Source: a virus
DNA length: 61,295 nt
Direction: 5' to 3' (one strand)
Virus record (IMG/VR): IMGVR_UViG_3300027719_000006
In this document: piece after piece, positions 1-61,295 of the stretch
Position numbering within the stretch: the stretch's first letter is position 1
Layout of the letters: each line of letters begins with the position of its first letter
Notes under the pieces: generated by a model
What the model was told of the DNA's origin: nothing
Database searches by the model: none
Seen by the model: the letters and a program-made list of their open reading frames with translations, nothing else
Made by a program: the position numbers and the translations under genes

Positions 1-127
1 ATAAAATTTAAATTGTTGGTAAGTATAAAAGACGGCGATATAAAATTCCACTTAAATAAAGCCATTGAAAACTATATCGACGATTTCGAATTAAAAAACG
101 ATATAAAAATTTTGGAAACGTCGAAAT
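1..127. repeat. 127-bp terminal direct repeat, copy 1 (identical to 61169..61295); circular-assembly overlap or terminal redundancy
   Basis: Read directly: bases 1..127 (ataaaatttaaattgttggtaag...ggaaacgtcgaaat) recur base-for-base at 61169..61295, so the window closes on itself with a unique length of 61168 bp. Confidence 0.95.
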
Positions 128-129
128 GA
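1..129 (+). CDS. 3' part of the small RHH-like ORF that starts at 61109 (wraps over the circular junction); stop TGA at 127..129
   Basis: The frame of ATG 61109 continues through the repeat. Codons starting at base 1 read IKFKLLVSIKDGDIKFHLNKAIENYIDDFELKNDIKILETSK then TGA. Confidence 0.6.
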   Translation: MKFKLLVSIKDGDIKFHLNKAIENYIDDFELKNDIKILETSK

Positions 130-162
130 TATAGATAACTAACTAAAGCAAAGGAGAACGAT

Positions 163-375
163 ATGACTATATCTACTTCAATAAACAATTCACACAAGGA
201 TTTCAACTCATTAGAATCACTAAGAAGACACATTTTAAAAGAAAAGAAAATCGAGAGCATGACAATATCACTACTAAAAGATGGTAGACATTGTAAGTTG
301 TCGATTCTAGGAGCTACATATTTTATTTTAACTGGAGAAATTATAGATTATCAAATGAAGAAAAGGAGTGCTTAA
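163..375 (+). CDS. hypothetical protein (70 aa)
   Basis: ORF track. RBS aaaggaga lies about 6 nt upstream of ATG 163. No recognisable motif. Confidence 0.6.
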   Translation: MTISTSINNSHKDFNSLESLRRHILKEKKIESMTISLLKDGRHCKLSILGATYFILTGEIIDYQMKKRSA

Positions 376-377
376 AT

Positions 378-1052
378 ATGCAAGCTAGTTCATATTGGAC
401 AATAAGTTCAATAATACTTATTACAGGTTATTCTATTTTTATAGTTATTTTGACATTTTATATAAGCGGTAGAGTTAAAGAAATTTTTAAATTGTTGAAT
501 AACTTTGAAAATATAATTAAGAATCTTGAGAATGGTTTGAACAACATTGATAAATCATCTTATCAGATTAATCACAATCAGAAGAAAATTAAACAAGACC
601 TCAATGTAATTGACATTGTGCTAAAAAAATACAAAGGAATAAGTTTTGATACACAAGTAAACACTAGTCTAGTATCCGAGATAGAAGAAAGGTTGAAAAT
701 AGAAGAAGCTAAGAAATTACCACAGTATAAAGACATAGAAGATACTAGAGTTATAGAAGAACAGGAAGAAACACCATGTATATTCATAGATAAACCTAGA
801 AATAAAAAAATATTGTCACAATCTCCAATTAAAAGTAAATTCGTTAATGCTGTTGATAGAGTTGCACATACTGTGGATAACTTAACGGATAAGATAAAAA
901 ATGTGGATAACTTAGATTACAAAGTTAGTGACAGTTTTTCTACTACAAAAATACCAAATGTAAATCCATCACAAAATATTTATAGATATGAAGATAATTT
1001 TAGTTTAGAAGATTCAATAAAAGAAAATATAAAAGTTGAGGTAGCAGAATGA
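378..1052 (+). CDS. membrane-anchored hypothetical protein (224 aa), N-terminal TM segment then charged coiled-coil-like region
   Basis: ORF track. RBS aaaaggag precedes ATG 378. Hydrophobic stretch WTISSIILITGYSIFIVILTFYI. Sits just upstream of the holin. Confidence 0.65.
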   Translation: MQASSYWTISSIILITGYSIFIVILTFYISGRVKEIFKLLNNFENIIKNLENGLNNIDKSSYQINHNQKKIKQDLNVIDIVLKKYKGISFDTQVNTSLVSEIEERLKIEEAKKLPQYKDIEDTRVIEEQEETPCIFIDKPRNKKILSQSPIKSKFVNAVDRVAHTVDNLTDKIKNVDNLDYKVSDSFSTTKIPNVNPSQNIYRYEDNFSLEDSIKENIKVEVAE

Positions 1053-1258
1053 ATTGGAATAATGTAAAAAAGAGAATGAGAAGTAAAGTTTTGTGGGTTA
1101 GTATATTTTCTCTATTATCAATGATAGCTGGTAATGTGGGATTATATGAACAAATGGGCATAACAGAAGAATCAGCAAAAACTATGATTGATATGTTGCT
1201 TAGTATCATGATTGGATTTGGTGTATTTAATAATCCAGATGATTTAACAAAATTTTAG
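1049..1258 (+). CDS. holin, phi-LC3 / Phage_holin_1-like (69 aa)
   Basis: ATGA overlap with the upstream ORF. Basic N-terminus (NWNNVKKRMRSK), two hydrophobic segments (VLWVSIFSLLSMIAGNVG and MLLSIMIGFGVF), then NNPDD. This matches the small Gram-positive phage holin architecture. It is immediately upstream of the amidase. Confidence 0.7.
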   Translation: MNWNNVKKRMRSKVLWVSIFSLLSMIAGNVGLYEQMGITEESAKTMIDMLLSIMIGFGVFNNPDDLTKF

Positions 1259-1273
1259 AAAGGGGAATATTTT

Positions 1274-1957
1274 ATGGCTAAAAAAGTAATAGTTTTCGAC
1301 GCGGGTCATGGTGGAACTGATTCAGGCAGCATATGGAACAATGGATTTCCAGAAAAGAATTATAATTTAAATATGTCACTTGCTGTTGCTGAACATTTAG
1401 GAACTGCAAATATTACATGTTTTCTTAATAGGATTACAGATATAACATTAGATCAGGATGACAGAATTAAATATTTAAATGAATTTTCATGCAAAAATGA
1501 TTTAGTTGATGTTTATAGTTTTCACACTAATGCTTTTGATAAAAAAACTGAAGGTGTGGAAATATTATTATCTCAATCAAATACAGTAGATGAAGAATGG
1601 TCTAAGGCTTTTCTAAGTGAATACTGTAAGCAATTTAAATTTGTAAACAGGGGAATAGTAAGAAGAAAAAAAGATAATGGAGATGACTATTATTTCTTAC
1701 ACAGATTAACAGAGAAAAATGTAAAAGTTAAGATAATTGAATTTGGCTTTGGTGATAAATTAACAGATATGGTCAAACTCATAAATAACTTTGAGGCAAT
1801 TGCATTTTTCACAGCTCAGCAGATAGCTTATAGATATGGGAAGGTACTAAAGAAACCAGACAAGAGAAAAACTTATACTGAAATATTAAAAGAATTTGAT
1901 GTAGAAAACTTAACATTACCACAACTTATAGAAAAATTATATTATACAATTCCATAA
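1274..1957 (+). CDS. endolysin, N-acetylmuramoyl-L-alanine amidase (Amidase_3 type)
   Basis: N-terminal VIVFDAGHGGTDSGS and later YSFHTNAF..GVEIL are the zinc-ligand motifs of Amidase_3. RBS aggggaa. Follows the holin. Confidence 0.88.
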   Translation: MAKKVIVFDAGHGGTDSGSIWNNGFPEKNYNLNMSLAVAEHLGTANITCFLNRITDITLDQDDRIKYLNEFSCKNDLVDVYSFHTNAFDKKTEGVEILLSQSNTVDEEWSKAFLSEYCKQFKFVNRGIVRRKKDNGDDYYFLHRLTEKNVKVKIIEFGFGDKLTDMVKLINNFEAIAFFTAQQIAYRYGKVLKKPDKRKTYTEILKEFDVENLTLPQLIEKLYYTIP

Positions 1958-1967
1958 CTGAATATCA

Positions 1968-2009
1968 TAAAAAAGCTTATTCATAGATAAAAATAGAATA
2001 AGCTTTTTT
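1968..2009. terminator. bidirectional rho-independent terminator between the convergent lysis and tail-fibre genes
   Basis: 10-bp perfect stem aagcttattc (1973..1982) / gaataagctt (1996..2005), flanked by an A-run on the left and a T-run on the right. Confidence 0.8.
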
Positions 2010-2019
2010 ATGTAGAAAT

Positions 2020-3753
2020 TTAGTTCATTATTTTGACTTTTTGTACAATTATATGACTTCCCGATTGAACAGTTGATGGATTTGCCGCATCTGTGTTTAT
2101 TTGAGCAGCCCTGTATTGCAAAGTTATAGCTGCCTCGAATGTCTCTATTACAAAGTGTTCCTGTATATGTGAACCAGTTGTCGAATTTGCCAATGGATAA
2201 CATACATCTGTTGAAAGTCCGTGTGTTCCAGAATTTCGAGTTAATGAAAGTGTTGTAGAACTAGCAACCTGAGATTCACCACCTCGACAATTTCTTTCAC
2301 ATAATAAAGTGTAATTTGTACCAGCCACACTCCAGTCAAATTTTATATCTGGCACAGTATCTATGCATTTCGCATTTATATGAGCATCTATTACATAAAC
2401 TCCATTTGGAGGAAGTGTAAATACTAGTCCTGTAATTGCTGTCATAGCGTTGCTTAAAAGTTGTTGGTCTGCTGTCATCCTATAATATTTTGACAACTCT
2501 TGATATTTTCCATCTTTATTAATATCCTGATTTTCCATATGCGAACATACAAAATCTGTTAACAAACCATAACTTGTTGCACCTGTTGCACCAAGACATA
2601 CAGCTCCTTCGTCTGTAGCAGTTATGGACGTTTCATATTCACATATTTTTTCGAGTTCACCTTCTTTTTTACATGTGACTCTGCAGGTCTGCGAACTTTT
2701 ATCAAACATAATTACAACTCTTTCGTGTTTAGCAAGTGCATTTGTAAGGGCAGATGATATTGTTGTTCCAACTCCACCTTGGTGTAAATATAAATATAAT
2801 ATACTAGATGACACATAAACTTTAACATAATTATTAGCATCTACATACCAAATCATACTTGGCAATTCTCCAGCAGTTTTACAATACCACTCAAACTTAC
2901 ATATAAAATTTATTACATCACTGTATAACTGTATACCATTATTCAATTCATAAGGATTACTAAAAAACATACCACTTCTATGTATTTTTTCACAATATAC
3001 TAATAAGAACCAATCAATATTTACAGTAAAGCTGCTGACCCATCCAGTGCCAGTACCCATGTACCTCTGAAAACTCTCATTGTATCCACCATTTTCTCTA
3101 TACATTCCACAATATACAAATACAACATATGCAGCTGTTGCACTTGCTGTTGAGACATAATCGAATCTAGCATATATAATAGTATCCCAATCTGGAGGCG
3201 CTCCAAAATCCGTAAAATCACTTTTTGCAACATCTATTGTATTATATCCATTTTCCAAATCAGCAGACAGTACTCTTGCGTATCTGAAATTTGTTGAATT
3301 TGTTCCAAGTTTTATTTGTACATAGTTTACTTTTGTCTTATCTGATACATATACAATACAAGTTATTTTATCATCAGTAGAAGAAACGGATCCGTCGTTA
3401 AATTTTTCAAGATTCAATAAAACAGCTTTATATATTCCTAATGTTCCAGCACTTGCATCTGGTTCTGTTATTCTAATAGAATTTTTGCCAATTACATTAT
3501 ATGTTGTGTCATTAGTCATTGAACCTGCTACATCTTCTGAAAATTCACTTATAGCAGAAAAATTTTCTATTTCTTTGAAATTTCTTTGAAAATAATAATC
3601 TACATAATCACTAAGCTTAAATGTTTTAGACCTACTTAATTCTGTATCAGCTCCACCTATTATTCTTTCATATTCATTTAAATTTGCATCATTTATTGCT
3701 GGAACTCCACCATTAGCCCATGTTAAAGGCGTATGTTTACCAAAAATAGCCAT
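2020..3753 (-). CDS. tail fibre / receptor-binding protein candidate (577 aa)
   Basis: Last and largest gene of the tail module. RBS aggagg. The N-terminus MAIFGKHTPLTWANGGVPAINDANLNEYERIIG resembles conserved fibre N-termini. Function inferred from position. Confidence 0.5.
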   Translation of the reverse strand: MAIFGKHTPLTWANGGVPAINDANLNEYERIIGGADTELSRSKTFKLSDYVDYYFQRNFKEIENFSAISEFSEDVAGSMTNDTTYNVIGKNSIRITEPDASAGTLGIYKAVLLNLEKFNDGSVSSTDDKITCIVYVSDKTKVNYVQIKLGTNSTNFRYARVLSADLENGYNTIDVAKSDFTDFGAPPDWDTIIYARFDYVSTASATAAYVVFVYCGMYRENGGYNESFQRYMGTGTGWVSSFTVNIDWFLLVYCEKIHRSGMFFSNPYELNNGIQLYSDVINFICKFEWYCKTAGELPSMIWYVDANNYVKVYVSSSILYLYLHQGGVGTTISSALTNALAKHERVVIMFDKSSQTCRVTCKKEGELEKICEYETSITATDEGAVCLGATGATSYGLLTDFVCSHMENQDINKDGKYQELSKYYRMTADQQLLSNAMTAITGLVFTLPPNGVYVIDAHINAKCIDTVPDIKFDWSVAGTNYTLLCERNCRGGESQVASSTTLSLTRNSGTHGLSTDVCYPLANSTTGSHIQEHFVIETFEAAITLQYRAAQINTDAANPSTVQSGSHIIVQKVKIMN

Positions 3754-3762
3754 AACAACCTC

Positions 3763-4275
3763 CTAAGATATTTTATCTACTCTTTCAAATTGTATTTCTT
3801 CTGTGCTTTCTTTTGAATAACTCCACAATATTCTAGACACCAATAGTCCTGTGTCTTTTCCTGCTCCACTGTCCCAAGGCAATGCATTACCTGCAAACAA
3901 TCCTATTTCTTCTATATTAACATCTCCTATATCACCAGAGCCAATTAAAAGGTAATTAGGTTCGTCTGCCGTTAAAGTTGCCCTTGATGTCAACTCGCCT
4001 GTACCAGTGCGAAGCTTAGAAACTACTGGTATTCTATAAACCTCATCTCCAAGAGCTGTGTTAGTTGCTGCCAGTGGTAATATTGTTCCATTGTCTTCTC
4101 CAATTGCAATGTATCTATATGTCAAATTTGTATTAGAGTAAAATGCCTTGATAAGTTCGTCAAAAGCAAGGTTCATTATTAAATTATCTTTTACAAAAAT
4201 ACCTTTTCTAGTTATTATTTTGTACGAGCCTTTCCATTTCAAAAAACTTCCTTTTATAGTATCAATTGAACTCAT
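3763..4275 (-). CDS. baseplate / fibre-associated protein (170 aa), tail-collar-like motif
   Basis: The ORF track gives 3763..4590, but that overlaps the upstream gene by 240 nt. The internal ATG at 4275 has RBS aaggaaggaa. Pattern IAIGEDNGT..L..E.YR...EEIGLF resembles phage tail-collar fibre N-terminal domains. Confidence 0.55.
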   Translation of the reverse strand: MSSIDTIKGSFLKWKGSYKIITRKGIFVKDNLIMNLAFDELIKAFYSNTNLTYRYIAIGEDNGTILPLAATNTALGDEVYRIPVVSKLRTGTGELTSRATLTADEPNYLLIGSGDIGDVNIEEIGLFAGNALPWDSGAGKDTGLLVSRILWSYSKESTEEIQFERVDKIS

Positions 4276-4348
4276 GTTCACGATTCCTTCCTTAACTGGA
4301 TTCTTTTTATAAATTCTAAACCTATCGAATTCGAGGGGTTTAGAATAA

Positions 4349-5890
4349 TTAATCAGTCTCAATATCAACTGTTGTAGGTACAGAGTTAGGATACAAATTA
4401 TCTGCCGGATATAAATTATCTGCTGGAAATAATGCATCCGATACAGATATAGTCGTAGAACCATCCCAGCCATATCCCTCCGAAACTTGTTTCGTAACAT
4501 AAACTTCTGAATCTTCTCTAAGAGTAAAATTTTTACTAGTAGATAGCCAACTTTTAAAAAATTTCTGCCACCCTCCCTGAGCTTCTCCATCTATAATAGT
4601 ATATGCATTCAATAGCCTTGTTCCAACATCAGATATTCTTTTTTCACAAACAAGATATCCATTTCCAGTAGAATATAGCGAGTTTATGTTAAAACTTGGT
4701 AATACAACATCAATGATATCTCCAATCTCAAAATTTAAATTATAGCTACTAAAATTGATAACTTGAGACATGTTAGAATATTTTCTCAATATAGCTTTTG
4801 CCCTATCTTCTGCAACTGTTGCACCTTCTATATTATCGCCACTTTCTACAGCCTCATATAAACCGCTGCCGCCTTCTATTGCTTGTCTAGCTGCTATTTG
4901 TACTAAATCATCTTCAATTATATTATTCTTAAATTGTCCAACATATTTAACTAATAAAAAATATCCAGTAGCTATCAATGGTTCTAGTTCATCAGCACTG
5001 ATAGTATTTGTTGCTTTACTCCAATAATAACTTAGCCCACTATCTATTCCACTAATTCCAACTTGACTACCGGGAATCATTTTAGAATTAGGTGGATTCA
5101 ATATATCATTCAAATCATTTGTAACATATAAAGTAGGCTTGCTATTAACAGGATATTTTAAAAAGAATACCCTGTCATTGTCTGGTGTTGGTGTTGCTTT
5201 TTCTACTAATTCATCAGTCAACATATTCACATCTCTAAATATCTGCCTATTTCTATAGTCATCTCTTGATTTAGACAATGATAGACTATCAAATAAATAG
5301 CTGGTAACATATTCTTCAAGTCTGCCACCATAAACAGTTCTATTATTCAGAATAAACTTTTTATCAGGCAGTATATCCCATTGGTATCCTATTTGTTCGC
5401 ATAATTCATCAAAAACAGTAGTTGCTGGAACATATGAACAATTTATTGAAGCTGTTAAACCTGTAGTAGTCATAAACGAGCCATCAAGCAAACTATAATA
5501 TATTCCATCAACTGCAAGATATGTATCAATGATTTCTTTTATTATCAAACTTACCAATTGTTTAGGAAATGACTGATTTACAAGTCTTCTATTTGCAAAA
5601 TATTCATTCCCTATGCAAGTTATTTTCATTCCATATACTGCATTATTTATTTTTCTTGTTGTCGGTTCATCAAGTTGTCCGCCAAAAATTAGCACTCCAT
5701 CTTCAAAAAGTTGTATATATTTTCCAATTAAAATAGACCAGTTGTATGGAGGTACAGTATTATTCATATCAATTAACTCAAATGACAAAACACTTGCTTC
5801 TCCAGGATTACCCTTGTTAATATTGGTAGAACCTGCCTTAACCTTAACTCCATCTGGAAGAAGTGAACCATTAATTTTTATATATATCAT
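4349..5890 (-). CDS. distal tail / baseplate protein (Dit/Tal position, 513 aa)
   Basis: Starts with a TAATG overlap on the tape-measure stop. Function inferred from synteny only. The C-terminus carries the tandem PADNLYPADNLY. Confidence 0.5.
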   Translation of the reverse strand: MIYIKINGSLLPDGVKVKAGSTNINKGNPGEASVLSFELIDMNNTVPPYNWSILIGKYIQLFEDGVLIFGGQLDEPTTRKINNAVYGMKITCIGNEYFANRRLVNQSFPKQLVSLIIKEIIDTYLAVDGIYYSLLDGSFMTTTGLTASINCSYVPATTVFDELCEQIGYQWDILPDKKFILNNRTVYGGRLEEYVTSYLFDSLSLSKSRDDYRNRQIFRDVNMLTDELVEKATPTPDNDRVFFLKYPVNSKPTLYVTNDLNDILNPPNSKMIPGSQVGISGIDSGLSYYWSKATNTISADELEPLIATGYFLLVKYVGQFKNNIIEDDLVQIAARQAIEGGSGLYEAVESGDNIEGATVAEDRAKAILRKYSNMSQVINFSSYNLNFEIGDIIDVVLPSFNINSLYSTGNGYLVCEKRISDVGTRLLNAYTIIDGEAQGGWQKFFKSWLSTSKNFTLREDSEVYVTKQVSEGYGWDGSTTISVSDALFPADNLYPADNLYPNSVPTTVDIETD

Positions 5891-8211
5891 TATTCAATCC
5901 TCCCAGTATATTTTTGCACAGTTGATTTTAATTCCTTCATGAATCCATATGTATCCTGTACTCCATAGAAGTTAAATGGTCCAGATAGAACTATACTTCT
6001 ATTAGCCATTCCCGATAATCCATTTCCTTCTGCTAATTCTACTTGATTTATTAATTCACTTCCTATTTTAAATGCTGGCATTTTTATTTTATTTCTAGCT
6101 TTCTCCAAACTTTTTATTATCATTCCATGAAAATTTAATTTATCCAAATCTTTAAGTGGTCCAACTTTAGCAGGTGAAAATGGCAAATAACTTCTTAATG
6201 TTCCAGCCAAATCCTTTGCAGCAGATGCCAAATCTCCAAACATACTTCTAATTCCTTTTACTATTTGAGATACTATTTTAGCACCAGCCGCGACAAAGTC
6301 TGTTTTAAATAATGAATCAATAATTTTAGCTGCCAAGTCTGCTGCAACTTTTCCCATTGTAGTAAAATAACCTCTAAATAATTTTACTATTGCATCCCAT
6401 GCACTTTTAAAAATACTTTTTACGCTAGTCCATACTTGCGACCAGTCTCCACGAATTACACCGCAAAATATTTTTACTAAATCTTTTATGATTCCAGATA
6501 CAACTCTTATTACTCCAAGCATTGCATTCCATGCAAATTTAACAATTGTTAAAACTGTATCTCCATTTTGTTTCCACCATACTTTTGTAGCATCCAACAT
6601 ATATTTTATAGTTTTCTTTATTTCATCAAATATAATTTTCGCATTTTCTTTTAAAACATTCCAAGTTTTTGTAACTTTTTCTTGAACATCTGCATTATTT
6701 TTATACATATTAATCATCATTGCAATAAATCCAACTATTGCAGTAACTACAGCGCCTATCCAAATAACTATTATTGGTAAAGCTGCTGCAATAATAGCCA
6801 ATGCTGGTGCTCCTACAGTAGCTATTGCAGTTGATACAGCTGTTATTATTGCACCTAGCCCGGCAAACGCTCCACCAACTAACATTATTGCAGTTCCTAT
6901 TCCTGCTATAATTGGACCAAGTATCGCTAATGAACCTATGATTAATAATGAACTTTTTTGAAATCCACCTGACATGCTTTCAAATTTAGACATAACAAAA
7001 TCAATAAACTTTGCAACACTTTCGAGTACTGGAATAAATACACCTTTAAGTATATTAAAAAATGTTAATGCTGTTGCCTGCGCTTTCGATAAAGCTTTAT
7101 CCCACCTAAAGTCAACCGTATCTGTAGCAGCTTTAAACGCTGCGTTTAAGTCACCTGTACTATTTGTTACACTTTCTATTACAGCCTTATTTTTATCAAC
7201 ATTCAAATTTGCTAATCCCAAAGCTCCTGTAAATGCCCTAATATTTGGAAATACATCTGCAAGGGCATCATCACCATATTTTTTAGTTAGCCTATTTAAT
7301 TCATCCAATGTTGATAATAATCCTTCTTCTTTAATTTGTTTTCTTAACTTTGCTGATGAAGTACCCATTGCACCTAATGCATCTTCTGCACCTTTTGAAG
7401 GTTTAATTAAGCCAGACATGATTGCTTTAAGTTGTGTTGTACTTTCTGCACAATCTAATCCATTTAAAGTAAGTACAGCAACCGAGCCGGCAACTTCTTC
7501 AAATTGGACACCCATTGTTGAAGCAATAGGCAAAACCTGACCTAACGCACTCGCAAACTCTGGAGCATCTGCTTTTCCTTCTTTTACTGCTGCTGTCAAA
7601 ATATCTGTTGCTTTTCCTGCATTCATAACTTTTGGACCATATGCATTCATTGCGCTTGTTACCAAATTAGCTACATCTTTTGTAGTGCCTAATCCAGCCG
7701 TTGCAGCTTTTGCCGATTCTTTTAATACTGCCATTGCTTCGCCTGCTTTAATGCCTGAACTTGTTACATCATATAATCCGGCAGCGAGTTCTATTGGTGT
7801 TTGTCCTAACTGTGGTGCTAAATCTATTATTTCTTGTCCCCATTTATCAACTTGCTCCTTTGATATTCCTACAAGTCCTGTTATGTGAGACATTTCTCTT
7901 TCAAAATCCTTGCCTAGTTTAAATATGGCTACCCCAGCAGCTGCAATAGGAAGTGTTATAAATTTTGTCAATGTTCCACCTAAATTTTTAACCTGTGAGC
8001 CTACACTTGAAATAGTATTTCCCATTGAAGTAGCAAATCCGCCAATTGCTGTACCTATATTATCAAAGCCTCCACCAATACTACTATTCATACTGCTAGC
8101 CAATCCCCTCGAAAAACTATTGCCTAATCTTCTTGCTTCATTAAAGCTAGTTTGAAGTTGATTAGTATTACCAGTTATATCTACAGATACTTCACCTAAA
8201 CTTAACCCCAT
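5890..8211 (-). CDS. tail tape measure protein (773 aa)
   Basis: Position after the G/GT chaperone. Long Ala/Gly-rich helical protein with a TP901-type core (ELAAGLYDVTSSGIKAGEAMAVLKESAKAATAGLGTTKDVANLVTSAMNAYG) and central hydrophobic segments. Confidence 0.9.
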   Translation of the reverse strand: MGLSLGEVSVDITGNTNQLQTSFNEARRLGNSFSRGLASSMNSSIGGGFDNIGTAIGGFATSMGNTISSVGSQVKNLGGTLTKFITLPIAAAGVAIFKLGKDFEREMSHITGLVGISKEQVDKWGQEIIDLAPQLGQTPIELAAGLYDVTSSGIKAGEAMAVLKESAKAATAGLGTTKDVANLVTSAMNAYGPKVMNAGKATDILTAAVKEGKADAPEFASALGQVLPIASTMGVQFEEVAGSVAVLTLNGLDCAESTTQLKAIMSGLIKPSKGAEDALGAMGTSSAKLRKQIKEEGLLSTLDELNRLTKKYGDDALADVFPNIRAFTGALGLANLNVDKNKAVIESVTNSTGDLNAAFKAATDTVDFRWDKALSKAQATALTFFNILKGVFIPVLESVAKFIDFVMSKFESMSGGFQKSSLLIIGSLAILGPIIAGIGTAIMLVGGAFAGLGAIITAVSTAIATVGAPALAIIAAALPIIVIWIGAVVTAIVGFIAMMINMYKNNADVQEKVTKTWNVLKENAKIIFDEIKKTIKYMLDATKVWWKQNGDTVLTIVKFAWNAMLGVIRVVSGIIKDLVKIFCGVIRGDWSQVWTSVKSIFKSAWDAIVKLFRGYFTTMGKVAADLAAKIIDSLFKTDFVAAGAKIVSQIVKGIRSMFGDLASAAKDLAGTLRSYLPFSPAKVGPLKDLDKLNFHGMIIKSLEKARNKIKMPAFKIGSELINQVELAEGNGLSGMANRSIVLSGPFNFYGVQDTYGFMKELKSTVQKYTGRIE

Positions 8212-8863
8212 TACTTCACCTTCTTATTTACATTTTTTATTTCATTGTATATATTTTCTTCTTCAAATTCTGCAAAATTTCTATTATCTTTATCCCTGAC
8301 AAAATGAGAAAAAGCTGAATTTTCGGGCAAACTTTTTAAAAATATTGAAAACCTTCTCCAAGTTATATTGGTGGCAAGTAAATCAATATTATAAAAGTGC
8401 CAAAAATCAGCCTCTATATATCCCCATCCCCAAATTATTATTCTTGGGTCTATGTTTTTTTTTCTACATCTTCATTAGTTGTGTCATATCCCCAATGTTT
8501 TAATATTTGAGGTGATAATTTTTCAAACACCAAATTCATTCCAACTGTGCTATTGCTAAATTCTTCAACTAATTCTTTACCAAACATTAATTCTATAAAT
8601 TCATACATTTTTTCTTCTGGTATATCTATATTCATTTTACCTGACTTCTTATTATAACAATGTCTAAAGAAAAATAGTCCAAATGACATAGGCATCTCAT
8701 TAGCAACTTCAAAAAACTTATTATTGAATTTAACATGATATTGCTTTAATTGAGATTTTTTCTCTTTTATCGCAGCATCAAAATCAATAATTAGATCTGA
8801 CTCTTGTTGCTCTTTTAATTCTTGTACTTTTTCATTTAGAAATTGTTCATTATCTTTTTTCAT
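8211..8863 (-). CDS. tail assembly chaperone long form (GT-type) produced by a -1 programmed frameshift
   Basis: I translated the -1 frame by hand from the A-run at 8455..8463. It stays open for 81 codons (NIDPRIIIWGWGYIEADFWHFYNIDLLATNITWRRFSIFLKSLPENSAFSHFV...KKVK) and stops at TAA 8213..8211, overlapping the tape-measure ATG. Confidence 0.75.
8450..8863 (-). CDS. tail assembly chaperone short form (G-type, 137 aa)
   Basis: Acidic protein between the major tail and tape-measure genes. RBS aggaga. Ends just after the slippery A-run. Confidence 0.8.
   Translation of the reverse strand: MKKDNEQFLNEKVQELKEQQESDLIIDFDAAIKEKKSQLKQYHVKFNNKFFEVANEMPMSFGLFFFRHCYNKKSGKMNIDIPEEKMYEFIELMFGKELVEEFSNSTVGMNLVFEKLSPQILKHWGYDTTNEDVEKKT
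8456..8462 (-). promoter_or_regulatory. slippery heptamer A_AAA_AAA for the -1 frameshift
   Basis: Zero-frame codons on the minus strand are GTA GAA AAA AAA ACA TAG. The X_XXY_YYZ heptamer ends 4 nt (one ACA codon) before the zero-frame stop. Confidence 0.7.
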
Positions 8864-8883
8864 ATATTCTCCTAACTATTTTC

Positions 8884-9309
8884 TTATGATCCTGGAACTA
8901 TTTCTGTTTTGCTGTTAATTCTGAACGAACCTTTAAATTTATATACTTCTGACGTGCTGCCTTCTTCGTCGTATTTTGTAAAGAATCCATTTAAAGTAAA
9001 TCCGTATCCTGTATTTCTAGTATATCTTACTGAGACAATCTTGCCTGTTTCGGCTGCGTCCCTAAGTTCACTTTGTCCAATATCTAATCCAGTTAATGCG
9101 CTTTCTATTGCTATTCCTTCGATTTCTGCTGTCTCATCTACTGCAATACTAACCATCTGTATATGTAGTACATCTGTACCAGCTATGCAATCCTCAGAAC
9201 CTGTAACATCTTCCTCAGATATAGATAAACTTCTTTTAAAACTTGTTACCTTTGCAACTACTTCGCTATCTACTTTTATGACTGTACATGCAAATTTTAC
9301 CTCATTCAT
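8884..9309 (-). CDS. major tail protein (141 aa)
   Basis: Position upstream of the chaperones. Beta-rich sequence with SFKRSLSISEEDVTGSED, typical of phi13/TP901-type major tail proteins. Confidence 0.75.
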   Translation of the reverse strand: MNEVKFACTVIKVDSEVVAKVTSFKRSLSISEEDVTGSEDCIAGTDVLHIQMVSIAVDETAEIEGIAIESALTGLDIGQSELRDAAETGKIVSVRYTRNTGYGFTLNGFFTKYDEEGSTSEVYKFKGSFRINSKTEIVPGS

Positions 9310-9325
9310 TTTCTCACCTTCCTAA

Positions 9326-9727
9326 TTATAATCTGTTAACACCTGCTGTCATGGTTCTAATGTTATATGTTCCAGAATATTCATTTCTATTTTTTTCATC
9401 TTTATTCAGATAAGTTGGATTAGTCTCAGTAGTAATATAACTCACTTCATGACCACTAGGTATAAGTTTACTTCCGCCAAAACCAACTATTTTTTCATGT
9501 ATAGACCACATTAGATTTTTTGCAGTTATACAATTTGAATTTCTAACAATAATATGAACTCCATAATTATCAACATTCAATGAATCTGACTCAAGTAAAT
9601 TAGGTGCTGATGCAGATTCAACAGTTATGCAATTATCTGGCATATCAGGTTGAAATTCTAAAAACAAATTAACTCCTTCAGTGCCATATCCTTCAGATTC
9701 AAAATATTTTAATAATTCATAGTTCAT
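9326..9727 (-). CDS. tail terminator / tail-completion protein (133 aa)
   Basis: Synteny. The N-terminus (GVNLFLEFQPDMPDNCITV) resembles the 'minor capsid' / DUF3168-like tail terminator family. Confidence 0.5.
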   Translation of the reverse strand: MNYELLKYFESEGYGTEGVNLFLEFQPDMPDNCITVESASAPNLLESDSLNVDNYGVHIIVRNSNCITAKNLMWSIHEKIVGFGGSKLIPSGHEVSYITTETNPTYLNKDEKNRNEYSGTYNIRTMTAGVNRL

Positions 9728-10104
9728 ATGTTTAACACCTTTCTAACTTCTTCACTTAAATATTGATTCAGTCTCAATGTACCTATGTGATTCATTGGGT
9801 CTAAGAGATAAAATCTCTTTCTACCATGTTGAAAATGTCTAGCTTGTTTCTCATGCCACCTAAGAGCATAAGGCAAACGACGCTTTCCAGTTCCACGACC
9901 TCCACCAAAAGACACAACAAATCTTTGTTTTTTCTTTGTGCTTCGCTCAATTACAATACCACTATTCATCAATGGGCTTTCGTCGAGCGGTACTTCTTGT
10001 TTAGCTTGTGTTAATATATCACTTGCTGTTTTAAAAACAGCAACATTTACAGCGGATGAAATAATGTCAAATACAAATCTATCTTCAAATCGTCTCCATG
10101 CCAT
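9724..10104 (-). CDS. HK97 gp10-like neck / tail-completion protein (126 aa)
   Basis: Motif QAKQEVPLDESPLMNSG resembles the vP.dTG.L..S signature of the HK97 gp10 family. Overlaps the downstream gene by 4 nt. Confidence 0.55.
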   Translation of the reverse strand: MAWRRFEDRFVFDIISSAVNVAVFKTASDILTQAKQEVPLDESPLMNSGIVIERSTKKKQRFVVSFGGGRGTGKRRLPYALRWHEKQARHFQHGRKRFYLLDPMNHIGTLRLNQYLSEEVRKVLNI

Positions 10105-10108
10105 ATTA

Positions 10109-10453
10109 TCACCTACAGATTAATTCAAAGTGATGAGTATCTCCAGTTTGTGGGTCATCTATTCTATTCACTTTTAATACTTCTAAATTTGATTTTATAT
10201 GTGGTGAAGTTTCGTCTATCATCCAATAAGGATAGTTATCATCTATTCCACAATTATCCTGCAAAAATACTATAGCACTCGCATGTATAAATGTTTCATT
10301 CTTCTCTTTTATGACTAAGCTTGAATCATATTGTACAAATCCTTTCAATCCATTTGTCGTTGCTATAGTCGAGAAGTCACCTGCTACATTTCTGCTTAAT
10401 TTTCTTAGATTAACAGTATGTGTCATTAGTGCCTTGAAAGCTGGCAAACTCAT
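10109..10453 (-). CDS. head closure / head-tail adaptor candidate (114 aa)
   Basis: Synteny only. RBS gaggtga. Confidence 0.4.
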   Translation of the reverse strand: MSLPAFKALMTHTVNLRKLSRNVAGDFSTIATTNGLKGFVQYDSSLVIKEKNETFIHASAIVFLQDNCGIDDNYPYWMIDETSPHIKSNLEVLKVNRIDDPQTGDTHHFELICR

Positions 10454-10457
10454 TTTA

Positions 10458-10925
10458 TCACCTCGAATATATCTTTCGATTTATGATTCCACTTGTAATT
10501 AATATAGAATCAGCATATCCCATCTCATCAGGAATCAAATTATTAGTTGAACCACTTCCAGCATTATTGCCTATAGAAAAACGTCCTAGTTTTATATTTT
10601 TTTGAGAGCTGGGTGGATTATTATTATTGTCAGTTAAGTAAGAAATCATCTTTGCTGTCCATAACTTGACTGCATCTATTTTAGCGTTAGATAACTTTAC
10701 ATAGTATAGACCATTGATACAGCAACAATTGCAGCAATTTTCTATATTAGGATTACTCACATACCAATATGAATCTGATTTAAATAATTTATATCCATCA
10801 GCATTAATAGCATAGTTGCCAATTCTAGCATCTAATAATTTAGAAGAAATCATCAATCTTTCAGTTGTGGCTTCTGCCGTTGGTCTTCCTGTTATTGTGT
10901 TGTATTCTGTTGTTGTTATATACAT
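10458..10925 (-). CDS. head-tail connector candidate (155 aa) with an unusual Cys cluster NCCNCCC
   Basis: Synteny. RBS aaggagg. Cys cluster IENCCNCCCING read from the ORF track. Confidence 0.4.
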   Translation of the reverse strand: MYITTTEYNTITGRPTAEATTERLMISSKLLDARIGNYAINADGYKLFKSDSYWYVSNPNIENCCNCCCINGLYYVKLSNAKIDAVKLWTAKMISYLTDNNNNPPSSQKNIKLGRFSIGNNAGSGSTNNLIPDEMGYADSILITSGIINRKIYSR

Positions 10926-10956
10926 CAGATTCCTCCTTAACTGGTCTTTTTATATT

Positions 10957-11262
10957 TTATTCAAATGGGTCAAACCATTCCTCAGGATTTTCTTCTGGAT
11001 ATGTTCCTATTGTATCCCAAGTTACTCCTGCTAAATAATTTGTAACTTGAGCTTGAGAATAACCACGTTCTAGTGAGCATTCTACGTATCCACAAACACA
11101 CAGTACTCCATTAATCATTGCACCGCCAGATTTTAACATTTGAACATCAGCCCAATGTGATTGTGGATTCAATGGAAACATTGCTGTCATATTTGCTGCA
11201 ATTAATAAATCCATTTCCTGTGCCTTTGCTACTGAATCAAACAACATCCATTTTGTTGACAT
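10957..11262 (-). CDS. hypothetical structural-module protein (101 aa)
   Basis: ORF track. RBS aggagg. Co-oriented and tightly packed with neighbours. Confidence 0.6.
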   Translation of the reverse strand: MSTKWMLFDSVAKAQEMDLLIAANMTAMFPLNPQSHWADVQMLKSGGAMINGVLCVCGYVECSLERGYSQAQVTNYLAGVTWDTIGTYPEENPEEWFDPFE

Positions 11263-11263
11263 T

Positions 11264-12106
11264 TTAACAACCTCCTGAAATTAGACTATAATTATCATAC
11301 TGATTTGTATTAAATATTAACACTGTGTTTAAATAACCATTTAAATATGTCGACACAGCTGGATAAGTGTTAAATCTTGCGCCAATACACACATTTGTAT
11401 CTGTATTTGTAATTGGAGTAGTATTATACGTTGCTGTTACTTCGCTACCATTTGCATTTATTTTTGAATTATTTGTACCAGTTTCCCATTTGAATAGTAC
11501 TTTATTAATTCCTATCGCATTTTGTATGGCAACACTATTTATTACTGTACTATTGTTTATATACGCTGTAATATTTCCAGCAATTCCAACTAATGATATA
11601 CTTCTATTCGACGTGTCACTATTTTTTGCAAATATGTAACTCGTATGACTACTTATATTGTTGTAATTTGTGTAAAAACTAATTGGTTGCACTGTTATTT
11701 GTATTGCTGCATAATTCAAACAAACTAAATAAGTATTTTCAATTGCAACAAACTTAATTCCATTTGTTTCAAAGACTCCATTTGTTGCAATTATTGGCAT
11801 ATTATTAAAAGTTGATTGAGTTGCATTAGGATATAAAAATTGGTCATACCATGTCTTCACACGACCTGTTGTGCCTGCACAAAATGATTCAATTGCTGAT
11901 ACATCTACATATGGATTCTTTAAAGCAAAATTAAATCCTACATTTAAAGTTGCTGAATCGCTAAGTCTTTGTACCTCAAGGCAATAACCTTTATACTTAT
12001 TTGTTAACAAATATAAACTTTTTCCAAACACACAACCATCAACATTATCTAGTATATATTTTCTTTTAGCACTCATAATAATTCTATTAACTGTAGACGT
12101 AGCCAT
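11264..12106 (-). CDS. hypothetical virion-module protein (280 aa), Asn/Thr/Ser-rich
   Basis: TAATG overlap with the upstream gene. No motif recognised. Located between capsid and connector genes. Confidence 0.6.
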   Translation of the reverse strand: MATSTVNRIIMSAKRKYILDNVDGCVFGKSLYLLTNKYKGYCLEVQRLSDSATLNVGFNFALKNPYVDVSAIESFCAGTTGRVKTWYDQFLYPNATQSTFNNMPIIATNGVFETNGIKFVAIENTYLVCLNYAAIQITVQPISFYTNYNNISSHTSYIFAKNSDTSNRSISLVGIAGNITAYINNSTVINSVAIQNAIGINKVLFKWETGTNNSKINANGSEVTATYNTTPITNTDTNVCIGARFNTYPAVSTYLNGYLNTVLIFNTNQYDNYSLISGGC

Positions 12107-12774
12107 TAAATAGCCACCACCTTCAATATTAACTTTTTAACAGCACTCGCCGTAGGCGTATAAGCTGTTCTAGTCTCAAGTACTCCGTACAAAGTTGTAC
12201 TACTTGCAGCTAACTTACCTTTAAAATTTAAATTGTCATTCTGACTCCAAAGTGTATCTCCCAAATCTATAGCTGCGGCAATGTCTATATATCCTAAATA
12301 TTTATCTCTATCTGCTGCAATTAAGTTAAACGCTGCATTATCTGCAATTGCCGTAGGAGCTGCATTATATATATGCAATCTAAACGCACCCATGCCAGCA
12401 GGTATTGCAGCAACATCAATTTCAAGATTAACACCAACTATAAAAAATCCTGAACCTGTAATATTTGATACACCACTAAATAATAAGTTTGTTCCTGGAT
12501 TAGTACCACATACATCACCTATAGCATATATGTCAGTATTATCAGGTCTGGCAGATGTGTCAGATACTTGACTATTGTTGCTGTACACAGGAACTGGATT
12601 AGTTGATTTGGCATCAACATTTTCAATTTGTAAATTAGCATCTTTGCTAACATTATTTAAATTATTAGTGTTAACAACAACATCGTTTAGCAATTCAGCA
12701 ATATTTACTGTGCTGCCATCTGGTAAATAAAAATCTCCAGAATTTGCTGAAAAATTAGAACCTTTTATATTCAT
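12106..12774 (-). CDS. hypothetical virion-module protein (222 aa)
   Basis: ATGA-type overlap with the upstream gene. No motif recognised. Confidence 0.6.
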   Translation of the reverse strand: MNIKGSNFSANSGDFYLPDGSTVNIAELLNDVVVNTNNLNNVSKDANLQIENVDAKSTNPVPVYSNNSQVSDTSARPDNTDIYAIGDVCGTNPGTNLLFSGVSNITGSGFFIVGVNLEIDVAAIPAGMGAFRLHIYNAAPTAIADNAAFNLIAADRDKYLGYIDIAAAIDLGDTLWSQNDNLNFKGKLAASSTTLYGVLETRTAYTPTASAVKKLILKVVAI

Positions 12775-13001
12775 GTTACACCAACTTTATTTTTAGTATT
12801 CTTTTTTTTAGATGTCTTTTTTTCTAATGTAACTTCTTGTACTTCATCTTCTATTATTATTTCTTTATCTTGTGTAAATGATATTCTGCAAAGGTTTGTC
12901 TGTAAATATATTGCAGTATCTTGAGTTTCAAATTCTATAATAGAACCTTTATTATATTTTTTGCCTTTGTACATACCATTTTTTAAAAATTCAAGTTTCA
13001 T
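12771..13001 (-). CDS. hypothetical protein (76 aa)
   Basis: The ORF track starts at a TTG (13013) that lies inside the RBS ttggagg. ATG 13001 sits 5 nt after GGAGG. Confidence 0.55.
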   Translation of the reverse strand: MKLEFLKNGMYKGKKYNKGSIIEFETQDTAIYLQTNLCRISFTQDKEIIIEDEVQEVTLEKKTSKKKNTKNKVGVT

Positions 13002-13032
13002 AAGTGCCTCCAATTAAAGGAAAAGCTGAGAT

Positions 13033-14013
13033 TTAACTCCCAGCATTACCTAATACAGCAAATGGATATCTAGAGTCTTCATCTGTGTTGATTCTGTTTA
13101 TTGGATTTGGAACTTGCCATGCTATTCTCATGCAACTTCTTAATCCAACCATATTTTGCTGTGCCAAATTATATACGATTTCTCCTGTAACTGGGTCTTG
13201 TATAACAGATTCAGTCAACAGTTTCCAGGTAATATCTTTTCTTATTGCATACATTAATTTGTTCCATTCTCCACTAACTAACAATGACCTTGAAGGAACA
13301 ATGCTTCCGTTTCTTGGGAACAATACTTGTTCGCCATCCAATTCGTATCTTGTAGCACCTTGTACGCCTTCTTTATAAAGAGGTTTGAATATTGGATTAC
13401 CTGTTGAGTCTCTCAATGCTCTAAGCTTAGCTCTCATGCTCATAGCAGCAATGTGACCTGTAACCATATATCCATCTTCTTCAACTTTTGCAATTACACC
13501 ATTTTCGCCCATGATATCATCATATATATCACCAAGACTATTTAATGTTACAAAATTTCCAGCTGCTGTTGCTGCTGCTATTATATTTGTTGGCCATATT
13601 GCAGGTGCGTTAACTCCATATAATACAGCTTGGTCAAATGCTAAACCATAGGCTTCTAGTAGCTTAGGTCTGATTTCTGCCCAAATATCATAGTCGGCAT
13701 CATCTAATACAGACTCAGGGATAACAACAATAACATTTAACTCTTCTGCATCTAGATATTTATTTTCCCACATCATTCTAGTTGTCTTTTTCCATCCAAG
13801 AAAATCAGTTCCAGGGTTAGTTGGTCCAGGATTGGTAAAATATGTTGTAGGTAGTACTGATAAAATTGGTAATCTTCTTTGTGCTCTAGACATGTCTGGA
13901 GCTCTATAAGCAAGTGACATTATTGCACTTTGTTCAGCTACATTTTGAATAATTTCTCTTTGATATTCTTCTGGCATCAAAGCTTCTGCGCCACTACGTG
14001 GTATATAAGACAT
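13033..14013 (-). CDS. major capsid protein, HK97 fold family (326 aa)
   Basis: Position after the scaffold gene. Size and sequence character (SYIPRSGAEALMPEEYQREIIQNVAEQSAIMSLA...) are typical of HK97-family capsid proteins. RBS aaggaaaa. Confidence 0.85.
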   Translation of the reverse strand: MSYIPRSGAEALMPEEYQREIIQNVAEQSAIMSLAYRAPDMSRAQRRLPILSVLPTTYFTNPGPTNPGTDFLGWKKTTRMMWENKYLDAEELNVIVVIPESVLDDADYDIWAEIRPKLLEAYGLAFDQAVLYGVNAPAIWPTNIIAAATAAGNFVTLNSLGDIYDDIMGENGVIAKVEEDGYMVTGHIAAMSMRAKLRALRDSTGNPIFKPLYKEGVQGATRYELDGEQVLFPRNGSIVPSRSLLVSGEWNKLMYAIRKDITWKLLTESVIQDPVTGEIVYNLAQQNMVGLRSCMRIAWQVPNPINRINTDEDSRYPFAVLGNAGS

Positions 14014-14052
14014 TTGTTTTCCTTCTTTCGTATTAAGTTGAAAGAAATCCTA

Positions 14053-14709
14053 TTACCTTCCTGCTGCTTTTCTAATCAATTCTGTCATACTAAAAGGTGA
14101 TTTCTTATTGTTAACATTGCTTTGGTCATCTCCAACTTTAGTTTTAGTATCATCTGTATCAGCTTTTACTTTTTTAACTAAATGTGGTTTTAGTTGCATA
14201 ATTCTTTTTAATTCTTGTTCAACGCCTGTAATATTGCCATCGTCATCAACCTCAACATTTTCATTATTCAATAACAACATTGCTATATCTGAGTCGATAA
14301 ATCCAAGCTTTTCAGACATTTGTTTAACTTCAAACTTTATTAATTTCTTATTTGCCGCTTCAATTTTTGAATCTGTTATCTTTTGCAATTCTTCTTTTTC
14401 AAGTTTCAACCTATCTGCTTCTGTCATGTTTAATTTTTCTATTGCAGCTTTAACTTCTTTTTCTGTGTTTATTTTATGTTTTTTTGTAACTTTAGAAATA
14501 ATTAGATCTATTTCTTTTTGTGAATAAACTTTATCTTCTACTTTTGTTTCACTTGTTTTTTCATCATCTGTTGATTTAACTTCTGCATCATCAGTTGATT
14601 TATCTACTTCATCCTCTGATTTAGTTTCCTCTGCACCTATACCAACCATAGGTATAATCGGCATTAGAAAAATAATTGATAATAATCTTTTTAGTTTATT
14701 TATGTTCAT
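14053..14709 (-). CDS. scaffolding protein (DUF4355-like, 218 aa)
   Basis: Highly acidic, Lys/Glu-rich coiled-coil protein directly upstream of the capsid gene. RBS ggggg. Unusually hydrophobic N-terminus (LLSIIFLMPIIPMVGIGA). Confidence 0.75.
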   Translation of the reverse strand: MNINKLKRLLSIIFLMPIIPMVGIGAEETKSEDEVDKSTDDAEVKSTDDEKTSETKVEDKVYSQKEIDLIISKVTKKHKINTEKEVKAAIEKLNMTEADRLKLEKEELQKITDSKIEAANKKLIKFEVKQMSEKLGFIDSDIAMLLLNNENVEVDDDGNITGVEQELKRIMQLKPHLVKKVKADTDDTKTKVGDDQSNVNNKKSPFSMTELIRKAAGR

Positions 14710-14804
14710 ATTGACCCCCGTTTTAAGCTCGTCAGCATAAATTCCGTTTATAGTCCGTTTGACTCTTATTTTTATTATATATGTTTACTAGAAAAAAACA
14801 ACAC

Positions 14805-14842
14805 AAAAAAAGTTATGATTAAACTTTATCATAACTTTTTTT
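14805..14842. terminator. bidirectional rho-independent terminator
   Basis: Stem aagttatgat (14810..14819) / atcataactt (14828..14837), with an A-run before and a T-run after. Confidence 0.75.
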
Positions 14843-14874
14843 GTGATTATATTTTATTTAGTTGTGCTTTTTGT

Positions 14875-15342
14875 TTAAAATACTGCTAAATTTTTACATC
14901 CTATGATTTTACCATCTGAATCTCTAATTATTTCGCCAGGTAATAATAAGTCATCTCTTTCTCCTTGTTCGTCATAGTTGATTGGTTCTTTCGCAGCCAT
15001 TGCTACAATTATTGATACTACGTATTTAACTCCAATCATTCTTTCTGGCAAATTCTCAATCTTGCTAAAACTTTTTTTAATTAATTGGATTCCTGCAAAA
15101 TTTCCAGCATTTTCAATTGTTTCTGAAACTCTGCAAATACCAGAACTTTTTATTGCTTGCTGTCCTTCTATATTTATATCATGTGGAGTCAAGTTGATTA
15201 TTTTTTCAACTCTTAGAAGTTGATTACATCCGCATTCTTTACATTCTGACTCGTTTGAACTATCCCATTTTTCCCATTCGTCTTGATTAAAAAAATACGT
15301 TCTTCCGCATTCTTAACACTCGTATCTTTGTTTTTTATTCAT
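14875..15342 (-). pseudogene. zinc-ribbon protein gene interrupted by an in-frame TAA (15313..15315); alternatively a 105-aa product restarting at TTG 15192
   Basis: ATG 15342 has a strong RBS (gaggaga). Hand translation gives MNKKQRYEC*ECGRTYFFNQDEWEKWDSSNESECKECGCNQLLRVEKIIN, then runs in frame into the tracked ORF. The stop sits inside the first CxxC knuckle. Confidence 0.6.
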
Positions 15343-15403
15343 AATAATATTCTCCTCTAAATTTTATTTGGCAGTTTAGGTTGACTGCCAACCATATATA
15401 ACT

Positions 15404-15745
15404 TTATTTTACTAATTCAACTTTGTTGTCTATGTTGCACATAATTATTTTTATTGTATTTAAGTTGTATGGTTCTTTGTTTGCTTCTGGGTAGTCTATG
15501 AATTCGTATAACTCAAATCCTGCTTCTATCTGATATCCATATCTATCAGACATATTTATTAAAATCACAGTATCATTTTTACCTGGATTGCCTTGTCCTT
15601 GATATGAAAATAATGCACTTTCTATTATGCTAATATCTTTTCTTGAGCCAAATTCTTTAGTTAACTCATTGAGAGCTTTTGTGTCAACTACCATGTCCAT
15701 ATTTTCATTTCTTATAAATCTTTTTCCAATTATTATATAAGTCAT
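15404..15745 (-). CDS. hypothetical protein (113 aa)
   Basis: ATG 15745 is preceded by RBS aagggga. The longer tracked start (15790) lies inside the leader hairpin. This is the first gene after promoter copy P1. Confidence 0.6.
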   Translation of the reverse strand: MTYIIIGKRFIRNENMDMVVDTKALNELTKEFGSRKDISIIESALFSYQGQGNPGKNDTVILINMSDRYGYQIEAGFELYEFIDYPEANKEPYNLNTIKIIMCNIDNKVELVK

Positions 15746-15801
15746 TTTAATCCCCTTGTTTTTATAGTAGGTTAAGTTTGTTTCTCTCAACCTCTGATTA
15801 C

Positions 15802-15830
15802 ATTATATATGTTAATTTACTTTCTGTCAA
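15802..15830 (-). promoter_or_regulatory. sigma-A-type promoter, copy P1 of a 4-member conserved promoter-leader cassette
   Basis: Minus strand reads TTGTTGACAgaaa, a 17-nt spacer, then TATAAT (-35 at 15830..15825, -10 at 15807..15802). It is followed by leader hairpin 15769..15793. Confidence 0.7.
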
Positions 15831-16887
15831 CAAGTATTTTAATATTTTTTATTTTATCTTCAAATGATTTCTTATCAGACATTAAAAATTCATTAATATC
15901 CTTATATTTTCCTAAAAATAATGTATGCCTTTCTATTTTTAGTTTTTCTAATTCATCAACGATTGTCTTAGTATACCTTTTTCCAACTTCGTCATTATCA
16001 AGACATATTACAAATTTAATATCATTCACCTTAATATATTCTAGATTTACTTTAACTGAATCCAACAGCCTTCTATACATTGTTACACTATTCAGGCAAA
16101 TAGACTTTATTCCATAATTCTCTAGTGATAGACAATCAAATATACCTTCTGTTATGTAGATAACATCATCTTTATCGCATTTACTCAGATAAGATATATT
16201 AAATATTTCTAATGGTATACCTTTGAGATTGTAAACTTTGTTATTTGCAGTTGATAAACTGTCATTTCTTCTCAGAATACAATTTACAACTTTTTGATTT
16301 TTCCAGATTGGAATTATATTTGTATAAGCCCAAATGTTGCTTAAGTTTGGCAATAATTCTACTGGAATAACTTTCTGAGGATTACATGATAGAATACGAT
16401 ATTTTGCTAAAACTTTGATATTTGTTATCCCCCGATTAAAATAATATCTGTAGTCTTTTAGATTTTGTTTTTTCATTGCTTTTGTGATACAATCAGTGAG
16501 ATTGTATTTTATTACAAAATCATAGTTTGCTATTTTATTTATTCTATTATCAGGTGGATTAACGTCAATGTTTTTATTATTAATGGCAGTAGCTTTCTGG
16601 GCAGAGTTACTGTCATTACTCATATTCAAAATACTTTTTGCCTTTTCAATAATTTTATCGAAATCTCTTTTTAGATCTAAATTTTCCATTTCTGCAATAA
16701 CACAAAATGAATCACCTCGAATGCCGCAGGCACAGCAACATATATTATTTTTTAGACTAAGCGAACCAATAGGGCTATTATGTCTATCATTTCTACATGT
16801 CCAATTTTGTCTATCCGTTTTTCCTGGAGTCAATCCATAATATATTAATATATTTCTTATCTCATTTTTAATTATTTGTTTTTCCAT
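15817..16887 (-). CDS. DNA primase, DnaG-like (CHC2 zinc finger plus TOPRIM), 356 aa
   Basis: N-terminal zinc-finger motif CRNDRHNSPIGSLSLKNNICCCACG. TOPRIM motifs YITEGIFDCLSL and FVICLDNDEVGKRY. RBS aaggag. Confidence 0.8.
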   Translation of the reverse strand: MEKQIIKNEIRNILIYYGLTPGKTDRQNWTCRNDRHNSPIGSLSLKNNICCCACGIRGDSFCVIAEMENLDLKRDFDKIIEKAKSILNMSNDSNSAQKATAINNKNIDVNPPDNRINKIANYDFVIKYNLTDCITKAMKKQNLKDYRYYFNRGITNIKVLAKYRILSCNPQKVIPVELLPNLSNIWAYTNIIPIWKNQKVVNCILRRNDSLSTANNKVYNLKGIPLEIFNISYLSKCDKDDVIYITEGIFDCLSLENYGIKSICLNSVTMYRRLLDSVKVNLEYIKVNDIKFVICLDNDEVGKRYTKTIVDELEKLKIERHTLFLGKYKDINEFLMSDKKSFEDKIKNIKILVDRK

Positions 16888-16954
16888 AACAAACTCCTTA
16901 TTAATAAAATACTTACATAATACTATTATAATATTATTCTTTAAAAAAGTAAAT

Positions 16955-16989
16955 AAAAAAGATAATGCCTAGTTAACATTATCTTTTTT
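16955..16989. terminator. bidirectional rho-independent terminator closing the sugar island
   Basis: Stem aaagataatg (16958..16967) / cattatcttt (16977..16986), with flanking A-run and T-run. Confidence 0.75.
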
Positions 16990-17075
16990 GTGCATTTTTA
17001 TATAGGGTTCAAATTCAATTTTTTTAGAGTGTTTTTGTGTTTTTGATGTGCATACATAGTCTTTGAGTTATTATA

Positions 17076-18206
17076 TTATATGTTTAAACTAGTTGCAATA
17101 CTTTTCAAACATTCTGCTGCTGTTTTTCCTGCCTTGCCTTTTAAGTTACTTGGATAAATATTTTCTATGAATTCCTTTTCTTTGTCTCCCATGCCTTTTT
17201 CTAATGCTATATCAATCATCTTGTTTAATTCTTTCATGTCTCTTGCATGATATCCTATTCCTTCGTTGTATATCCTATATTCAAAATTATCTTTATCATT
17301 CTTAAAGTGATTCAATACGCTATCTTTACATATCCAGTCAGGAAAAATTACAGGCTTTCCTATTATCCAAGCTTCATATAGTGTAGAACCTGCATCAGCA
17401 ATTACTACATCTGAGTCGACAAGCTCCTGAATAGTAGGTGTTTGTTTTTGTCTCTCATTCATCTTGCTTGTTGGATGAAGTGCTATCTTTGTTATGTAAT
17501 CCTTTGAAATTTCTTTGACCAACTTATTACATTGTGGATAGCTTGACCTTCCTTGATTCTTTGTATTATAGCCATGTGTAGGACACCATGCAACATATGG
17601 CTTGTTATATGTATTTCTTTTTACTTCACCATTTAAAATATCATCCAATTTAGTGTAGCCAGTAATAAATATTTCGCCTTTGTAACCAGTTTTTCTCATT
17701 CTATCTTCCCAAGCTTGCCCAGGCACAAAAGCATATTTGTATTCTCTTATATTTTCGCCTATCCAATAATTCTTATCTGCTATGCCATGACTTATAAAAA
17801 TGTCTTTGTCTCCAACTGGATACTTGCCTTGTTCATTTATTCTCATAGATGAAAAGAATCGACAATTTATTCCTGGAAATGGTCTATTAATCAAATCAGA
17901 TGAAGGAAGATGTTTTATTATTGGGTTAGCTAATGCAGCAATAGCAAACTTATAAGCTTCACCAGCATGTTGTCCTTGATTGTCTAGGCAAAAGTGAAAC
18001 TTGTTAGGATTAGGTTTAGTCAACCCATGTATTTTTGCGTATTCTGCATTATTTAATTTACCTACTCTTAACCCTTTATTGCATCGTATATTTCTAAAAG
18101 TTTCAGATGTGCTTCCAAGATTAACGATTTTCTCCTTAAATGGTTCAAAGTCTAAACCATCAATAGAAATTTTATAATGACACTTATTAAATATATTTAC
18201 TAACAA
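17076..18206 (-). CDS. CDP-glycerol/ribitol (poly)alditol-phosphate transferase, TagB/TagF-like GT-B protein (376 aa)
   Basis: TTG start 5 nt after the strong RBS aggaggtga. Motifs KPYVAWCPTHGYN (compare the YAPTWR motif of Glyphos_transf) and DSDVVIADAGSTLYEAWIIGKPVIF (C-terminal Rossmann of GT-B). A PseG-like role cannot be excluded. Confidence 0.6.
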   Translation of the reverse strand: MLVNIFNKCHYKISIDGLDFEPFKEKIVNLGSTSETFRNIRCNKGLRVGKLNNAEYAKIHGLTKPNPNKFHFCLDNQGQHAGEAYKFAIAALANPIIKHLPSSDLINRPFPGINCRFFSSMRINEQGKYPVGDKDIFISHGIADKNYWIGENIREYKYAFVPGQAWEDRMRKTGYKGEIFITGYTKLDDILNGEVKRNTYNKPYVAWCPTHGYNTKNQGRSSYPQCNKLVKEISKDYITKIALHPTSKMNERQKQTPTIQELVDSDVVIADAGSTLYEAWIIGKPVIFPDWICKDSVLNHFKNDKDNFEYRIYNEGIGYHARDMKELNKMIDIALEKGMGDKEKEFIENIYPSNLKGKAGKTAAECLKSIATSLNI

Positions 18207-18210
18207 TGTT

Positions 18211-18843
18211 TCACCTCCTAATAGTTATATTTTGTCCATCTAAAAATGGTATATCTTTATCTAAGATTGATACTATAAAGTCTGCTATCTCATCAGCTTT
18301 CAACATATTTTCAAAATCATCATCTGGACAAATTTTGAATCTCATTTTAGATCCAAAAGCTTCAGGAGATATGCAATATACTTTTATACTGTTTTCTTTC
18401 AAACTCTCTGACAAACTCAAGCTAAAACTTATTACCGCCGCTTTGCTTGCAGCATATGCAAATCTATCCGGTCTTACTCCTGTGCCTGCTGTACTTGATA
18501 TGTTTATTATGTTGCCAGGTATATCATTTAAGATACAAAAATCTACATATGTTTTGCATAAGTTAACCATGGCAAAAAAGTTTACTTCAAATTGTTGTTT
18601 AACATCATCCATAGTTGTTTCTAAAATATTGCCAGGTATACATACTCCAGCATTATTTATCAGTGCAACTGGTAAATCTCCCAAATCACTTAAGAAACTA
18701 TTTACAGCTTCATAATCTGTTATATCAAGGTTATTCCATTTTGACAATCCATAATAATTTCTATCTTTATCAGACATACACCACTTTTTAGCAATTGCAC
18801 TTCCTAATTTGCCTTCACTTCCAGAAATTATTATGTTACTCAT
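18211..18843 (-). CDS. short-chain dehydrogenase/reductase (210 aa), candidate sugar-phosphate reductase
   Basis: Classical SDR motifs: N-terminal glycine-rich ISGSEGKLGSAI, NNAG, and catalytic S...YAASK. Overlaps the cytidylyltransferase gene by 8 nt. Confidence 0.75.
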   Translation of the reverse strand: MSNIIISGSEGKLGSAIAKKWCMSDKDRNYYGLSKWNNLDITDYEAVNSFLSDLGDLPVALINNAGVCIPGNILETTMDDVKQQFEVNFFAMVNLCKTYVDFCILNDIPGNIINISSTAGTGVRPDRFAYAASKAAVISFSLSLSESLKENSIKVYCISPEAFGSKMRFKICPDDDFENMLKADEIADFIVSILDKDIPFLDGQNITIRR

Positions 18844-19525
18844 TTGTAATTGTACCTTTCTTATACTTGTATATAGTTTCAGCTAATTTCAAATCAAGTG
18901 GTGTAGTAATTTTAATATTTTCTTCTAATCCATTGACTGTTGAAAATTCTTTGTACATCTGATAATAAGTGTATATATCATCTGAGTCATCTTCTCTATT
19001 TTGCATTTTTGCCTCAAGGTGACTATTTATAAGAAGTTCAGTGTTGAATTTTTGAGGCATCTGAACCTCTCCTATTTCGTTTCTATTGAATGCTTCAAAC
19101 CTTGATATTGGAGTAGATGCAGTATATTTTATAGGTGTTACAGCTTCACCATTTTTACAATTAACAGTGTTGAATAATTCTTCTGTAATAAAAGGTCTTA
19201 CTGCCTCAGATATAAAAACATAATCCGAGTTAACTTCTAATAAAGCATTGTATACTGAAAATTGCCTTGTTTCTCCTTCTCCAATTAAAATAAATCTGCT
19301 CATATCAAATTGATATGCTTTCAATATTTCAGAAGTTAATTTCATATCACATGTAACTATGATAATGTTGTCAATATAGTCTATGTTTGTTGCAACTTCC
19401 AAACCATGTATAAATATTGGTTTAAATCCTAATCTAGAAAATTGTTTAGGATATCCTAAATTTGTCCTGAATCCTTTTCCACCCATTAGATAAATTAGAT
19501 CAGCTTTCTCCATTTGTTTCTCCAT
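18836..19525 (-). CDS. IspD/TarI-family sugar-phosphate cytidylyltransferase (about 229 aa)
   Basis: N-terminal LMGGKGFRTNLGYPKQFSRLGFKPIFIHGLE matches the aGG.G.R....PKQf..l.gkPi signature. ATG 19525 has GAGG 9 nt upstream. The track's 19534 and ATG 19513 are alternative starts. Confidence 0.7.
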   Translation of the reverse strand: MEKQMEKADLIYLMGGKGFRTNLGYPKQFSRLGFKPIFIHGLEVATNIDYIDNIIIVTCDMKLTSEILKAYQFDMSRFILIGEGETRQFSVYNALLEVNSDYVFISEAVRPFITEELFNTVNCKNGEAVTPIKYTASTPISRFEAFNRNEIGEVQMPQKFNTELLINSHLEAKMQNREDDSDDIYTYYQMYKEFSTVNGLEENIKITTPLDLKLAETIYKYKKGTITNE

Positions 19526-20957
19526 CAATTTCATCCTCTACTTTGTCTATTTCTTTCTTTTTTGTTCTTGTCTTCTTGACTACATTTTTCTTGAATACTC
19601 TTGTTATATATTCCTCATGCAATCCAAATTCTTTAGTGCAATTGTATTCTTCTATTTGAGTAAAATTATATTGTTCAAAGACATCCTTATAATTTCTTTT
19701 AAATGTTCTACTACCATCTTTTGTTTCAATTTCTATTACTACCAACATTTTACAAGCATATGCTATTTTCTCAAATATCCAATCTGAGTCAGGATGAACA
19801 TGATTAAACACTGCCATGCTTATTCCTAAATCAAATTCATTTTCTGTGAACCCTGTAACTCCGCTTACAAAATGTTCAATAGTTCCATGCATAACATTTA
19901 TAGATTCTGCCATTTCTGAATATTCTTTTTGCATTAGTTTTATTGCGTCCGAATTTAATTCTATTCCAGATAAATTTTTATGTCCTTTTTGGAATAGATA
20001 ATTTAAGTTCCTACCACAGTTACAGCCATATTCTATTATGTTAGATTTTTCTGTAATATATTTTTGTACAATGTTGTACAAGAATTCGCTTCTTTCTGTG
20101 TGTACAATATATTTGTCTGTAGTATTCTTCGAAGGTGGATTTGACCAATATTTTAATGCTTCTTTTAATGTTAATGGAACTATTGTATCTTTCTTAATGC
20201 CTTTATTTTTTAATGCATTGTCAAATGTTTTATCCATTTTAATCCTCTTTTCTTTTAATCTTAATTTATGCAAAAATATTTTTTGTATCTCCCAATCATG
20301 CCTTATCTTAGGAGTCCTAGGTTTTTTATTATCCTTTCTAACTAGTCTCTTTTTACTGTCTTCCCAAAGCCAATCTGGAGATACTGTATATCCACTATTA
20401 TACCCAGTTCCATAGAAGTCACATCCACAAATATATAATTCTTTTAAGGATGTTTGCAGTAAATACACAATGGCTAATGTTGACATGTTTGGGTCTGTAT
20501 TCTCTAGTTTAGCTCTTAGCTTTCTAAGAAAAAATGTTTCTATTGCAACCATTTTAATTTTACTACTTCTTTGTTCGATTAAGTCTGTCAATTTGTCTAT
20601 CATTACTTTTTCAGCTTTTCCACCAGTAATAGGGTTTCTTTTAGATATGAACCACTTTAATTTATTCAACTCCAATGTTTCTATTCTTCCTAGTTTAAGT
20701 TGATTAGCTGCATATTTTAAAGTTGTATTGACTGCTCCTGTGTGAAATAAAACATCTGTTCTGCTGCCTAAATCTACAAATGATTCTTTCTTAATTGGAT
20801 AGCTATTATTTAATCTTACAACTATATCATAGCTATCAATAAACTTGCCCATTCCACTACCATCTAGATACTGAGCTGGTCCAACTATGATAACTTTTTT
20901 ATTGTTTACATATTTGAAAAAGTCTTTTCTATTGCTTACATATTCCATGGCATCCAT
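19500..20957 (-). CDS. two-domain protein: sialyltransferase-like (GT29/GT42-type) nonulosonate transferase fused to a class I SAM methyltransferase (485 aa)
   Basis: N-terminal KKVIIVGPAQYLDGSGMGKFIDSYDIVVRLNNSYP...LGSRTDVLFH resembles sialyl motif L. DPNMSTLAIVYLL..LKELYICGCDFYGTGYN resembles motif S. The C-terminal IIEYGCNCGRNLNYL is SAM motif I. Confidence 0.55.
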   Translation of the reverse strand: MDAMEYVSNRKDFFKYVNNKKVIIVGPAQYLDGSGMGKFIDSYDIVVRLNNSYPIKKESFVDLGSRTDVLFHTGAVNTTLKYAANQLKLGRIETLELNKLKWFISKRNPITGGKAEKVMIDKLTDLIEQRSSKIKMVAIETFFLRKLRAKLENTDPNMSTLAIVYLLQTSLKELYICGCDFYGTGYNSGYTVSPDWLWEDSKKRLVRKDNKKPRTPKIRHDWEIQKIFLHKLRLKEKRIKMDKTFDNALKNKGIKKDTIVPLTLKEALKYWSNPPSKNTTDKYIVHTERSEFLYNIVQKYITEKSNIIEYGCNCGRNLNYLFQKGHKNLSGIELNSDAIKLMQKEYSEMAESINVMHGTIEHFVSGVTGFTENEFDLGISMAVFNHVHPDSDWIFEKIAYACKMLVVIEIETKDGSRTFKRNYKDVFEQYNFTQIEEYNCTKEFGLHEEYITRVFKKNVVKKTRTKKKEIDKVEDEIDGETNGES

Positions 20958-21668
20958 TTACTTTGCCTCCTTTATTAACTTTGCTAAAACATCATCAAAA
21001 TATAATCTATTATCTCTATTTTGTAACTTTTTCAAATAAGACAATTGTATATCTTTAAAATGTCCATTTTTAGGCATAGTAAACGTCATGCTCTTCTCTC
21101 TGACTAGCTTGTTTTGCGAATCATCCCATACCCAACCAGGCGTAATTGTATAAGCTTTGTTATATCCAGTTCCATAGAAATCACAACCACATACATACAA
21201 CGTTTTCAAGTCAGTTTTCAATAAATAATCTATTGCTATGGTTGACATGTTAGGTTCTGTTTTATTCAGTTGTATTCTTAGATTTTCTAGAAATTTTAAC
21301 TCGATAGGAAGTACTTTTATTTGACCAGTTCCATCTTGCTCAATTTCATTTATCAATTTTGTAACATTTGGTGCTTCTGCTTTTCTCTTTGATACATACC
21401 ATCTTATCCCGTCATTATTTAGTGTCTTTACATCTGTAAAAATACCGCCAGTATGGAATAAAATGTCTGTTCTACTTCCTAAATTGCTAAAATCACACAA
21501 AGGATAACTGTTATTCAACCTTATTATTACATCATATTTGTCTATGAACTCGCCATGGTTTGATCTTGATAAATAATCGGCTGGTCCAACTATGATGCAT
21601 TTTTTGTCTCTAACAGTTTTGTTAAAAGTTTCAAAATCTCTAATTGTTCTCATTATTTTTAAAATCAT
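20958..21668 (-). CDS. sialyltransferase-like (GT29/GT42-type) nonulosonate transferase, paralogue of the N-domain of 19500..20957 (236 aa)
   Basis: KKCIIVGPADYLSRSNHGEFIDKYDVIIRLNNSYP..LGSRTDILFH and EPNMSTIAIDYLL..LKTLYVCGCDFYGTGYN align colinearly with the neighbouring gene. The start is uncertain (21668 or 21653). Confidence 0.55.
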   Translation of the reverse strand: MILKIMRTIRDFETFNKTVRDKKCIIVGPADYLSRSNHGEFIDKYDVIIRLNNSYPLCDFSNLGSRTDILFHTGGIFTDVKTLNNDGIRWYVSKRKAEAPNVTKLINEIEQDGTGQIKVLPIELKFLENLRIQLNKTEPNMSTIAIDYLLKTDLKTLYVCGCDFYGTGYNKAYTITPGWVWDDSQNKLVREKSMTFTMPKNGHFKDIQLSYLKKLQNRDNRLYFDDVLAKLIKEAK

Positions 21669-22308
21669 CTCTCATTTCTATTAAATTTATTATGTCTTCG
21701 ACTTTCTTAAAATCGTCCAAGGTGTCTACACTATATTTACCATTTATTACTTTTCCAAAACAATTAACTTCACTTTTTTTATAATTTTTGTTGTTTCTAA
21801 TCCATGGTGTAACATGTTCTCTGTCATATCCCACGGCGAAATCATTTGCAGCAAATAAAGCCTCAATTGTCATAACTTCGACATCTAATCCGCTTGGATA
21901 TCCTTTCAACCCCCTATTCCATGTATAATCATTCTTTTTTTCTATATGTTCTTCTATGACTAAATCTATTATCCATTTAAAGTAAAACAGTAGTGGACAA
22001 TCCGAAGTTATTCTTACTACATTTTCGATTTTGCTATTCTTTTTATATTCTTCAAAGGCTATGCTATAATATCTTTTCAGTACGTCACTACTATCCCCAC
22101 TAAATACCCTTACATTATTAAAATTATCAGTAAATATTTTCGTCTTATCTCCTTCGTCAGGAACAGCTAAAAATACTTTATTTACATATTTAGCTTTGCA
22201 GGCTGCTAGATAAGAGTAATTTGTCATAGGTATATTTAACATTTCCTTCATACATTTTCCTGGGAATCTTGATGATTCTAGTCTTGATTGAATAATTGCT
22301 ATGTTCAT
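21640..22308 (-). CDS. nonulosonate cytidylyltransferase (SpsF/PseF-like, CTP_transf_3), 222 aa
   Basis: N-terminal IAIIQSRLESSRFPGKCMKEM matches the iQaR.gS.RlPgK signature of SpsF-type cytidylyltransferases. Adjacent to the NeuB-like gene. Confidence 0.65.
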   Translation of the reverse strand: MNIAIIQSRLESSRFPGKCMKEMLNIPMTNYSYLAACKAKYVNKVFLAVPDEGDKTKIFTDNFNNVRVFSGDSSDVLKRYYSIAFEEYKKNSKIENVVRITSDCPLLFYFKWIIDLVIEEHIEKKNDYTWNRGLKGYPSGLDVEVMTIEALFAANDFAVGYDREHVTPWIRNNKNYKKSEVNCFGKVINGKYSVDTLDDFKKVEDIINLIEMRDDFKNNENN

Positions 22309-22309
22309 T

Positions 22310-22933
22310 TTACATTATCTCCTTTAGTTGCCTTGGTGTTCTTGCAAATTCGCCACTGTCTAACCCTGTTGTATTCTCTAATTTATAGTGCCATTCTATT
22401 ATTTCAGGCTTATATATATTGTATAACTCAAATGTTGCTGTATGGTCTGATATATTATCGCCTCGCAACATTCCCAAATCTTCATATTCTTTTCGATAAG
22501 CTGGGTAATTAGACACACACCAAAGATGAGTTACTCTTCTTTTAAAATCTACTGAATAACTATATTTGTATGAAGAAATATAAACATCTATATTTTTTGG
22601 AACATGTTTTACAAGGCTATGTAAAGTTTTATTATTTGCTATTTTTACAAATGGTATATTATAATTCAATAAAAATTTTAATGATTCTATGTCAAATACT
22701 GAGGCAGTAACATTGTATCCTAAGTATTTTCCGTATCTATAAGCTAAATCAAATTTATCCATTTCCAAAGGTGTATTTAATCCAGCTGATTTAAACAATT
22801 GCCATTTTATAGTTATTTTAGTTTTGCCTGAGTCTATTTTCTTTAACTCATTGTACATTTCTTTTATTATGTCATCATCATTCAAACAAGTGTTGCCACT
22901 TCCAAAATCTAATACTATCTCTTTAGTCTTCAT
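22310..22933 (-). CDS. NeuB-family nonulosonic acid synthase (PseI/LegI/SpsE-like) TIM-barrel domain only (207 aa, no SAF domain)
   Basis: Motifs KWQLFK, ASVFDIESLKFLLNYNIPFVKIA, LWCVSNYPA and ISDHT, then IEWHYKL. These follow the order of NeuB-family signatures. The protein is short relative to typical family members. Confidence 0.6.
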   Translation of the reverse strand: MKTKEIVLDFGSGNTCLNDDDIIKEMYNELKKIDSGKTKITIKWQLFKSAGLNTPLEMDKFDLAYRYGKYLGYNVTASVFDIESLKFLLNYNIPFVKIANNKTLHSLVKHVPKNIDVYISSYKYSYSVDFKRRVTHLWCVSNYPAYRKEYEDLGMLRGDNISDHTATFELYNIYKPEIIEWHYKLENTTGLDSGEFARTPRQLKEIM

Positions 22934-24008
22934 CTTCCTGTCTCCTTAAAAACATATTTATCGAGTCAGCAATACCATTTCTGAGATAGAATTTTAATCC
23001 AACAAATAATGGTATAGAAACTATTATGTCTTTTATTAGTTCTGTATTTTTGCAATTTTCTTTTGATTGGTCTGTGTAATCTGAATAATATTGATTTTCA
23101 TAGATAGGTCTATAGTGAACTCCACAATTTATATTATTAGTTTTCATATATTCTATAAATTCCTGCCTATCTTTCATCTTTATGACAAATAAATGGTTGG
23201 CATGATTATTTTCTTTTTTGAGTAAGATTTCTTTAGGAAGTTTTCTTCTGTATTCTTGTGCTTGTTCTTCTCTCCTATTAAGGAATAAACCGATTTTCTT
23301 TAACTGGGATATCCCTAAAGCCGCTTGCATTTCATTCATTCGATAATTATATCCTAGTATAGTTTGTGTAAATCCATCATACCTTCCATGATTTATAAAC
23401 GCTTTAATATATAAATATGTTTCAAAATCATTAGTTAGACACATTCCACCTTCTCCAGTTGTGATATTTTTAACTGGATGAAATGAATAGCATGTTATAT
23501 GAGAATATTCTTTGTCATTGCAGCTACTTGTCAAGGCTCCTACTGAATGACAGGCATCTGAAATTAACTTTAAGTTATATTTATCGCATAGTTCATTTAG
23601 CTTTATATAATTACACATTTGTCCAGCATAATCCATAGCTATCACTGCTTTTGTCAACGGAGTTATAAGTTTTTCTATGTTGTCTATATCTATTAACAAT
23701 GTGTTAATATTTACATCTGCAAATACTGGTACACAGTCGCAATACTTGACACAATTCGCAGTAGCCAAAAATGATAATCCTGGAACTATTACTTCGCTGT
23801 CTTTTTCTAAATTTAATGAACTTATTGCAGAGTGTAAAGCAGCTGTCCCAGATGACATTGCTATGGCATACTTGTAACCAGTATATTCACACATTTGTTC
23901 TTCGAATTGTAAAACTTTTGTACCTTGTGTTAAAAAATCAGAATTCATCACATTTGTAACTGCTTCTGTATCATTGTAATCTATCCATTGCTTTCCATAG
24001 TTAATCAT
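22923..24008 (-). CDS. DegT/DnrJ/EryC1-type PLP aminotransferase (PseC/SpsC-like), 361 aa
   Basis: Motifs FLTQGTKVLQFEE, MSSGTAALHSAI and the PLP-lysine context YSFHPVKNITTGEGGMC. Confidence 0.8.
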   Translation of the reverse strand: MINYGKQWIDYNDTEAVTNVMNSDFLTQGTKVLQFEEQMCEYTGYKYAIAMSSGTAALHSAISSLNLEKDSEVIVPGLSFLATANCVKYCDCVPVFADVNINTLLIDIDNIEKLITPLTKAVIAMDYAGQMCNYIKLNELCDKYNLKLISDACHSVGALTSSCNDKEYSHITCYSFHPVKNITTGEGGMCLTNDFETYLYIKAFINHGRYDGFTQTILGYNYRMNEMQAALGISQLKKIGLFLNRREEQAQEYRRKLPKEILLKKENNHANHLFVIKMKDRQEFIEYMKTNNINCGVHYRPIYENQYYSDYTDQSKENCKNTELIKDIIVSIPLFVGLKFYLRNGIADSINMFLRRQEDED

Positions 24009-24966
24009 TTATAATATTCCTCATTTCATCAACCGTATAAAATAGATCTTCGTTGTCTGATGTGTAATTTAAAATACTGTGTTCTTTTATATTTTTTACA
24101 GATTCTTTATTTTTATATACAACAAAATAATTTTCGAATTCTTCAGTTCTAATTGATTCATCTTCTGAAATTAATATTTCATTTATCTTTTCGCCTTGTC
24201 TAGTACCAACAAACTTAATTTTTATATTAGGATTTATTGCTTCTACTAACTCAGTTATTTTCATTGATTTTATTTTAGGTATGAATATCTCTCCACCTTT
24301 CATATTCATCAATGCAAATATAACTATATCTATCGCCTGTTCAATCTTCATGAAAAACCTAGTCATATCTTTATCTGTAACATTAACTATATTTTTATCA
24401 ATTATTTGTTGTTTGAATTTTGGTATAACTGAACCTCTAGAACTTAGTACATTTCCATATCTAACACATGACATAGTTGTATATTTTGTAGAATAGCAAT
24501 TACCATTAATAAATATTTTCTCAAGACACATTTTAGTGCCTCCGTATAAATTTATAGGGTTAACTGCCTTATCTGTGCTTAATGCTACAACTTTTCTGAC
24601 CTTGCAATCTATAGCAGCATTTGCGACATTCATTGCTCCGAGTATATTTGTTTGTATTGCTTCGAATGGATTATCTTCGCAGGATGGAACTTGCTTTTGA
24701 GCAGCTGCATGTATAACAAAATCTATGTCATAAAATGCTCTTTTAAGTCTTTGGTAATCTTTTATATCTCCAATTAAGAAAGAAATCTTGATGCTATTTC
24801 CAAACTCTTCTCTCATCAAATCTTGTTTGAATTCATCCCTGCTATAAATGTATATCTGTTGTACATCATAATTATCTAGCAAGTATCTTGTAAATGCTTT
24901 GCCAAATGTACCAGTTCCACCAGTTATTAAAATCCTTTTGCCGTTCAGTATATTTGTATTTATCAT
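24001..24966 (-). CDS. UDP-GlcNAc 4,6-dehydratase (PseB/FlaA1/CapD/SpsM family), 321 aa
   Basis: Motifs ILITGGTGTFGKAF, YSRDEFKQ, STDKAVNPINLYGGTK and VRYGNVLSSRGSVIPKF are the hallmarks of Polysacc_synt_2. Confidence 0.85.
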   Translation of the reverse strand: MINTNILNGKRILITGGTGTFGKAFTRYLLDNYDVQQIYIYSRDEFKQDLMREEFGNSIKISFLIGDIKDYQRLKRAFYDIDFVIHAAAQKQVPSCEDNPFEAIQTNILGAMNVANAAIDCKVRKVVALSTDKAVNPINLYGGTKMCLEKIFINGNCYSTKYTTMSCVRYGNVLSSRGSVIPKFKQQIIDKNIVNVTDKDMTRFFMKIEQAIDIVIFALMNMKGGEIFIPKIKSMKITELVEAINPNIKIKFVGTRQGEKINEILISEDESIRTEEFENYFVVYKNKESVKNIKEHSILNYTSDNEDLFYTVDEMRNIIND

Positions 24967-24977
24967 GTTTTTCTCCT

Positions 24978-25021
24978 AAAAAAATATTCTGTATATGTAT
25001 AATCATACAGAATATTTTTTA
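24978..25021. terminator. 12-bp perfect hairpin (terminator and/or operator) just upstream of the dehydratase gene
   Basis: Stem aatattctgtat (24983..24994) / atacagaatatt (25005..25016), with an A-run before and a T-run after. It splits the island into two transcription units. Confidence 0.65.
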
Positions 25022-25040
25022 AAAAACTCAAAATATAATT

Positions 25041-25373
25041 TTAAAAATTATCTATTCTGAAAATTCTTTTTGAGTCTTCGTTTAATTTTTGTTTTATGAA
25101 TAACAATTCTTCTAATGAAAAATATGTTATTGAATCTTTGCTCTTGCCTCCAAGGCTACATATTTTATTACAAAGTGTGCCTTTAGTTATTTTTAACTCA
25201 GTAGCTAACTGTTTTAGAGATATTTGATTTTCTTTTAACTGGTCTCTTAGGCAATCACTATCAATGATATAATTTAAATCAGCCAAATTAGATAAATATA
25301 TAATATCTTCAATAGTTATATTTTTAAATAATTCTAATCGTTCTGATATTGTTAACTTATTTTTTTTCTTCAT
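25041..25373 (-). CDS. small HTH protein (110 aa)
   Basis: ISLKQLATELKITKGTLCNKI looks like a helix-turn-helix. Overlaps the GNAT gene by 17 nt. Confidence 0.5.
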   Translation of the reverse strand: MKKKNKLTISERLELFKNITIEDIIYLSNLADLNYIIDSDCLRDQLKENQISLKQLATELKITKGTLCNKICSLGGKSKDSITYFSLEELLFIKQKLNEDSKRIFRIDNF

Positions 25374-25905
25374 AACTCATATAAAAATCAAACTTATTAA
25401 TATTAAAATATAAACTATCCCAAAACTCATGGTCATAAAATTTTCTTGAAGGTAACAATGTTTTATAACCTTTATATTTATCGGCTATCTTCTCCCAAAA
25501 TTTTATAGCTGGCTTATTGCACTTGTAACATTCACCATAAATATTAGTTAAATGCATATTTCCAAATGCATGTTTAAGCAAGCACTCGACCGATTCAGTT
25601 CCATAACCTTTTCCAGTATATTCAGGATTAACTATTAATGATATCTCTGCTATAGAGTTTTCATATTCTATGTTTGTGATTCCTCCAAATGCAACAAATT
25701 CAGCATTATGATAAAACCCCTCAGCAATGCTCTCTATTGCAAAATATCTATGTTTACTATTTCTATTAGATATAACTTCTTTATAAAATTTTTCTTGCAT
25801 TTCAGTACTTGTAAAATATGGGGTTCTAAGTGTTTCTATTTTGTCATTTCTCCATTTTATTATATCTATACAATGTCCTAACTCTACACTAGCTAATTTA
25901 ATCAT
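25357..25905 (-). CDS. GNAT N-acetyltransferase (PseH/SpsD-like), 182 aa
   Basis: N-terminal ...IDIIKWRNDKIETLR resembles PseH-type proteins. GNAT core LIVNPEYTGKGYGTESVECLLKHAF. RBS gaggaga. Confidence 0.7.
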   Translation of the reverse strand: MIKLASVELGHCIDIIKWRNDKIETLRTPYFTSTEMQEKFYKEVISNRNSKHRYFAIESIAEGFYHNAEFVAFGGITNIEYENSIAEISLIVNPEYTGKGYGTESVECLLKHAFGNMHLTNIYGECYKCNKPAIKFWEKIADKYKGYKTLLPSRKFYDHEFWDSLYFNINKFDFYMSYEEKK

Positions 25906-25915
25906 TTTTATCTCC

Positions 25916-26164
25916 TCATTTCAAAAATCCAATTAAAATACCAATTATGGCAGATACAAGTGTTGAAATAGCTATAATCTTTTTAGTTTCAGATTCAGCC
26001 TTTTTAATTTCTAAATCATATTTAGTTTTAAATGAACATTCGCCCTGTTTCTGACTACATTCATTTTTAGTCATCATCACATCAATGACATGGTCTAATT
26101 TTGACTCTACTCTATTGACACTATTTGTTAGTATTCTAATTGCTTCTAGTTCTCCAACACTCAT
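25916..26164 (-). CDS. small C-terminally membrane-anchored protein (82 aa), XhlA/holin-like architecture
   Basis: Coiled-coil N-terminus plus a single C-terminal TM segment (IIAISTLVSAIIGILIGFL). RBS aagagg. The family call is tentative. Confidence 0.4.
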   Translation of the reverse strand: MSVGELEAIRILTNSVNRVESKLDHVIDVMMTKNECSQKQGECSFKTKYDLEIKKAESETKKIIAISTLVSAIIGILIGFLK

Positions 26165-26205
26165 ATAATACCTCTTTCACTGTTCTTCTTATGTTTTGTA
26201 TAACA

Positions 26206-27372
26206 TTAACTTATTTGCTCTCTTGCATAATTTCTATTCAAATATCTATTTTTATTAAGATGTTCTCTTTGTACCTTTTGCCATTCTCTAACTTTATCAT
26301 TCATTGCTTTTTTATCTCTATCAGTTAATTGTACATCTTTGAGTCTTTTGTATTTTCTTATCTGTCTTTCATTATATCGTTGCCTTTGTTGTTGCTGATA
26401 AGTATATTTCTGAGCTTCCTCATATCCCATATCATTTATTAATTTTCTTTCTGCATAATCTATACTGGCGTTAACTTTATCTGTATGTTCCAAGTATACC
26501 GACATACCATGCTTGCAATTTGGATGAAATAACCCGTCTAATATTGCTTCATCTACTGTTTTGTATCCTGGAATAGGTTGAATGGAAAGTATCTCGCCTT
26601 CAAATTGAGCGCAAACATCACAACTTCTAAAATGTGCTGTAATTTGTACTAGTTCATACCCTCCCTCTTGAAATGCGTTTAGTGAACCCTGTAATGAAGC
26701 CCTACCTGACATTGTTCGACCTACCATTTCGCAATATGTGTCTAAGGAATGTTTTGCACCATTTTTATATGTTATACTTTGCAATCCAGCTTTGGCATAG
26801 TTATTTAATAGTCTCTGTGAAAATTGTTTTCTTGTCATTACATTTCCTTCTATAAATTCACTTGTTCCTGTTTCAATGGCTATTTTTCTAAATAAATCGT
26901 CAGTTGTTCGAATAATTTGAATACCTGTGCCATCCCATGTATTAATTGCCGCTTCTCTGAAAATATTATAAAATCTAATATGATTCTTGTATTCAGTAAA
27001 TTCAGATGTTATTTTAATCGGAATAGTTGTATTAGTTGGTGCTGTATGTTTAATTAAAGATGAACCATTTTTTATATCAGCAACTACAGGTGAACTTAAA
27101 CCATTTTGTAATAATTGTTTTTGGGCATCTTTTATTCCAATTAAATAAGAATCTGCTATGCCATAATTTGACCACTTTTTAGCATCTTGCTCAAATTTTA
27201 CAGCAATCTTTTTCACTTCTTTTTCATAAAACATTCTTATTCTTGAGATATCCCCTGGGTTTTTAATAAGTCTTTCATTAACATTTTTAAGCAATACACC
27301 TATTCCAAAAACAACTTCCTCAGAGGCTAATATCAAGTCATCAGCTAAATATTCATAAGTTCCAGCATCCAT
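26206..27372 (-). CDS. minor head protein, SPP1 gp7 / Mu F-like (about 388 aa)
   Basis: Follows the portal gene. Motifs CDVCAQFEGEILS and HPNCKH. The tracked start 27381 is a GTG inside the RBS ggtga; ATG 27372 follows it by 5 nt. Confidence 0.8.
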   Translation of the reverse strand: MDAGTYEYLADDLILASEEVVFGIGVLLKNVNERLIKNPGDISRIRMFYEKEVKKIAVKFEQDAKKWSNYGIADSYLIGIKDAQKQLLQNGLSSPVVADIKNGSSLIKHTAPTNTTIPIKITSEFTEYKNHIRFYNIFREAAINTWDGTGIQIIRTTDDLFRKIAIETGTSEFIEGNVMTRKQFSQRLLNNYAKAGLQSITYKNGAKHSLDTYCEMVGRTMSGRASLQGSLNAFQEGGYELVQITAHFRSCDVCAQFEGEILSIQPIPGYKTVDEAILDGLFHPNCKHGMSVYLEHTDKVNASIDYAERKLINDMGYEEAQKYTYQQQQRQRYNERQIRKYKRLKDVQLTDRDKKAMNDKVREWQKVQREHLNKNRYLNRNYAREQIS

Positions 27373-27383
27373 TTTTATCACCT

Positions 27384-28880
27384 CTAAGCTTCAGGATTGA
27401 AAATGTCTGTTTCACTTTGCATGCTATTTTCTTCTTTGATTTTTTCTACCTCTGCCATAATATCTTCGATTGACCAATTTGGATGTTGCATCTTAACTTT
27501 TATTTCTGTGCTTATTGCCCTTGCCTGATCTAAGCTCTTTATAGTTTCACTCATCTCAGAATTATCTATAATTATGGAATCTTCTAGTTCAACATTAAAT
27601 TCATTGGGGTTATAATAATTATTATATAAAATATCTAATTGTTGAGCTTGTTTTAATATACTTTCTATACCTTGTATCCAGTATCTTTCCTTTTTCCCTC
27701 GAGTAGAAAAACTTTTCTTTTCTCTCACCCTCAAAGCAGTTCCAGACTCAGCCATGCCACCAATGTCTAATCCAAATGTCTGTGTAGAATATCCACACAT
27801 ATTTACAATATTCTTAAAAAGAGTTTCGCATGATTTAATATGTTCATCTACTCTCATTTCAAATTGAACGACTTTTATTGGTTCTAGTGATTCGCCGCCC
27901 ATTCTCCAGCTGCTTAAATTTAGTTTAAGAAATGTCTTTTGAAATTTACTAAACTTATTTAATACAGTTTTCTCGCTGCCATAAATTGTTGTATCTTCCC
28001 TTTGTAACAAGTCTTCATCAATAAATATTTGTCCCATGCCTAACTCAATATCCCTTATTAAACTTGTCCATGCTAAGTCAAGGCTATCTAGCAATGGTAT
28101 ACATCCAGAATAATCATTAATTCCCAAGGATGAACCTGGGAAAATTTTATTAGGTCTCATGTTTGGAATATATGTACATCCTAATCCATCTATAGCCCAT
28201 GCTACATCAACTAAATTTAGGTTCATTGTTTCTTCCAATGATTCCAATGGCATCACATGACCAACTTTGTCAATTGTTCCTTTGTATAATCTGTATTCAA
28301 TTAAAGTTGTACTTTTTTCAATTTTCCTATTCTCAAATAGCCTATAAAATACACCTGAACTATAGTCTTCTTTCACTGTTCTCCAGAATAAAACTTCTAC
28401 AAGTCTACCTCTATGAAATGTCGGGAATGCATTTTCTGGAATTACACATGATATTATAGGAAGCTTAGAAATGCTCGTGTCTATGTCTAATTTTAGAAAT
28501 ACACCTGTTAAAGCGGCGGCAATTTCGGCAGCTTCTAACAGTATATTGTTGAATCCATTTTCTTTTATAATGTCTTTCATTCTTTGACCTGATACTGATT
28601 TTTCGTCATAAGCATATCTTGGAGACTCAGAAAATAACAAGTTTGCGCTTGTAGCTGCAATATCTCCAGCCGCTGGCATGTTTACAGCGTTTGCCCTTTC
28701 TTCTGCGTCTATTCTTGCCCAAAATATTTTGTTTTCAAATTGAGAATTAGCAATCTTTGTTGTATAGTATTTTAACAATTCCTCGGAGCTTCCAGAGTAC
28801 CATGCCCCATATTCACTATATTTGTCATACCAAAACGACCATTCTAAAGGTGGAAAGTGAGTTCCTTCTTTTATAAACAT
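27384..28880 (-). CDS. portal protein (SPP1 gp6-like), 498 aa
   Basis: Size and position between terL and the MuF-like gene. RBS gaggtg. Confidence 0.8.
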   Translation of the reverse strand: MFIKEGTHFPPLEWSFWYDKYSEYGAWYSGSSEELLKYYTTKIANSQFENKIFWARIDAEERANAVNMPAAGDIAATSANLLFSESPRYAYDEKSVSGQRMKDIIKENGFNNILLEAAEIAAALTGVFLKLDIDTSISKLPIISCVIPENAFPTFHRGRLVEVLFWRTVKEDYSSGVFYRLFENRKIEKSTTLIEYRLYKGTIDKVGHVMPLESLEETMNLNLVDVAWAIDGLGCTYIPNMRPNKIFPGSSLGINDYSGCIPLLDSLDLAWTSLIRDIELGMGQIFIDEDLLQREDTTIYGSEKTVLNKFSKFQKTFLKLNLSSWRMGGESLEPIKVVQFEMRVDEHIKSCETLFKNIVNMCGYSTQTFGLDIGGMAESGTALRVREKKSFSTRGKKERYWIQGIESILKQAQQLDILYNNYYNPNEFNVELEDSIIIDNSEMSETIKSLDQARAISTEIKVKMQHPNWSIEDIMAEVEKIKEENSMQSETDIFNPEA

Positions 28881-28883
28881 TTG

Positions 28884-29177
28884 TTACACCTCGCTAAGAT
28901 ATTTTATAAGTTCTGTATTATCTTTTATTACTGCAAATAACGCTGTTTCTAATACACATATTTTATTATGTTCAAATTCAAAGTTATATTCAAAATTTAA
29001 AGCCTCTATTATTTCATGAAGCAATGTTTTCTTTTTTACATCTTCTTTTAAATCCTTATCTACATTTATTGTTAAATTGTTACCACAGCAATTCCCTAGA
29101 CTTCCATGGTCTCTTGTTAAGTTTTCAGTTTCTTTAATCTCATATTTCATGCCTGCTATTTTTACATTATCAATCAT
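28884..29177 (-). CDS. hypothetical protein (97 aa) with an HEIIE motif
   Basis: ORF track. Lies between terL and the portal gene. LLHEIIEAL is only metallopeptidase-like (HExxE, not HExxH). Confidence 0.55.
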   Translation of the reverse strand: MIDNVKIAGMKYEIKETENLTRDHGSLGNCCGNNLTINVDKDLKEDVKKKTLLHEIIEALNFEYNFEFEHNKICVLETALFAVIKDNTELIKYLSEV

Positions 29178-29193
29178 ATGTTTAAATTCCTTT

Positions 29194-29288
29194 CCAATTA
29201 AATAAAATCTGTTGTGTTTCAGATTATTGTATACTATTTCAAATAAAGATTCTCTATAATTTTAATAATTATATTTTACTTTAATTGG
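29194..29288. repeat. dispersed motif CCAATTAAA-TAAAATCTGTTGTGTTT (29194..29219) plus an inverted partial copy ATTTTACTTTAATTGG (29273..29288)
   Basis: Read directly. The same motif occurs at 31164, 40045, 42123 and 51804 (see findings). The two arms here could form a long hairpin in the terL to gp97 intergenic RNA. Confidence 0.7.
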
Positions 29289-30647
29289 CTAACCTAATAT
29301 TTTATATCTAGATGCAGCCCATGCTATTAATGCATCTGGGTAATGGTCATCTTCTTTTGCTATCTGTTCAGTTTGCGTATTACTATAATGATATTTCTTT
29401 AATTTATCCTGACAAGTTTTATCTTTTATGTTTATCAAGTCTTTTTCTAGTAAAAATCTAATTACATTTATTCCAAACTCTTTCCATTGTCCGAATACAA
29501 CAGGTACAACAGTAGTTGAGCATCTTCTCTTCTTCATTATTTTCCTTAATGTTATATGCCCATCTTTTGGATTACTGTCGCAGTACAATGTTGTGATTCT
29601 TTTATCTATGCATATTTTTATTATTTCTTCACATCTTTCTGTAAGCTCCCAGTACTCCCAGCTTTTAGATTCAGGTATATTTATATATTCTTTCAAATCT
29701 TCTATGATATGCAATACTGTGCAAGTATGTCCCCAGTCAACACCTGCTTCAAGGTCATTTTTCTTTTCATATGTAATGTTGAATCCTCGTTGCCATGCTC
29801 TATCAACTGATTCAAAATCAAATATTGTATCGCCAACTTTAGGACGCTTTAAAAGATATTCAGAATCCCACATTTCTTTAGTAATCTGTTTTCTTTTTCT
29901 TTCTATTTCTTCAATTGTCCAGAATCCACGAGGTTCGGTTACTTCATGAATACACCATGGATATAATACAGCTCCTGTTTTATCTCTTGTATCTATAATA
30001 TCTGTCATTAGCCCGAATGCATGATGTAATGTTGAGCTTACAATTATGTTGTCCTTTATACCTCTGTTTGCTTTAGGTTGACCAAATGCAGCATCATAAA
30101 TAACTTTTGCCATCTCGTCGACTTCATCTAATCTCAATTTTTGTGGATGTGGACCTCTTACAGATTTAGGTGATGCCGCCAATGCTTCAATCCAACTGCC
30201 ATTATGTAATTTGTATCCTCTTCCTCCTATTTCACTGTTGACTAATAAATGTCTAGGCATGCCAGGTAAATCCCATAATATTTTTAAATATGATACAGCT
30301 TTCATTGACTGTTCTAAGCTTCCTCCGAGTATTGTTATTCCACATCCATGCTTAAACACAGATTCCAGAAATCCCAAAATTGATAAGTCAAAAGTTTTAC
30401 CACTTCCTCTCATTGCATACCATATACTAAAATCATCTATTTCTGCATATGCTGCCCATAGTGCATCTAGTGGTGACTTATGATTATTTTTTACGCAGTA
30501 TTCTTCATCTGAGGCAGGTGATGGAAATCTACTTCCTAACACAGTTGCACAATATACAGCTAAATGTTCTTTTGTCTTTGGTGCAATACATTCAAAGTTA
30601 GATCCGACATCCCGAACATTCATAATAATTTTATTATCATATATCAT
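29289..30647 (-). CDS. terL: terminase large subunit (452 aa)
   Basis: Walker A-like MRGSGKTFD and Walker B-like KLRLDEVDE, followed by a C-terminal nuclease-like region. ATGA overlap with terS. Confidence 0.85.
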   Translation of the reverse strand: MIYDNKIIMNVRDVGSNFECIAPKTKEHLAVYCATVLGSRFPSPASDEEYCVKNNHKSPLDALWAAYAEIDDFSIWYAMRGSGKTFDLSILGFLESVFKHGCGITILGGSLEQSMKAVSYLKILWDLPGMPRHLLVNSEIGGRGYKLHNGSWIEALAASPKSVRGPHPQKLRLDEVDEMAKVIYDAAFGQPKANRGIKDNIIVSSTLHHAFGLMTDIIDTRDKTGAVLYPWCIHEVTEPRGFWTIEEIERKRKQITKEMWDSEYLLKRPKVGDTIFDFESVDRAWQRGFNITYEKKNDLEAGVDWGHTCTVLHIIEDLKEYINIPESKSWEYWELTERCEEIIKICIDKRITTLYCDSNPKDGHITLRKIMKKRRCSTTVVPVVFGQWKEFGINVIRFLLEKDLINIKDKTCQDKLKKYHYSNTQTEQIAKEDDHYPDALIAWAASRYKILG

Positions 30648-31153
30648 TTTGGCTTATTGTCCTTTTGCTTTTGTGATTTCTTATCTTTAGCCTCTGGAAC
30701 TGGATACAACAATTCAAATGCTCTTTTTATTCTGTCATCACTAAACTCAATTTTAAGTGTGTTTTCTTTCTGAGAATTTTCGTCCTTATCATTTCTCTTC
30801 CATTTTTCAGGTAGCATGTTACACAAGGTAAATATTATAGCTGTATCACTTGGAGGTATATGTTTTGTTATTTTCTCTGTTCTCGTATCCTTGCCTGTAA
30901 CAGTTTTTGTTTCTGTAACCTCATATCCCATGCATTTTTTATATAATGAAGATTCTATATGTTCAGCTAAATTTTGCTTGCCTTTTACTATTGCGTCTTC
31001 TAATGCAGGGTATTTCTTTTTAAATGCATACCATGTGGTTTCACCTATTCCAAGTTTTTTATATATAGTTGCTTGTGTTTCGCCTATTCTTATCCATTCT
31101 TTTATGTCTTCTAAATATGGCTTAACATACTTTACATAGTTCTTTTCTGACAT
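30644..31153 (-). CDS. terS: terminase small subunit (169 aa)
   Basis: Immediately upstream of terL and overlapping it. N-terminal HTH-like region (GETQATIYKKLGIGETTWYAFKKKYPALEDAI). RBS ggagga. Confidence 0.65.
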   Translation of the reverse strand: MSEKNYVKYVKPYLEDIKEWIRIGETQATIYKKLGIGETTWYAFKKKYPALEDAIVKGKQNLAEHIESSLYKKCMGYEVTETKTVTGKDTRTEKITKHIPPSDTAIIFTLCNMLPEKWKRNDKDENSQKENTLKIEFSDDRIKRAFELLYPVPEAKDKKSQKQKDNKPK

Positions 31154-31163
31154 TCTAAATCCT

Positions 31164-31187
31164 CCAATTAAAGTAAAATCTGTTGTT
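31164..31187. repeat. dispersed motif copy CCAATTAAAGTAAAATCTGTTGTT in the terS leader
   Basis: Read directly. On the minus strand it reads AACAACAGATTTTACTTTAATTGG, followed by AGGA (RBS) and the terS ATG. Confidence 0.7.
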
Positions 31188-31232
31188 TATATTTCTATGA
31201 TATCTACTATATCAAGTTTTTACAAACAAAAC

Positions 31233-31264
31233 AAAAAAGACTTCTAAAGTTGAAGTCTTTTTTG
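31233..31264. terminator. rho-independent terminator separating the early region from the late (terS) operon
   Basis: Stem aaagacttc (31236..31244) / gaagtcttt (31252..31260), flanked by an A-run and a T-run. Confidence 0.8.
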
Positions 31265-31279
31265 TTAATTATATTTTAT

Positions 31280-31603
31280 TTAGTTAGGTTGACCATTTTT
31301 AAGTGAATCCACTATTGAGTCTATTATTTTCCATTTGATTATTTCTGACAAAAATATTTCTACTTCATTCTTGATACTTTTTCCCATTATATTTTTCAAA
31401 GACATTGCTATCAATATGTCTTGCAATTTTGATGTAAAAACATTTTCATCATAGTTCATTACAAAAAGAGTTAATTCATATAATTCCTTGCTAATCTTTT
31501 CTTCATCTTCTATATTTTCTTTTATAATTAGCAATCTCTTTTCTAATTCAATATGGATTTCTCTTAGCTGTTCCTTTGTTCCATCTTTCAATTCATCACT
31601 CAT
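31280..31603 (-). CDS. hypothetical early protein (107 aa)
   Basis: ORF track. RBS agagga. Confidence 0.6.
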   Translation of the reverse strand: MSDELKDGTKEQLREIHIELEKRLLIIKENIEDEEKISKELYELTLFVMNYDENVFTSKLQDILIAMSLKNIMGKSIKNEVEIFLSEIIKWKIIDSIVDSLKNGQPN

Positions 31604-32099
31604 AATAATTTCCTCTTTTTCTCATAATTTTACTTTCATTTTCATATTCTTCATCATCAAATACCATTGAGAAATTATATTTAACTTTCATATATCTTGT
31701 TTGTAAGTCAATAGTATATTCAACGACATCATCTTTAAAATAAAATTCATATTTATTTACTTTGAATTCCTTATTACTATTTCCAACAAATGAATTCTCC
31801 TTTAAATTTGTAGCTACTTTTTCCATCTCAGACACAAATGCTGTTAATATATCTAAATAATTTACACATTCTATGAATATATTAAACTCATCACTATATC
31901 CAAGTGCTAATTCTTTTATATTTTCTTTTATTTTTGTACTATCTAAATAAAATAATTTCACAAGTTTATTATCATCTGTTTTTAAATTTTTAACATTATT
32001 TGATTCATCATTGGCATATAATGAATCAAATAAGTTTTTATCTATGCTATTATCTGAAGTATTGTTTAATTTATTTTTTATATAATCTAATATTTTCAT
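31596..32099 (-). CDS. hypothetical early protein (167 aa)
   Basis: ATG 32099 forms an ATGA overlap with the upstream stop and lies 9 nt from gaagga. The tracked ATG 32108 abuts the RBS. Confidence 0.6.
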   Translation of the reverse strand: MKILDYIKNKLNNTSDNSIDKNLFDSLYANDESNNVKNLKTDDNKLVKLFYLDSTKIKENIKELALGYSDEFNIFIECVNYLDILTAFVSEMEKVATNLKENSFVGNSNKEFKVNKYEFYFKDDVVEYTIDLQTRYMKVKYNFSMVFDDEEYENESKIMRKRGNYYE

Positions 32100-32470
32100 G
32101 TGTTCCATTCCTTCATTTTATTTCTAAATAAATCTACATAAAACTTAACTTTATTCATTTTAAATTCAGTCATGCCAACTACATTTTCAACTGCAATCAA
32201 CAATAATATTTCTTTCAGTTGTTTTGTAATATTTAATATAATTTCATCATGTATATTCGTTTCAAAATCTACAAGCCAACTATAAGTTTTTTCTATTTCT
32301 TTATCTATTACATTGTCTGTTATATTAACGTTGTTACTACCGTTGTTTAGATTATTTTCAATCAAGGTAAAACTTTCATCTAATTTTACCTTGATTTCCT
32401 TTAACAGGATTTTTCTTTCTTCTACCTTCATCATATTGTCTTTTATATTGTCATCCTTTATATATCCCAT
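32096..32470 (-). CDS. hypothetical early protein (124 aa)
   Basis: ORF track. Co-oriented and tightly packed with neighbours. Confidence 0.6.
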   Translation of the reverse strand: MGYIKDDNIKDNMMKVEERKILLKEIKVKLDESFTLIENNLNNGSNNVNITDNVIDKEIEKTYSWLVDFETNIHDEIILNITKQLKEILLLIAVENVVGMTEFKMNKVKFYVDLFRNKMKEWNT

Positions 32471-32499
32471 TTTTCGTTATTCCTTTCTTGATTAACGTT

Positions 32500-32715
32500 T
32501 TACAAGTTTATTTCTTCTTTTATTTCTACTCCATTAATTTCAAGTATCTTAGCCGTTCCATCTTTTGATATTTTTATTTTTACAGAAATTTCATATCCAA
32601 GATACGAAAGCATTTCAGTCACATCTTTTGGAGAACGTTTGTATACTTTTTTAAATCTTTCTATGATTTCCCAATTATCTTCTTTGTTTCTGCTAAAATA
32701 AATTTCTTCTATCAT
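32500..32715 (-). CDS. hypothetical early protein (71 aa)
   Basis: ORF track. ATGA overlap with the upstream gene. Confidence 0.55.
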   Translation of the reverse strand: MIEEIYFSRNKEDNWEIIERFKKVYKRSPKDVTEMLSYLGYEISVKIKISKDGTAKILEINGVEIKEEINL

Positions 32716-32906
32716 TTTTCATTCCCCCATATAAATTCCAAATCTTTGGCTCGTGTCGCTGCACTAATTACATCATTTCCATATCTTACGAATACATAAT
32801 ATTCGTTTGTGCTTGTAATAACGCCTTCTTCTTTTTGATTACTTTCTTCAAATGGTGTGTATATTACTTTTCTTCCGATTCCATCTTTCGCCTCTTCTAA
32901 TTTCAT
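32712..32906 (-). CDS. hypothetical early protein (64 aa)
   Basis: ATG 32906 lies 5 nt after ggtga. The tracked start is a GTG within the RBS. Confidence 0.55.
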   Translation of the reverse strand: MKLEEAKDGIGRKVIYTPFEESNQKEEGVITSTNEYYVFVRYGNDVISAATRAKDLEFIWGNEK

Positions 32907-32930
32907 TTTTATCACCTTTCTTGCTTCGCA

Positions 32931-33368
32931 TTATTCTTTTATTCCTAATACTAATCCCTGGAACTCATATTCAATATTATACAAATACATAGCATAGTTA
33001 CTTCGCATTATGTAATAAAAATTTGCTGTATCATTTATTTTAAACATGTAATTTAGTGCTTCGTTGTTCAATGTTATAATTTTATCTTTTGCATATTCAA
33101 ATTGTCTCCTTCCTTCATAGTCTCCACCATGTTTTATATAGTTGTCTTCTGTTATTTCATTTATATTTAAATCTTTATGCATAAACTTATCAAATCCATC
33201 TATTACAAGTTTATTTTTTGGAATAGTTAATCTTGGATTATTTATCTTTATAAATCCCGATAAATTAGTAAGCCACTTTCCATTTAACCATTCATGATAA
33301 CCCTTTCTTAATTCTTCCATTGCAGAATTTTCATAGCAACTCATGCAATATTTTTCCCATAATTTCAT
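32931..33368 (-). CDS. hypothetical early protein (145 aa)
   Basis: ORF track. Abuts the upstream stop. Confidence 0.6.
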   Translation of the reverse strand: MKLWEKYCMSCYENSAMEELRKGYHEWLNGKWLTNLSGFIKINNPRLTIPKNKLVIDGFDKFMHKDLNINEITEDNYIKHGGDYEGRRQFEYAKDKIITLNNEALNYMFKINDTANFYYIMRSNYAMYLYNIEYEFQGLVLGIKE

Positions 33369-33611
33369 CTACCTATCCTCCCAATATTTATCAATACTTT
33401 GTTCCCATAACATGCAGTCACTTGGTTTGCTATCTCCAACCTCGCAATGTCTGACTTCCATGTCGCTGCAAGTAATACAATATATTCTTCCTGTTGGATT
33501 CCATAAATTAAACCCTGGATTTTCTTTTTCTAATATTTCAAGGCACTCCTTGCAGTTTCTGCACTGCAAGGTTTCATATTTTGAATAATTAACTTTATTA
33601 GAACGGCTCAT
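33369..33611 (-). CDS. small Cys-rich (zinc-ribbon-like) protein (80 aa)
   Basis: Motifs CRNCKEC ... CITC ... HC, read from the ORF track. Confidence 0.55.
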   Translation of the reverse strand: MSRSNKVNYSKYETLQCRNCKECLEILEKENPGFNLWNPTGRIYCITCSDMEVRHCEVGDSKPSDCMLWEQSIDKYWEDR

Positions 33612-33826
33612 TCCTTCGCCTCCTTTACCAACTTGAACATATTCTCAAACTCTTCATCAAAAATATCTAGTATTAAAAAAATATTGTTAATATTCAATTT
33701 GCCATTTTGTATTTTTTGGTTAAGTGCCTGCGGTGATATATTCATTTTTTTAGCAAGTTCGGATATTTTACATCCTTTTTGCTTAAGCTTGTATCTGAAG
33801 TATTCTCCATCAAATATAGTTTCCAT
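33608..33826 (-). CDS. XRE-type HTH protein (72 aa)
   Basis: ISELAKKMNISPQALNQKIQNGK is a canonical HTH. RBS agagga. Confidence 0.65.
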   Translation of the reverse strand: METIFDGEYFRYKLKQKGCKISELAKKMNISPQALNQKIQNGKLNINNIFLILDIFDEEFENMFKLVKEAKE

Positions 33827-33848
33827 TGTTATTCCTCTTTTCTCGCCA

Positions 33849-34304
33849 TTAAAATGGCGATTCTTCGTTGATTAAATCTGACATATATTGTTCTTCTTCT
33901 AATGCTTTGTTATCTTGTAATTCTACCCATTCGGAAGATGAGTAATTTACTGGAGTTGATATTTGTGTTTCGTATGTGTCTTCTCGGTCTTCCATTCTGG
34001 TGAATTCTTCTGTGATAATGTTGATTAAATATTTTTCTACTTCAACTAAAAATTTTAAATCTCTAGTTGTTCTTTGAAAAAATGATTCAACATAACCTTT
34101 TTTAAAAGTTCTAAATATAAAAGCTGTACCTTTTTTCCCAAGTTGAGACCAGCTAAACATATTTTTTATTACTTCTTCATGTTGTAAATCAAATTCTATG
34201 TATTTCTCTAAGCATTCTTCTTTAAGTAATGATATTGCTGCTTTTTCTTCTTCAATTTTGTTAATATTTTCAATTACCTTTGTTGCCATTTCTAGTTTAG
34301 TCAT
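33849..34304 (-). CDS. hypothetical acidic protein (151 aa), first gene after promoter copy P4
   Basis: ORF track. Extended RBS aaggggaactaaaatt. Confidence 0.6.
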   Translation of the reverse strand: MTKLEMATKVIENINKIEEEKAAISLLKEECLEKYIEFDLQHEEVIKNMFSWSQLGKKGTAFIFRTFKKGYVESFFQRTTRDLKFLVEVEKYLINIITEEFTRMEDREDTYETQISTPVNYSSSEWVELQDNKALEEEQYMSDLINEESPF

Positions 34305-34358
34305 AATTTTAGTTCCCCTTAAAATTAATTAGTAAGCATGTTTAAGCTCCTAAAATAT

Positions 34359-34387
34359 ATTATATTATATAAAACGCTTTCTGTCAA
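34359..34387 (-). promoter_or_regulatory. sigma-A-type promoter, copy P4
   Basis: Minus strand reads TTGTTGACAgaaa, a 17-nt spacer, then TATAAT (-35 at 34387..34382, -10 at 34364..34359). Confidence 0.7.
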
Positions 34388-34426
34388 CAACTTAATTGAG
34401 ATAATGTTATTTATATTACTCCAATT

Positions 34427-34465
34427 AAAAGGAAATCCATATCTCAGCAACACGGATTTCCTTTT
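34427..34465. terminator. rho-independent terminator downstream of the exonuclease gene
   Basis: 12-bp stem aaaaggaaatcc (34427..34438) / ggatttcctttt (34454..34465). Confidence 0.7.
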
Positions 34466-34489
34466 AATTGATTGTATTTTAAATTTATT

Positions 34490-35014
34490 TTATTTAATCA
34501 TATGCTTACAACTATTGTGATGTATTAAAAAATATAAACTAGCTTTTGCATCATCTAATGGATTATGTTGTCTAAGTTTTTCCTTTTGTTCATTTTCAAA
34601 AAAATCATTTCTTGAAATATTTATATTAGATGGATTGCAGCAATCCATTAATGGAAATGGCATATCCAAACATCTTGATTCATTGTCTGATACAATAGCA
34701 GATAAGAAGTTTGTCTCCACTGGATAGTTGCAGTCAGAGTATATCAAGCACACTTCTTTATTTCTCATATAAAACTCATAAAATTTTGTTCTAAGTTCTT
34801 TAGTCGAACTAACTTTTGGCATATCTTTAAGATGTTGTAAAACATTTTTCCTTACCCAGTTATCTGTAATTTCTATGTCTACCATTAGTTCAAATCTTTC
34901 TATAATTGTACAAGCTCCAACAAAATCAACATTTGCAACTACTGCACCGACTGCAAATCCTTCGCCATATAATCCATCTGATTCAACGTCAAACATAAAT
35001 ATATTTTTACCCAT
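34490..35014 (-). CDS. DEDDh 3'-5' exonuclease (DnaQ-like), 174 aa
   Basis: Exo I motif FMFDVESDGL and Exo III motif HNPLDDAKA. RBS aggag. Confidence 0.75.
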   Translation of the reverse strand: MGKNIFMFDVESDGLYGEGFAVGAVVANVDFVGACTIIERFELMVDIEITDNWVRKNVLQHLKDMPKVSSTKELRTKFYEFYMRNKEVCLIYSDCNYPVETNFLSAIVSDNESRCLDMPFPLMDCCNPSNINISRNDFFENEQKEKLRQHNPLDDAKASLYFLIHHNSCKHMIK

Positions 35015-35068
35015 AATGCACTCCTGTCTCAGAAGCGGTTTATAGATTACCGCAAACTTATTTTAATT

Positions 35069-35431
35069 TTAATTATTACAATTTTTAATCCTTTTAGCTT
35101 TTTCGCCATAAATCATGTTGTGTCCTTTGCTGTATAACCACCTTATTATTTTTGGAGACAATATATCTCCGTTTAATCCATGATGCTTTATCAAATTTAT
35201 GTTGTCTTGGCTAACTTCTTTGTAATTGTCATAATGTTCCAAAAACCAAATCAAGTGATTAGCCGCTCTTCCTGCTCCAGATGATGGATTGTCTCCGTAT
35301 CCATAGCTAATATGAAATACTAAATCTCTTTTGTCTATCTTAGCTTCTGGAGTTTTCTGTGTTAGATTTCTGAGATTTATTGCAGTTACTCCAGTTAGTT
35401 CACTTTTTTCTAACCATTTCATTTTAGTCAT
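35069..35431 (-). CDS. hypothetical protein (120 aa)
   Basis: ATG 35431 is preceded by ggaggg. The tracked start 35461 would overlap the upstream gene. Confidence 0.55.
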   Translation of the reverse strand: MTKMKWLEKSELTGVTAINLRNLTQKTPEAKIDKRDLVFHISYGYGDNPSSGAGRAANHLIWFLEHYDNYKEVSQDNINLIKHHGLNGDILSPKIIRWLYSKGHNMIYGEKAKRIKNCNN

Positions 35432-35448
35432 TTTGTTCCCTCCTAAAT

Positions 35449-35637
35449 TTATTTCCAACATGCTTGTATTTTATACATTCTTTCTTTGCTTTCTACATCT
35501 TCCACAATTTTAATTTCGTCAAACTCAAGTTCTGACTCGTCTATCTTCTCGATTTTTTTTAACATATCTTTCGTTCCTGATGTTCTTTCCATGTGTACCT
35601 GCATTCCTTCATTCAACCATATTATTTTTCTAAACAT
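35449..35637 (-). CDS. hypothetical protein (62 aa), first gene after promoter copy P2
   Basis: ORF track. Extended RBS gggggaactaaa. Confidence 0.55.
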   Translation of the reverse strand: MFRKIIWLNEGMQVHMERTSGTKDMLKKIEKIDESELEFDEIKIVEDVESKERMYKIQACWK

Positions 35638-35696
35638 TTTAGTTCCCCCATATAAATTTAGTAGGTTAAGTTTTGTTTATCTTAACCTCTAAATAT

Positions 35697-35725
35697 AGTA
35701 TATATATTAAATTAGTTTCTGTCAA
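35697..35725 (-). promoter_or_regulatory. sigma-A-type promoter, copy P2
   Basis: Minus strand reads TTGTTGACAgaaa, a 17-nt spacer, then TATACT (-35 at 35725..35720, -10 at 35702..35697). The leader hairpin aggttaag/cttaacct lies at 35663..35688. Confidence 0.7.
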
Positions 35726-35740
35726 CAAGTATTTTAATAT

Positions 35741-36238
35741 TTATTCACTCATCTCACAGTCAGTTACAAATACGTCAAATATGCTGATTCCATCAATTTT
35801 ACCTTTTATTACAACCTTATCTCCAATGTTGTAATCTTCTAGCCCTTTGCGACTTTTCATTGAACAAGATATCGCATTATAGTTGTATCCTTTTAGCCTT
35901 ATTAATACTGTGTCAACTAAGAAATCAGATTCAGTTATAGAATCAATTTCGCCTTTAATTTCAACATTTTTATCTTTGTACAAGTTGTTTGCTTTAATTT
36001 CGTTTTTCTGATATTCCTTGCTTAATTCAACAGCTGTAAGTTTTAATACTTTTATTGTCGGCTTCGGTGTCTTAGTTGGCTTTGCAGTAGCAGTTGAATT
36101 TGTTATCAATGTATTTTTTTGTGGTTCTATGTTTGCTTCTGTGTCTTCTGAAAATAAGTTTATTATAAATCCGACTCCACAGCATCCAAATATTATTACA
36201 ACTGTTATTATTAAGATTATTATTACTTTTTTATTCAT
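35741..36238 (-). CDS. membrane-anchored or lipoprotein with a tRNA_anti-like OB fold (165 aa); superinfection-exclusion candidate
   Basis: Signal or anchor segment VIIILIITVVIIFGCCG with a lipobox-like IFGC. C-terminal ...NEIKANNLYKDKNVEIKGEI... resembles tRNA_anti-like OB domains. ATG 36238 lies 8 nt after gagga. Confidence 0.5.
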   Translation of the reverse strand: MNKKVIIILIITVVIIFGCCGVGFIINLFSEDTEANIEPQKNTLITNSTATAKPTKTPKPTIKVLKLTAVELSKEYQKNEIKANNLYKDKNVEIKGEIDSITESDFLVDTVLIRLKGYNYNAISCSMKSRKGLEDYNIGDKVVIKGKIDGISIFDVFVTDCEMSE

Positions 36239-36248
36239 CAAAATTTCC

Positions 36249-36482
36249 TCATTTTCTATATTTTTTTATTGTATTGACAGATGATTTTACTTTAACTGAT
36301 GTCTTTGGCTTAGCTGTGTTTATGTTGTAATTCCTATATGTAGAATGTATTGATTGTGTCACATTTGGAATAGTTGTCTTTGATGTGTTGACTCCAATTA
36401 TGATTAATTTTATTACACATATTACAAATACAATTATCATTAAGATTACTATAATAGCCATTTTTCTATTCATTCTATTCAT
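36249..36482 (-). CDS. small membrane protein (77 aa)
   Basis: ATG 36482 lies 5 nt after ggagg. TM segment MAIIVILMIIVFVICVIKLIIIGV. Confidence 0.55.
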   Translation of the reverse strand: MNRMNRKMAIIVILMIIVFVICVIKLIIIGVNTSKTTIPNVTQSIHSTYRNYNINTAKPKTSVKVKSSVNTIKKYRK

Positions 36483-36506
36483 GTTAGCCTCCAAAATTAT
36501 TTTTAT

Positions 36507-36707
36507 TTAAAGTTGTTCAGTTCTCTTTACTCCATTTTCCTCAATTGTAATTTCTGTATATCCTTCTCTTTTTAAATCTCTTTTGTATGCTGCTATAGCT
36601 TTTTCAGTGTGACAGTTTACCCATTTACCACTGTCTATTGTTGGATATGCAAAATATTTATCCTTTTTTATTATTCTTCCACGCTTATTTATAAATGTAT
36701 CTGACAT
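36507..36707 (-). CDS. hypothetical protein (66 aa)
   Basis: ORF track. RBS agaggga. Confidence 0.55.
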   Translation of the reverse strand: MSDTFINKRGRIIKKDKYFAYPTIDSGKWVNCHTEKAIAAYKRDLKREGYTEITIEENGVKRTEQL

Positions 36708-36730
36708 AATTAATTCCCTCTTTTCTTTTT

Positions 36731-36847
36731 TTATTTTAGATCTATTTTCTTAATATCATATATTGTTATGCTTTTGCTATGGCTTGGACTATCACATAAT
36801 CTTATAGCAATGCTGAATCCAATCGTCATAACAATTAACATCTTCAT
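36731..36847 (-). CDS. possible 38-aa hydrophobic peptide (MKMLIVMTIGFSIAIRL...)
   Basis: Found by hand; too short for the ORF track. It fills the gap between two genes and has ggtga 8 nt upstream. Confidence 0.3.
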   Translation of the reverse strand: MKMLIVMTIGFSIAIRLCDSPSHSKSITIYDIKKIDLK

Positions 36848-36854
36848 TCCATGG

Positions 36855-37088
36855 TCACCTGATATAATCAGGTTTCTTATATTTTCTAGTATGTGTAACA
36901 TTTTTATCACCTCCGAAATATCTCACATAATCTGAATGGTCACGACCAACTAATTTATTAAATATGCTGTTTAATGCTCCTGCGTATTCTTTGCTGTACA
37001 CACTACATTCTCTTAATTTTATGTTCAACTCAATCTCCAGATATGATTTTTCGTCTTTTGTTAATTCAATTTTATACATAATATTCAT
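36855..37088 (-). CDS. hypothetical protein (77 aa)
   Basis: ORF track. Confidence 0.5.
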   Translation of the reverse strand: MNIMYKIELTKDEKSYLEIELNIKLRECSVYSKEYAGALNSIFNKLVGRDHSDYVRYFGGDKNVTHTRKYKKPDYIR

Positions 37089-37115
37089 TATCCTTTCTCA
37101 ATTTTATATTTCTAG

Positions 37116-37604
37116 TTACTTCAAGTGTACTATTTTTCTTGTTTCTCTAATCAATTCTATCCTTCCATCTAAATGTTTCATCTCTCTTTCTGTAACTGTT
37201 TCTTCTAATGCTTTTGCAGCAGAATATTTATTGTCAACTTTGTTGACTTGATAATCATTTTCTTGACTAACATTGTCTAAATTAATTATTGGATATTTTG
37301 CTTTGACTTGTTGTGGCTGCTGTTGTTGTTGGTTGTAGTTTTTGCCTTTAAATTCATGTGATAAGAAGCCGACTGCTATAAAGAATAGTGGTAATGCAGA
37401 TATGAAAAACATTTCACATGTCATTGAGTGAGTGTATAGTTTCCCAGATTTAAATAAGATTATGTCAATTAATGTTATGACTGCTAATATAGTTAGTTTC
37501 AGTGTTCTAAAGTTTTTTGTAAATATATGATATATACCATAGAAGAAATATATCACGGATCTAATTACAAATTTGTTGAATGTTTTAATTATTGAATTTG
37601 TCAT
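37116..37604 (-). CDS. multi-pass membrane protein (162 aa) with a poly-Gln tract
   Basis: Three hydrophobic segments followed by NQQQQQPQQ. Extended RBS aaggggaactaag. Confidence 0.6.
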   Translation of the reverse strand: MTNSIIKTFNKFVIRSVIYFFYGIYHIFTKNFRTLKLTILAVITLIDIILFKSGKLYTHSMTCEMFFISALPLFFIAVGFLSHEFKGKNYNQQQQQPQQVKAKYPIINLDNVSQENDYQVNKVDNKYSAAKALEETVTEREMKHLDGRIELIRETRKIVHLK

Positions 37605-37667
37605 TTTCTTAGTTCCCCTTTAATTAATGTTTTATGATTTCGGACCAGTTAAGATAAAATCAATTGT

Positions 37668-37895
37668 CTATTCCATGAACTTTTTAACTATTCTAAACTT
37701 TGGTTTGCCTATCAACGTTCTTTGATAAACTCCCCATTCTCTGGCTGTCAATTCTCTCTCAATCCTGGTATTCCCTTTTTGCCAGCTCACAATGATTTTC
37801 TTTAACTGTTTCCCTTTTCTCTCTACCTTGTCAAATACAAAGTCAAGTTCGTCAAGCTCATCATATGTATCAATCTTATATTCATTCTTCATCAT
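37668..37895 (-). CDS. hypothetical protein (75 aa)
   Basis: ORF track. Extended RBS aaggggaactaag. Confidence 0.55.
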   Translation of the reverse strand: MMKNEYKIDTYDELDELDFVFDKVERKGKQLKKIIVSWQKGNTRIERELTAREWGVYQRTLIGKPKFRIVKKFME

Positions 37896-37925
37896 CTTAG
37901 TTCCCCTTTCTAACTTTAGATTAAC

Positions 37926-38222
37926 TTAATTACAAATTAATTCATTTTCATTTTTTAATTCTGCCTTTTGTTCTCCATAAAAACAATTTAAAGGGTCTTT
38001 TAATTTATTCGCAATACTTTTCAAAAATACATCTTCCAAATCACTTTTCAATTGTCCTATGTCATTGCACAACCTTCTAGTTTTAACACTTAGTTTATGA
38101 TTCTTAGGTAATCTATTATTAGTTTGAGTTGTTATCTTAACCATGTAGTTATATAATTTTTTAACGTTTTCACCTAAAATAATAATGTCTTCTGGTTTAC
38201 ATTGTTCAAGTTTATTGTTCAT
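37926..38222 (-). CDS. hypothetical protein (98 aa)
   Basis: ATG 38222 lies 8 nt after ggaaggaag. The tracked start is a GTG. Confidence 0.55.
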   Translation of the reverse strand: MNNKLEQCKPEDIIILGENVKKLYNYMVKITTQTNNRLPKNHKLSVKTRRLCNDIGQLKSDLEDVFLKSIANKLKDPLNCFYGEQKAELKNENELICN

Positions 38223-38257
38223 TCTCGTCACTTCCTTCCCTTTCCTGGCTATGCCAG

Positions 38258-38536
38258 CTACATATAACTTCTTATGATTTCCTTTGGGTCTAGTAAGTTT
38301 TTACCAACTGATTTCATTCCCTTAGGTAGTTTTTCTATTACTTCTTCTTCTGTATCTCCAGTAACAACTAAATGTGTTGCCAGAATTTCCATTTTTTCAA
38401 TTGAGTATAATCTCGCATAAAAACACTTATCTCTATAGTCTATGTCAGTATTATTTTTGTCGAATACTGTAATAATTTTAACTTTAAACATGTTTAGATA
38501 ATGGTTAAAGTTATTTAAAATAATATCACCTGTCAT
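38258..38536 (-). CDS. hypothetical protein (92 aa)
   Basis: ORF track. Overlaps the upstream gene by 11 nt. Confidence 0.55.
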   Translation of the reverse strand: MTGDIILNNFNHYLNMFKVKIITVFDKNNTDIDYRDKCFYARLYSIEKMEILATHLVVTGDTEEEVIEKLPKGMKSVGKNLLDPKEIIRSYM

Positions 38537-38750
38537 TTTTGTTTGCCTCCTGTTCTATATTTCCTATATTGTACAAATGTTTAAGTCCATACAATATACA
38601 TTCTAAGATGATAGTATTTCTATTTTTCTTTTGTATGTTTACTAAAACTAACTCGTCTAATACAAATTTGATTGACTTGTGCATATATACTGGAAATATT
38701 GCCGTGTCTTTGTTTCTTTTTTTACTTTTTGAAGATTCATTTTCTTTCAT
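38526..38750 (-). CDS. small protein (74 aa), possibly RHH/Arc-like
   Basis: A beta-strand-like stretch (TAIFPVYMHKSI) followed by two helices. RBS aagggg. Tentative. Confidence 0.45.
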   Translation of the reverse strand: MKENESSKSKKRNKDTAIFPVYMHKSIKFVLDELVLVNIQKKNRNTIILECILYGLKHLYNIGNIEQEANKNDR

Positions 38751-38835
38751 ACTTTACCCCTTTCATTTTGTAGTCTATGTTGATTTTATAATACTATCTT
38801 AAATTTATTATAATACTATTTAAATATTATTGCAA

Positions 38836-38867
38836 TAAAAAATAACTTATTTCTAAGTTATTTTTTA
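38836..38867. terminator. rho-independent terminator
   Basis: Stem aataactta (38841..38849) / taagttatt (38854..38862), extended by A/T runs. Confidence 0.7.
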
Positions 38868-38881
38868 TTGATTGTATTTTG

Positions 38882-39040
38882 TTAGCTGTTTTTCTTTTTG
38901 AATATTTCATATGTTGCCTCTGACATCTTGCCATTGTCTAGGTCTTTCTTTGCTTCTTGGAGTACTACTTCTTTAGTTCGTTTTGCTTTTTGAGTTATTA
39001 GATAAGCTGATAGCTTTTCTTTCCTTTCTTGTTCAGTCAT
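38882..39040 (-). CDS. hypothetical protein (52 aa)
   Basis: ATG 39040 is preceded by aaggagg. The tracked start 39073 would overlap the upstream gene by 28 nt. Confidence 0.5.
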   Translation of the reverse strand: MTEQERKEKLSAYLITQKAKRTKEVVLQEAKKDLDNGKMSEATYEIFKKKNS

Positions 39041-39045
39041 GGTTA

Positions 39046-39321
39046 TTAACCTCCTTGATTGATATTTACCCACATTTTAATTAAAACTTCTTTTTGTATG
39101 ACCTCATCAAATTCTCCGCCTTCAATTTCAGTATCTTGTATTTCAGTAGAACCTTCAGACCATGTTAACATATAATGCTTGCCTTCTATTTCTGCAACAC
39201 CTTCGTAATATGTTGACCACCTGTCTTTTTCGATTATTTTCTTATCATTGTAACTCATAACATATATTAATTCTTTTACTTCTTCACTGCTTAATGTTAC
39301 GCTTTTTTCATTAATTATCAT
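39046..39321 (-). CDS. hypothetical protein (91 aa), first gene after promoter copy P3
   Basis: ORF track. Extended RBS aaggggaactaag. Confidence 0.55.
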   Translation of the reverse strand: MIINEKSVTLSSEEVKELIYVMSYNDKKIIEKDRWSTYYEGVAEIEGKHYMLTWSEGSTEIQDTEIEGGEFDEVIQKEVLIKMWVNINQGG

Positions 39322-39369
39322 CTTAGTTCCCCTTTGAAATTTAGTAGATTATTTCTAATCTCTAATTAT

Positions 39370-39398
39370 AGTATATATATTAATTTAGTTTCTGTCAA
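39370..39398 (-). promoter_or_regulatory. sigma-A-type promoter, copy P3
   Basis: Minus strand reads TTGTTGACAgaaa, a 17-nt spacer, then TATACT (-35 at 39398..39393, -10 at 39375..39370). Confidence 0.7.
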
Positions 39399-39406
39399 CA
39401 ATTAAA

Positions 39407-39610
39407 TTAAACTTTTTTATCTGGTATAAATTTCAAAATATCTTTTTTTAGTTCTTCAAATGTTATATTTTCTTTTATGTTTACTATATGTTTCATTAAG
39501 TTACCATAATTACAAATAAATACTTCTTTGTTCCATATTTCTATATTGCGTGAAATTATTTTATAATCAATCCAGCGTTGGCAAACTTTGTCTAAATTAT
39601 CAGTAACCAT
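39407..39610 (-). CDS. hypothetical protein (67 aa)
   Basis: ORF track. Confidence 0.5.
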   Translation of the reverse strand: MVTDNLDKVCQRWIDYKIISRNIEIWNKEVFICNYGNLMKHIVNIKENITFEELKKDILKFIPDKKV

Positions 39611-39642
39611 AACAATTTCTTTATCTTCGTATTCTCCATCTA

Positions 39643-39921
39643 TTAATATAAAATTTTTTCTTTTAATTTTTCTCGATATAAATCACATTGCAGACGATAT
39701 CCTTCAAGTTCCCATATTTTATTTTTTGCTTCTTCTTCAGCTATTTGTTTTCCTATTTCAGAATCAAAGTTTTTTACATCAACACATGCAGATGTTCCAG
39801 TAACTTCAAATCCATTTTTCAGCTTCAGGCAGCAGATTGTTGTTTTCTTATGTGCTCTAATGAAAACTTTTTCTAAGATTAAATTTTCTATCATTTCTTG
39901 TGTAATTTTATTATCATTCAT
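39643..39921 (-). CDS. Gp49-like (N4 gp49 / Sf6 gp66 family) protein (92 aa)
   Basis: TTICCLKLKNGFEVTGTSACVDVKNFDSEIGKQIAEEEAKNKIWELEGYRL matches the characteristic pattern of this family. Confidence 0.6.
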   Translation of the reverse strand: MNDNKITQEMIENLILEKVFIRAHKKTTICCLKLKNGFEVTGTSACVDVKNFDSEIGKQIAEEEAKNKIWELEGYRLQCDLYREKLKEKILY

Positions 39922-40044
39922 TTTAAAACCTCACTTTATTTATTTATATTAAATCATATCAAAACATATGAAAATATCAAATATTTTATGTGTAAAACGA
40001 TATTTAATGTGAAAATGTGATAATTATACATATTGGGATTTATG

Positions 40045-40070
40045 CCGATTAAAGTAAATCTGTTGTGTTT
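40045..40070. repeat. dispersed motif copy CCGATTAAAGTAAATCTGTTGTGTTT
   Basis: Read directly. Lies in the divergent control region upstream of 39921. Confidence 0.6.
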
Positions 40071-40145
40071 TAGGATATGCTTATCTGATTAAGTAAAAGG
40101 TGTATCTTTTTTTTAAAAATAATAGCACTTTTATAAATATATATT

Positions 40146-40236
40146 AATCTTTACAATAAAAAATATATATTTATCTTTACAATAAAAAATATATATTATA
40201 TAATATATATTAATCTTTACAAAAATAAATATATAT
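40146..40236. repeat. three direct repeats of (A/T)ATCTTTACAA(T/A)AAA.A.ATATATAT upstream of the KilA-N gene (operator candidates)
   Basis: Copies start at 40146, 40172 and 40212. Each contains TTTACA, but no properly spaced -10 could be placed. Confidence 0.6.
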
Positions 40237-40252
40237 TAAGGAGAAATAAAAT

Positions 40253-40858
40253 ATGAAAACCGAAGTAATTATGAAAAGACCTTTGTTTGGAATTGAAATA
40301 TCTCAAAAATCAAAAACAGAATTTTTGTCAGCAACAGACTTAGTAAGAGCAGGAAATAAATGGAGAAATGAAAATAACCTAAATGACTTTAATTTGTCTT
40401 TATGGTTTACACAAAAAAGTACAGTAGAATTTATGGAAGAATTAAATAAAAAATATGGAGTAGTAAAAATTTCAGGGAGAGGAAGAGGCGTTCATACATG
40501 GGTACATCCATTTTTATTTATAGATATTGCTCTTGCTATATCTCCAAAATTAAAAATAGAAACATACGAATGGCTATATGACCATCTTTTAAAATATAGA
40601 AATAATTCTGGAGATTCATATAAAAAAATGTCTGGAGCCTTGTATAATAATTGCTCAAATAAAAGCGAATTTGCAGATTTTATTAAAAATGTTGCAAAGC
40701 AAATACAAAATGCTTGTGGAATAAATAGTTGGGAAGAATGGCAAAAAGCAGATATAGAAACATTACAAAAAAGAGATAGAATGCATGAAAATATAGCATT
40801 GTTAACAGATATATTGCCACTTAACGAAGCAGTTAGAATAGGAATACTCAAGTCGTAA
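40253..40858 (+). CDS. KilA-N domain protein (201 aa)
   Basis: Motifs FLSATDLVRAGNKW and GRGVHTWVHPFLFIDIALAISPKLKIETYEWLY are KilA-N signatures. RBS aaggag. Confidence 0.75.
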   Translation: MKTEVIMKRPLFGIEISQKSKTEFLSATDLVRAGNKWRNENNLNDFNLSLWFTQKSTVEFMEELNKKYGVVKISGRGRGVHTWVHPFLFIDIALAISPKLKIETYEWLYDHLLKYRNNSGDSYKKMSGALYNNCSNKSEFADFIKNVAKQIQNACGINSWEEWQKADIETLQKRDRMHENIALLTDILPLNEAVRIGILKS

Positions 40859-40882
40859 TTATTGAAATATTCCCTAATGTAT

Positions 40883-40949
40883 CAAATCACATAAGTTATT
40901 CAAGTTTATGTGTTTCAATGCACATATTCGATTGAGTTTATGTGATTTG
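40883..40949. repeat. 12-bp perfect inverted repeat caaatcacataa / ttatgtgatttg with a 43-nt spacer
   Basis: Arms at 40883..40894 and 40938..40949. The loop contains a second direct copy of agtttatgtg. Confidence 0.7.
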
Positions 40950-40963
40950 TATTTATTAGACAT

Positions 40964-40996
40964 AAAAAAAGACACTTCCGAGATGTCTTTTTTTAT
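40964..40996. terminator. probable bidirectional terminator
   Basis: Sequence aaaaaaagaca-N9-tgtcttttttt. The stem is short (5 to 7 bp) but has strong A and T runs. Confidence 0.5.
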
Positions 40997-41060
40997 CCTG
41001 ATAAAGTTTTAGCGGGAACTAAAATATCAAAAATAACATTGAAAACATTAATTAATTGTA

Positions 41061-41089
41061 ATTATATGTATCCGTGGGGATATTGTCAA
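41061..41089 (-). promoter_or_regulatory. orphan consensus promoter (TTGACA, 17 nt, TATAAT) with no annotated gene downstream
   Basis: Minus strand: TTGACA at 41089..41084, a 17-nt spacer, TATAAT at 41066..41061. It points at terminator 40964..40996, about 60 to 90 nt away. Confidence 0.5.
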
Positions 41090-41115
41090 TATTATTTTAT
41101 TTTATCTAATAAACT

Positions 41116-41146
41116 AAAAATACAACTTAAATAAGTTGTATTTTTT
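41116..41146. terminator. bidirectional rho-independent terminator downstream of the Rha-like gene
   Basis: Stem tacaactt (41121..41128) / aagttgta (41133..41140), extended by five A-T pairs. Confidence 0.7.
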
Positions 41147-41202
41147 AGAATTCTTTAAATTCTTTTACTAATCTAGCATACTTATTTGTTTAAATTCTTT
41201 TT

Positions 41203-41979
41203 TTAAGATTCAAACATTGATATTTGTTTTGGTATTAGCAAATCAATAACATTGGATTTCCCTATAAATTTCGCATATGGTTCAATCTCAATTTGCAATA
41301 TTTTATATGTTTCTTTAGCATCTTTATTTTCATCTATGCATTTATGTATTATTTCCTGCATTTTTATTTCTGCTGTATCTAAATAAGATAATTGATGTTT
41401 AGTCATACAATCTCGTTTATTAATATTTGTAGTTATTTGTATATCAAATAAAGCTTTATTTATCATTCTTGTAATATTAGAGTATAATAAGTTAGGTTTC
41501 TTTACATAAGTAGAATCGGGATTATTTTTGCAGTGTTCTTCGTGTAATTTTTTAATAGCATCTGTAAATTCTTTTCTTGATTCTTTTCCTTTTTTTCTTG
41601 TTTCTATCCATTCTTGATTCTGTTGTTGTAATTTAATTTGCAATAATGCTTTTCTCATTGATACAAATTGTCTTGATATTTCTAATTTAGCTTTCATGAC
41701 CTTAGTCATTTCATTTGGCTTAGTTCTCATGTTCGTAATTACAAATATGTATTGTTCCTCATTTAAATAATATATCTTTTTGGGAGCTCCTCCCTTATCT
41801 GTAATTTCATGTTTTACGATTTCAAATCGCAAAACCCCCAACATTTGTAGTTCTTTTTCGTAATTTATTACCACTTTAATAATTGTTTGATGTTTTCTTT
41901 CTAGTTCTTGAGCAATAATATTTGTAGCTACATAAATTTCATCATTTTTAATTTCTACTAAATTATTCAATATCAACAC
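41203..41979 (-). CDS. Rha-family phage regulatory protein (258 aa)
   Basis: YVATNIIAQELERKHQTIIKVV matches the tsr.iAe.f.K.H..vl Rha N-domain pattern. Non-ATG start (GTG 41979 or TTG 41976/41970) after aaggag. Confidence 0.6.
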   Translation of the reverse strand: MLILNNLVEIKNDEIYVATNIIAQELERKHQTIIKVVINYEKELQMLGVLRFEIVKHEITDKGGAPKKIYYLNEEQYIFVITNMRTKPNEMTKVMKAKLEISRQFVSMRKALLQIKLQQQNQEWIETRKKGKESRKEFTDAIKKLHEEHCKNNPDSTYVKKPNLLYSNITRMINKALFDIQITTNINKRDCMTKHQLSYLDTAEIKMQEIIHKCIDENKDAKETYKILQIEIEPYAKFIGKSNVIDLLIPKQISMFES

Positions 41980-42342
41980 TCCTTATAATTTTAATGCTTT
42001 AATTGTAACGTAATTACCTTATAAGGTCAATATTGAATAGTATAAATCTTATTAAAGTTTTTCATATAATATTTTAATAAGACTAAGAATATTTATTTTT
42101 ATTAAAGTACATTTAACTTTGTCCAATTAAATAGAAATCTGTTATCCTAATTTCAACTTTGAACATCTAAGCAACATAATCTCATGCAATATACTTCTCA
42201 TTAAAAATTTGCTACCTAAAACAACGTTTTAAATTATTTTCACATAATTACACTATCTAAACAAAACACGTCTTAAAATGCAAAATACTGCGTCAAACAA
42301 ATATCAGATTTACTTTTAACTGGAGATGTATTTTTTTATCTT

Positions 42343-42818
42343 GTTACACTCTATTTTCTTATAAAACATCCATTTTTGTAAAACTCGCTAATAGCTTGAA
42401 ACTTAACTATAAAAAAACTTGTTACACACCTACACGATTGTTATAACTTAAAAGTTAATTTAAAAATAGTGCTGTAACAAAAACAAAAAAAATGTTTTCA
42501 ATCTATTAGCTAGCTTGGATACTAAAGCTAGTGTAACGAAAAGTCGATGTTACAAAAAAAAAATCTACAATTCAGCATTCATCAATATTAGAGTGCTATG
42601 GCTTGCTGTAACAAAAAAATCAAAACACACACCCCTATATATAATATATATATAATTTTATAATTACCATTATATGTATTTTCTCCATTTTGCATATAGG
42701 GTATTAACATTATTTTTTGTTACACTGTTACACTTATATATATTATTCTTATAATGTACTAATATATATGCATATAGGGCTTTTACCCTGTAACATTTTA
42801 TGTAACTGAAAGTGTAAC
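42343..42818. other. candidate replication origin: at least 12 copies of GTTACA(C)/(G)TGTAAC iterons flanking an AT-only tract
   Basis: GTTACA-core copies occur at 42343, 42421, 42549, 42719 and 42727 (forward). Reverse copies are at 42473, 42531, 42607, 42789, 42801 and 42812. The alternating AT tract is at 42636..42660, and tgcatataggg occurs twice. The region is a 1.2-kb gene-free stretch upstream of the SF3 helicase operon. Confidence 0.55.
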
Positions 42819-43176
42819 AAAAACACTGTTTAAAGTAGTTGCATAAGTAAGTGTATTTTATTGCTTACATTTTTTAGGATATTTTTTGGTATACATACTA
42901 ATTTATTTATATACATTATATGTAATATACCATTTTTTATATATAGAAAGTGTACAAATTTTACTAGTTTTATGTATTTTATTGCTGTAATATATTTGCT
43001 ACAAAAAAGACATTTGTAAAAATGATAAAAATGACAAAACACGTGTTCTAATTGCTGCCAATAATTTCCTTTAATTGGATTTCGTTTTTACTCTTTACAA
43101 ATCAAGTTTGTTATTATACAATTTACTAGATAATGTATTAGGTAAAACTATTGATTATAAATTGGGGGAAATTAAA

Positions 43177-43380
43177 ATGAAATGTCAAGTATCAAATGAA
43201 TTATTTGAAAAAGCTGCTGAAAATAGGTCTTATAAAATAGCAAATGTAGTTTTTGAACCAGACACAATGAAAATGCTTGAAAAATTACAAACATGTTTTG
43301 GCGAAAAGAAAATATCTAGGTCAAAAGTAATAAGACTATTAACTCTAGACTTCTGCACTAAAAATGGGATTGAGGTGTAG
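43177..43380 (+). CDS. small RHH-like protein (67 aa)
   Basis: ATG 43177 is preceded by ggggga. VVFEPDTMKMLEKLQTCFGEKKISRSKVIRLLTLDF fits a strand-helix-helix. The tracked longer start lacks an RBS. Confidence 0.55.
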   Translation: MKCQVSNELFEKAAENRSYKIANVVFEPDTMKMLEKLQTCFGEKKISRSKVIRLLTLDFCTKNGIEV

Positions 43381-43382
43381 TT

Positions 43383-45599
43383 ATGACTACTCAAATTTGC
43401 AATCCCTCTCAATTAGAGGGAAAACTTAGATATCCTCATAACTACGAATACAAATATCATGAAGATAAATTTTTAGATGGGACATATGTTTATATAGAAA
43501 ATGGTGAAGCTCCACCAATATATGAGCATTTGTGCCATCAGAGAATAAGTGTAACAGGAAAATTTTATTCAATTGAAAATAATAGTTATTGTTTTGAAAT
43601 AAAAGTTGAAGATGTCTTCACTAACGAATATGGAATAATACAATCAAAAACAAATGTTGAAATATGCAGTGGTTCAACATTAACAGCTAAAAATTCTATA
43701 ATTAAGTTTTTATCAGATAAATTAGACATTTCAATAACAGAACTTAACTATAAACATTATGTTAAATTTTTTGTTGAGTTTTTAAAAATTAATAAAAATA
43801 ATTTAACAACAAAAAAGTCAACTTCAAGATTAGGATGGCATGATGATTTATTTGCTTCTGTAGATTCAGAATTATGTTACGATTTTTCTTCGGACAGTGG
43901 TTCATTTAGAAGCATGACTAATAATGTAAAACCAAAGGGAACGCTTAAAAGGTGGAAAGAAGTTATAAGAAGATATACTGCATATAAAGATTTTAATTTC
44001 ATAATGGGAACATCTATGGCAAGTGTATTATTAAAACCTCTTGGAGTAAGAAGTTATACAATCATTCCAATGGGCGATAGTGAAAATGGAAAAACATTCG
44101 CAGCTCATTGCGGATTAAGCATATATGGAAAACCTAGCTTTTTAAAAATTGGATCTAATGATACACAAAATGCAATATTAGAAAAAGCATATAGGTATCA
44201 AAACATATGCTTATTGATTGATGATCCTTATCGAAAAGGTAATGATAGTAAGGGCGTTATTGATTTTTACGCAATTGCTAATGAAAAAAATAGAGGAAGG
44301 CTAAACAAAGAATCCCAGTTGACTAAAGAAAAAAGCTGGAGACTCACAAGTATAATAACTACTGAATCTGCATTGATAAAAGATAATGCACAAGCCGGAG
44401 AACACAATAGAATACTGGAATACTATACGAAAAAAATGTACAAAAAAGAAGACCAAAAGCAGGTTGAAAGAGATTATGAACATCTGGAAGAAAATTATGG
44501 CTTAGTGCTGCCAATGGTTATAGACCTATTAAAAGAAATACCTATTGACCAATTAAAGCAGATATTGTTCTTAATTGAAGATGCTTTAAGTGATAAATTT
44601 GAAAACGGAAAACTCAAGGCACATATTAAAAGTGTAGCTATGTCTTGCTTAGGTTCATATATTCTTAATAAATATTTTCTTGAAACAAAAAAGGAGGACA
44701 ACAAATTACTTATGGAGTCAATAGAACTCGGAACATTTATTCTTGACAAGCTTATCGACAAAAAGGATTCTGTAACAGGTAAGGTTGCATTAGAAGAAAC
44801 ATATAACTTCTTCTCAACTAATTATCAAAAGTTTCAAAATGACGTGTTAAACGAAAGATTTGGAACTCTAAATGAATCAAAGATTATTTTCATAATTGCA
44901 CCACTTAAAAAGTATCTTGAAAATTTAGGATATAACTTTAAGGATTTCAAGAAATATGCAATTGATAATAAATTAGCAGAATATAAACAATTGCGAATAA
45001 ATGGAGTTGCAACATGGAGGCTTGTAATACCTCTAGAACAACCAAATGATAATAATGACAATAATACTACAAATAAAAAGATAACACTATTTTACACAGA
45101 TTATAGCTCCTTAGAAGTTAAGTCTGTGACTTTAGACATGAACAATAAAAAAGATGTTGCATGTCTTGACACGGATATAAAATATTTCAAAATTGAGAAT
45201 AACAACATAATTCCATTTGATTTATCAGAATATATTGCAAAAGATGAAAAAGCTGTCGAAATATTAAAAGAATACGCAGAGGAAAAAGAAGCAAAAATTG
45301 CTATAAATAGGGGAAATGATTTGTCGGCAATGATAACAGAAAATGAAATTGAACAGTCGAATGAAGAACTATTAGAGTTTGACATTAATACAGGAGAACT
45401 CAAAGAAGTCAAAGTTGTAGAACCTAATCGTGTTTACATATCTCGAAAAACGTATAATATAACAACACCACGTTTTACAGTGTCGACATATAAAAGTATT
45501 TATGTACAAAATTTGACACGACTAGGTGTCCGGTTAGGAGAAAACATTGAGAATTTAATTTTAAGATTAGCTGAATCGGCTAACTTGAATTTTGAATAA
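43383..45599 (+). CDS. DUF927-type SF3 replicative helicase / primase-helicase-like protein (738 aa)
   Basis: SRLGWHDDLF, then Walker A MGDSENGKTF, Walker B ICLLIDDP, and NEKNRGRL...WRLTSIITTESAL follow the DUF927 pattern. RBS gaggtg. Confidence 0.7.
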   Translation: MTTQICNPSQLEGKLRYPHNYEYKYHEDKFLDGTYVYIENGEAPPIYEHLCHQRISVTGKFYSIENNSYCFEIKVEDVFTNEYGIIQSKTNVEICSGSTLTAKNSIIKFLSDKLDISITELNYKHYVKFFVEFLKINKNNLTTKKSTSRLGWHDDLFASVDSELCYDFSSDSGSFRSMTNNVKPKGTLKRWKEVIRRYTAYKDFNFIMGTSMASVLLKPLGVRSYTIIPMGDSENGKTFAAHCGLSIYGKPSFLKIGSNDTQNAILEKAYRYQNICLLIDDPYRKGNDSKGVIDFYAIANEKNRGRLNKESQLTKEKSWRLTSIITTESALIKDNAQAGEHNRILEYYTKKMYKKEDQKQVERDYEHLEENYGLVLPMVIDLLKEIPIDQLKQILFLIEDALSDKFENGKLKAHIKSVAMSCLGSYILNKYFLETKKEDNKLLMESIELGTFILDKLIDKKDSVTGKVALEETYNFFSTNYQKFQNDVLNERFGTLNESKIIFIIAPLKKYLENLGYNFKDFKKYAIDNKLAEYKQLRINGVATWRLVIPLEQPNDNNDNNTTNKKITLFYTDYSSLEVKSVTLDMNNKKDVACLDTDIKYFKIENNNIIPFDLSEYIAKDEKAVEILKEYAEEKEAKIAINRGNDLSAMITENEIEQSNEELLEFDINTGELKEVKVVEPNRVYISRKTYNITTPRFTVSTYKSIYVQNLTRLGVRLGENIENLILRLAESANLNFE

Positions 45600-45627
45600 A
45601 TAAAACATGAAAAGGAAGTGTAATCAA

Positions 45628-45936
45628 ATGAGTCACATGATATTTGCACGTAAAAATTCAAAAGATAAGACAGATAACGAAATACTATTTGATGGAATAG
45701 AAATTGCAGAATTAAATTATAGTATGTCAAATAATAATTCATATATACCATATGCATTATTGAATTCGTTAGAAAATCATGGCGGAGTTTCTGGAAATGG
45801 TGAGAGGAAAGAATATACTTTTGAAGATATTCAAAATGCATTAAAAAATATTGAAAAAGTTAAAGATTTTTTTACACAAATAGAAAAAGAAATGGATAGT
45901 GATAATTTAAATAAAATAACTATATGGTGGGGATAA
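45628..45936 (+). CDS. hypothetical protein (102 aa; 109 aa if ATG 45607 is used)
   Basis: ATG 45628 lies 9 nt after aaggaag. ATG 45607 has no RBS. Confidence 0.5.
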   Translation: MSHMIFARKNSKDKTDNEILFDGIEIAELNYSMSNNNSYIPYALLNSLENHGGVSGNGERKEYTFEDIQNALKNIEKVKDFFTQIEKEMDSDNLNKITIWWG

Positions 45937-45937
45937 A

Positions 45938-46096
45938 ATGAATATATATGGGGACAAAGAATCAGATCAGAGAAATGAATTAAAAGATATGAAAATATTA
46001 TTAGAAAAATTAAATAAAAAGATTGATACTCAAAATATGTTAATTCTAATATATTTTATTCTATTGATTATTTGTATAGGTGCGATACAGATATAA
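45938..46096 (+). CDS. small protein (52 aa) with a C-terminal TM; paralogue of 46127..46291
   Basis: Hand-translated as MNIYGDKESDQRNELKDMKILLEKLNKKIDTQNMLILIYFILLIICIGAIQI. Shares the motif (D)xKxxLEKLNKxIxTQN with the next ORF. Confidence 0.45.
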   Translation: MNIYGDKESDQRNELKDMKILLEKLNKKIDTQNMLILIYFILLIICIGAIQI

Positions 46097-46126
46097 ATAA
46101 ATTTAAAGAGACTGGAGAAATTTTAT

Positions 46127-46291
46127 ATGGACAACACATTCACAAGCAACATGAAAGACATCAAGGAGATGCTTGAAAAGTTAAACAAGAATATTGAAAC
46201 ACAAAATAAGTTAGCTTTTATTAATTTACTGGATACTAAAGACCCGATGAGAATAAGGCTGCTTACGCAGTTAAGAAATGAGTTGTTTTAG
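46127..46291 (+). CDS. small protein (54 aa), paralogue of 45938..46096
   Basis: Hand-translated as MDNTFTSNMKDIKEMLEKLNKNIETQNKLAFINLL... RBS ggagaaa. Confidence 0.45.
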   Translation: MDNTFTSNMKDIKEMLEKLNKNIETQNKLAFINLLDTKDPMRIRLLTQLRNELF

Positions 46292-46293
46292 AA

Positions 46294-46461
46294 ATGACAA
46301 ATAAGGAACTATATAAATATTATAAAGATAAGAAAATATGTCCATGGTGCAAGAAAAACAAAGCAGTCAAGGGAAAAGTAAAATGTCTTATATGCTTAAT
46401 GGATGATAGAGAATACAGAACACAAAAGAGAGAAAATTTAAAATTATTAAATAGTAGGTGA
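46294..46461 (+). CDS. small zinc-ribbon protein (55 aa)
   Basis: Hand-translated. Contains CPWC...CLIC. Starts 2 nt after the previous stop. Confidence 0.45.
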   Translation: MTNKELYKYYKDKKICPWCKKNKAVKGKVKCLICLMDDREYRTQKRENLKLLNSR

Positions 46462-46468
46462 AAATAAA

Positions 46469-46801
46469 ATGATGAATGATAGATTATATGATTTTATTGC
46501 TAATAATATGCATACTTTTGATAAGCAAACTAGAATGTTATCAATTGCTAATATTAAAAATATGAGCAATGATTATTCAGAAGACGAGTTGAATAAATAT
46601 GATACTCAAAAATTAATATGCTTAGAACAAATAATTAAATATGGAATAGGAATAGAAAAACATGATAAATTAATAGACTTATCATATAAAGTAGATTTTA
46701 ATAGATTTTTAGCAATATTAAGACTACAAACCGAAACAAATATTTATAATAAAGATAAATTAGTTAATATGTCAAAAATAAATTTAGTTATAAAAGATTA
46801 A
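46469..46801 (+). CDS. hypothetical protein (110 aa)
   Basis: ORF track. RBS aggtga. Confidence 0.55.
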   Translation: MMNDRLYDFIANNMHTFDKQTRMLSIANIKNMSNDYSEDELNKYDTQKLICLEQIIKYGIGIEKHDKLIDLSYKVDFNRFLAILRLQTETNIYNKDKLVNMSKINLVIKD

Positions 46802-46820
46802 TTAGAAAGTGGGAATTAAG

Positions 46821-46940
46821 ATGAAAATTTTAGATTATTTATATGAAAAGTTTCAAAAGAGTATTACGCCAAAGCAAAAGATGATTGCAATTTTTACTAG
46901 AAAAAAGATGATATATAAAATAAAAAAGACCTTATCATAA
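46821..46940 (+). CDS. possible small basic protein (39 aa)
   Basis: Hand-translated. RBS gtgggaattaag. The stop lies inside the terminator hairpin. Confidence 0.35.
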   Translation: MKILDYLYEKFQKSITPKQKMIAIFTRKKMIYKIKKTLS

Positions 46941-46950
46941 GGTCTTTTTT
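46922..46950. terminator. bidirectional rho-independent terminator at the end of the plus-strand island
   Basis: Stem aaagacctta (46925..46934) / taaggtcttt (46938..46947), with a 3-nt loop and A and T runs. Confidence 0.8.
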
Positions 46951-47156
46951 ATAGTTAACTTTTTAACTGTGAGTAATTCATTTATAGACTTACCGTTTTT
47001 CAATTGCACTTCTAATATTTCAAGTGCAGTATCTAGCAACACTGATTGGTTGAGTCTAGTGATTTCCTTTAACCGGACAATCCTTTGTACTTCATCCGGA
47101 TTAACTTTAAATGTTTTAGTAATGTCGAATTTATTTCTATTAATTAAACTTTTCAT
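46935..47156 (-). CDS. small protein (73 aa), possibly RHH-like
   Basis: ATGA overlap with the ParB-like gene. TKTFKVNPDEVQRIVRLKEITRLNQSVLLDTALEIL fits a strand-helix-helix. Tentative. Confidence 0.45.
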   Translation of the reverse strand: MKSLINRNKFDITKTFKVNPDEVQRIVRLKEITRLNQSVLLDTALEILEVQLKNGKSINELLTVKKLTIKKTL

Positions 47157-47812
47157 GATATCGTGTCCTTTCTATCTTCAAAATTACTTTCATATTCCTC
47201 CCATGACCTAGAAAATTCATGATTGCCAAAAGCTTCCTTTAATCCAGTTATTTGTTTAAGTCTCAATACTTCTTCAAATGACATTCCTAGCTTTTTACAT
47301 ATATATTCATCTGTCCACCCACTACTTACTAACTCCAATACAATTCCACTCATTGACTTTATTTTATGAGTTCCTCTCGCTCTGTTATGTCTTATTGTGC
47401 TTCCTATTCTTTCGTCAATTTCTTTATCTATTGTTGTGACTGGAAGCCTTCCAAATGTTCTTTTATATATATCCTTATGCTCATTACATATTCTATTTCT
47501 ATGAAACCCATCAACTATCTCTCTGTTACCTGTATCCATTTTATAGGTTACCACTGGTTGAGTATATCCATCTGACTTTATTGATTCATAAAGTAATTTC
47601 ATCTCAGGTCCAGCAACTTGGTTTGGATTATATTCATTTGCTTGTATATTTTCAATTTTTTCCCATAGCACGCAGTCAATAGGTTCATTGATTGGTGATA
47701 TTTTATGTAAACTACTTTTAATCATATTTAATGTATCTATTTTATTATCATCATCAAGTAAACTTATTTCATCAATTATTATTTTTAAAGCCTCTTCTAT
47801 TTTATTGTTCAT
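47153..47812 (-). CDS. ParB-like N-terminal (nuclease/NTPase-type) domain protein, IbrB-like (219 aa)
   Basis: IQANEYNPNQV...LLYESIKSDGYTQPVVTY...EIVDGFHRNRI is the ParB/Srx signature. ATG 47812 lies 9 nt after ggagg. Overlaps the PAPS-reductase-like gene. Confidence 0.7.
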   Translation of the reverse strand: MNNKIEEALKIIIDEISLLDDDNKIDTLNMIKSSLHKISPINEPIDCVLWEKIENIQANEYNPNQVAGPEMKLLYESIKSDGYTQPVVTYKMDTGNREIVDGFHRNRICNEHKDIYKRTFGRLPVTTIDKEIDERIGSTIRHNRARGTHKIKSMSGIVLELVSSGWTDEYICKKLGMSFEEVLRLKQITGLKEAFGNHEFSRSWEEYESNFEDRKDTIS

Positions 47813-49103
47813 TTTCAATTTCCTCCTTTAGTCTTGCCATTTCCTTAGTATTTGTAGGAATTGACAATAATTCTTTCCATTTTGATTTTAAATTTCTCAT
47901 GTCATTTTTGTCTGCTTTTGTAATTCCATAGTTGCATCCAGTTAAAGCAAAATCATTTTTTTCTATACATTTGGCTATTCTTTTCCATTGAATCCATCTT
48001 CCATTTTCTCTTCCTATTATTTCTTTTACAGTTTTTTTATCGATTTCATCAGGTATTTCGCTTTGATGTTTTATTCTGTTTTCTTTAATGTAGTGGTCAA
48101 TATATATTCTTATTTTTCTATAGTAATGCTTTTCTAACTCGTTGCAGTATAGACCAAGGCTTTCTAATAAAAAAACTGTATATTGCTCCCATGTCATATG
48201 ATTTGGTTTTTCTGTTCCATTGTTTCCTAATAAAGTTGTTTTTGCATACAATGCCCCAAAATTAGCTCCAGAAACTCTATTAACAATTTTTTCCCATGTA
48301 TCAGGTTCAAATTTAGCCCATTGGTTTAAACTATTTTTTTGTGACAATCCAAATGGCTGAGCTATCCTAGATTCATGAATTGACATTCCAGACTTAAACA
48401 TTAATTCATACACATAATTATATGAAAAATTGTATTTAGAAACACATCCCCATATATCTTGAGTTGACCAATCATAGATAGGATAAAAACTATAGCAACC
48501 ATTAAAATTATCTGTACTCCAATATAAATTTTTATACATATTTTTGCCAAGGGCAATAGCCCTAAACCTATTCAGACTTTCATCTGCTCTTATACCTTGT
48601 AGATTTGCAATCTTGTTAGTTTTGTTTATATGCTTGTACCAATTTGTAAAAGCCTCAAACATTCCCCTAAGGAACAAATCATTTACAAAATATTTATCAA
48701 AATTTTCAGGATAATTATTTTTATTAATTGAATCTTTTGGTAATTTTCTAACCCATTTCTTTTTAAATTTTTCATCCCAAGGATACCAGAATCTATCAAA
48801 AACACTAGTAGCATTATTAGCCTTAAATGACCAACATATGTGATAGAAATTTTTAATATTTGACAACTTTTTAAGTTCATATATATGATTTATAGTAGCC
48901 TCATATTGGGCTTCGTAATCGATAAACATAACATCAAAAGTTCTATTTCTTTCAATAGCTACTTTATTTAATAATTGAACTAATGTACTGCTATCTTTTC
49001 CACCAGATAGGCTTATGTATATATGCTCAAATTCATCAAAGATTAAATTAATTCTTTCAATTGAAGCATCATATACATTTTTATTAGTATATATTTTACC
49101 CAT
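47802..49103 (-). CDS. PAPS reductase-like PP-loop ATPase with a DUF3440-like C-terminus, IbrA-like (433 aa)
   Basis: PP-loop motif YISLSGGKDSSTL, plus GIRADESLNR. The long C-terminal extension is typical of IbrA-type proteins. RBS ggaggtg. Confidence 0.7.
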   Translation of the reverse strand: MGKIYTNKNVYDASIERINLIFDEFEHIYISLSGGKDSSTLVQLLNKVAIERNRTFDVMFIDYEAQYEATINHIYELKKLSNIKNFYHICWSFKANNATSVFDRFWYPWDEKFKKKWVRKLPKDSINKNNYPENFDKYFVNDLFLRGMFEAFTNWYKHINKTNKIANLQGIRADESLNRFRAIALGKNMYKNLYWSTDNFNGCYSFYPIYDWSTQDIWGCVSKYNFSYNYVYELMFKSGMSIHESRIAQPFGLSQKNSLNQWAKFEPDTWEKIVNRVSGANFGALYAKTTLLGNNGTEKPNHMTWEQYTVFLLESLGLYCNELEKHYYRKIRIYIDHYIKENRIKHQSEIPDEIDKKTVKEIIGRENGRWIQWKRIAKCIEKNDFALTGCNYGITKADKNDMRNLKSKWKELLSIPTNTKEMARLKEEIENEQ

Positions 49104-49133
49104 GTTCCCACCTCCATTTATATTAATATAATA

Positions 49134-50507
49134 TTACTTTATATTACTTTTATCAATACTTTTATCATTCTTATAATAATCAATCCACTTCTTAAAATTC
49201 TCAACCATGGATTCTTTTTTAAATAAGCAATTCAATATTTGTCTATCTACCGTACCAGTTGCATATATGTCATAAATATAAACTTCATCTTCCTGTCCAA
49301 TTCTATGTATTCTGTCTTCTGATTGCATTCTTGTAGCAAAATCAAAATCATTCGAATAATAAATAGCATTTCTACAAAATTGAAGATTAAGCCCATATCC
49401 TGCACATGTTTTATTTGCTATAAAAAATTGTGTTTCATTGCTAAATTTATTTATAGCCTCAATTCTATTTTTCTTTGTTACTGCTCCGTAAAATTCAACA
49501 ACTGAATCAGATCCAAATCTATCTTTGCAATATTGAGAAATCATTTTTATTTCATCAGTGTATTTACACCAGATGATACACTTATCTGTTACTATCCAGT
49601 TATCTAAAGTTTTAATTAATTCAATCATCCTTGGATTATCCATATAATCTTTAAAAAATGGTTTAGTCTTAATTCTATCTTTATATTCAGATACAATTTT
49701 TCTGCCACTCACAACATGTTGCAATGCTGTAAATAAACGATATATTGTTGTAGAATCATATTCATCAACTTGCATTAAAAAAGCATCTAGTACTTCGGCA
49801 TAATGTTCTTGTTGCTTGCCAGTTAAATAAAATCTGTACTCTTTATAATGCTTAGTTGGCAAACTTAGACAATCTGATTTCTTCACCTGATAAGTATATG
49901 GTGCTATTTTCTTACTAAGATAGTCAACATTTAAGGTTTTTCTTATTCTGCCATAATCATCATATTCAAGATGATTAGCAGCAAATGACCAAAACGATTT
50001 ATATCCTAGTATTCTCCAGTCTAAAATATACCATTGAGAGAATAAATCAGCTTCATTTTTGCTTACTGGTGTTCCATTTAAAATAAGTTTGTATTGACAT
50101 AATTCTGCTAGTCTTTGTATATTTTTAGTCCTCATTGCTGAAGGATTTTTGACTAAATTAGATTCATCTATCACAAGATAAGTTTTATATTGACTAACTA
50201 ATCTAAGTAATAATGAATTTAATCTAATCGAGCTTGATAAACTTTCTATTCCATATACAAAAATAATATTTGAATAATCATCCCCAATATGCTTATTCAA
50301 CTCTTTGACTATTTCTGACTTAACAGAACAAGGACATAACCATAAAACTTTATCAACCTTATTATTTTCTAATCTAAGATTGATAAGTTCTAAGGCTGTC
50401 CTTGTTTTACCTGTGCCTTGTTCCATATATAAAGCACCAATCTTTATCTTGGACAATTTTTCTATTGCAATAGACTGGTGCTCTAATAATTTAGATAACA
50501 GTTTCAT
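49134..50507 (-). CDS. SNF2-family helicase (457 aa)
   Basis: Motif I MEQGTGKTRTALE, motif II LVIDESNLVKN, and C-terminal helicase motifs (GLNLQ, QSEDRIHRIGQ). Confidence 0.8.
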   Translation of the reverse strand: MKLLSKLLEHQSIAIEKLSKIKIGALYMEQGTGKTRTALELINLRLENNKVDKVLWLCPCSVKSEIVKELNKHIGDDYSNIIFVYGIESLSSSIRLNSLLLRLVSQYKTYLVIDESNLVKNPSAMRTKNIQRLAELCQYKLILNGTPVSKNEADLFSQWYILDWRILGYKSFWSFAANHLEYDDYGRIRKTLNVDYLSKKIAPYTYQVKKSDCLSLPTKHYKEYRFYLTGKQQEHYAEVLDAFLMQVDEYDSTTIYRLFTALQHVVSGRKIVSEYKDRIKTKPFFKDYMDNPRMIELIKTLDNWIVTDKCIIWCKYTDEIKMISQYCKDRFGSDSVVEFYGAVTKKNRIEAINKFSNETQFFIANKTCAGYGLNLQFCRNAIYYSNDFDFATRMQSEDRIHRIGQEDEVYIYDIYATGTVDRQILNCLFKKESMVENFKKWIDYYKNDKSIDKSNIK

Positions 50508-50508
50508 T

Positions 50509-51663
50509 TTAATTGGAATCCTTTAAGTCATCTAAAATATCAACATTGCTGTTTAATATTTCTTCTAACTTATTTAATTCTTTATCTCTATTTTTTGAGG
50601 ATAATATTTTTTCAACTTTGAAGCTATCTTTATATTTTTCCATAGCTTCAACAGCCATTGGAGAAAACTTATATCCAAACATATCAGCAAAGTCTTTAAC
50701 CTCTTTCCATGCTGATAAGTCAATATGTGTTTTTCCATTAACATATTTTTGTGTTGGCAACTTTCTACTTTTCTCATAGTTATTTATGACTAGTTTTTTA
50801 TCTCTTGAATTAAACTTAATCCACTTAGTAAATTCTGGTATAAACATTGCGTTAATAGCTGATTGAATAACTTTATCATTTTCAAATTTTACAGGATAAC
50901 CATTTTTAAGAAAATGATTTCCGACTTCTGAAATTCTATCAATTGCATCATTATTTAATAATTCAAGTTGTTTTTCCCATTTATAACTACCACTATTCCA
51001 TTTATACCCATCTAGTCTTTTTATTAAATCAACCATATCTCTATCATAATCAAACTTGACTTCGATAGATTCTTTATTTGAAGTTATTTCAACAACATTA
51101 TGAGAAATTTCGTTTTCTGGATGAACAATTAATTCTTCGTTGATTTCATTCTCTATTTCTTTTTCAACTTTATTTTCAATAGATAGTTGAATATAAAGCT
51201 TATAGAACATACCTAACACAATAATAGTCTGCAAGCTTCTATTATCTATATACCATTTTGCAGATTTAAAATTATTAATAATAAAATCAACTAATTCTAC
51301 TGAATTAATTTGTTTCATATTTGAAAATACACTCATCTCATTTTCAAATACTCTAAAGTTTCCATTTTCAGAATCAAGATAAATAATTTTATTATCTATA
51401 TAATCAATCCATTTTTGTCTAAGCGTATTTGCCCAGATAACTTGTTTTTCACTACCTGATAATGCAGGCAATTCCATTTCTTTTGATTTTTCAGCAGCAG
51501 CAGCATTTTCTTTTTCTACTTTTCTTAAAAACGCTTCTTTGGCACATTCTTCGCAAAGGTTGTCAAATTTACCATCTGCAATATATTGTCTGTTTTTTAC
51601 TGGTCCAATTATATTTACTTTTCCTTCGTGCCCACATCTGAATTCTCCATAATACCATGCCAT
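50509..51663 (-). CDS. hypothetical protein (384 aa) with an N-terminal Cys/His zinc-ribbon-like segment
   Basis: ATG 51663 lies 8 nt after ggagg; the tracked start is a TTG inside the RBS. Motifs FRCGHEG...CEEC, then LSGSEKQVIWANTLRQ. Confidence 0.6.
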   Translation of the reverse strand: MAWYYGEFRCGHEGKVNIIGPVKNRQYIADGKFDNLCEECAKEAFLRKVEKENAAAAEKSKEMELPALSGSEKQVIWANTLRQKWIDYIDNKIIYLDSENGNFRVFENEMSVFSNMKQINSVELVDFIINNFKSAKWYIDNRSLQTIIVLGMFYKLYIQLSIENKVEKEIENEINEELIVHPENEISHNVVEITSNKESIEVKFDYDRDMVDLIKRLDGYKWNSGSYKWEKQLELLNNDAIDRISEVGNHFLKNGYPVKFENDKVIQSAINAMFIPEFTKWIKFNSRDKKLVINNYEKSRKLPTQKYVNGKTHIDLSAWKEVKDFADMFGYKFSPMAVEAMEKYKDSFKVEKILSSKNRDKELNKLEEILNSNVDILDDLKDSN

Positions 51664-51967
51664 AATTAATACCTCCAAAAATTTTATTTTTTTATCATAT
51701 AATAATTATACTACTTTATATTACTTTTGTACATACTTTTTAAAAATATTATTTATCATAATTATCAAATTAGCCTCACAGTTTTATTTAGTCTTACATA
51801 TATCCATTTAAAAATCTGTGTTGTCTCCATAACCTCGATAATAAAAATAACGCCTGAACACTGCTGTATCACTACAATACAAGCGATAGCTTGAAAGCAT
51901 TGATATCACTGCATTTGAATAACATTAACATGTTTATAGATTTTTGAGTTGAAAATTAGACTAAAAT

Positions 51968-51992
51968 AAAAAGACTATGGATAAGTCTTTTT
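51968..51992. terminator. bidirectional rho-independent terminator at the end of the membrane/FtsK operon
   Basis: Stem aaaaagact (51968..51976) / agtcttttt (51984..51992). Confidence 0.65.
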
Positions 51993-52200
51993 ATTTTAAG
52001 ATACTGTCAATTATAAATTTGTTGAAATTATTTTTTGAATTTAGTTTTGATAAGTATACTATATCTTTAAATGCAACTATGAAGAATATTACTGATGAAA
52101 TTAATGTGATATATAAAAATTCTTGATAGTCTATTGCATGTGTGAATGTGATACCTATACAGAAACTGCATAATATAGTTTTAATTACTAGCAGATACAT
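51991..52200 (-). CDS. small two-TM membrane protein (69 aa)
   Basis: ORF track. RBS agaggtg. Confidence 0.55.
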   Translation of the reverse strand: MYLLVIKTILCSFCIGITFTHAIDYQEFLYITLISSVIFFIVAFKDIVYLSKLNSKNNFNKFIIDSILK

Positions 52201-52202
52201 TG

Positions 52203-52715
52203 CTACACCTCTATTTTATTATTTATTATATATTCTATAAACTTTTTTAATATAAAGAAAGCACAATTTTTCTTTTCTTTTATAAAAAATATGTCCATGT
52301 CAAAATCTCTTTTTAGTGAATTCAATGAACCTTTGTAACAATTCGGATGAAAGTTAGATCTATAGTTATGATTTTCAATATCTGCATACATTGCATCTTC
52401 TATCATCAATAATATCCTTGCTCCAATTTCATTAGCTCGTCTAAATTCGTTTTTGAATCGTTCTCTTTTATTAGGTTCACCTTTTTTGCCAGTTTGAAAA
52501 TTACTAGCCAATTCATTTAAACGTTTTCTTTCTACGGCAATTTTTTTTGTGAAGTCTAACGGATTTCCTTTTAATCGGAATCCATAATCACCAAAATTAA
52601 GCTTTTCTCTATAAAATTTTATATTGTAGTTTTTTAGGACTCTAGCAATATGCCAGAAGTCCTGTTCCCTTGTATCTATTATTATTTCTATATTACTTAA
52701 TATTTTCTTAACCAT
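52203..52715 (-). CDS. ERCC4-type (XPF/Mus81/Hef-like) nuclease, resolvase candidate (170 aa)
   Basis: Motifs IIIDTREQ, NFGDYGF and AVERKRLNELASN reproduce the ERCC4 catalytic motif order. Confidence 0.7.
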   Translation of the reverse strand: MVKKILSNIEIIIDTREQDFWHIARVLKNYNIKFYREKLNFGDYGFRLKGNPLDFTKKIAVERKRLNELASNFQTGKKGEPNKRERFKNEFRRANEIGARILLMIEDAMYADIENHNYRSNFHPNCYKGSLNSLKRDFDMDIFFIKEKKNCAFFILKKFIEYIINNKIEV

Positions 52716-52716
52716 T

Positions 52717-52821
52717 TTAGTTATCTCCCTGAACTAATTCTAAAGTTATATAAATGCTTGCACACAATATGATACATAAACATGTTTTAAATCCTTCAGT
52801 TAAAAGTAAATCTATAATCAT
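52717..52821 (-). CDS. possible 34-aa hydrophobic peptide
   Basis: Hand-translated as MIIDLLLTEGFKTCLCIILCASIYITLELVQGDN. It exactly fills the gap between the FtsK-like and ERCC4 genes. RBS gaggtg lies 8 nt upstream. Confidence 0.35.
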   Translation of the reverse strand: MIIDLLLTEGFKTCLCIILCASIYITLELVQGDN

Positions 52822-52822
52822 G

Positions 52823-54361
52823 TTAGACACACCTCTCATCACCTAATATTTTTTCTTTTGATTCAAGCATTGGGACCTTTACAAATGTATATTCCCTATC
52901 ATTTTTCAATACAATTTCTCCTGGTTTAGTTGCTCGCATATCAACTATATCCAACACAACTTTAGATGCTGTTCCATCCGCAACAGGTAGACATATTCTG
53001 TTAGGCATATTTGTCTTTAGTGTATTGGGAATAATATCTATGCTTGGATATTGTGTAATAACAAATATTCTAAAACCGCTACTTCTACCTTGTTCCAACA
53101 ATTTTTTTAACATCTTTGCAAATGCTGACTTCTTATCAAAATGTGCAAATTCTTCTACAATGATTAATTGATAACCTAACTTATTAGGCTCATTTTCATT
53201 GTATTTTTCTATGTCTGTATATCCAAGTTTAGCAAATAGGTTGTTTCTTGTGTTCATTTCCTGCAAGCAACTTACTAACTGTGCTTCCATTAGATTGTCT
53301 TCACATGAATATCTTACATTTTTGTATCTCTCATAATATTTTAAACCCACTTTTTTAGGGTCAAACAAATGAAGAAATACATTGTCTTTTCCAGCTGTAA
53401 AAATACTACACAGCATAACATCTATTAAATTACTCTTACCACCTCCAGTAGTACCGGCTATTAGCCAGTGAGTATTTTTGATTAAGTTTATTATTTTTTG
53501 TTCTCCATCTTCTGTATATCCAAGTAAGACACACAAATCATGTTTATCATTTACAGCCTGTTGAATATCCTCAAATCGGTAAATATTGTCCTTCTTTGCA
53601 GTTGATAATTCGACATATCCATCTTTAGATTTCAAAGTAAATACCATACCTAGTTGATGACTGATTTCCTTTAACTGGGATTCCCAGTCTTTCAACATGC
53701 TATTAGATTTTATAATAAACTTTATATTTACAGGATTTTCTTTTTCTTTTATTTCTTCTATGTTAAGTTTTAAGTTTTTACATACTTGATTTATTCTACT
53801 TATTAGTGTATTCTCAACTTTTTTTGTTAATTCTACGTTTTTATTTATGTTAATTGTCGAAATTACATCATTTTTCATATCAATTATTGGTTTATCAATT
53901 TTATTTTCAAAGTTACAATCCTCAAAACAAATTATAACTTTTTGAAAACTTTTATAAAAATCAATTTTAGTTATTTCTTTGTTAAATATAATTTTTAGTT
54001 CTTCTTTTTTAGTAGTCCATTTATTTAATAGATAAGTGTTTTTTAAAATTAAATCATTTCCATGTTTTTTTATCAATTCTGTTTCAATGTTAACCTTTTC
54101 AAATTTTTTCTTTATCTTTTTATTTATATTTTCAAATTTTAAAATATTTATCATAACTTCAGGTACTGGAACAATTAAGAATAAAAATATGAATATTAAT
54201 TTTTCAGTTGCAATTGTAGGAATAGTTGATATCATTATCATTATAAATAAATATATTCTCTTCTTTAACAAGCTACTTTTCTGGAATAATTCTTTTATTC
54301 CAGAAAAGTATTTTTTCATAAATTCAAGCAAATCAAACTCTTTTTTATTATCATTTTTCAT
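52823..54361 (-). CDS. membrane-anchored FtsK/SpoIIIE-family DNA translocase-like ATPase (512 aa)
   Basis: N-terminal TM segments. Walker A LIAGTTGGGKSNL, Walker B QLIIVEEFAHF, and GFRIFVITQYPSIDIIPNTLKTNMPNRICLPV (compare aTQRPs..vi...iKaN.p.Ri). ATG 54361 follows agagga; the tracked alternative is 54421. Confidence 0.8.
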   Translation of the reverse strand: MKNDNKKEFDLLEFMKKYFSGIKELFQKSSLLKKRIYLFIMIMISTIPTIATEKLIFIFLFLIVPVPEVMINILKFENINKKIKKKFEKVNIETELIKKHGNDLILKNTYLLNKWTTKKEELKIIFNKEITKIDFYKSFQKVIICFEDCNFENKIDKPIIDMKNDVISTININKNVELTKKVENTLISRINQVCKNLKLNIEEIKEKENPVNIKFIIKSNSMLKDWESQLKEISHQLGMVFTLKSKDGYVELSTAKKDNIYRFEDIQQAVNDKHDLCVLLGYTEDGEQKIINLIKNTHWLIAGTTGGGKSNLIDVMLCSIFTAGKDNVFLHLFDPKKVGLKYYERYKNVRYSCEDNLMEAQLVSCLQEMNTRNNLFAKLGYTDIEKYNENEPNKLGYQLIIVEEFAHFDKKSAFAKMLKKLLEQGRSSGFRIFVITQYPSIDIIPNTLKTNMPNRICLPVADGTASKVVLDIVDMRATKPGEIVLKNDREYTFVKVPMLESKEKILGDERCV

Positions 54362-54431
54362 TTTATTATCCTCTTTAATTTTTATTTTTTTATCATGTGA
54401 AATTGTAAAGTGTTTTATCATGTGAAATTCT

Positions 54432-55069
54432 ACCTTGCGATACCTTGCGAAATTTTATTTATTACCTTGCGAAATATCAACATTACCTTGCGAATTCGCA
54501 AGGTTCAAAACCTTTATTTTTTTATTCTCAATTATAATTTTACCTTGCGATTTTAATTCATCTTTAAATTTTCTCAACTCATATGATGTTAGATTGAACA
54601 TATTCTCAAGGTCTGAATTTGTTTTCTCAACATAACCTTGCGAATTTCTCAAGGTATTTATCAAGTTGAGAAATTCATTTTCACAAGATGGCTTATTAAA
54701 TTTCGCAGGGTTAGTTGATACAAAATGGGTATACCTTGCGTCGTCTAATGCAGTCATATCAAGTGTCGCAATGTCTTTCACAGGGTTATTTGAAATGTCC
54801 GTATTTTCATCAAAAACTTTTTTGTTACCTTGCGAATTCTCAGGATAACCTTGCGAACCTTGCGATTCTACCTTGCGAATACCTTGCGAATTCTCAATGT
54901 TACCTTGCGATACCTTGCGAATACCTTGCGAAAAAACGAGGTTACCTTGCGAATCATCTTGCGATTTCTCAAGGTCTACCTTGCGAATTTTTTTACTACC
55001 TTGCGAACCTTGCGAAATAATTTTACTACCTTGCGAATTACCTTGCGAAATTTGTAAATTACCTTGCGA
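54432..55069. repeat. array of the 9-mer ACCTTGCGA: 21 perfect direct copies, 1 perfect inverted copy and several 8/9 variants
   Basis: Perfect copies start at 54432, 54442, 54464, 54485, 54542, 54635, 54827, 54848, 54857, 54870, 54881, 54902, 54912, 54923, 54944, 54978, 54998, 55007, 55028, 55040 and 55061. The inverted copy at 54496..54504 forms the 20-bp palindrome ACCTTGCGAATTCGCAAGGT. Confidence 0.95.
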
Positions 55070-55789
55070 AATTTTTATGTTTTCCTGATACAAATTTTCA
55101 ATTCTCATGATAAATTTATAAGAAAAGTTGAAAAATATTTTTGACAAGATTCCTTTATATAAATTTTCACTAGAATTTTTATTCAACATTTTAAAATCTT
55201 GGGCAATTGCTATTGCAAAAATTGATATAAAATCTATTGAAATACATAGTACTAAAGTTGTGATCATGTTTATCATGTTGCCATTATTTTTTCCTGAGAA
55301 AAAAGTGTAATTTCCATATACACTTATTCCAAGCAACATATATTTTAAGAAAATAGCCTTTGAAGCGTGTTGCCTAAAATGTTTTTTTACATTTGTATCC
55401 TGTTTGGATAGCAGAAACACTGTAAACTGAATCATGATTATTGCTGAGACAAAAGAAACAAGCTTAAAAGTATTTCCAATAAATAATTCATATAACCCAG
55501 CTATTGTAAGACAAGTTGAGATTATTGTTGCTAATGTTCCCCAGAAGTCAATTAACTTACCAGCCCTTACAATAGCTTTATCTTGTAGTACAGTTATTTT
55601 CAATTGTCTGATTCTTTCGTTAACCTTCAATTGGTCTTCTTCTGTTTTTATTTTATTTAGTTCAACTTCATTTTTTGTCTTAATTTCTGTGACTTGAAGT
55701 TGAGAATTGCTTTTCATTAGTTGTATTTTTTTTGCGTGAATTCTTTCTATGTCTTCTATGTTTGCATTTTTTCTAAATAATTTAAACAT
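54455..55789 (-). CDS. multi-pass membrane protein (444 aa) whose C-terminal half is encoded across the 9-mer array (SQG / IRKV repeats)
   Basis: RBS aggaggg. Coiled-coil N-terminus, 4 to 5 hydrophobic segments, then a repeat region and a non-repetitive tail (…LTSYELRKFKDELKSQGKIIIENKK…). The reading frame is open but the repeats are stop-free in several frames, so the extent of coding is uncertain. Confidence 0.6.
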   Translation of the reverse strand: MFKLFRKNANIEDIERIHAKKIQLMKSNSQLQVTEIKTKNEVELNKIKTEEDQLKVNERIRQLKITVLQDKAIVRAGKLIDFWGTLATIISTCLTIAGLYELFIGNTFKLVSFVSAIIMIQFTVFLLSKQDTNVKKHFRQHASKAIFLKYMLLGISVYGNYTFFSGKNNGNMINMITTLVLCISIDFISIFAIAIAQDFKMLNKNSSENLYKGILSKIFFNFSYKFIMRIENLYQENIKISQGNLQISQGNSQGSKIISQGSQGSKKIRKVDLEKSQDDSQGNLVFSQGIRKVSQGNIENSQGIRKVESQGSQGYPENSQGNKKVFDENTDISNNPVKDIATLDMTALDDARYTHFVSTNPAKFNKPSCENEFLNLINTLRNSQGYVEKTNSDLENMFNLTSYELRKFKDELKSQGKIIIENKKIKVLNLANSQGNVDISQGNK

Positions 55790-55813
55790 ATTACCCTCCT
55801 AAATAGAAAAAGC

Positions 55814-56041
55814 CTACATTAGGCTGTTTCCAATCGATTTAACAAATTTAATTACTATCATTCCTAAATCTCTAAATTGAAGTGGAAAGAATGCAAATGC
55901 TACAACTATACATCCTATTCCAAGTTTTTGTAATGTCCTTCCTGCTTGTTCCCCTTTTATCATTCCTTGAACCACTCCCCATAAAACTAGCCCAGTTGCT
56001 ATAGTTCCAAAGATTGGAGATAAATTAGTTAATATATCCAT
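55814..56041 (-). CDS. small two-TM membrane protein (75 aa), VirB2/Maff2-like architecture
   Basis: FGTIATGLVLWGVVQGMIKGEQAGRTLQKLGIGCIVVAFAFFP gives two TM segments around a short polar loop. Extended RBS gggggaactaag. Family assignment is tentative. Confidence 0.5.
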   Translation of the reverse strand: MDILTNLSPIFGTIATGLVLWGVVQGMIKGEQAGRTLQKLGIGCIVVAFAFFPLQFRDLGMIVIKFVKSIGNSLM

Positions 56042-56065
56042 CTTAGTTCCCCCTATTTATATTTT

Positions 56066-56206
56066 TTAAAATATTATTTTTTTTAATATTATCGTACTAA
56101 TTAAACTCATGACTAACATATAATAATCAGCCTGTGATACTGCTACTGTCCAGAGCATTATAACGATAAGTATAATTAATAATTTGTAACAAAGTTTTAT
56201 TTTCAT
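56066..56206 (-). CDS. possible 46-aa membrane peptide
   Basis: Hand-translated as MKIKLCYKLLIILIVIMLWTVAVSQADYYMLVMSLISTIILKKIIF. ATGA overlap with the upstream stop. Confidence 0.4.
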   Translation of the reverse strand: MKIKLCYKLLIILIVIMLWTVAVSQADYYMLVMSLISTIILKKIIF

Positions 56207-56619
56207 AAAAACTCATTCCTTTTTATAATTTTTATTCTGCCTTGTTTCTCAGCTTTGTAGATATCGTCTCTGTCCATGTTGTCTATATCTAAGTTTTCTA
56301 TGTCTTCTTGATTTCTTATTGTATATGCACCTAATAACCAGAAATACAATGGAATACTACAAAACATTGTTATGTTTGTAAGCAAGTTGTTAGCCCATAC
56401 AGGATTATTATTATGCAATAAAGTTGAAGTTGTGTCTTTGGTAATAATTGTAATAGTTGTTAATGCTATAAATGGTAAAAATGATATTACCTGTGTCAAT
56501 GATGGTTTTATGAAAAATTCTTTCATTCCAGTTAAAAGTAAACCCATTGTTTTAAACAAAACGGATTCCTTCTTAATTGGACATCTTATAATTTCTTTTT
56601 TCTCAATAATGTTATTCAT
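56203..56619 (-). CDS. membrane protein (138 aa)
   Basis: ORF track with hydrophobic segments. RBS aaggggaattaataag. Confidence 0.6.
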   Translation of the reverse strand: MNNIIEKKEIIRCPIKKESVLFKTMGLLLTGMKEFFIKPSLTQVISFLPFIALTTITIITKDTTSTLLHNNNPVWANNLLTNITMFCSIPLYFWLLGAYTIRNQEDIENLDIDNMDRDDIYKAEKQGRIKIIKRNEFL

Positions 56620-56647
56620 CTTATTAATTCCCCTTAAATTTTATTTT

Positions 56648-56893
56648 TTATTCAGTTAAACAATTTCTTAGTAAATCACTTATAAAAATGTCTAAATTAT
56701 AAGTTGACCTATACCAGTTAATCATTGTTAGTTGTTCATCTCTAAACATTTCTATTTTATAAATGACTTTGTTAACTGTTTCTTCCTTGTCGGATTCAAC
56801 CACGAATAGTGAGATAAATTCACTTCCAATGCTGTCGAAAAATCCATTTACTATTTTGAAATCTTTTTGCTTTAGCAATATTCTAAAATACAT
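56648..56893 (-). CDS. hypothetical protein (81 aa)
   Basis: ORF track. RBS ggag lies 8 nt upstream. Confidence 0.55.
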   Translation of the reverse strand: MYFRILLKQKDFKIVNGFFDSIGSEFISLFVVESDKEETVNKVIYKIEMFRDEQLTMINWYRSTYNLDIFISDLLRNCLTE

Positions 56894-57013
56894 GCTTTCA
56901 GCTCCTTTACATTTTTGAAACTGTGTCTTATACTAAGGTTGTATACTTTGTAATGTACCAATAAATATACTTTCAAAAATTTGCTACAGCGGTGACTAGC
57001 CGCTTTTTTTTGT

Positions 57014-57187
57014 TTATTTTTCTTTTGTTTTTTTATTCTTTTGTTTTTCTTTGTGCAACAAAAACATTTTTATTGCTGCAACTATGATAGAGTTCATACT
57101 TGGTATTTCTCTATCACTTTTTTTAATATTTTCTAATTCAGTCTTCATGTCTTCTGAAACGTAGACACTTATTTTTTTTCTGCCCAC
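57014..57187 (-). CDS. ribbon-helix-helix (CopG/Arc-like) protein (57 aa), GTG start
   Basis: Hand-translated as (M)GRKKISVYVSEDMKTELENIKKSDREIPSMNSIIVAAIKMFLLHKEKQKNKKTKEK. Classic strand-helix-helix layout. Too short for the ORF track. Confidence 0.55.
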   Translation of the reverse strand: MGRKKISVYVSEDMKTELENIKKSDREIPSMNSIIVAAIKMFLLHKEKQKNKKTKEK

Positions 57188-57211
57188 TGTTTTACATGCC
57201 TCCTTTTTACC

Positions 57212-57260
57212 TCTAATTTAACTCTAATTATTCCCCTAATTTGTATCTAATTTAACTCTA
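57212..57260. promoter_or_regulatory. two 15-bp direct repeats TCTAATTTAACTCTA (operator candidates) upstream of the RHH gene
   Basis: Perfect copies at 57212..57226 and 57246..57260, 34 bp start to start. A third partial copy (ctaattt) lies between them. Confidence 0.6.
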
Positions 57261-57361
57261 TCATGTCATCCAAAAAAAGTCAAATAATTTCTCAGAAATA
57301 TGATATAATTATGTTGATTTTATTTGATTACTTATTCTAAATTATTTTTTTATAGTTCTTC

Positions 57362-57402
57362 AAAAAAAAGAGCTGAATCTTTAAGATTCAAACTCTTTTT
57401 TT
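57362..57402. terminator. probable terminator overlapping the RecD-like gene stop
   Basis: Stem tgaatct (57374..57380) / agattca (57384..57390), an outer gag/ctc pair, an A8 run on the left and a T7 run on the right. Confidence 0.5.
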
Positions 57403-59501
57403 AATCTCATTTTTAAGTTGCTATTTCTCTTTTCCTTATGATTCCTTCTACATATCTTATTGATTAGTTCTTGTTGACTTATCATTATCACTGTTTGCTT
57501 TCCTCGTGTCACTGCTGTATATAGTAGTCTGCTATCTAAAAACATGCTATCTTGTGCTATTACAATGACAACATATTTGAATTCTGAACCCTGTAATTTG
57601 TGGACAGTAGCCACATATGCTAATATGAAATTATTACATTCTTCAAAATTCTTAACATATGTAACACTTTTCTGCAGGTCATAATAATATACAGTAAAGT
57701 GTTTATCAGTGATTAATGTAACGATTCCAGCTTCGCCGTTCATTATCATGTTTGTTTTATCATTTTTAATACACATGACTTTATCATCTTTATCAAATGG
57801 AAAAAACCATTTCTGGTTAGATCTAAGTTCCTTTCTTTTGTTGTCCAATGGATTATATTTTTCTTTTATCAAATCATTTATTGCAGTCACACCTATCTCA
57901 CCTTTTTTCATAGGTATAACTAATTGACATTCCTGGTAGAACTTTTCAAGAACTGTGTATCTTTCTTTTAGATTTTCATAAAAATATAAAATGTAACTTA
58001 CAAATTCATCTCTTGTTTTGGCTTCTCTACAATAAAAATCAGCCTTTTTCATAAAATTGAAAGTTTGATTATTTCTGATAGAGTTTGCAACATCTAAGAT
58101 ATTGCCTCCATTAGCTTGTCTAAAAGTGTGTGTTAAATGTACATGTTTTATAATTTCAGACTCGATTAAATCCTTTAATACACTACCAGCACCAACGGAT
58201 GGCAGTTGTCCATCATCACCAACAATTATTAGTTTCTTGAAGTCTACTGGTAATAACTTCATTGTGGATAATAAATCGTACATAAGTTCCAAATCGACCA
58301 TGGATGACTCGTCAATTATCATGCAACCTTTTGAAGTTGTAGCCATGTCTGAATACATGAAACTATGTATTGTTTGAGCATGTTCACAAGTAGCCTGAGC
58401 CATTCGGCGAGCTGCCTTACCTGTTGGTGCAACATTTTTTATGGAATAATCTAATTTTTTAAGACAGTATATGATACATTTTAGGATACTACTTTTGCCT
58501 GTTCCAGCTCCCCCAGTTAAAAGAAATGCCTTGTTGTTTATTGAACACTTGATTGCTTCAATTTGGGTTTCATGAAATTTAATTCTATTCAAGTCCTCAA
58601 ATTCTTTTATGAATGAATCTAGCTCATATGTATCTAAATCAACTTCATCTATTTCTTTTAAACTGATCTCTTTTAACTGGCAAGGTATTTCATTTTCTGC
58701 AATATACATTCTTTTTGTATATATACACTCTCCATCAATAACGAGTCTTTCGTTATTCTCCAAGTCAATAGAATTTCTATCTATATTATATTGACTTACT
58801 AACTCATAGAAATCACTTCTTTCTATGAAAACATTTCCAGTACTTGTATATGTTTTTACAATGTATTCAAGTAAATATTTTTGTCTCATTTTAGAATTAG
58901 CATCGATTCCCATTCCTAAGGCTATTTTATCAGCCTTCCTGAAACTCATCTCATACTCAGCAATCAGGTAATCATATGGATTAGCCTTAAAGTTTTCCAA
59001 GCTTCCATCTTCGCACTCAATTTTTTGAGCAAGTTCTTTGATGACATTTTGCCTTGCATTGCTTCCAATGATAATATTTAACTCTTTTAAAATTTTCATA
59101 GAGTCTAATATTTTTAGACCTTCTATAACCAAAGCTAATTTTTTACTTCCAAGACCTTTGATTTTCTCGTCAGTTGTTTTAATTATGTCAAGAGTTCTAT
59201 CTCCTAACCAATCCAATACTTGATTAGCAGTCTTTTCCTTTATACCAGTTATTGAACATAATAAATTAAACTTAGCATCTCTAGAATTTTCGTCAAACTC
59301 TTCATATTTAGCTTGAAAACTTTTTTGACTATTATAAGTTCCCATAACGCCAACTAATGTTTTAATACCTTTTGATAGTTCAAAACCATTACATTTTATG
59401 CTAATTTCTTCATAATCATTAAGAATTCCTGAATATATATAGAACATTGAATCCTCATTTGCGAAAATTTCTCTTTTAATCTCAACTTTTATTTTATCCA
59501 T
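57381..59501 (-). CDS. RecD-like SF1B DNA helicase (706 aa)
   Basis: Walker A LLTGGAGTGKSS, Walker B CMIIDESSMVD, GDDGQLPSVGAGSV, and C-terminal ATVHKLQGSEFKYVVIV. N-terminal HhH-like segment. RBS aaggaga. Confidence 0.85.
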   Translation of the reverse strand: MDKIKVEIKREIFANEDSMFYIYSGILNDYEEISIKCNGFELSKGIKTLVGVMGTYNSQKSFQAKYEEFDENSRDAKFNLLCSITGIKEKTANQVLDWLGDRTLDIIKTTDEKIKGLGSKKLALVIEGLKILDSMKILKELNIIIGSNARQNVIKELAQKIECEDGSLENFKANPYDYLIAEYEMSFRKADKIALGMGIDANSKMRQKYLLEYIVKTYTSTGNVFIERSDFYELVSQYNIDRNSIDLENNERLVIDGECIYTKRMYIAENEIPCQLKEISLKEIDEVDLDTYELDSFIKEFEDLNRIKFHETQIEAIKCSINNKAFLLTGGAGTGKSSILKCIIYCLKKLDYSIKNVAPTGKAARRMAQATCEHAQTIHSFMYSDMATTSKGCMIIDESSMVDLELMYDLLSTMKLLPVDFKKLIIVGDDGQLPSVGAGSVLKDLIESEIIKHVHLTHTFRQANGGNILDVANSIRNNQTFNFMKKADFYCREAKTRDEFVSYILYFYENLKERYTVLEKFYQECQLVIPMKKGEIGVTAINDLIKEKYNPLDNKRKELRSNQKWFFPFDKDDKVMCIKNDKTNMIMNGEAGIVTLITDKHFTVYYYDLQKSVTYVKNFEECNNFILAYVATVHKLQGSEFKYVVIVIAQDSMFLDSRLLYTAVTRGKQTVIMISQQELINKICRRNHKEKRNSNLKMRLKKEFES

Positions 59502-59534
59502 AATTAATTCTCCTTTTGATTTTATTTGATTATG

Positions 59535-59561
59535 TTCATATTATACCACACTTATTCATAC
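59535..59561 (-). promoter_or_regulatory. 27-bp promoter/operator element, copy A (TTCATATTATACCACACTTATTCATAC), upstream of the RecD-like gene
   Basis: Matches 60987..61013 at 25 of 27 positions. On the minus strand it contains the extended -10 TGgTATAAT, with TTGTAA 17 nt upstream. Confidence 0.6.
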
Positions 59562-59583
59562 TTTACAATACAAAATTAACATT

Positions 59584-59617
59584 AAAACAACTAATACTAT
59601 TTATTATTAGTTGTTTT
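59584..59617. terminator. rho-independent terminator downstream of recT
   Basis: 13-bp perfect stem aaaacaactaata (59584..59596) / tattagttgtttt (59605..59617). Confidence 0.75.
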
Positions 59618-59638
59618 AATGAAATAATGTTTCTAAAT

Positions 59639-60676
59639 TTATTTTTCTTCTTTGGGTTCTGGAATAAATTCCTCAAACATTGATTCTCCATCATTTACAG
59701 GTTCTAACACATCTACTATATTGACTTCTGTTGTTTTATCTTTTGGAACTTCTTTGTCTTCTTTGGCTTCTTCTTTTATGCTTTTCTTTTCTTTTTCTTC
59801 TTTAAGTTTAATTAAGTTTTTCAATGTTTTTTTGAATACGCTTAATTTACTTTTTTCCAACATGTCTAAACTTTCAATGCCCATTTTTGACAAGGTATAA
59901 TTAATTAAGCTGTCAGCATCTATATCGACTATGTTGCTTTTACAGCCTTCAACTATCTCTCTTATTGCAAATATGTCAATATATTCTATCTTGATTTCCT
60001 CAACCTTAACAGGTTCAACATTTACAGTCTTTTTATTTTGTTTTGTCTGTGTAGCAGGTACTGACACAGGTGTTATATCAATAGCTTTTTCCAAGTCGTT
60101 TCCAATCTCATCCGCTGTATATACTCCCTTGAATTCACCTGGAAGTATTCTTCTAATTCCAAATGCAACTGCACATTTTTCAATCATTACTGCGGGCATA
60201 CTAGCCCACTGACTTTGTGGCTTTCCAAATTTATTAAATTTTAAATAATCATCAAGATTTATTGTTTCCATAAAAGACGTTTTCCATCCTTTTATGTGAG
60301 CCTCAAACCACGCTCCAACTAGTTCTTCTGTCTTCTTATTAAAAAAAGTTCCTTTTTTGTATTCCTCTTTTTGTGTTTCTTGATTTATTACAATAATTCC
60401 AGAGTTCCAACCTTCTAGCCTGTCATACTCGTTTAGCCTTTGAGTCATAACATTTATAGAAGTCATCATCTGAACTGTGTCATTAAATTTTACAAGATAC
60501 ATATCTTTTGTAAATGGATTCATGCCTTGATATTTACATGCTTCCATGAAAAATATTATTTCCTTATTGGTTATGTTGTTACCTACTGCAATAAAACTTC
60601 TAACTGTTTCTATATCTAAATTAATTTTTTGACCTGCAACTTCATAACTAACCTCATGTTTTTGTAAATTATACAT
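59639..60676 (-). CDS. recT: RecT/Bet-family single-strand annealing recombinase (about 345 aa)
   Basis: Motifs NPFTKDMYLVKF, and WASMPAVMIEKCAVAFGIRRILPGEF is characteristic of RecT. ATG 60676 lies 7 nt after aaggaga; the tracked ATG 60682 abuts the RBS. Confidence 0.8.
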   Translation of the reverse strand: MYNLQKHEVSYEVAGQKINLDIETVRSFIAVGNNITNKEIIFFMEACKYQGMNPFTKDMYLVKFNDTVQMMTSINVMTQRLNEYDRLEGWNSGIIVINQETQKEEYKKGTFFNKKTEELVGAWFEAHIKGWKTSFMETINLDDYLKFNKFGKPQSQWASMPAVMIEKCAVAFGIRRILPGEFKGVYTADEIGNDLEKAIDITPVSVPATQTKQNKKTVNVEPVKVEEIKIEYIDIFAIREIVEGCKSNIVDIDADSLINYTLSKMGIESLDMLEKSKLSVFKKTLKNLIKLKEEKEKKSIKEEAKEDKEVPKDKTTEVNIVDVLEPVNDGESMFEEFIPEPKEEK

Positions 60677-60787
60677 ATTCATTCTCCTTTTAATTTTTAT
60701 TTTTAATCAAACATTTCAACTATCATAATTATTATTTCCATTACTATTTCAAATGGTTTCAATATTATCCTTCCAACTTTTCTCATA

Positions 60788-60961
60788 TTATTCCTCCTCG
60801 ATATAAGCATCTATAAGTCTTTTTTTAGACTTGTAGAATTCCTTTAAAGCCATTTCTACTATGGATGTCTTCTTCCAATTATAAAAATTAGCCAATATGT
60901 CTAGTATACTTATGCTCTCGGTATTTAGAGTAAAAGTTGCCCTTGTTTTATTTCTTGCCAT
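60788..60961 (-). CDS. ribbon-helix-helix protein (57 aa)
   Basis: Hand-translated as MARNKTRATFTLNTESISILDILANFYNWKKTSIVEMALKEFYKSKKRLIDAYIEEE. RBS aaggag. Too short for the ORF track. Confidence 0.6.
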   Translation of the reverse strand: MARNKTRATFTLNTESISILDILANFYNWKKTSIVEMALKEFYKSKKRLIDAYIEEE

Positions 60962-60986
60962 TTAACTCACTCCTTTTTATATATTA

Positions 60987-61013
60987 TTCATATTATATCA
61001 TACTTATTCATAC
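60987..61013 (-). promoter_or_regulatory. 27-bp promoter/operator element, copy B (TTCATATTATATCATACTTATTCATAC), upstream of the RHH-recT operon
   Basis: Matches 59535..59561 at 25 of 27 positions. The minus strand carries TGaTATAAT. It lies in the divergent region between the RHH gene (60961) and the plus-strand RHH/lysis unit (61109). Confidence 0.6.
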
Positions 61014-61108
61014 AGTGCCACACTTTTTTTTAATAAATTATAATTATTGTAAAAGTTATTTTTATATTTTATACTATATTAATACATATAAATTCAAGAG
61101 GTGATGAC

Positions 61109-61295
61109 ATGAATAACTGTTTAAGTCAAGAAGTGGTAATAAATAAAAAAATAAACTATTTAACATGGATAAAATTTAAATTGTTGGTAAGTATAAAAGA
61201 CGGCGATATAAAATTCCACTTAAATAAAGCCATTGAAAACTATATCGACGATTTCGAATTAAAAAACGATATAAAAATTTTGGAAACGTCGAAAT
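61109..61295 (+). CDS. small RHH-like protein (62 aa); the ORF runs off the window end and closes at 127..129 after the circular wrap
   Basis: RBS gaggtga precedes ATG 61109. Sequence MNNCLSQEVVINKKINYLTWIKFKLLVSIKDGDIKFHLNKAIENYIDDFELKNDIKILETSK has a strand-helix-helix-like core. Confidence 0.55.
   Translation, partial: MNNCLSQEVVINKKINYLTWIKFKLLVSIKDGDIKFHLNKAIENYIDDFELKNDIKILETSK
61169..61295. repeat. 127-bp terminal direct repeat, copy 2 (identical to 1..127)
   Basis: Direct comparison of the two window ends. Confidence 0.95.

Follow-up and report, generated by a model that had tools for sequence, protein, structure and literature searches.

Two plasmid systems provide the closest described parallels to the phage locus analyzed here. 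In Streptomyces, TraB recognizes 8-bp repeats in clt, and its partner SpdB2 binds DNA, makes pores and binds TraB (PMC4447253). On pCW3, TcpK--a winged helix-turn-helix (wHTH) protein--binds 9-nt tandem boxes in oriT and sits beside TcpA, a protein with two transmembrane (TM) helices and no gamma domain (PMC6137059, PMC5357655). FtsK-like genes of phages have also been noted for years, as genes whose function is not known (PMC4113786, PMC3706429).

The locus described here lies in a window of 61,295 nucleotides (IMG/VR record IMGVR_UViG_3300027719_000006), which constitutes the complete circular genome of an uncultivated tailed phage. Nine closely spaced genes run along the minus strand from 56893 to 51991 (Table 1), encoding five small membrane proteins, a 444-aa membrane protein (termed here the adaptor), a two-TM ATPase of the FtsK/SpoIIIE family, an ERCC4 nuclease and an 81-aa soluble protein; the open reading frames are where the initial annotation of this DNA had placed such an operon. 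In a hydropathy scan the 138, 46, 75, 41 and 69-aa products all show TM segments; the adaptor has three to four of them and the ATPase two, and the 81-aa product has none. The interpretation favored here, in which our confidence falls a little short of even, is that the adaptor and the ATPase form a two-part, membrane-embedded module acting on phage DNA, in which the adaptor would bind a repeat array, tether the DNA to the membrane and load the pump.

Table 1. Features of the operon and its repeat array, with the basis for each assignment.
Feature	Coordinates	Strand	Basis or remarks
81-aa soluble protein, first gene of unit	56648..56893	-	ORF; no TM segment (hydropathy); weak PHROG match only
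138-aa small membrane protein	56203..56619	-	TM at residues 41-59 and hydrophobic C-terminal half
46-aa single-TM protein	56066..56206	-	ORF and hydropathy scan
75-aa two-TM protein	55814..56041	-	ORF and hydropathy scan
Terminator-like hairpin at boundary between small-protein genes and 444-aa gene	55811..55825	-	AGCCTAATGTAGGCT followed by T-run
444-aa adaptor protein	54455..55789	-	Alignments, AF2 secondary structure, fold matches
Array, main cluster	54827..55069	.	15 exact ACCTTGCGA copies and degenerate inverted copies, in linker-coding region
Array, proximal part	54432..54643	.	7 exact copies; 3' end of 444-aa gene and intergenic region preceding ATPase gene
FtsK/SpoIIIE-family ATPase, membrane-anchored	52823..54421	-	Pfam and PHROG, AF2 model, Foldseek
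41-aa single-TM protein	52717..52842	-	Gene overlaps 3' end of ATPase gene
ERCC4 (XPF/Hef-type) nuclease, 170 aa	52203..52715	-	Pfam and PHROG 3490
69-aa two-TM protein, last gene of unit	51991..52200	-	ORF and hydropathy scan
AT-rich hairpin and T-run past last gene	51965..51993	-	AAAGACTTATCCATAGTCTTTTTATTTT, read in sequence; missed by consensus scan

The transcription unit probably ends at the AT-rich hairpin beyond its last gene; the terminator proposed there earlier is thus visible in the sequence, although a consensus scan missed it. The second hairpin, upstream of the adaptor gene, may divide the operon between two transcripts or act as an internal attenuation point.

Family alignments, AF2 secondary structure and wHTH-type fold matches indicate that the adaptor consists, in order, of an N-terminal coiled coil (residues 1-75), four TM helices (~80-245), a disordered linker (~245-360), whose coding sequence holds the repeat array, and, at the C-terminus, a winged helix (~367-427). 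(The AF2 model has an overall pLDDT of 43, rising to 60-70 in the wHTH region.) The Pfam family HTH_36 matches six of ten C-terminal wHTH domains tested from related proteins, and weak secondary matches among these are to replication-initiator types, namely Phage_rep_O, RepL, RepA_N and DnaD_N; the window's own wHTH domain has no Pfam match. The adaptor family comprises only 13 clusters and was not found in deposited phages or plasmids, nor was homology of the adaptor to pIJ101 SpdB, TcpK or the FtsK gamma domain detected.

The array is built on the 9-mer ACCTTGCGA, which occurs in 22 exact copies (21 on the plus strand and one on the minus strand), as against 0.07 copies expected from shuffled sequences. 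All of these fall within 54432..55069, with no exact copy in the rest of the genome, and about eight further copies with one mismatch occur in the same region. The actual unit is ~11 nt long (TACCTTGCGAA), and a perfect 20-bp palindrome, ACCTTGCGAATTCGCAAGGT, occupies positions 54485-54504 within the proximal part. Most copies are inside the adaptor gene, to which the initial annotation had assigned the array, but the array exceeds that gene: the copies at 54432 and 54442 sit past its stop codon (54455-54457). Copies within the gene are translated in two frames, as SQG and as IRKV. Spacings in the main cluster are 9-13 and 20-21 bp, and the copies are helically phased (Rayleigh R = 0.79 at 10.75 bp, p ~0.001). 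In comparison with a ~90% identical relative, between which and the window whole repeat units have been gained or lost in frame, mismatches occur at 1 of 189 motif positions versus 41 of 444 positions outside the motif (p = 5.6e-6), so that the array is ~18-fold better conserved than its surroundings. Because it is read in two frames, runs past a stop codon, is helically phased and is conserved to this degree, the array is, judging from its sequence, selected as DNA and constitutes a DNA-level cis site, as the initial annotation had supposed. The strand bias, on the other hand, is not kept in the relative L008, which has five forward and seven reverse copies, and this speaks against a polar signal of the KOPS kind.

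Such a site within the gene of a DNA-binding protein might instead be a replication origin. In phage lambda (O/ori) and in SPP1 (gene 38/oriL) the origin is embedded in the gene of the origin-binding protein, and the position of the array, in the part of its own DNA-binding protein's gene that encodes an interdomain linker, reproduces this classic layout. The array would then be an origin or auxiliary origin, the adaptor a membrane-tethered initiator or replication organizer, and the ATPase either an accessory in the helicase/loader slot or unrelated. The HTH_36 and weaker initiator-type matches fit such a role, as does a weak match of the family profile to RepA_N structures; moreover, genes for replication and recombination always surround the module (in L001 it comes directly after a DUF5906 helicase, a DnaG-type zinc ribbon and RepL), and the succession of a site-containing wHTH gene and an ATPase gene mimics the order initiator, then loader or helicase. 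Nevertheless, we regard an origin as unlikely. No unusually unstable AT-rich element was found beside the array, whereas a more conventional candidate exists at 42341-42820, where six of the 13 genomic copies of TTGTTACA lie between AT-rich tracts in a 1.1-kb non-coding region just upstream of a D5/P4-type primase-helicase. An initiator with four TM helices is, to our knowledge, unprecedented; the fold of the partner ATPase is that of a dsDNA pump rather than of DnaB, DnaC or SF3; 22 to 30 sites of 9-11 bp are atypical for iterons; and in some members of the adaptor family no array is evident.

The association of the two genes extends beyond the window. A winged-helix gene adjoins an FtsK-like gene in five divergent phage lineages (the window with L002; L001; L003-5; L006; and L010), and among the nearest relatives of the ATPase (L007/L008, L010 and L012) a gene ending in a wHTH domain is directly upstream of the FtsK-like gene. 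At the same linker position, L001 and L003-5 carry the word TTGTC-N3-GACAA, which occurs nowhere else in those loci, and L007 and L008 carry 10-12 copies of GGTTGAGA; no obvious array was found in L006 or L010. The repeat word thus differs by lineage, and it changes along with the recognition helix, like helices going with like words. Together with the predicted C-terminal winged helix, the pairing and this co-variation lend support to the earlier proposal that sequence recognition might be supplied by the ATPase's neighbor. Since FtsK-like proteins are ~25% identical across lineages and the adaptor TM domain ~50%, the FtsK-like partner may have been exchanged between lineages.

These comparisons also bear on two simpler readings of the array: an operator or roadblock through which the operon regulates itself, or a by-product of slippage within a low-complexity linker. 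The membrane wHTH protein would then have a task separate from that of the ATPase, for instance in superinfection exclusion or as a membrane function timing lysis. Autoregulators commonly have their cis sites inside or beside the cognate gene, and this array lies shortly before the start codon of the ATPase gene, overlaps promoter-like hexamers and differs in copy number among close relatives. Small membrane proteins of early operons are often exclusion factors, a pattern that those encoded here would fit. We consider this quite unlikely, however: an operator would need far fewer than 22 phased copies, constraint is much stronger at motif positions than in the coding sequence around them, FtsK-like and wHTH genes remain paired across lineages with different words, and a PADLOC search gave no defense matches beyond domain-level similarity to SspH.

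The phasing of the array also resembles that of the ParR and TubR centromeres, for which short direct repeats phased at ~10.5 bp are typical. The module could, accordingly, be the partition system of an extrachromosomal, plasmid-like prophage, with the array as centromere, the membrane wHTH protein as centromere-binding protein and the FtsK-like ATPase in place of ParA, ParM or TubZ. None of these three, nor an integrase, was found in the complete circular genome, and related contigs (55-64.5 kb) are never embedded in host DNA. Yet the genome yielded neither a repressor nor any other lysogeny gene, the module occurs together with an integrase in L001, and we know of no plasmid partition system established to use an FtsK-type motor, all of which make this explanation very doubtful.

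Regarding the pump itself, the reading frame encodes 532 residues, the public gene call beginning at M21 (position 54361) to give 512 aa. Family assignment is clear: Pfam FtsK_SpoIIIE matches at 6.6e-17 (62 bits, the cut-off being 24 bits) and PHROG 1358 (FtsK/SpoIIIE-like) at 4e-51, and the Walker A (GTTGGGKS), Walker B (IIVEEF) and TQYPS...KTNMPNRI motifs occupy invariant columns. The AF2 model (pLDDT 80) shows two N-terminal TM helices followed by alpha-like and RecA-like beta domains; its relatives likewise have two to three N-terminal TM helices. By this model and Foldseek, the gamma winged helix is absent, the C-terminus being reached ~10 residues past the last strand of the beta domain. 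All of this agrees with the initial description of a membrane-anchored, gamma-less FtsK-family ATPase with intact motifs. The best fold matches are to the dsDNA-bound FtsK motor (1e-24 to 1e-22) and TcpA (3e-21), with EssC/EccC at 1e-13 and weaker; sequence comparison against the PDB gives FtsK at 1e-20 and TcpA at 2e-11. By predicted structure and by sequence, then, the ATPase is nearest to the DNA translocase FtsK and the coupling protein TcpA, and the secretion ATPases EssC/EccC, with which it might have clustered, are far more distant, as are HerA and VirB4. Nor is a second dsDNA motor as unexpected in a tailed phage as had been thought: FtsK-like genes are present in 373 deposited phage genomes, and the module is a further variant of these already common genes.

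The likeness to TcpA, whose architecture (two TM helices and an FtsK-like domain without gamma) the ATPase reproduces exactly, raises the question of mobilization, in which the array would be oriT-like, the wHTH protein a TcpK-like relaxosome accessory, and the ATPase a coupling protein. With a conjugative element present in the same cell, the coupling protein would dock the phage genome onto that element's type IV secretion system, and the phage could spread by conjugation. Binding of TcpK to 9-nt tandem boxes (PMC6137059) counts in its favor, as does the occurrence of TcpA-type coupling proteins on mobilizable elements and small plasmids without a type IV secretion system (PMC5357655). A similar TM-FtsK gene is found on a 5-kb Fusobacterium plasmid, and Bacillus phage Palmer encodes a Replic_Relax (MobC-type) protein after its FtsK-like gene. 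But no homologues of relaxase, VirB4 or VirB6 were found in the complete 61-kb genome, the ATPase matches FtsK slightly better than TcpA, and the adaptor is neither detectably homologous to TcpK nor, like it, free of the membrane; mobilization therefore strikes us as distinctly improbable.

The remaining genes are associated with the pair to varying degrees. The 138-aa protein is homologous (E = 6e-6) to a 128-aa two-TM protein of the distant relative L006, whose gene is just upstream of the FtsK-like gene, so that one small TM protein is kept beside the FtsK-like gene there; similarity of the 75-aa protein to an 83-aa protein of L006 is not significant. In L002 the 69-aa protein is kept and the 41-aa protein has a 34-aa counterpart. 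The VirB2/Maff2-like label earlier given to the 75-aa product reflects its two-TM layout alone, Pfam and PHROG searches having returned no family match, and it has been dropped. The ERCC4 nuclease (Pfam ERCC4, 4.8e-15; PHROG 3490, 4e-31) does belong to the operon, as had been proposed, and, judged by gene order, is co-transcribed here, but in relatives its linkage to the module is loose: the homologues in L001, L004 and L005 either lie on the opposite strand or are separated from the FtsK-like gene by 4-8 kb.

Returning to a two-part module of adaptor and pump, we infer from these features both that the adaptor recognizes the TACCTTGCGAA sites through its C-terminal winged helix and that adaptor and pump are in contact. 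Because the sites are phased, some ~22-30 of them would lie on one face of ~640 bp of DNA, which the adaptor would coat and, via its four TM helices and coiled coil, tie to the cytoplasmic membrane. The next gene downstream would supply the pump, an FtsK-type ATPase that would act on dsDNA as a hexamer, is held in the membrane by two TM helices and lacks a reading domain; the adaptor would recruit or load it at this single locus, with the small membrane proteins as possible accessory parts of the complex. The module might thereby retain the phage chromosome at a membrane or septum and move it there or across, in a direction and to an end that can be conjectured: segregation, perhaps, or translocation into a neighboring compartment or daughter cell. 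The ends put forward in the initial annotation, namely cell-to-cell or forespore transfer, episome segregation and exclusion, are likewise conjectural.

So construed, the module resembles the combination of Streptomyces TraB, clt and SpdB2, and likewise that of TcpA, TcpK and oriT on pCW3. The adaptor shares with SpdB2 its predicted layout of coiled coil, four TM helices and C-terminal domain, and, unlike TcpK, it is an integral membrane protein. Whereas in FtsK, SpoIIIE and TraB recognition and pumping are fused within one protein, in the phage module they would be divided between two membrane proteins.

The locus analysed here encodes, within a single unit of nine minus-strand genes, an FtsK/SpoIIIE-type ATPase without a gamma domain (the C-terminal winged-helix, or wHTH, domain that serves FtsK for reading DNA) and, directly upstream of it, a 444-aa membrane protein (termed here the adaptor) whose gene carries most of an array of 22 identical 9-bp words. 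What appears to be undescribed is the module itself: an SpdB2-like membrane protein with a reading head, an array of sites amplified within that protein's own linker, and a membrane pump devoid of a reader. The nine ORFs lie where the initial annotation had placed them, with short gaps or overlaps between them. Both the ATPase (FtsK_SpoIIIE) and a 170-aa product (ERCC4) exceed Pfam thresholds, with concordant PHROGs assignments. By hydropathy, five small proteins (138, 46, 75, 41 and 69 aa) contain membrane segments, the adaptor has three or four TM segments and the ATPase two, and an 81-aa product is soluble. A terminator-like hairpin may split the first four genes from the remainder of the operon. 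A counterpart of the 138-aa protein adjoins the FtsK-like gene in L006 (handles of this form denote comparison loci), and the position of the ERCC4 gene wanders among relatives.

Features of the locus and its surroundings (window positions unless another record is named)
Feature	Position	Strand	Remarks
Operon	51991-56893	-	nine genes
FtsK/SpoIIIE-type ATPase gene	52823-54421	-	
Adaptor gene (444 aa)	54455-55789	-	
Repeat array	54432-55069		640 bp
Perfect 20-bp palindrome	54485-54504		formed by one copy pair
Terminator-like hairpin	55811-55825		
Non-coding stretch	51679-51990		~310 bp, between operon end and next gene
57-aa ribbon-helix-helix-like gene	57014-57187		precedes operon
11-bp tandem repeat TTAGAGTTAAA	57206-57260		~5 copies
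Second, similar 57-aa gene	60788-60961		
Identical window ends	1-127 and 61169-61295		127 bases
Nonulosonic-acid synthesis-like cluster	18211-24966	-	
Least stable DNA of the genome	40135-40238		
TTGTTACA cluster	42341-42820		both orientations
D5/P4-type primase-helicase gene	43383-45599		
ParB-like to SNF2 helicase set	47153-51678	-	just downstream of operon
FtsK/SpoIIIE-domain gene of p40A2 (L014)	847-2142 of that record		
gp27 and gp28 of phage Palmer (L015)	27328-29053 of that record		
604-aa FtsK-like ORF (L021)	5560-7374 of that locus		

The flanks of the operon show two further features. The non-coding stretch at its downstream end has no match in Rfam, and its place is taken by a 185-aa gene in L002, a ~90%-identical relative. 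The TTAGAGTTAAA repeat, which is directly upstream of the ribbon-helix-helix-like gene, is probably an operator.

The array consists of 22 exact copies of ACCTTGCGA, the complete repeat unit being TACCTTGCGAA; no exact copy occurs elsewhere in the genome, and the number expected is 0.07. About eight more copies with one mismatch are present in the array stretch, and elsewhere there are just four scattered near-matches. Two copies fall outside the 444-aa ORF, past its stop codon, where a short spacer separates it from the ATPase gene; the array ends 11 bp from the ATPase start codon. The 15 exact copies of the main cluster keep a common helical register (Rayleigh R = 0.79 at 10.75 bp versus a null mean of 0.43; p ~0.0006-0.002). 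L002 likewise has 22 copies, and a comparison of the two sequences across the linker, the C-terminal domain and the spacer finds mismatches at 1 of 189 motif positions versus 41 of 444 other positions (Fisher p = 5.6e-6); whole repeat units are gained or lost with the reading frame intact. Selection on the array acts at the level of DNA rather than of protein. A protein-level repeat (SQGN) was rejected given the reading of the word in two frames within the ORF (as SQG and as IRKV), the non-coding copies, and the disorder predicted for the array-encoded linker. A structured RNA or CRISPR-like array was likewise rejected, there being no Rfam match at E ≤ 0.1 and the 9-21 bp spacing being unlike that of a CRISPR.

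Based on an alignment of 13 family clusters and on AlphaFold secondary structure, the adaptor begins with a long coiled coil, which is followed by four TM helices whose loops are strongly conserved and by a variable linker; a helix-helix-helix-strand-strand unit makes up its C-terminal part. In the clade of the window the array accounts for ~110 extra linker residues that relatives lack. The C-terminal unit has fold matches to winged-helix domains only; the full-length model, which has a pLDDT of 43, supports only a generic wHTH assignment. The window's own wHTH domain yielded no match in a Pfam search; HTH_36 matches 6 of the 10 C-terminal wHTH domains tested from related proteins (4e-6 to 0.07), which also show weak secondary matches to Phage_rep_O, RepL, RepA_N and DnaD_N. 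Searched against PDB sequences, a wHTH profile recovers generic wHTH regulators and, weakly, RepA_N proteins; TcpK is absent. The initial annotation had conjectured that sequence recognition might be supplied by a protein neighbouring the ATPase, and this gains support both from the fold of the C-terminal unit and from the fact that the word tracks the recognition helix among relatives; the 444-aa protein is the likely reader of the array. A tblastn search with the adaptor over 50,697 phage and 72,556 plasmid records returned no match.

The ATPase scores 62.1 bits against Pfam PF01580 (cut-off 24) and has Walker A, Walker B and TQxPS...N.P.R motifs, with invariant columns at G323, G328, K329, E424, R446, T456 and Q457. 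Its model is confident (pLDDT 80) and shows a pair of TM helices, two small domains of alpha/beta type and a RecA-like core, with nothing beyond the core. Foldseek ranks FtsK motor domains with dsDNA first (1e-24, the top match being 1.6e-24, to 1e-22, over ~370 columns), with target TM-scores of 0.70-0.72 that correspond to the alpha+beta motor fold; TcpA of plasmid pCW3 is found at 3e-21 (2e-11 by sequence), EssC/EccC at 1e-13 or weaker, and HerA and VirB4 are also far behind. Sequence searches give the same order. Earlier inspection had recognised no gamma domain, and none is found here: there is no PF09397 match and the model stops right after the beta domain. All of the cellular FtsK matches, by comparison, carry PF09397.

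Grouping with secretion ATPases, an outcome that had been named beforehand as refuting the translocase reading, is not what is seen, FtsK matches reaching 1e-24 and those to EssC/EccC no better than 1e-13. A type VII or other secretion ATPase was rejected on this basis (the matches being far weaker than those to FtsK and TcpA), on the presence of a single ATPase domain, and on NCBIfam scores far below cut-offs; in EssC and EccC three FtsK-like ATPase domains follow one another, and EssC has FHA domains as well. Two other assignments were discarded: a packaging motor, given that an ordinary terminase, portal and HK97-type capsid are already present, and an anti-phage defence system, for which PADLOC reports no more than similarity of the ATPase to SspH and mads8 at the domain level, the remaining products having no match.

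Adaptor homologues are encoded on the same strand as an FtsK-like gene, and adjacent to it or within ~3 kb, in L002, L001, L003-5, L006 and L010. An exhaustive search for relatives of the ATPase itself found distant ones only (~33% identity); among the closest of these, all four contigs that are informatively readable have, directly upstream of the FtsK-like gene, a gene that ends in a wHTH domain of the same kind. In L008 this gene encodes a multi-TM protein with 12 copies of GGTTGAGA in its linker; in L007 a 5'-truncated gene of the same kind has 10 copies; in L010 the product has a coiled coil and four TM helices without an array; and in L012 it is a small soluble protein. Similar recognition helices go with similar words, namely TTC[G/T]CAA in the window, L007 and L008, and TTGTC in L001 and L003-5, where TTGTC-N3-GACAA palindromes are confined to the linker and to a site ~1 kb downstream of it within those loci. 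The pairing of adaptor and FtsK-like gene is a conserved one, and changes in the word go together with changes in the recognition helix. The 21:1 strand bias of the window's array is not kept in L008, so that a KOPS-like directional signal is unlikely as a general rule. Nearly all of the relatives' FtsK-like proteins have two or three N-terminal TM helices. The same type of wHTH was not found beside 80 other IMG/VR FtsK-like genes, and the pairing is therefore confined to a small clade. In L021 a 604-aa FtsK-like ORF from IMG/VR itself weakly matches the wHTH profile (E = 0.0012) and may represent a fusion of adaptor head and motor.

The simplest model that fits this anatomy, and the most likely one, is a division of labour between adaptor and pump. 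The adaptor's winged helix would coat the phased array and hold this locus at the membrane; the pump, which is without gamma and has its gene 34 bp downstream, would be recruited at the array; and the small membrane proteins would complete the adaptor-pump complex. A bolder and distinctly improbable extension is virion-independent spread, by which adaptor, pump and small proteins would form a TraB/Spd-like dsDNA conduit after infection. Starting from the array, this conduit would drive one copy of the phage's chromosome through a septum or the junction between two cells, and so deliver it to a sister cell, to a neighbour in a filament or to a forespore; alternatively, it would couple the chromosome to a resident conjugation pore.

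The main rival explanation is that the array is a replication origin situated within the gene for the very initiator that acts on it, an initiator that would be unusual in being membrane-bound. The placement of the sites in the linker-coding part of the adaptor gene (an ori-in-linker layout), the initiator-type affinities of the related wHTH domains and the replication-module surroundings speak for such an origin; the partner, however, is of the pump type, and no AT-rich unwinding element adjoins the array, whose flanks fall only 1.2-1.6 SD below the mean stability of the genome, the 25 segments of lowest stability lying elsewhere. Moreover, there is a more canonical candidate for a conventional origin: six of the genome's 13 TTGTTACA copies are clustered among AT-rich TATATA tracts in a non-coding region of 1.1 kb that immediately precedes the primase-helicase gene. 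Lower weight goes to plasmid-type partition, to mobilisation that uses a conjugation pore of the host, and to autoregulation or exclusion of a simple kind. The phasing of short direct repeats is compatible with partition, but no ParA, ParM or TubZ was found and the sole ParB-like protein is paired with a PAPS-reductase-like protein; against mobilisation, neither a relaxase nor VirB4 or VirB6 is among the products scanned from the complete genome.

That genome is of a tailed phage with a GC content of ~28%, encoding a tape-measure protein, HK97-type capsid, portal, large terminase and amidase endolysin; the identity of its ends indicates a circular, complete assembly of 61,168 bp. No tRNA genes were found in it, and no integrase or CI-type repressor among the scanned products. 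Its close relatives are all metagenomic, as are the 90%-identity clusters, and lie on contigs of 55-64.5 kb, never inside host DNA; megablast found no DNA-level relatives among deposited phages and plasmids. A search of genome collections gave one match, a 13-kb MAG contig labelled Spirochaetales that is probably a binned phage. Portal relatives (30-34% identity) are scattered across phages of Gram-positive bacteria. The host would be a low-GC organism, probably of non-mycelial type. The module is limited to a small clade of uncultivated low-GC siphoviruses.

Three other regions of this genome deserve mention. Flanked by capsid and head-morphogenesis genes is a cluster resembling those for synthesis of nonulosonic (pseudaminic/legionaminic acid-like) sugars, which encodes a PseB-like dehydratase, an aminotransferase, a NeuB-like protein, two cytidylyltransferases, a short-chain dehydrogenase, and two GT29 sialyltransferase-like proteins, one with a methyltransferase fusion; this is unusual cargo for a siphovirus and could serve glycosylation of virions or of the host surface. 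The least stable DNA, containing three copies of a 26-36-nt AT-rich repeat, is the point at which transcription diverges between minus-strand late/early genes and a plus-strand KilA-N gene. The set of genes just downstream of the operon, kept in L002, encodes ParB-like, PAPS-reductase/DUF3440, SNF2 helicase and 389-aa uncharacterised proteins, of which the first two resemble the pair IbrB/IbrA, with weak similarity to DndC; the set may serve as a module for DNA modification or anti-defence.

The anatomy of the locus suggests that the logic of FtsK, SpoIIIE and TraB--that is, to read a short word and then pump dsDNA--can be split over two membrane proteins. The locus is a concrete, testable handle in that its cis site is defined (22 identical words), its candidate reader belongs to a membrane protein of its own and its pump is reader-less, and the module makes the function of a phage FtsK-like gene directly testable. 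If the pump moves DNA between compartments or cells, then views of tailed-phage persistence and spread (spore entrapment, carrier states, virion-free spread) would change; if virion-independent spread is true, this would be a tailed phage with a conjugation-like DNA transfer device outside actinomycetes; and if replication at the membrane is what the module organises, phi29 p16.7 would have in it a sequence-specific counterpart. The pair formed by array and wHTH could also become an orthogonal tool for tethering DNA to membranes.

To our knowledge, FtsK/SpoIIIE-like genes have been annotated in phages for more than 15 years and in hundreds of genomes, none with an assigned function. The initial annotation considered a second, membrane-bound pump with its own cis site unexpected in a tailed phage, a view that does not hold for a second motor as such: FtsK/SpoIIIE-like genes are frequent, occurring in 373 deposited phage genomes, and the motor alone is unsurprising. 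Those annotated in Bacillus gamma-like and SPO1-like phages, Pagevirus and Cluster J mycobacteriophages have the same Pfam domain as the window ATPase, and PHROGs 1358 and 3551 are common to both; they are nevertheless at most 31% identical to it, over the motor domain only, and no function has been assigned to them (PMC4113786, PMC3706429). The Cluster J proteins, moreover, retain gamma and are without the membrane part (PMC3706429), and the adaptor occurs in no deposited phage. Two records show FtsK-like genes in other company. The 5056-bp Fusobacterium polymorphum plasmid p40A2 encodes a TM-anchored FtsK/SpoIIIE-domain protein and a rolling-circle Rep-like protein. It contains TACCTACTA six times and may represent, in a Gram-negative bacterium of low GC, a minimal unit of FtsK-based transfer or mobilisation. 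In Bacillus phage Palmer, the FtsK/SpoIIIE-like gp27 is directly followed by gp28, which is recorded as a replication initiation protein and matches Pfam Replic_Relax, a MobC-type relaxase family (PMC5357655), so that other phage FtsK-like genes may also belong to relaxase/initiator pairs.

Like lambda O/ori and SPP1 gene 38/oriL, the locus has repeats in the linker-coding part of a putative DNA-binding protein's own gene, a wHTH whose relatives have initiator-type affinities, and a replication/recombination setting; unlike them, it has no adjacent unwinding element, and where they have a helicase or loader as partner it has a pump of the FtsK type. The initiators known to us are soluble. The phi29 protein p16.7, which has a membrane anchor and a coiled coil, binds DNA and serves to organise the phage's DNA at the membrane (PMC4974454); it shares anchoring and coiled coil with the adaptor but binds DNA non-specifically and has no cognate array. 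With cellular FtsK and SpoIIIE, which include its best matches, the window's system shares the alpha+beta motor, membrane anchoring and a short word with a winged helix as its reader (in the window a candidate); its motor, however, lacks gamma and has two TM helices instead of four, and its word is packed into one 640-bp locus rather than dispersed and strand-skewed genome-wide as KOPS and SRS are, with an orientation bias that is unconserved in relatives.

Two studied systems share the proposed logic, as functional analogies: the adaptor shows no detectable homology to pIJ101 SpdB, TcpK or FtsK gamma. On pCW3 of Clostridium perfringens, TcpK, a protein with a wHTH, recognises tandem boxes of 9 nt in oriT, alongside TcpA, a coupling protein with two TM helices and no gamma (PMC6137059), and TcpA-type coupling proteins also travel on mobilisable elements (PMC5357655). 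The window ATPase has the same two N-terminal TM helices, single FtsK-like domain and absence of gamma, with strong structural similarity, and in both cases a separate wHTH protein (in the window a candidate) serves 9-nt repeats in a low-GC setting. TcpK, however, is small and soluble whereas the adaptor, to which it is not detectably related, is membrane-bound; pCW3 has few boxes as against 22 sites; and it needs the relaxase TcpM and a T4SS (TcpF, TcpH and others), none of which was found in the window genome. In the Streptomyces system (pSVH1, pIJ101), TraB reads 8-bp clt repeats and works with SpdB2, a protein with a coiled coil and four TM helices that binds DNA and TraB, forms pores, and has its gene in an operon with others for small membrane proteins; homologues of SpdB2 on actinophages had been noted before (PMC4447253). 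In profile comparisons, hhalign of the adaptor against pIJ101 SpdB gives a probability of 0.4%, and the ATPase scores 40 bits against NCBIfam plasmid_TraB (NF041214; cut-off 800), short of equivalog level. The setting differs as well, this being a tailed phage of a low-GC host, as does the location of the reader: the clt-reading winged helix is fused to the TraB motor, but in the window the winged helix is on the SpdB2-like partner, and SpdB2 binds DNA non-specifically whereas the adaptor is a candidate reader of a specific word. By analogy, the likenesses nonetheless extend to an FtsK-like, membrane-associated hexameric dsDNA pump, to a single cis locus of clustered short direct repeats near the motor gene (8 bp in clt, 9-11 bp in the window), to small membrane proteins in the operon, and to the layout of SpdB2, which matches that predicted for the adaptor, with a coiled coil at the N-terminus, then four TM helices, and the part that binds DNA at the C-terminus.

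Follow-up and report, generated by a model that had tools for sequence, protein, structure and literature searches.

A 640-bp locus (54432-55069) in the 61,295-bp stretch of viral DNA analyzed here, hereafter the window, carries about 30 perfect and degenerate copies of one 9-base word, written through the coding sequence of a 444-aa membrane protein and into the spacer beyond it. Judged by sequence comparison, the target of selection at this locus is the DNA word and not the peptide that it encodes. We propose that the array provides cis-acting docking sites for the winged helix predicted at the C terminus of that same membrane-tethered protein, working together with the FtsK-like motor encoded beside it. 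In the absence of binding data, we regard the case for this proposal as evenly balanced; binding of the word by the winged helix, action of the motor on array DNA, and the biological role of the locus are all inferred.

The word ACCTTGCGA occurs 22 times in the window, 21 times on the plus strand and once, at 54496, on the minus strand. A count over both strands places every copy within the locus and none in the rest of the window, against a mean of 0.07 and a maximum of one in dinucleotide-preserving shuffles of the window. These numbers bear out an earlier, sequence-only reading of the same DNA, which had reported 21 direct copies and one inverted copy. That reading had also put the one-mismatch copies at five or more; seven lie inside the locus, and only four others are scattered across the remaining ~60.6 kb. 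Its account of the reading frames holds as well. Sixteen copies lie in the frame of ORF 54455..55789, where TCG CAA GGT encodes SQG; three frame-shifted copies (54870, 54912, and 54978) translate as IRKV; and two (54432 and 54442) fall past the stop codon at 54455, in intergenic DNA.

The array can be divided into three parts, none of which is assigned a strand. A dense proximal cluster (54827..55069) holds 15 perfect copies of ACCTTGCGA in a single orientation, together with degenerate and inverted half-sites such as those at 54892 (minus), 54956 (plus), and 54967 (minus), the latter two being one-mismatch copies. It occupies the DNA encoding a linker, about aa 241-321, that is disordered in the AF2 model of the protein. 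Dispersed copies (54551..54826) then run through the coding DNA of the winged helix and the distal linker; one is perfect (54635), and five have a single mismatch (54604, 54647, 54703, and 54766 on the minus strand and 54733 on the plus strand). Within this part, ACCTTGCGA-ATT-TCTCAAGGT forms an imperfect palindrome at 54635-54655. Since the protein context here is non-repetitive (aa 383 and 414), the dispersed copies did not arise from tandem slippage. The distal cluster (54432..54550) covers the C-terminal tail, the stop codon, and intergenic DNA, with six perfect copies at 54432, 54442, 54464, 54485, 54496, and 54542. The inverted copy at 54496 belongs to the 20-bp palindrome ACCTTGCGAATTCGCAAGGT at 54485-54504, which is indeed perfect, as had been claimed. 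Both intergenic copies are kept in related phages, one of which (L002) has a third. TRF found no coherent tandem unit in the array; two sizes of segmental duplication, 42 and 54 bp, can be seen in it. Two other identities were considered and dropped: a CRISPR-like array, because the spacers measure merely 0-13 bp, and a pac site, because the array lies about 24 kb from the terminase genes, inside the early module.

Selection on the DNA word is indicated by the presence of the word in two reading frames and past the stop codon, by the codon bias toward TCGCAAGGT on the coding strand, and by the low variability of the word columns. Across six genomes, namely, the window and five related phages of 89-96% protein identity, 89 of 92 SQG tripeptides are encoded by TCGCAAGGT, where codon usage predicts about 1%; TCG makes up only 4.5% of Ser codons, giving P of about 0.01 per site. 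Diversity is 0.020 in word columns versus 0.094 in spacers, about 4-fold lower (Fisher p=5e-4), and at third codon positions it is 0.024 versus 0.226 in the N-terminal half of the gene (p=9e-10). Where the relatives differ by indels, whole units have been gained or lost, with the frame always preserved. Synonymous scrambling of the DNA word in relatives that keep the peptide would have refuted the sequence-only reading; the five related phages instead keep the word. Its inference of a binding-site array superimposed on coding sequence is thus supported and has survived all tests run, although no binding data exist.

A peptide repeat would be confined to its ORF and to one frame, with every spacing divisible by 3, and the locus does not show this signature either. 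Where this word does occur in true peptide-repeat arrays elsewhere, every spacing is a multiple of 9. Among the listed matches of an array scan of viral contigs and metagenomes, those besides the known relatives were unrelated arrays only, being either collagen-like and in frame or micro- and minisatellites of perfectly regular period (8-22 bp). In annotation, a short "peptide repeat" in a linker of this kind is not to be taken as a protein feature.

Spacing adds less than it first appears to. As had been noted earlier, most neighbors (16 of 20) lie 9-13 or 20-22 bp apart. The best period in a Rayleigh scan is 10.66 bp (R=0.84), above the codon period (R=0.65), and all five relatives give 10.66-10.70 bp. 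However, permuted spacings already reach a maximum R averaging about 0.69-0.72 (p=0.0075 for the window and 0.02-0.42 for the relatives), and rounding the spacings to whole codons leaves R unchanged. The phasing follows from the dominant 21-bp unit, since 21 bp is both seven codons and two helical turns. Thus, the helical phasing described in the sequence-only reading is a true description of the array, but it carries no independent weight beyond the 21-bp unit, and we have ruled it out as a separate line of evidence.

The gene that carries the array (54455..55789, minus strand) encodes a protein with a clear architecture, established from an AF2 model, TM prediction, and fold matches of its winged helix. 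An N-terminal coiled coil is continuous with the first TM segment (helix aa 3-98). The four TM helices (about aa 80-200) are followed by a helix at aa 214-249, a disordered linker at aa 250-365, and a C-terminal winged helix at aa 366-430, encoded at 54500-54694. The model, based on a 67-sequence alignment, has pLDDT values of >90 in the N domain, <50 in the linker, and 80-90 in the winged helix. The latter superposes on the DNA-binding domains of GntR, MarR, Crp, and MntR and on a plasmid initiator (probability up to 1.0, rmsd 2-4 A). The protein matches no Pfam, PHROG, NCBIfam, or PADLOC family and hence is not a known defense component, and its own winged helix has no significant Pfam match. 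Searches of INPHARED phages and PLSDB plasmids, by blastn with the locus and tblastn with the protein, returned no relatives. A 389-aa ORF at 50509-51678 was entertained as a second paralogue in the window and rejected by BLAST.

The adjacent gene (52823..54361, minus strand) encodes a membrane-anchored FtsK/SpoIIIE-type ATPase (PF01580, 6.6e-17) with two N-terminal TM segments and a Walker A motif at about aa 303. Its mechanical ORF reaches 54421, and its likely start is MKNDNKK at 54361, where the RBS and start are conserved in relatives. It ends 47 aa after the ATPase domain, without an FtsK_gamma or other C-terminal winged helix. As a member of its superfamily it is generic. Its best NCBIfam scores fall far under every curated cut-off, including 40 bits against a cut-off of 800 for plasmid_TraB; it resembles EssC, a protein secretion ATPase, to about the same degree as TraB; and PADLOC matched only the generic ATPase parts of SspH, HerA, and mad8. 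Between the array and its start codon lie two exact ATCATGTGAAAT repeats, 25 bp apart (54392..54428, no strand assigned), with no other exact copy in the window; this is a different word and possibly a separate operator. Directly upstream of the array gene, where a terminator-like hairpin lies at 55811-55825, three small genes (55814..56619, minus strand) conserved in relatives encode predicted membrane proteins of 138, 46, and 75 aa, and predicted membrane proteins are the products of seven of the eight consecutive genes around the array. An ERCC4-type nuclease gene (52203..52715, minus strand) is present as well; in other lineages its linkage to the module is frequent but not universal. Rfam and tRNA scans detected no known RNAs in the window.

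A profile search extends these observations to a family of about 90 representatives (about 92) at 50% identity, all labeled "hypothetical." Repeated 4-mers are found in 27 of 67 linkers (mean 3.15 versus 0.17 when shuffled), and by this crude proxy about 40 of the 67 members have no clear repeated peptide. Counting that of the window, five distinct words are embedded in the equivalent gene region of five lineages, each in at least two frames. The lineage L112 has TGTTAAAA 21 times (18 in one frame and 3 in another), L239 has AAGTTAGCA eight times (split 4 and 4), L238 has GTTATAAC nine times (5 and 4), and L237 has GTTAAGA ten times (9 and 1). L113 has ten units of 21 bp, and L001, L109, L003, and L108 have two to four palindromes of 15 bp, 72-81 bp apart, at the equivalent gene position. 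Across lineages, the class of word co-varies with the recognition helix of the winged helix. Helices with KNK[IV] or RTKI accompany TGTC..GACA palindromes, those with [RS][EG]W.K[VLM][KR] accompany GTTA-core words, and the window helix SYELRKFKDEL accompanies TCGCAAGGT. From this co-variation, and without binding data, we infer that the winged helix may bind the word.

The family gene is also linked to an FtsK-like motor gene. In all eight independent lineages with enough flanking sequence to be counted (the window group, L001, L108, L109-111, L112, L113, and L238), an FtsK_SpoIIIE gene on the same strand is found no more than 3 kb away, either upstream or downstream. Most of these partners have N-terminal TM segments; that of L001 has none evident.

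Taken at face value, these features would describe a membrane-docking system. Its sites would be spread over three places: linker codons, the DNA around the part coding for the winged helix, and the spacer before the next gene. The basic site would be a palindrome of roughly 20 bp (ACCTTGCGA-AT-TCGCAAGGT), whose 9-bp half-site may have been amplified in the window lineage to its present number in one orientation and mostly at spacings of 10-11 or 21 bp. The four TM helices would form a membrane anchor, with oligomerization through the coiled coil probable, and because the 444-aa protein is membrane-anchored, it would tether the phage genome to the membrane at this one locus. Action in cis would be favored by synthesis of the winged helix beside its own sites. 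Its putative partner is the adjacent membrane-anchored FtsK/SpoIIIE-type ATPase, which lacks a DNA-reading domain of its own. In effect, reader, motor, and site array together would constitute a sequence-directed membrane DNA-handling device, functionally equivalent to Streptomyces clt and TraB (with SpdB2) but split into two proteins and borne by a tailed phage. Membrane-attached replication, segregation, and translocation of phage DNA are all possible roles. The sequence-only reading had named iteron, centromere, and clt-like options without choosing among them; the evidence favors a clt-like or membrane-docking role with the FtsK-like neighbor, and a replication origin is not excluded.

It is instructive to set this putative device beside the Streptomyces system (pSVH1 and pIJ101). 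There, TraB reads direct 8-bp repeats in clt and co-purifies with SpdB2, a protein built of a coiled coil (aa 1-99), four TM helices, and a C-terminal part that binds DNA (PMC4447253). In both cases short direct repeats (8-bp there, 9-bp here) cluster at one locus, although we take the resemblance to clt to be one of form only. The repeats are read by a winged helix in Streptomyces, whereas a winged-helix reader is inferred here. The motor in both is a membrane FtsK/SpoIIIE-type ATPase, but the window motor is no TraB equivalog, and it lacks the C-terminal MarR-like wHTH of pIJ101 Tra. The 444-aa protein shares the predicted layout of SpdB2 (about 409 aa), namely, a coiled coil, four TM segments, and a C-terminal DNA-binding part, and both are encoded amid genes for small membrane proteins. 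The predicted reader domain thus sits on the SpdB2-like protein rather than on the motor, whereas SpdB2 itself binds DNA non-specifically. The carrier also differs, being a tailed phage of a low-GC host and not an actinomycete plasmid, and its sites are written through coding sequence in two frames. Using hhalign, we detected no sequence homology to pIJ101 SpdB (probability 0.1) or phiC31 gp25. None of 67 family members matches PF10935 (DUF2637, the 4-TM proteins of actinobacteria and actinophages), and in fold the N domain resembles DUF2637 proteins of phages only weakly (probability up to 1.0, E 0.01-0.35, target TM-score 0.41-0.59); gp25 itself has no DUF2637 match, and phiC31 has no FtsK-like gene.

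Two further systems are pertinent. In FtsK/KOPS and SpoIIIE/SRS, an FtsK-type motor takes its direction from a winged helix that recognizes a short polar DNA word (PMC8190038). Those words are dispersed and strand-skewed across the replicon, whereas the window copies all lie in one locus, and the reader there is a gamma domain fused to the motor, a domain that the window motor lacks. Closer in setting is the early region of phage SPP1, where the TM proteins 31.1 and 31.2 and the FtsK/TrwB/VirB4-like ATPase of gene 32 form an uncharacterized module that has been proposed to be a trans-membrane translocon (PMC6316719). The likeness is one of composition, both being early-region modules that combine small membrane proteins with an FtsK-superfamily ATPase. 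For the SPP1 module, neither a cis site nor a protein that reads DNA has been described, and gp32 has no TM segment where the window motor has two.

The strongest competing explanation is a replication origin of the lambda O or SPP1 gp38 type, in which the words would be iterons within the gene of an origin-binding protein that would nucleate unwinding, the membrane anchor merely positioning replication at the membrane. We consider this unlikely, but it remains a serious alternative. Phage precedent exists for origin repeats within the initiator's own gene, as in lambda, where they lie inside gene O. Likewise, the winged-helix initiator gp38 of SPP1 has its sites (oriL) inside its own gene in an early replication module, with specificity that differs between related phages (PMC6316719). 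Sites within the gene of a winged-helix protein (its binding being inferred here) and direct or dyad-symmetric repeats are common to all three systems. The gene in the window likewise belongs to an early replication and recombination module (RecT, RecD2-like helicase, ERCC4, and SNF2 helicase). Weak matches of family winged helices to replication initiators also favor an origin: HTH_36 (Pfam) is matched in 11 of 67 members, with the L001 domain passing the gathering score; Phage_rep_O is matched in one of 67; and the PHROG families "replication initiation protein," "O-like," and "DnaD-like" are weakly matched. The window's own domain has no significant match to either Pfam family.

The rest of the protein does not fit an initiator. 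The lambda and SPP1 initiators are soluble proteins that bring in a DnaB-type helicase or its loader, whereas the protein here is integral to the membrane, and no helicase- or loader-interaction domain was found in it; searches detected no Rep_O C-terminal, DnaD, or DnaB_2 domain in its part outside the winged helix (coiled coil and four TM segments). We know of no initiator in which a 4-TM domain replaces such an interaction domain. No DnaB-type helicase or loader gene adjoins the family gene, whose conserved neighbor is instead the FtsK-like ATPase, and other dedicated initiators coexist in the same elements: RepA_N in L112, a RepL set with a DUF5906 helicase and a DnaG-like protein in L001, and a DUF927 primase-helicase in the window. 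About 30 sites far exceed the number at typical phage origins; lambda O and SPP1 gp38 have about two to four, followed by an unwinding element. An 84% A+T block just downstream (54350-54400) counts for an origin, although such a block is unremarkable in a genome of 72% A+T.

A partition centromere is improbable. Here, the winged-helix protein would coat the array in the manner of ParR-parC or TubR-tubC and segregate an extrachromosomal prophage, with membrane anchoring taking the place of a cytomotive filament. Both parC and tubC are arrays of short direct repeats (~10-12 bp) at helical spacing, and the window array shares this feature, its repeats lying about one or two helical turns apart. 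There is also one locus per genome, and no integrase was found among the window ORFs scanned, although not all ORFs were covered. However, the module has no cognate partition NTPase: none of the ParA, ParM, or TubZ type is present among the genes scanned between 47 and 61 kb. The only ParB_N protein found (47153-47818) is 7 kb away and paired with a PAPS-reductase/DUF3440 gene. To our knowledge, centromere-binding proteins are small and soluble, whereas the binder predicted here is embedded in the membrane and its array lies inside coding sequence. Moreover, several loci of the family reside in integrase-bearing elements (L001).

It is also quite improbable that the sites are operators only, through which the winged helix controls expression of its own gene or represses the FtsK-like promoter, with copy number having drifted upward. 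Palindromes do fit dimeric repressors, and a precedent is Streptomyces traB, which is toxic and under tight repression (PMC4447253). A promoter-like site, TTGATA-17-TAAAAT (54452..54480, minus strand), overlaps the distal cluster and faces the FtsK-like gene, and its -10 element is conserved in relatives. However, it is a consensus match only (10/12), in a scan that gave 15 matches against 10.5 expected. Fifteen of the perfect sites are deep (400-600 bp) in the coding region, distant from any promoter, and a repressor would have no need of a 4-TM anchor. In L109-111, L112, L113, and L238, the FtsK-like gene is upstream of the family gene, and an operator for it cannot be among sites in the 3' half of the latter.

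The absence of any DNA function, with a young, concertedly evolving repeat in a tolerant linker and frame switches as by-products of slippage, is disfavored to the point of being scarcely tenable: a disordered linker does tolerate indels, the segmental duplications are real, and unrelated in-frame SQG or collagen-like repeats elsewhere retain the same DNA word, but those unrelated arrays are strictly regular in spacing where this one is irregular, copies here extend beyond the repeat tract (one of them inverted, others beyond the stop codon or in DNA coding for the structured winged helix), divergence affects the spacers but not the words, the array persists despite a third-position diversity of 0.23 elsewhere in the gene, and in an equivalent place five lineages have five distinct words, which track the recognition helix, and others have palindromes.

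If the array does serve as docking sites for its own membrane-tethered winged helix, a more specific function can be envisaged, though only tentatively, and we think it unlikely to be right in full. Tailed phages of low-GC anaerobes may encode a split, sequence-directed dsDNA translocon in which the membrane reader loads a separate FtsK-type motor, so that phage DNA would be moved or held at or across the membrane or septum. Such a device could act in second-step genome entry, in transfer to a daughter cell or forespore, or in conjugation-like spread without virions. If so, it would be a phage counterpart of Streptomyces TraB/SpdB2/clt, and the analogy would mean that Streptomyces-type dsDNA translocation is not limited to actinomycete plasmids. 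The FtsK-like genes of siphophages, SPP1 gene 32 among them, are widespread and unexplained, and the device would supply a first function for them.

Whatever the role of the array, the locus is a natural case of two codes in one sequence, with a DNA word kept intact across two protein frames. The same design is seen with different words in at least five lineages and is enabled by its siting in a disordered linker. The family that carries it, newly defined and unannotated, has about 90 representatives, a clear architecture, and an invariable FtsK-type neighbor. No role is known for the FtsK/SpoIIIE-like genes that phage early regions commonly contain, and the probable cis site and probable reader described here now provide experimental handles on them.

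The window contains 22 copies of the 9-mer ACCTTGCGA (21 on the + strand and one on the − strand), against 0.07 expected from dinucleotide-preserving shuffles. Counted over the whole window and on both strands, no copy falls outside 54432–55069, and this locus also holds seven copies with one mismatch versus four in the other 60.6 kb. Sixteen copies are translated as Ser-Gln-Gly (SQG) in ORF 54455..55789, a minus-strand gene of 444 aa; three (54870, 54912, and 54978) are shifted by one base and give Ile-Arg-Lys-Val; and those at 54432 and 54442 lie past the stop codon. The single inverted copy makes a perfect 20-bp palindrome at 54485–54504. On all these facts (copy number, two frames, copies beyond the stop, and palindrome), the sequence-only reading was accurate. 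Fifteen perfect copies form a dense proximal cluster at 54827–55069, six form a distal cluster across the stop codon at 54432–54550, and further copies are dispersed between the two. Many direct copies follow a degenerate inverted half-site (gene strand, A(C)NTTGAGA-(A/T)T-TCGCAAGGT), so that the basic array unit looks like a ~20-bp dyad with one arm kept perfect. The helical phasing proposed earlier is real, with a best period of 10.66 bp (R = 0.84) and 10.66–10.70 bp in all relatives, but it is not separate evidence. When the spacings are permuted, the maximum R still averages ~0.7, and R does not change when they are rounded to codons. Thus, the phasing follows from a 21-bp unit (seven codons, two turns) that frequently holds an additional copy close to its middle.

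The DNA word itself is under constraint, as had been inferred from the window alone, and four lines of evidence bear this out. First, TCG provides 4.5% of Ser codons and GGT 28% of Gly codons in the 57 other ORFs of the window; codon usage predicts that SQG be spelled TCGCAAGGT in ~1% of cases, yet 16 of 16 are. Second, it is the DNA word that related phages keep. Five related contigs (L002, L004, L105, L106, and L107), whose proteins are 89–96% identical, carry 17–22 copies in the same place, and the nine bases are identical in 89 of the 92 SQG tripeptides of the six genomes. Word columns have a nucleotide diversity of 0.020, versus 0.094 for the spacers that separate them and 0.091 for the N-terminal half; when only third codon positions are counted, the values are 0.024 (words), 0.226 (N-terminal half), and 0.072 (remainder of the C-terminal half). 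These contrasts were compared by Fisher tests; the ratios are somewhat flattering, since alignment of a repeat tract favors placing word on word. Third, the relatives differ by gained or lost units of 9, 12, 21, and 42 bp, always in frame, and L002 has a third intergenic copy. Fourth, TRF found no coherent tandem unit in the array, only overlapping periods of 9 to 54 bp with 61–85% match, and single copies also occur in unique sequence that encodes the winged helix (aa 383 and 414); the array is thus not a tandem repeat. The same 9-mer forms long arrays in giant-virus and other contigs (L031, L057, L079, and similar), at spacings that are always multiples of 9. These ordinary in-frame repeats, presumably of a collagen-like G-S-Q kind, served as a negative control. 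Metagenome matches to the array, among the matches listed, were a known relative and regular satellites.

The 444-aa protein has no match in Pfam, PHROGs, NCBIfam, or PADLOC. An AlphaFold2 model from a 67-sequence alignment predicts a confident N-terminal part (pLDDT above 90), in which one long helix (aa 3–98) spans a coiled coil and the first of four transmembrane (TM) helices, which are followed by a helix at 214–249. A disordered linker (aa 250–365, pLDDT below 50), whose DNA is exactly where the dense word cluster falls, leads to a winged helix (aa 366–430, pLDDT about 80–90). The modeled winged helix superposes on the DNA-binding domains of GntR, MarR, Crp, and MntR and on a plasmid initiator, and sequence-profile matches were also obtained. 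For the N domain, structure search found no PDB match; among viral structures, its likeness is to DUF2637 and "membrane protein" entries from actinophages and to phiC31 gp25, with a probability of 0.9–1.0 but E of only 0.01–0.35. On the reading with the best support, these words would serve as docking sites to which the membrane-tethered winged helix of the same gene attaches; no binding or function has been demonstrated. Docking would anchor a single phage-genome locus to the membrane, and the device would work with the adjoining FtsK-type motor. We infer that siting the words in the 3′ half of the gene itself, around the codons for the winged helix, would favor capture in cis.

A profile search of 1.8 billion representatives yielded 92 family proteins of 250–450 aa. 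Members with source names are all "hypothetical protein," one being from a Fusobacteriaceae MAG, and another family locus (L108) is binned with a Spirochaetales MAG. HTH_36 is matched by 11 of 67 members and Phage_rep_O by one of 67, and a few match PHROG families named replication initiation, O-like, or DnaD-like. Linkers are rich in member-specific short repeats, with at least two repeated 4-mers in 27 of 67 (mean 3.15 versus 0.17 shuffled). At the family loci whose DNA could be fetched, the window's picture is replicated with other words. L112 carries 21 copies of TGTTAAAA in one orientation, 18 read as xVK[STR] and three as [VM]LK[DE]; L239 has eight copies of AAGTTAGCA (four KLAx, four KVSx), L238 nine of GTTATAAC (five VITx, four [SC]YNx), L237 ten of GTTAAGA (nine in one frame, one in another), and L113 ten of a 21-bp unit, all in frame. 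In L001, L109–111, L003, and L108, two to four copies of 15-bp palindromes (TTTGTCCNGGACAAA, TTGTCATGGACAA, CCTGTCAATGACAGG, TTGTCAATGACAA) lie 72–81 bp apart in linker DNA, one copy in L001 being past the stop codon. Four copies of the palindromic GTTATAAC in L238 (6356–6626, read as [SC]YN[VAF]) fall in membrane-domain DNA (aa 119–209) rather than the linker; therefore, embedded sites are not strictly limited to disordered regions. The main argument that each protein's own winged helix reads the sites is that word classes co-vary with the recognition helix: KNK[IV]/RTKI helices pair with TGTC..GACA dyads, [RS][EG]W.K[VLM][KR] helices with GTTA-core words, and SYELRKFKDEL with TCGCAAGGT. This co-variation is qualitative and covers only about seven lineages.

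All eight independent lineages with sufficient flanking sequence have an FtsK_SpoIIIE gene within 3 kb of the family gene and on the same strand; it lies downstream for the window group, L001, and L108, but upstream for L109–111, L112, L113, and L238. Most of these partner ATPases have N-terminal TM segments. They score far below curated cut-offs for FtsK, TraB, EssC, and HerA and are generic superfamily members. The window's ATPase stops 47 aa after the motor domain and lacks a DNA-reading domain. Some motors may carry their own reader, since the C-terminal tail of the 608-aa partner in L108 (7602–9428) resembles a winged helix (…EKEFGINKRQRLQVYEELLFKNIILKAPGNKW…). Around the array, seven of eight consecutive genes at 51991–56619 (−) have predicted TM segments (138, 46, 75, 444, 512, 41, and 69 aa), an ERCC4 nuclease being the only one without, which points to a membrane complex of several proteins.

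With its tape measure, major head protein, portal, and terminase, the window is a tailed-phage genome; it is remote from every deposited phage, its portal being at most 34% identical. The early module, in which the array lies, runs RecT, RecD2-like helicase, small ORFs, 444-aa gene, FtsK/SpoIIIE-type ATPase, ERCC4 nuclease, SNF2 helicase, PAPS-reductase/DUF3440, and ParB_N. The last two, an IbrB/IbrA-like pair at 47153–49103 (−) with the ParB_N-domain protein directly downstream, probably serve DNA modification or anti-defence and not partition. In L002 (64.5 kb), tail protein, amidase, small ORFs, and RecT run across the positions of the window's two ends, and from this gene order the window is probably a complete genome, circularly permuted or circular. 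At 40000–46900, a + strand gene island with reversed GC skew interrupts the otherwise minus-strand genome; it contains a DUF927 primase-helicase (43383–45599), a Rha/antirepressor-like regulator (41203–41979, −), and an amidase/regulator-like ORF (40253–40858), and this island could be where replication initiation or lysogeny control truly resides, or it could have been inserted as an element. A sugar-nucleotide pathway is encoded at 18836–24966 (−), and also at 15817–16887, flanked by the major head gene on one side and the portal/minor-head genes on the other: a PseB/FlaA1-like dehydratase (Polysacc_synt_2, 8e-98), a DegT aminotransferase (5e-99), a NeuB-like protein, two cytidylyltransferases (CTP_transf_3, IspD), and two GT29 sialyltransferase-like proteins, one fused to a methyltransferase. 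It looks like a phage-borne cluster for nonulosonic-acid (pseudaminic or legionaminic type) synthesis and transfer, and a Toprim-domain protein adjoins it.

The main rival to membrane docking is an origin inside its own initiator gene, as in lambda O. SPP1 gp38/oriL has the same arrangement (PMC6316719). The weak initiator-type matches of the winged helix, the embedding of the array in the gene of the protein itself, and its place in the early module all favor an origin. However, a membrane domain stands where a helicase-recruiting domain is expected, there is no DnaB-type partner, the sites number ~30, and the same elements have other initiators (RepA_N in L112, RepL plus primase-helicase in L001, DUF927 in the window). 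That the sites are only an operator is less likely. A promoter-like site facing the motor gene overlaps the distal cluster, which may also act as an operator, but this cannot be the conserved role because the order of family gene and motor gene differs among lineages. Two exact ATCATGTGAAAT repeats (54392–54403 and 54417–54428) stand between the array and the start codon of the FtsK-like gene at a distance of 25 bp from each other. They are kept in relatives and have no further exact copy in the window; they may be a second operator unrelated to the 9-mers. A centromere is also less likely, as is a neutral repeat.

The closest functional model for the docking reading is the Streptomyces clt/TraB/SpdB2 system, in which TraB reads direct 8-bp repeats in clt and co-purifies with SpdB2, an oligomeric four-TM protein with an N-terminal coiled coil, a DNA-binding C-terminal part, and homologues on actinophages (PMC4447253). 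We do not claim membership, since the window's reader is not on the motor, no sequence homology of the family to pIJ101 SpdB or phiC31 gp25 was detected, and the motor is not a TraB equivalog. By analogy, the uncharacterised SPP1 module of gp31.1/31.2 (TM proteins) and gp32 (FtsK/TrwB-like) may belong to a related kind of system (PMC6316719). Genes that hold the sites bound by their own product are already a known kind, as are clusters of repeats that FtsK-type systems read. What is new is the protein family, a reader that would be anchored in the membrane, its invariable pairing in phages with a reader-less FtsK-type motor, and, family-wide, lineage-specific words encoded in several frames of a disordered linker.
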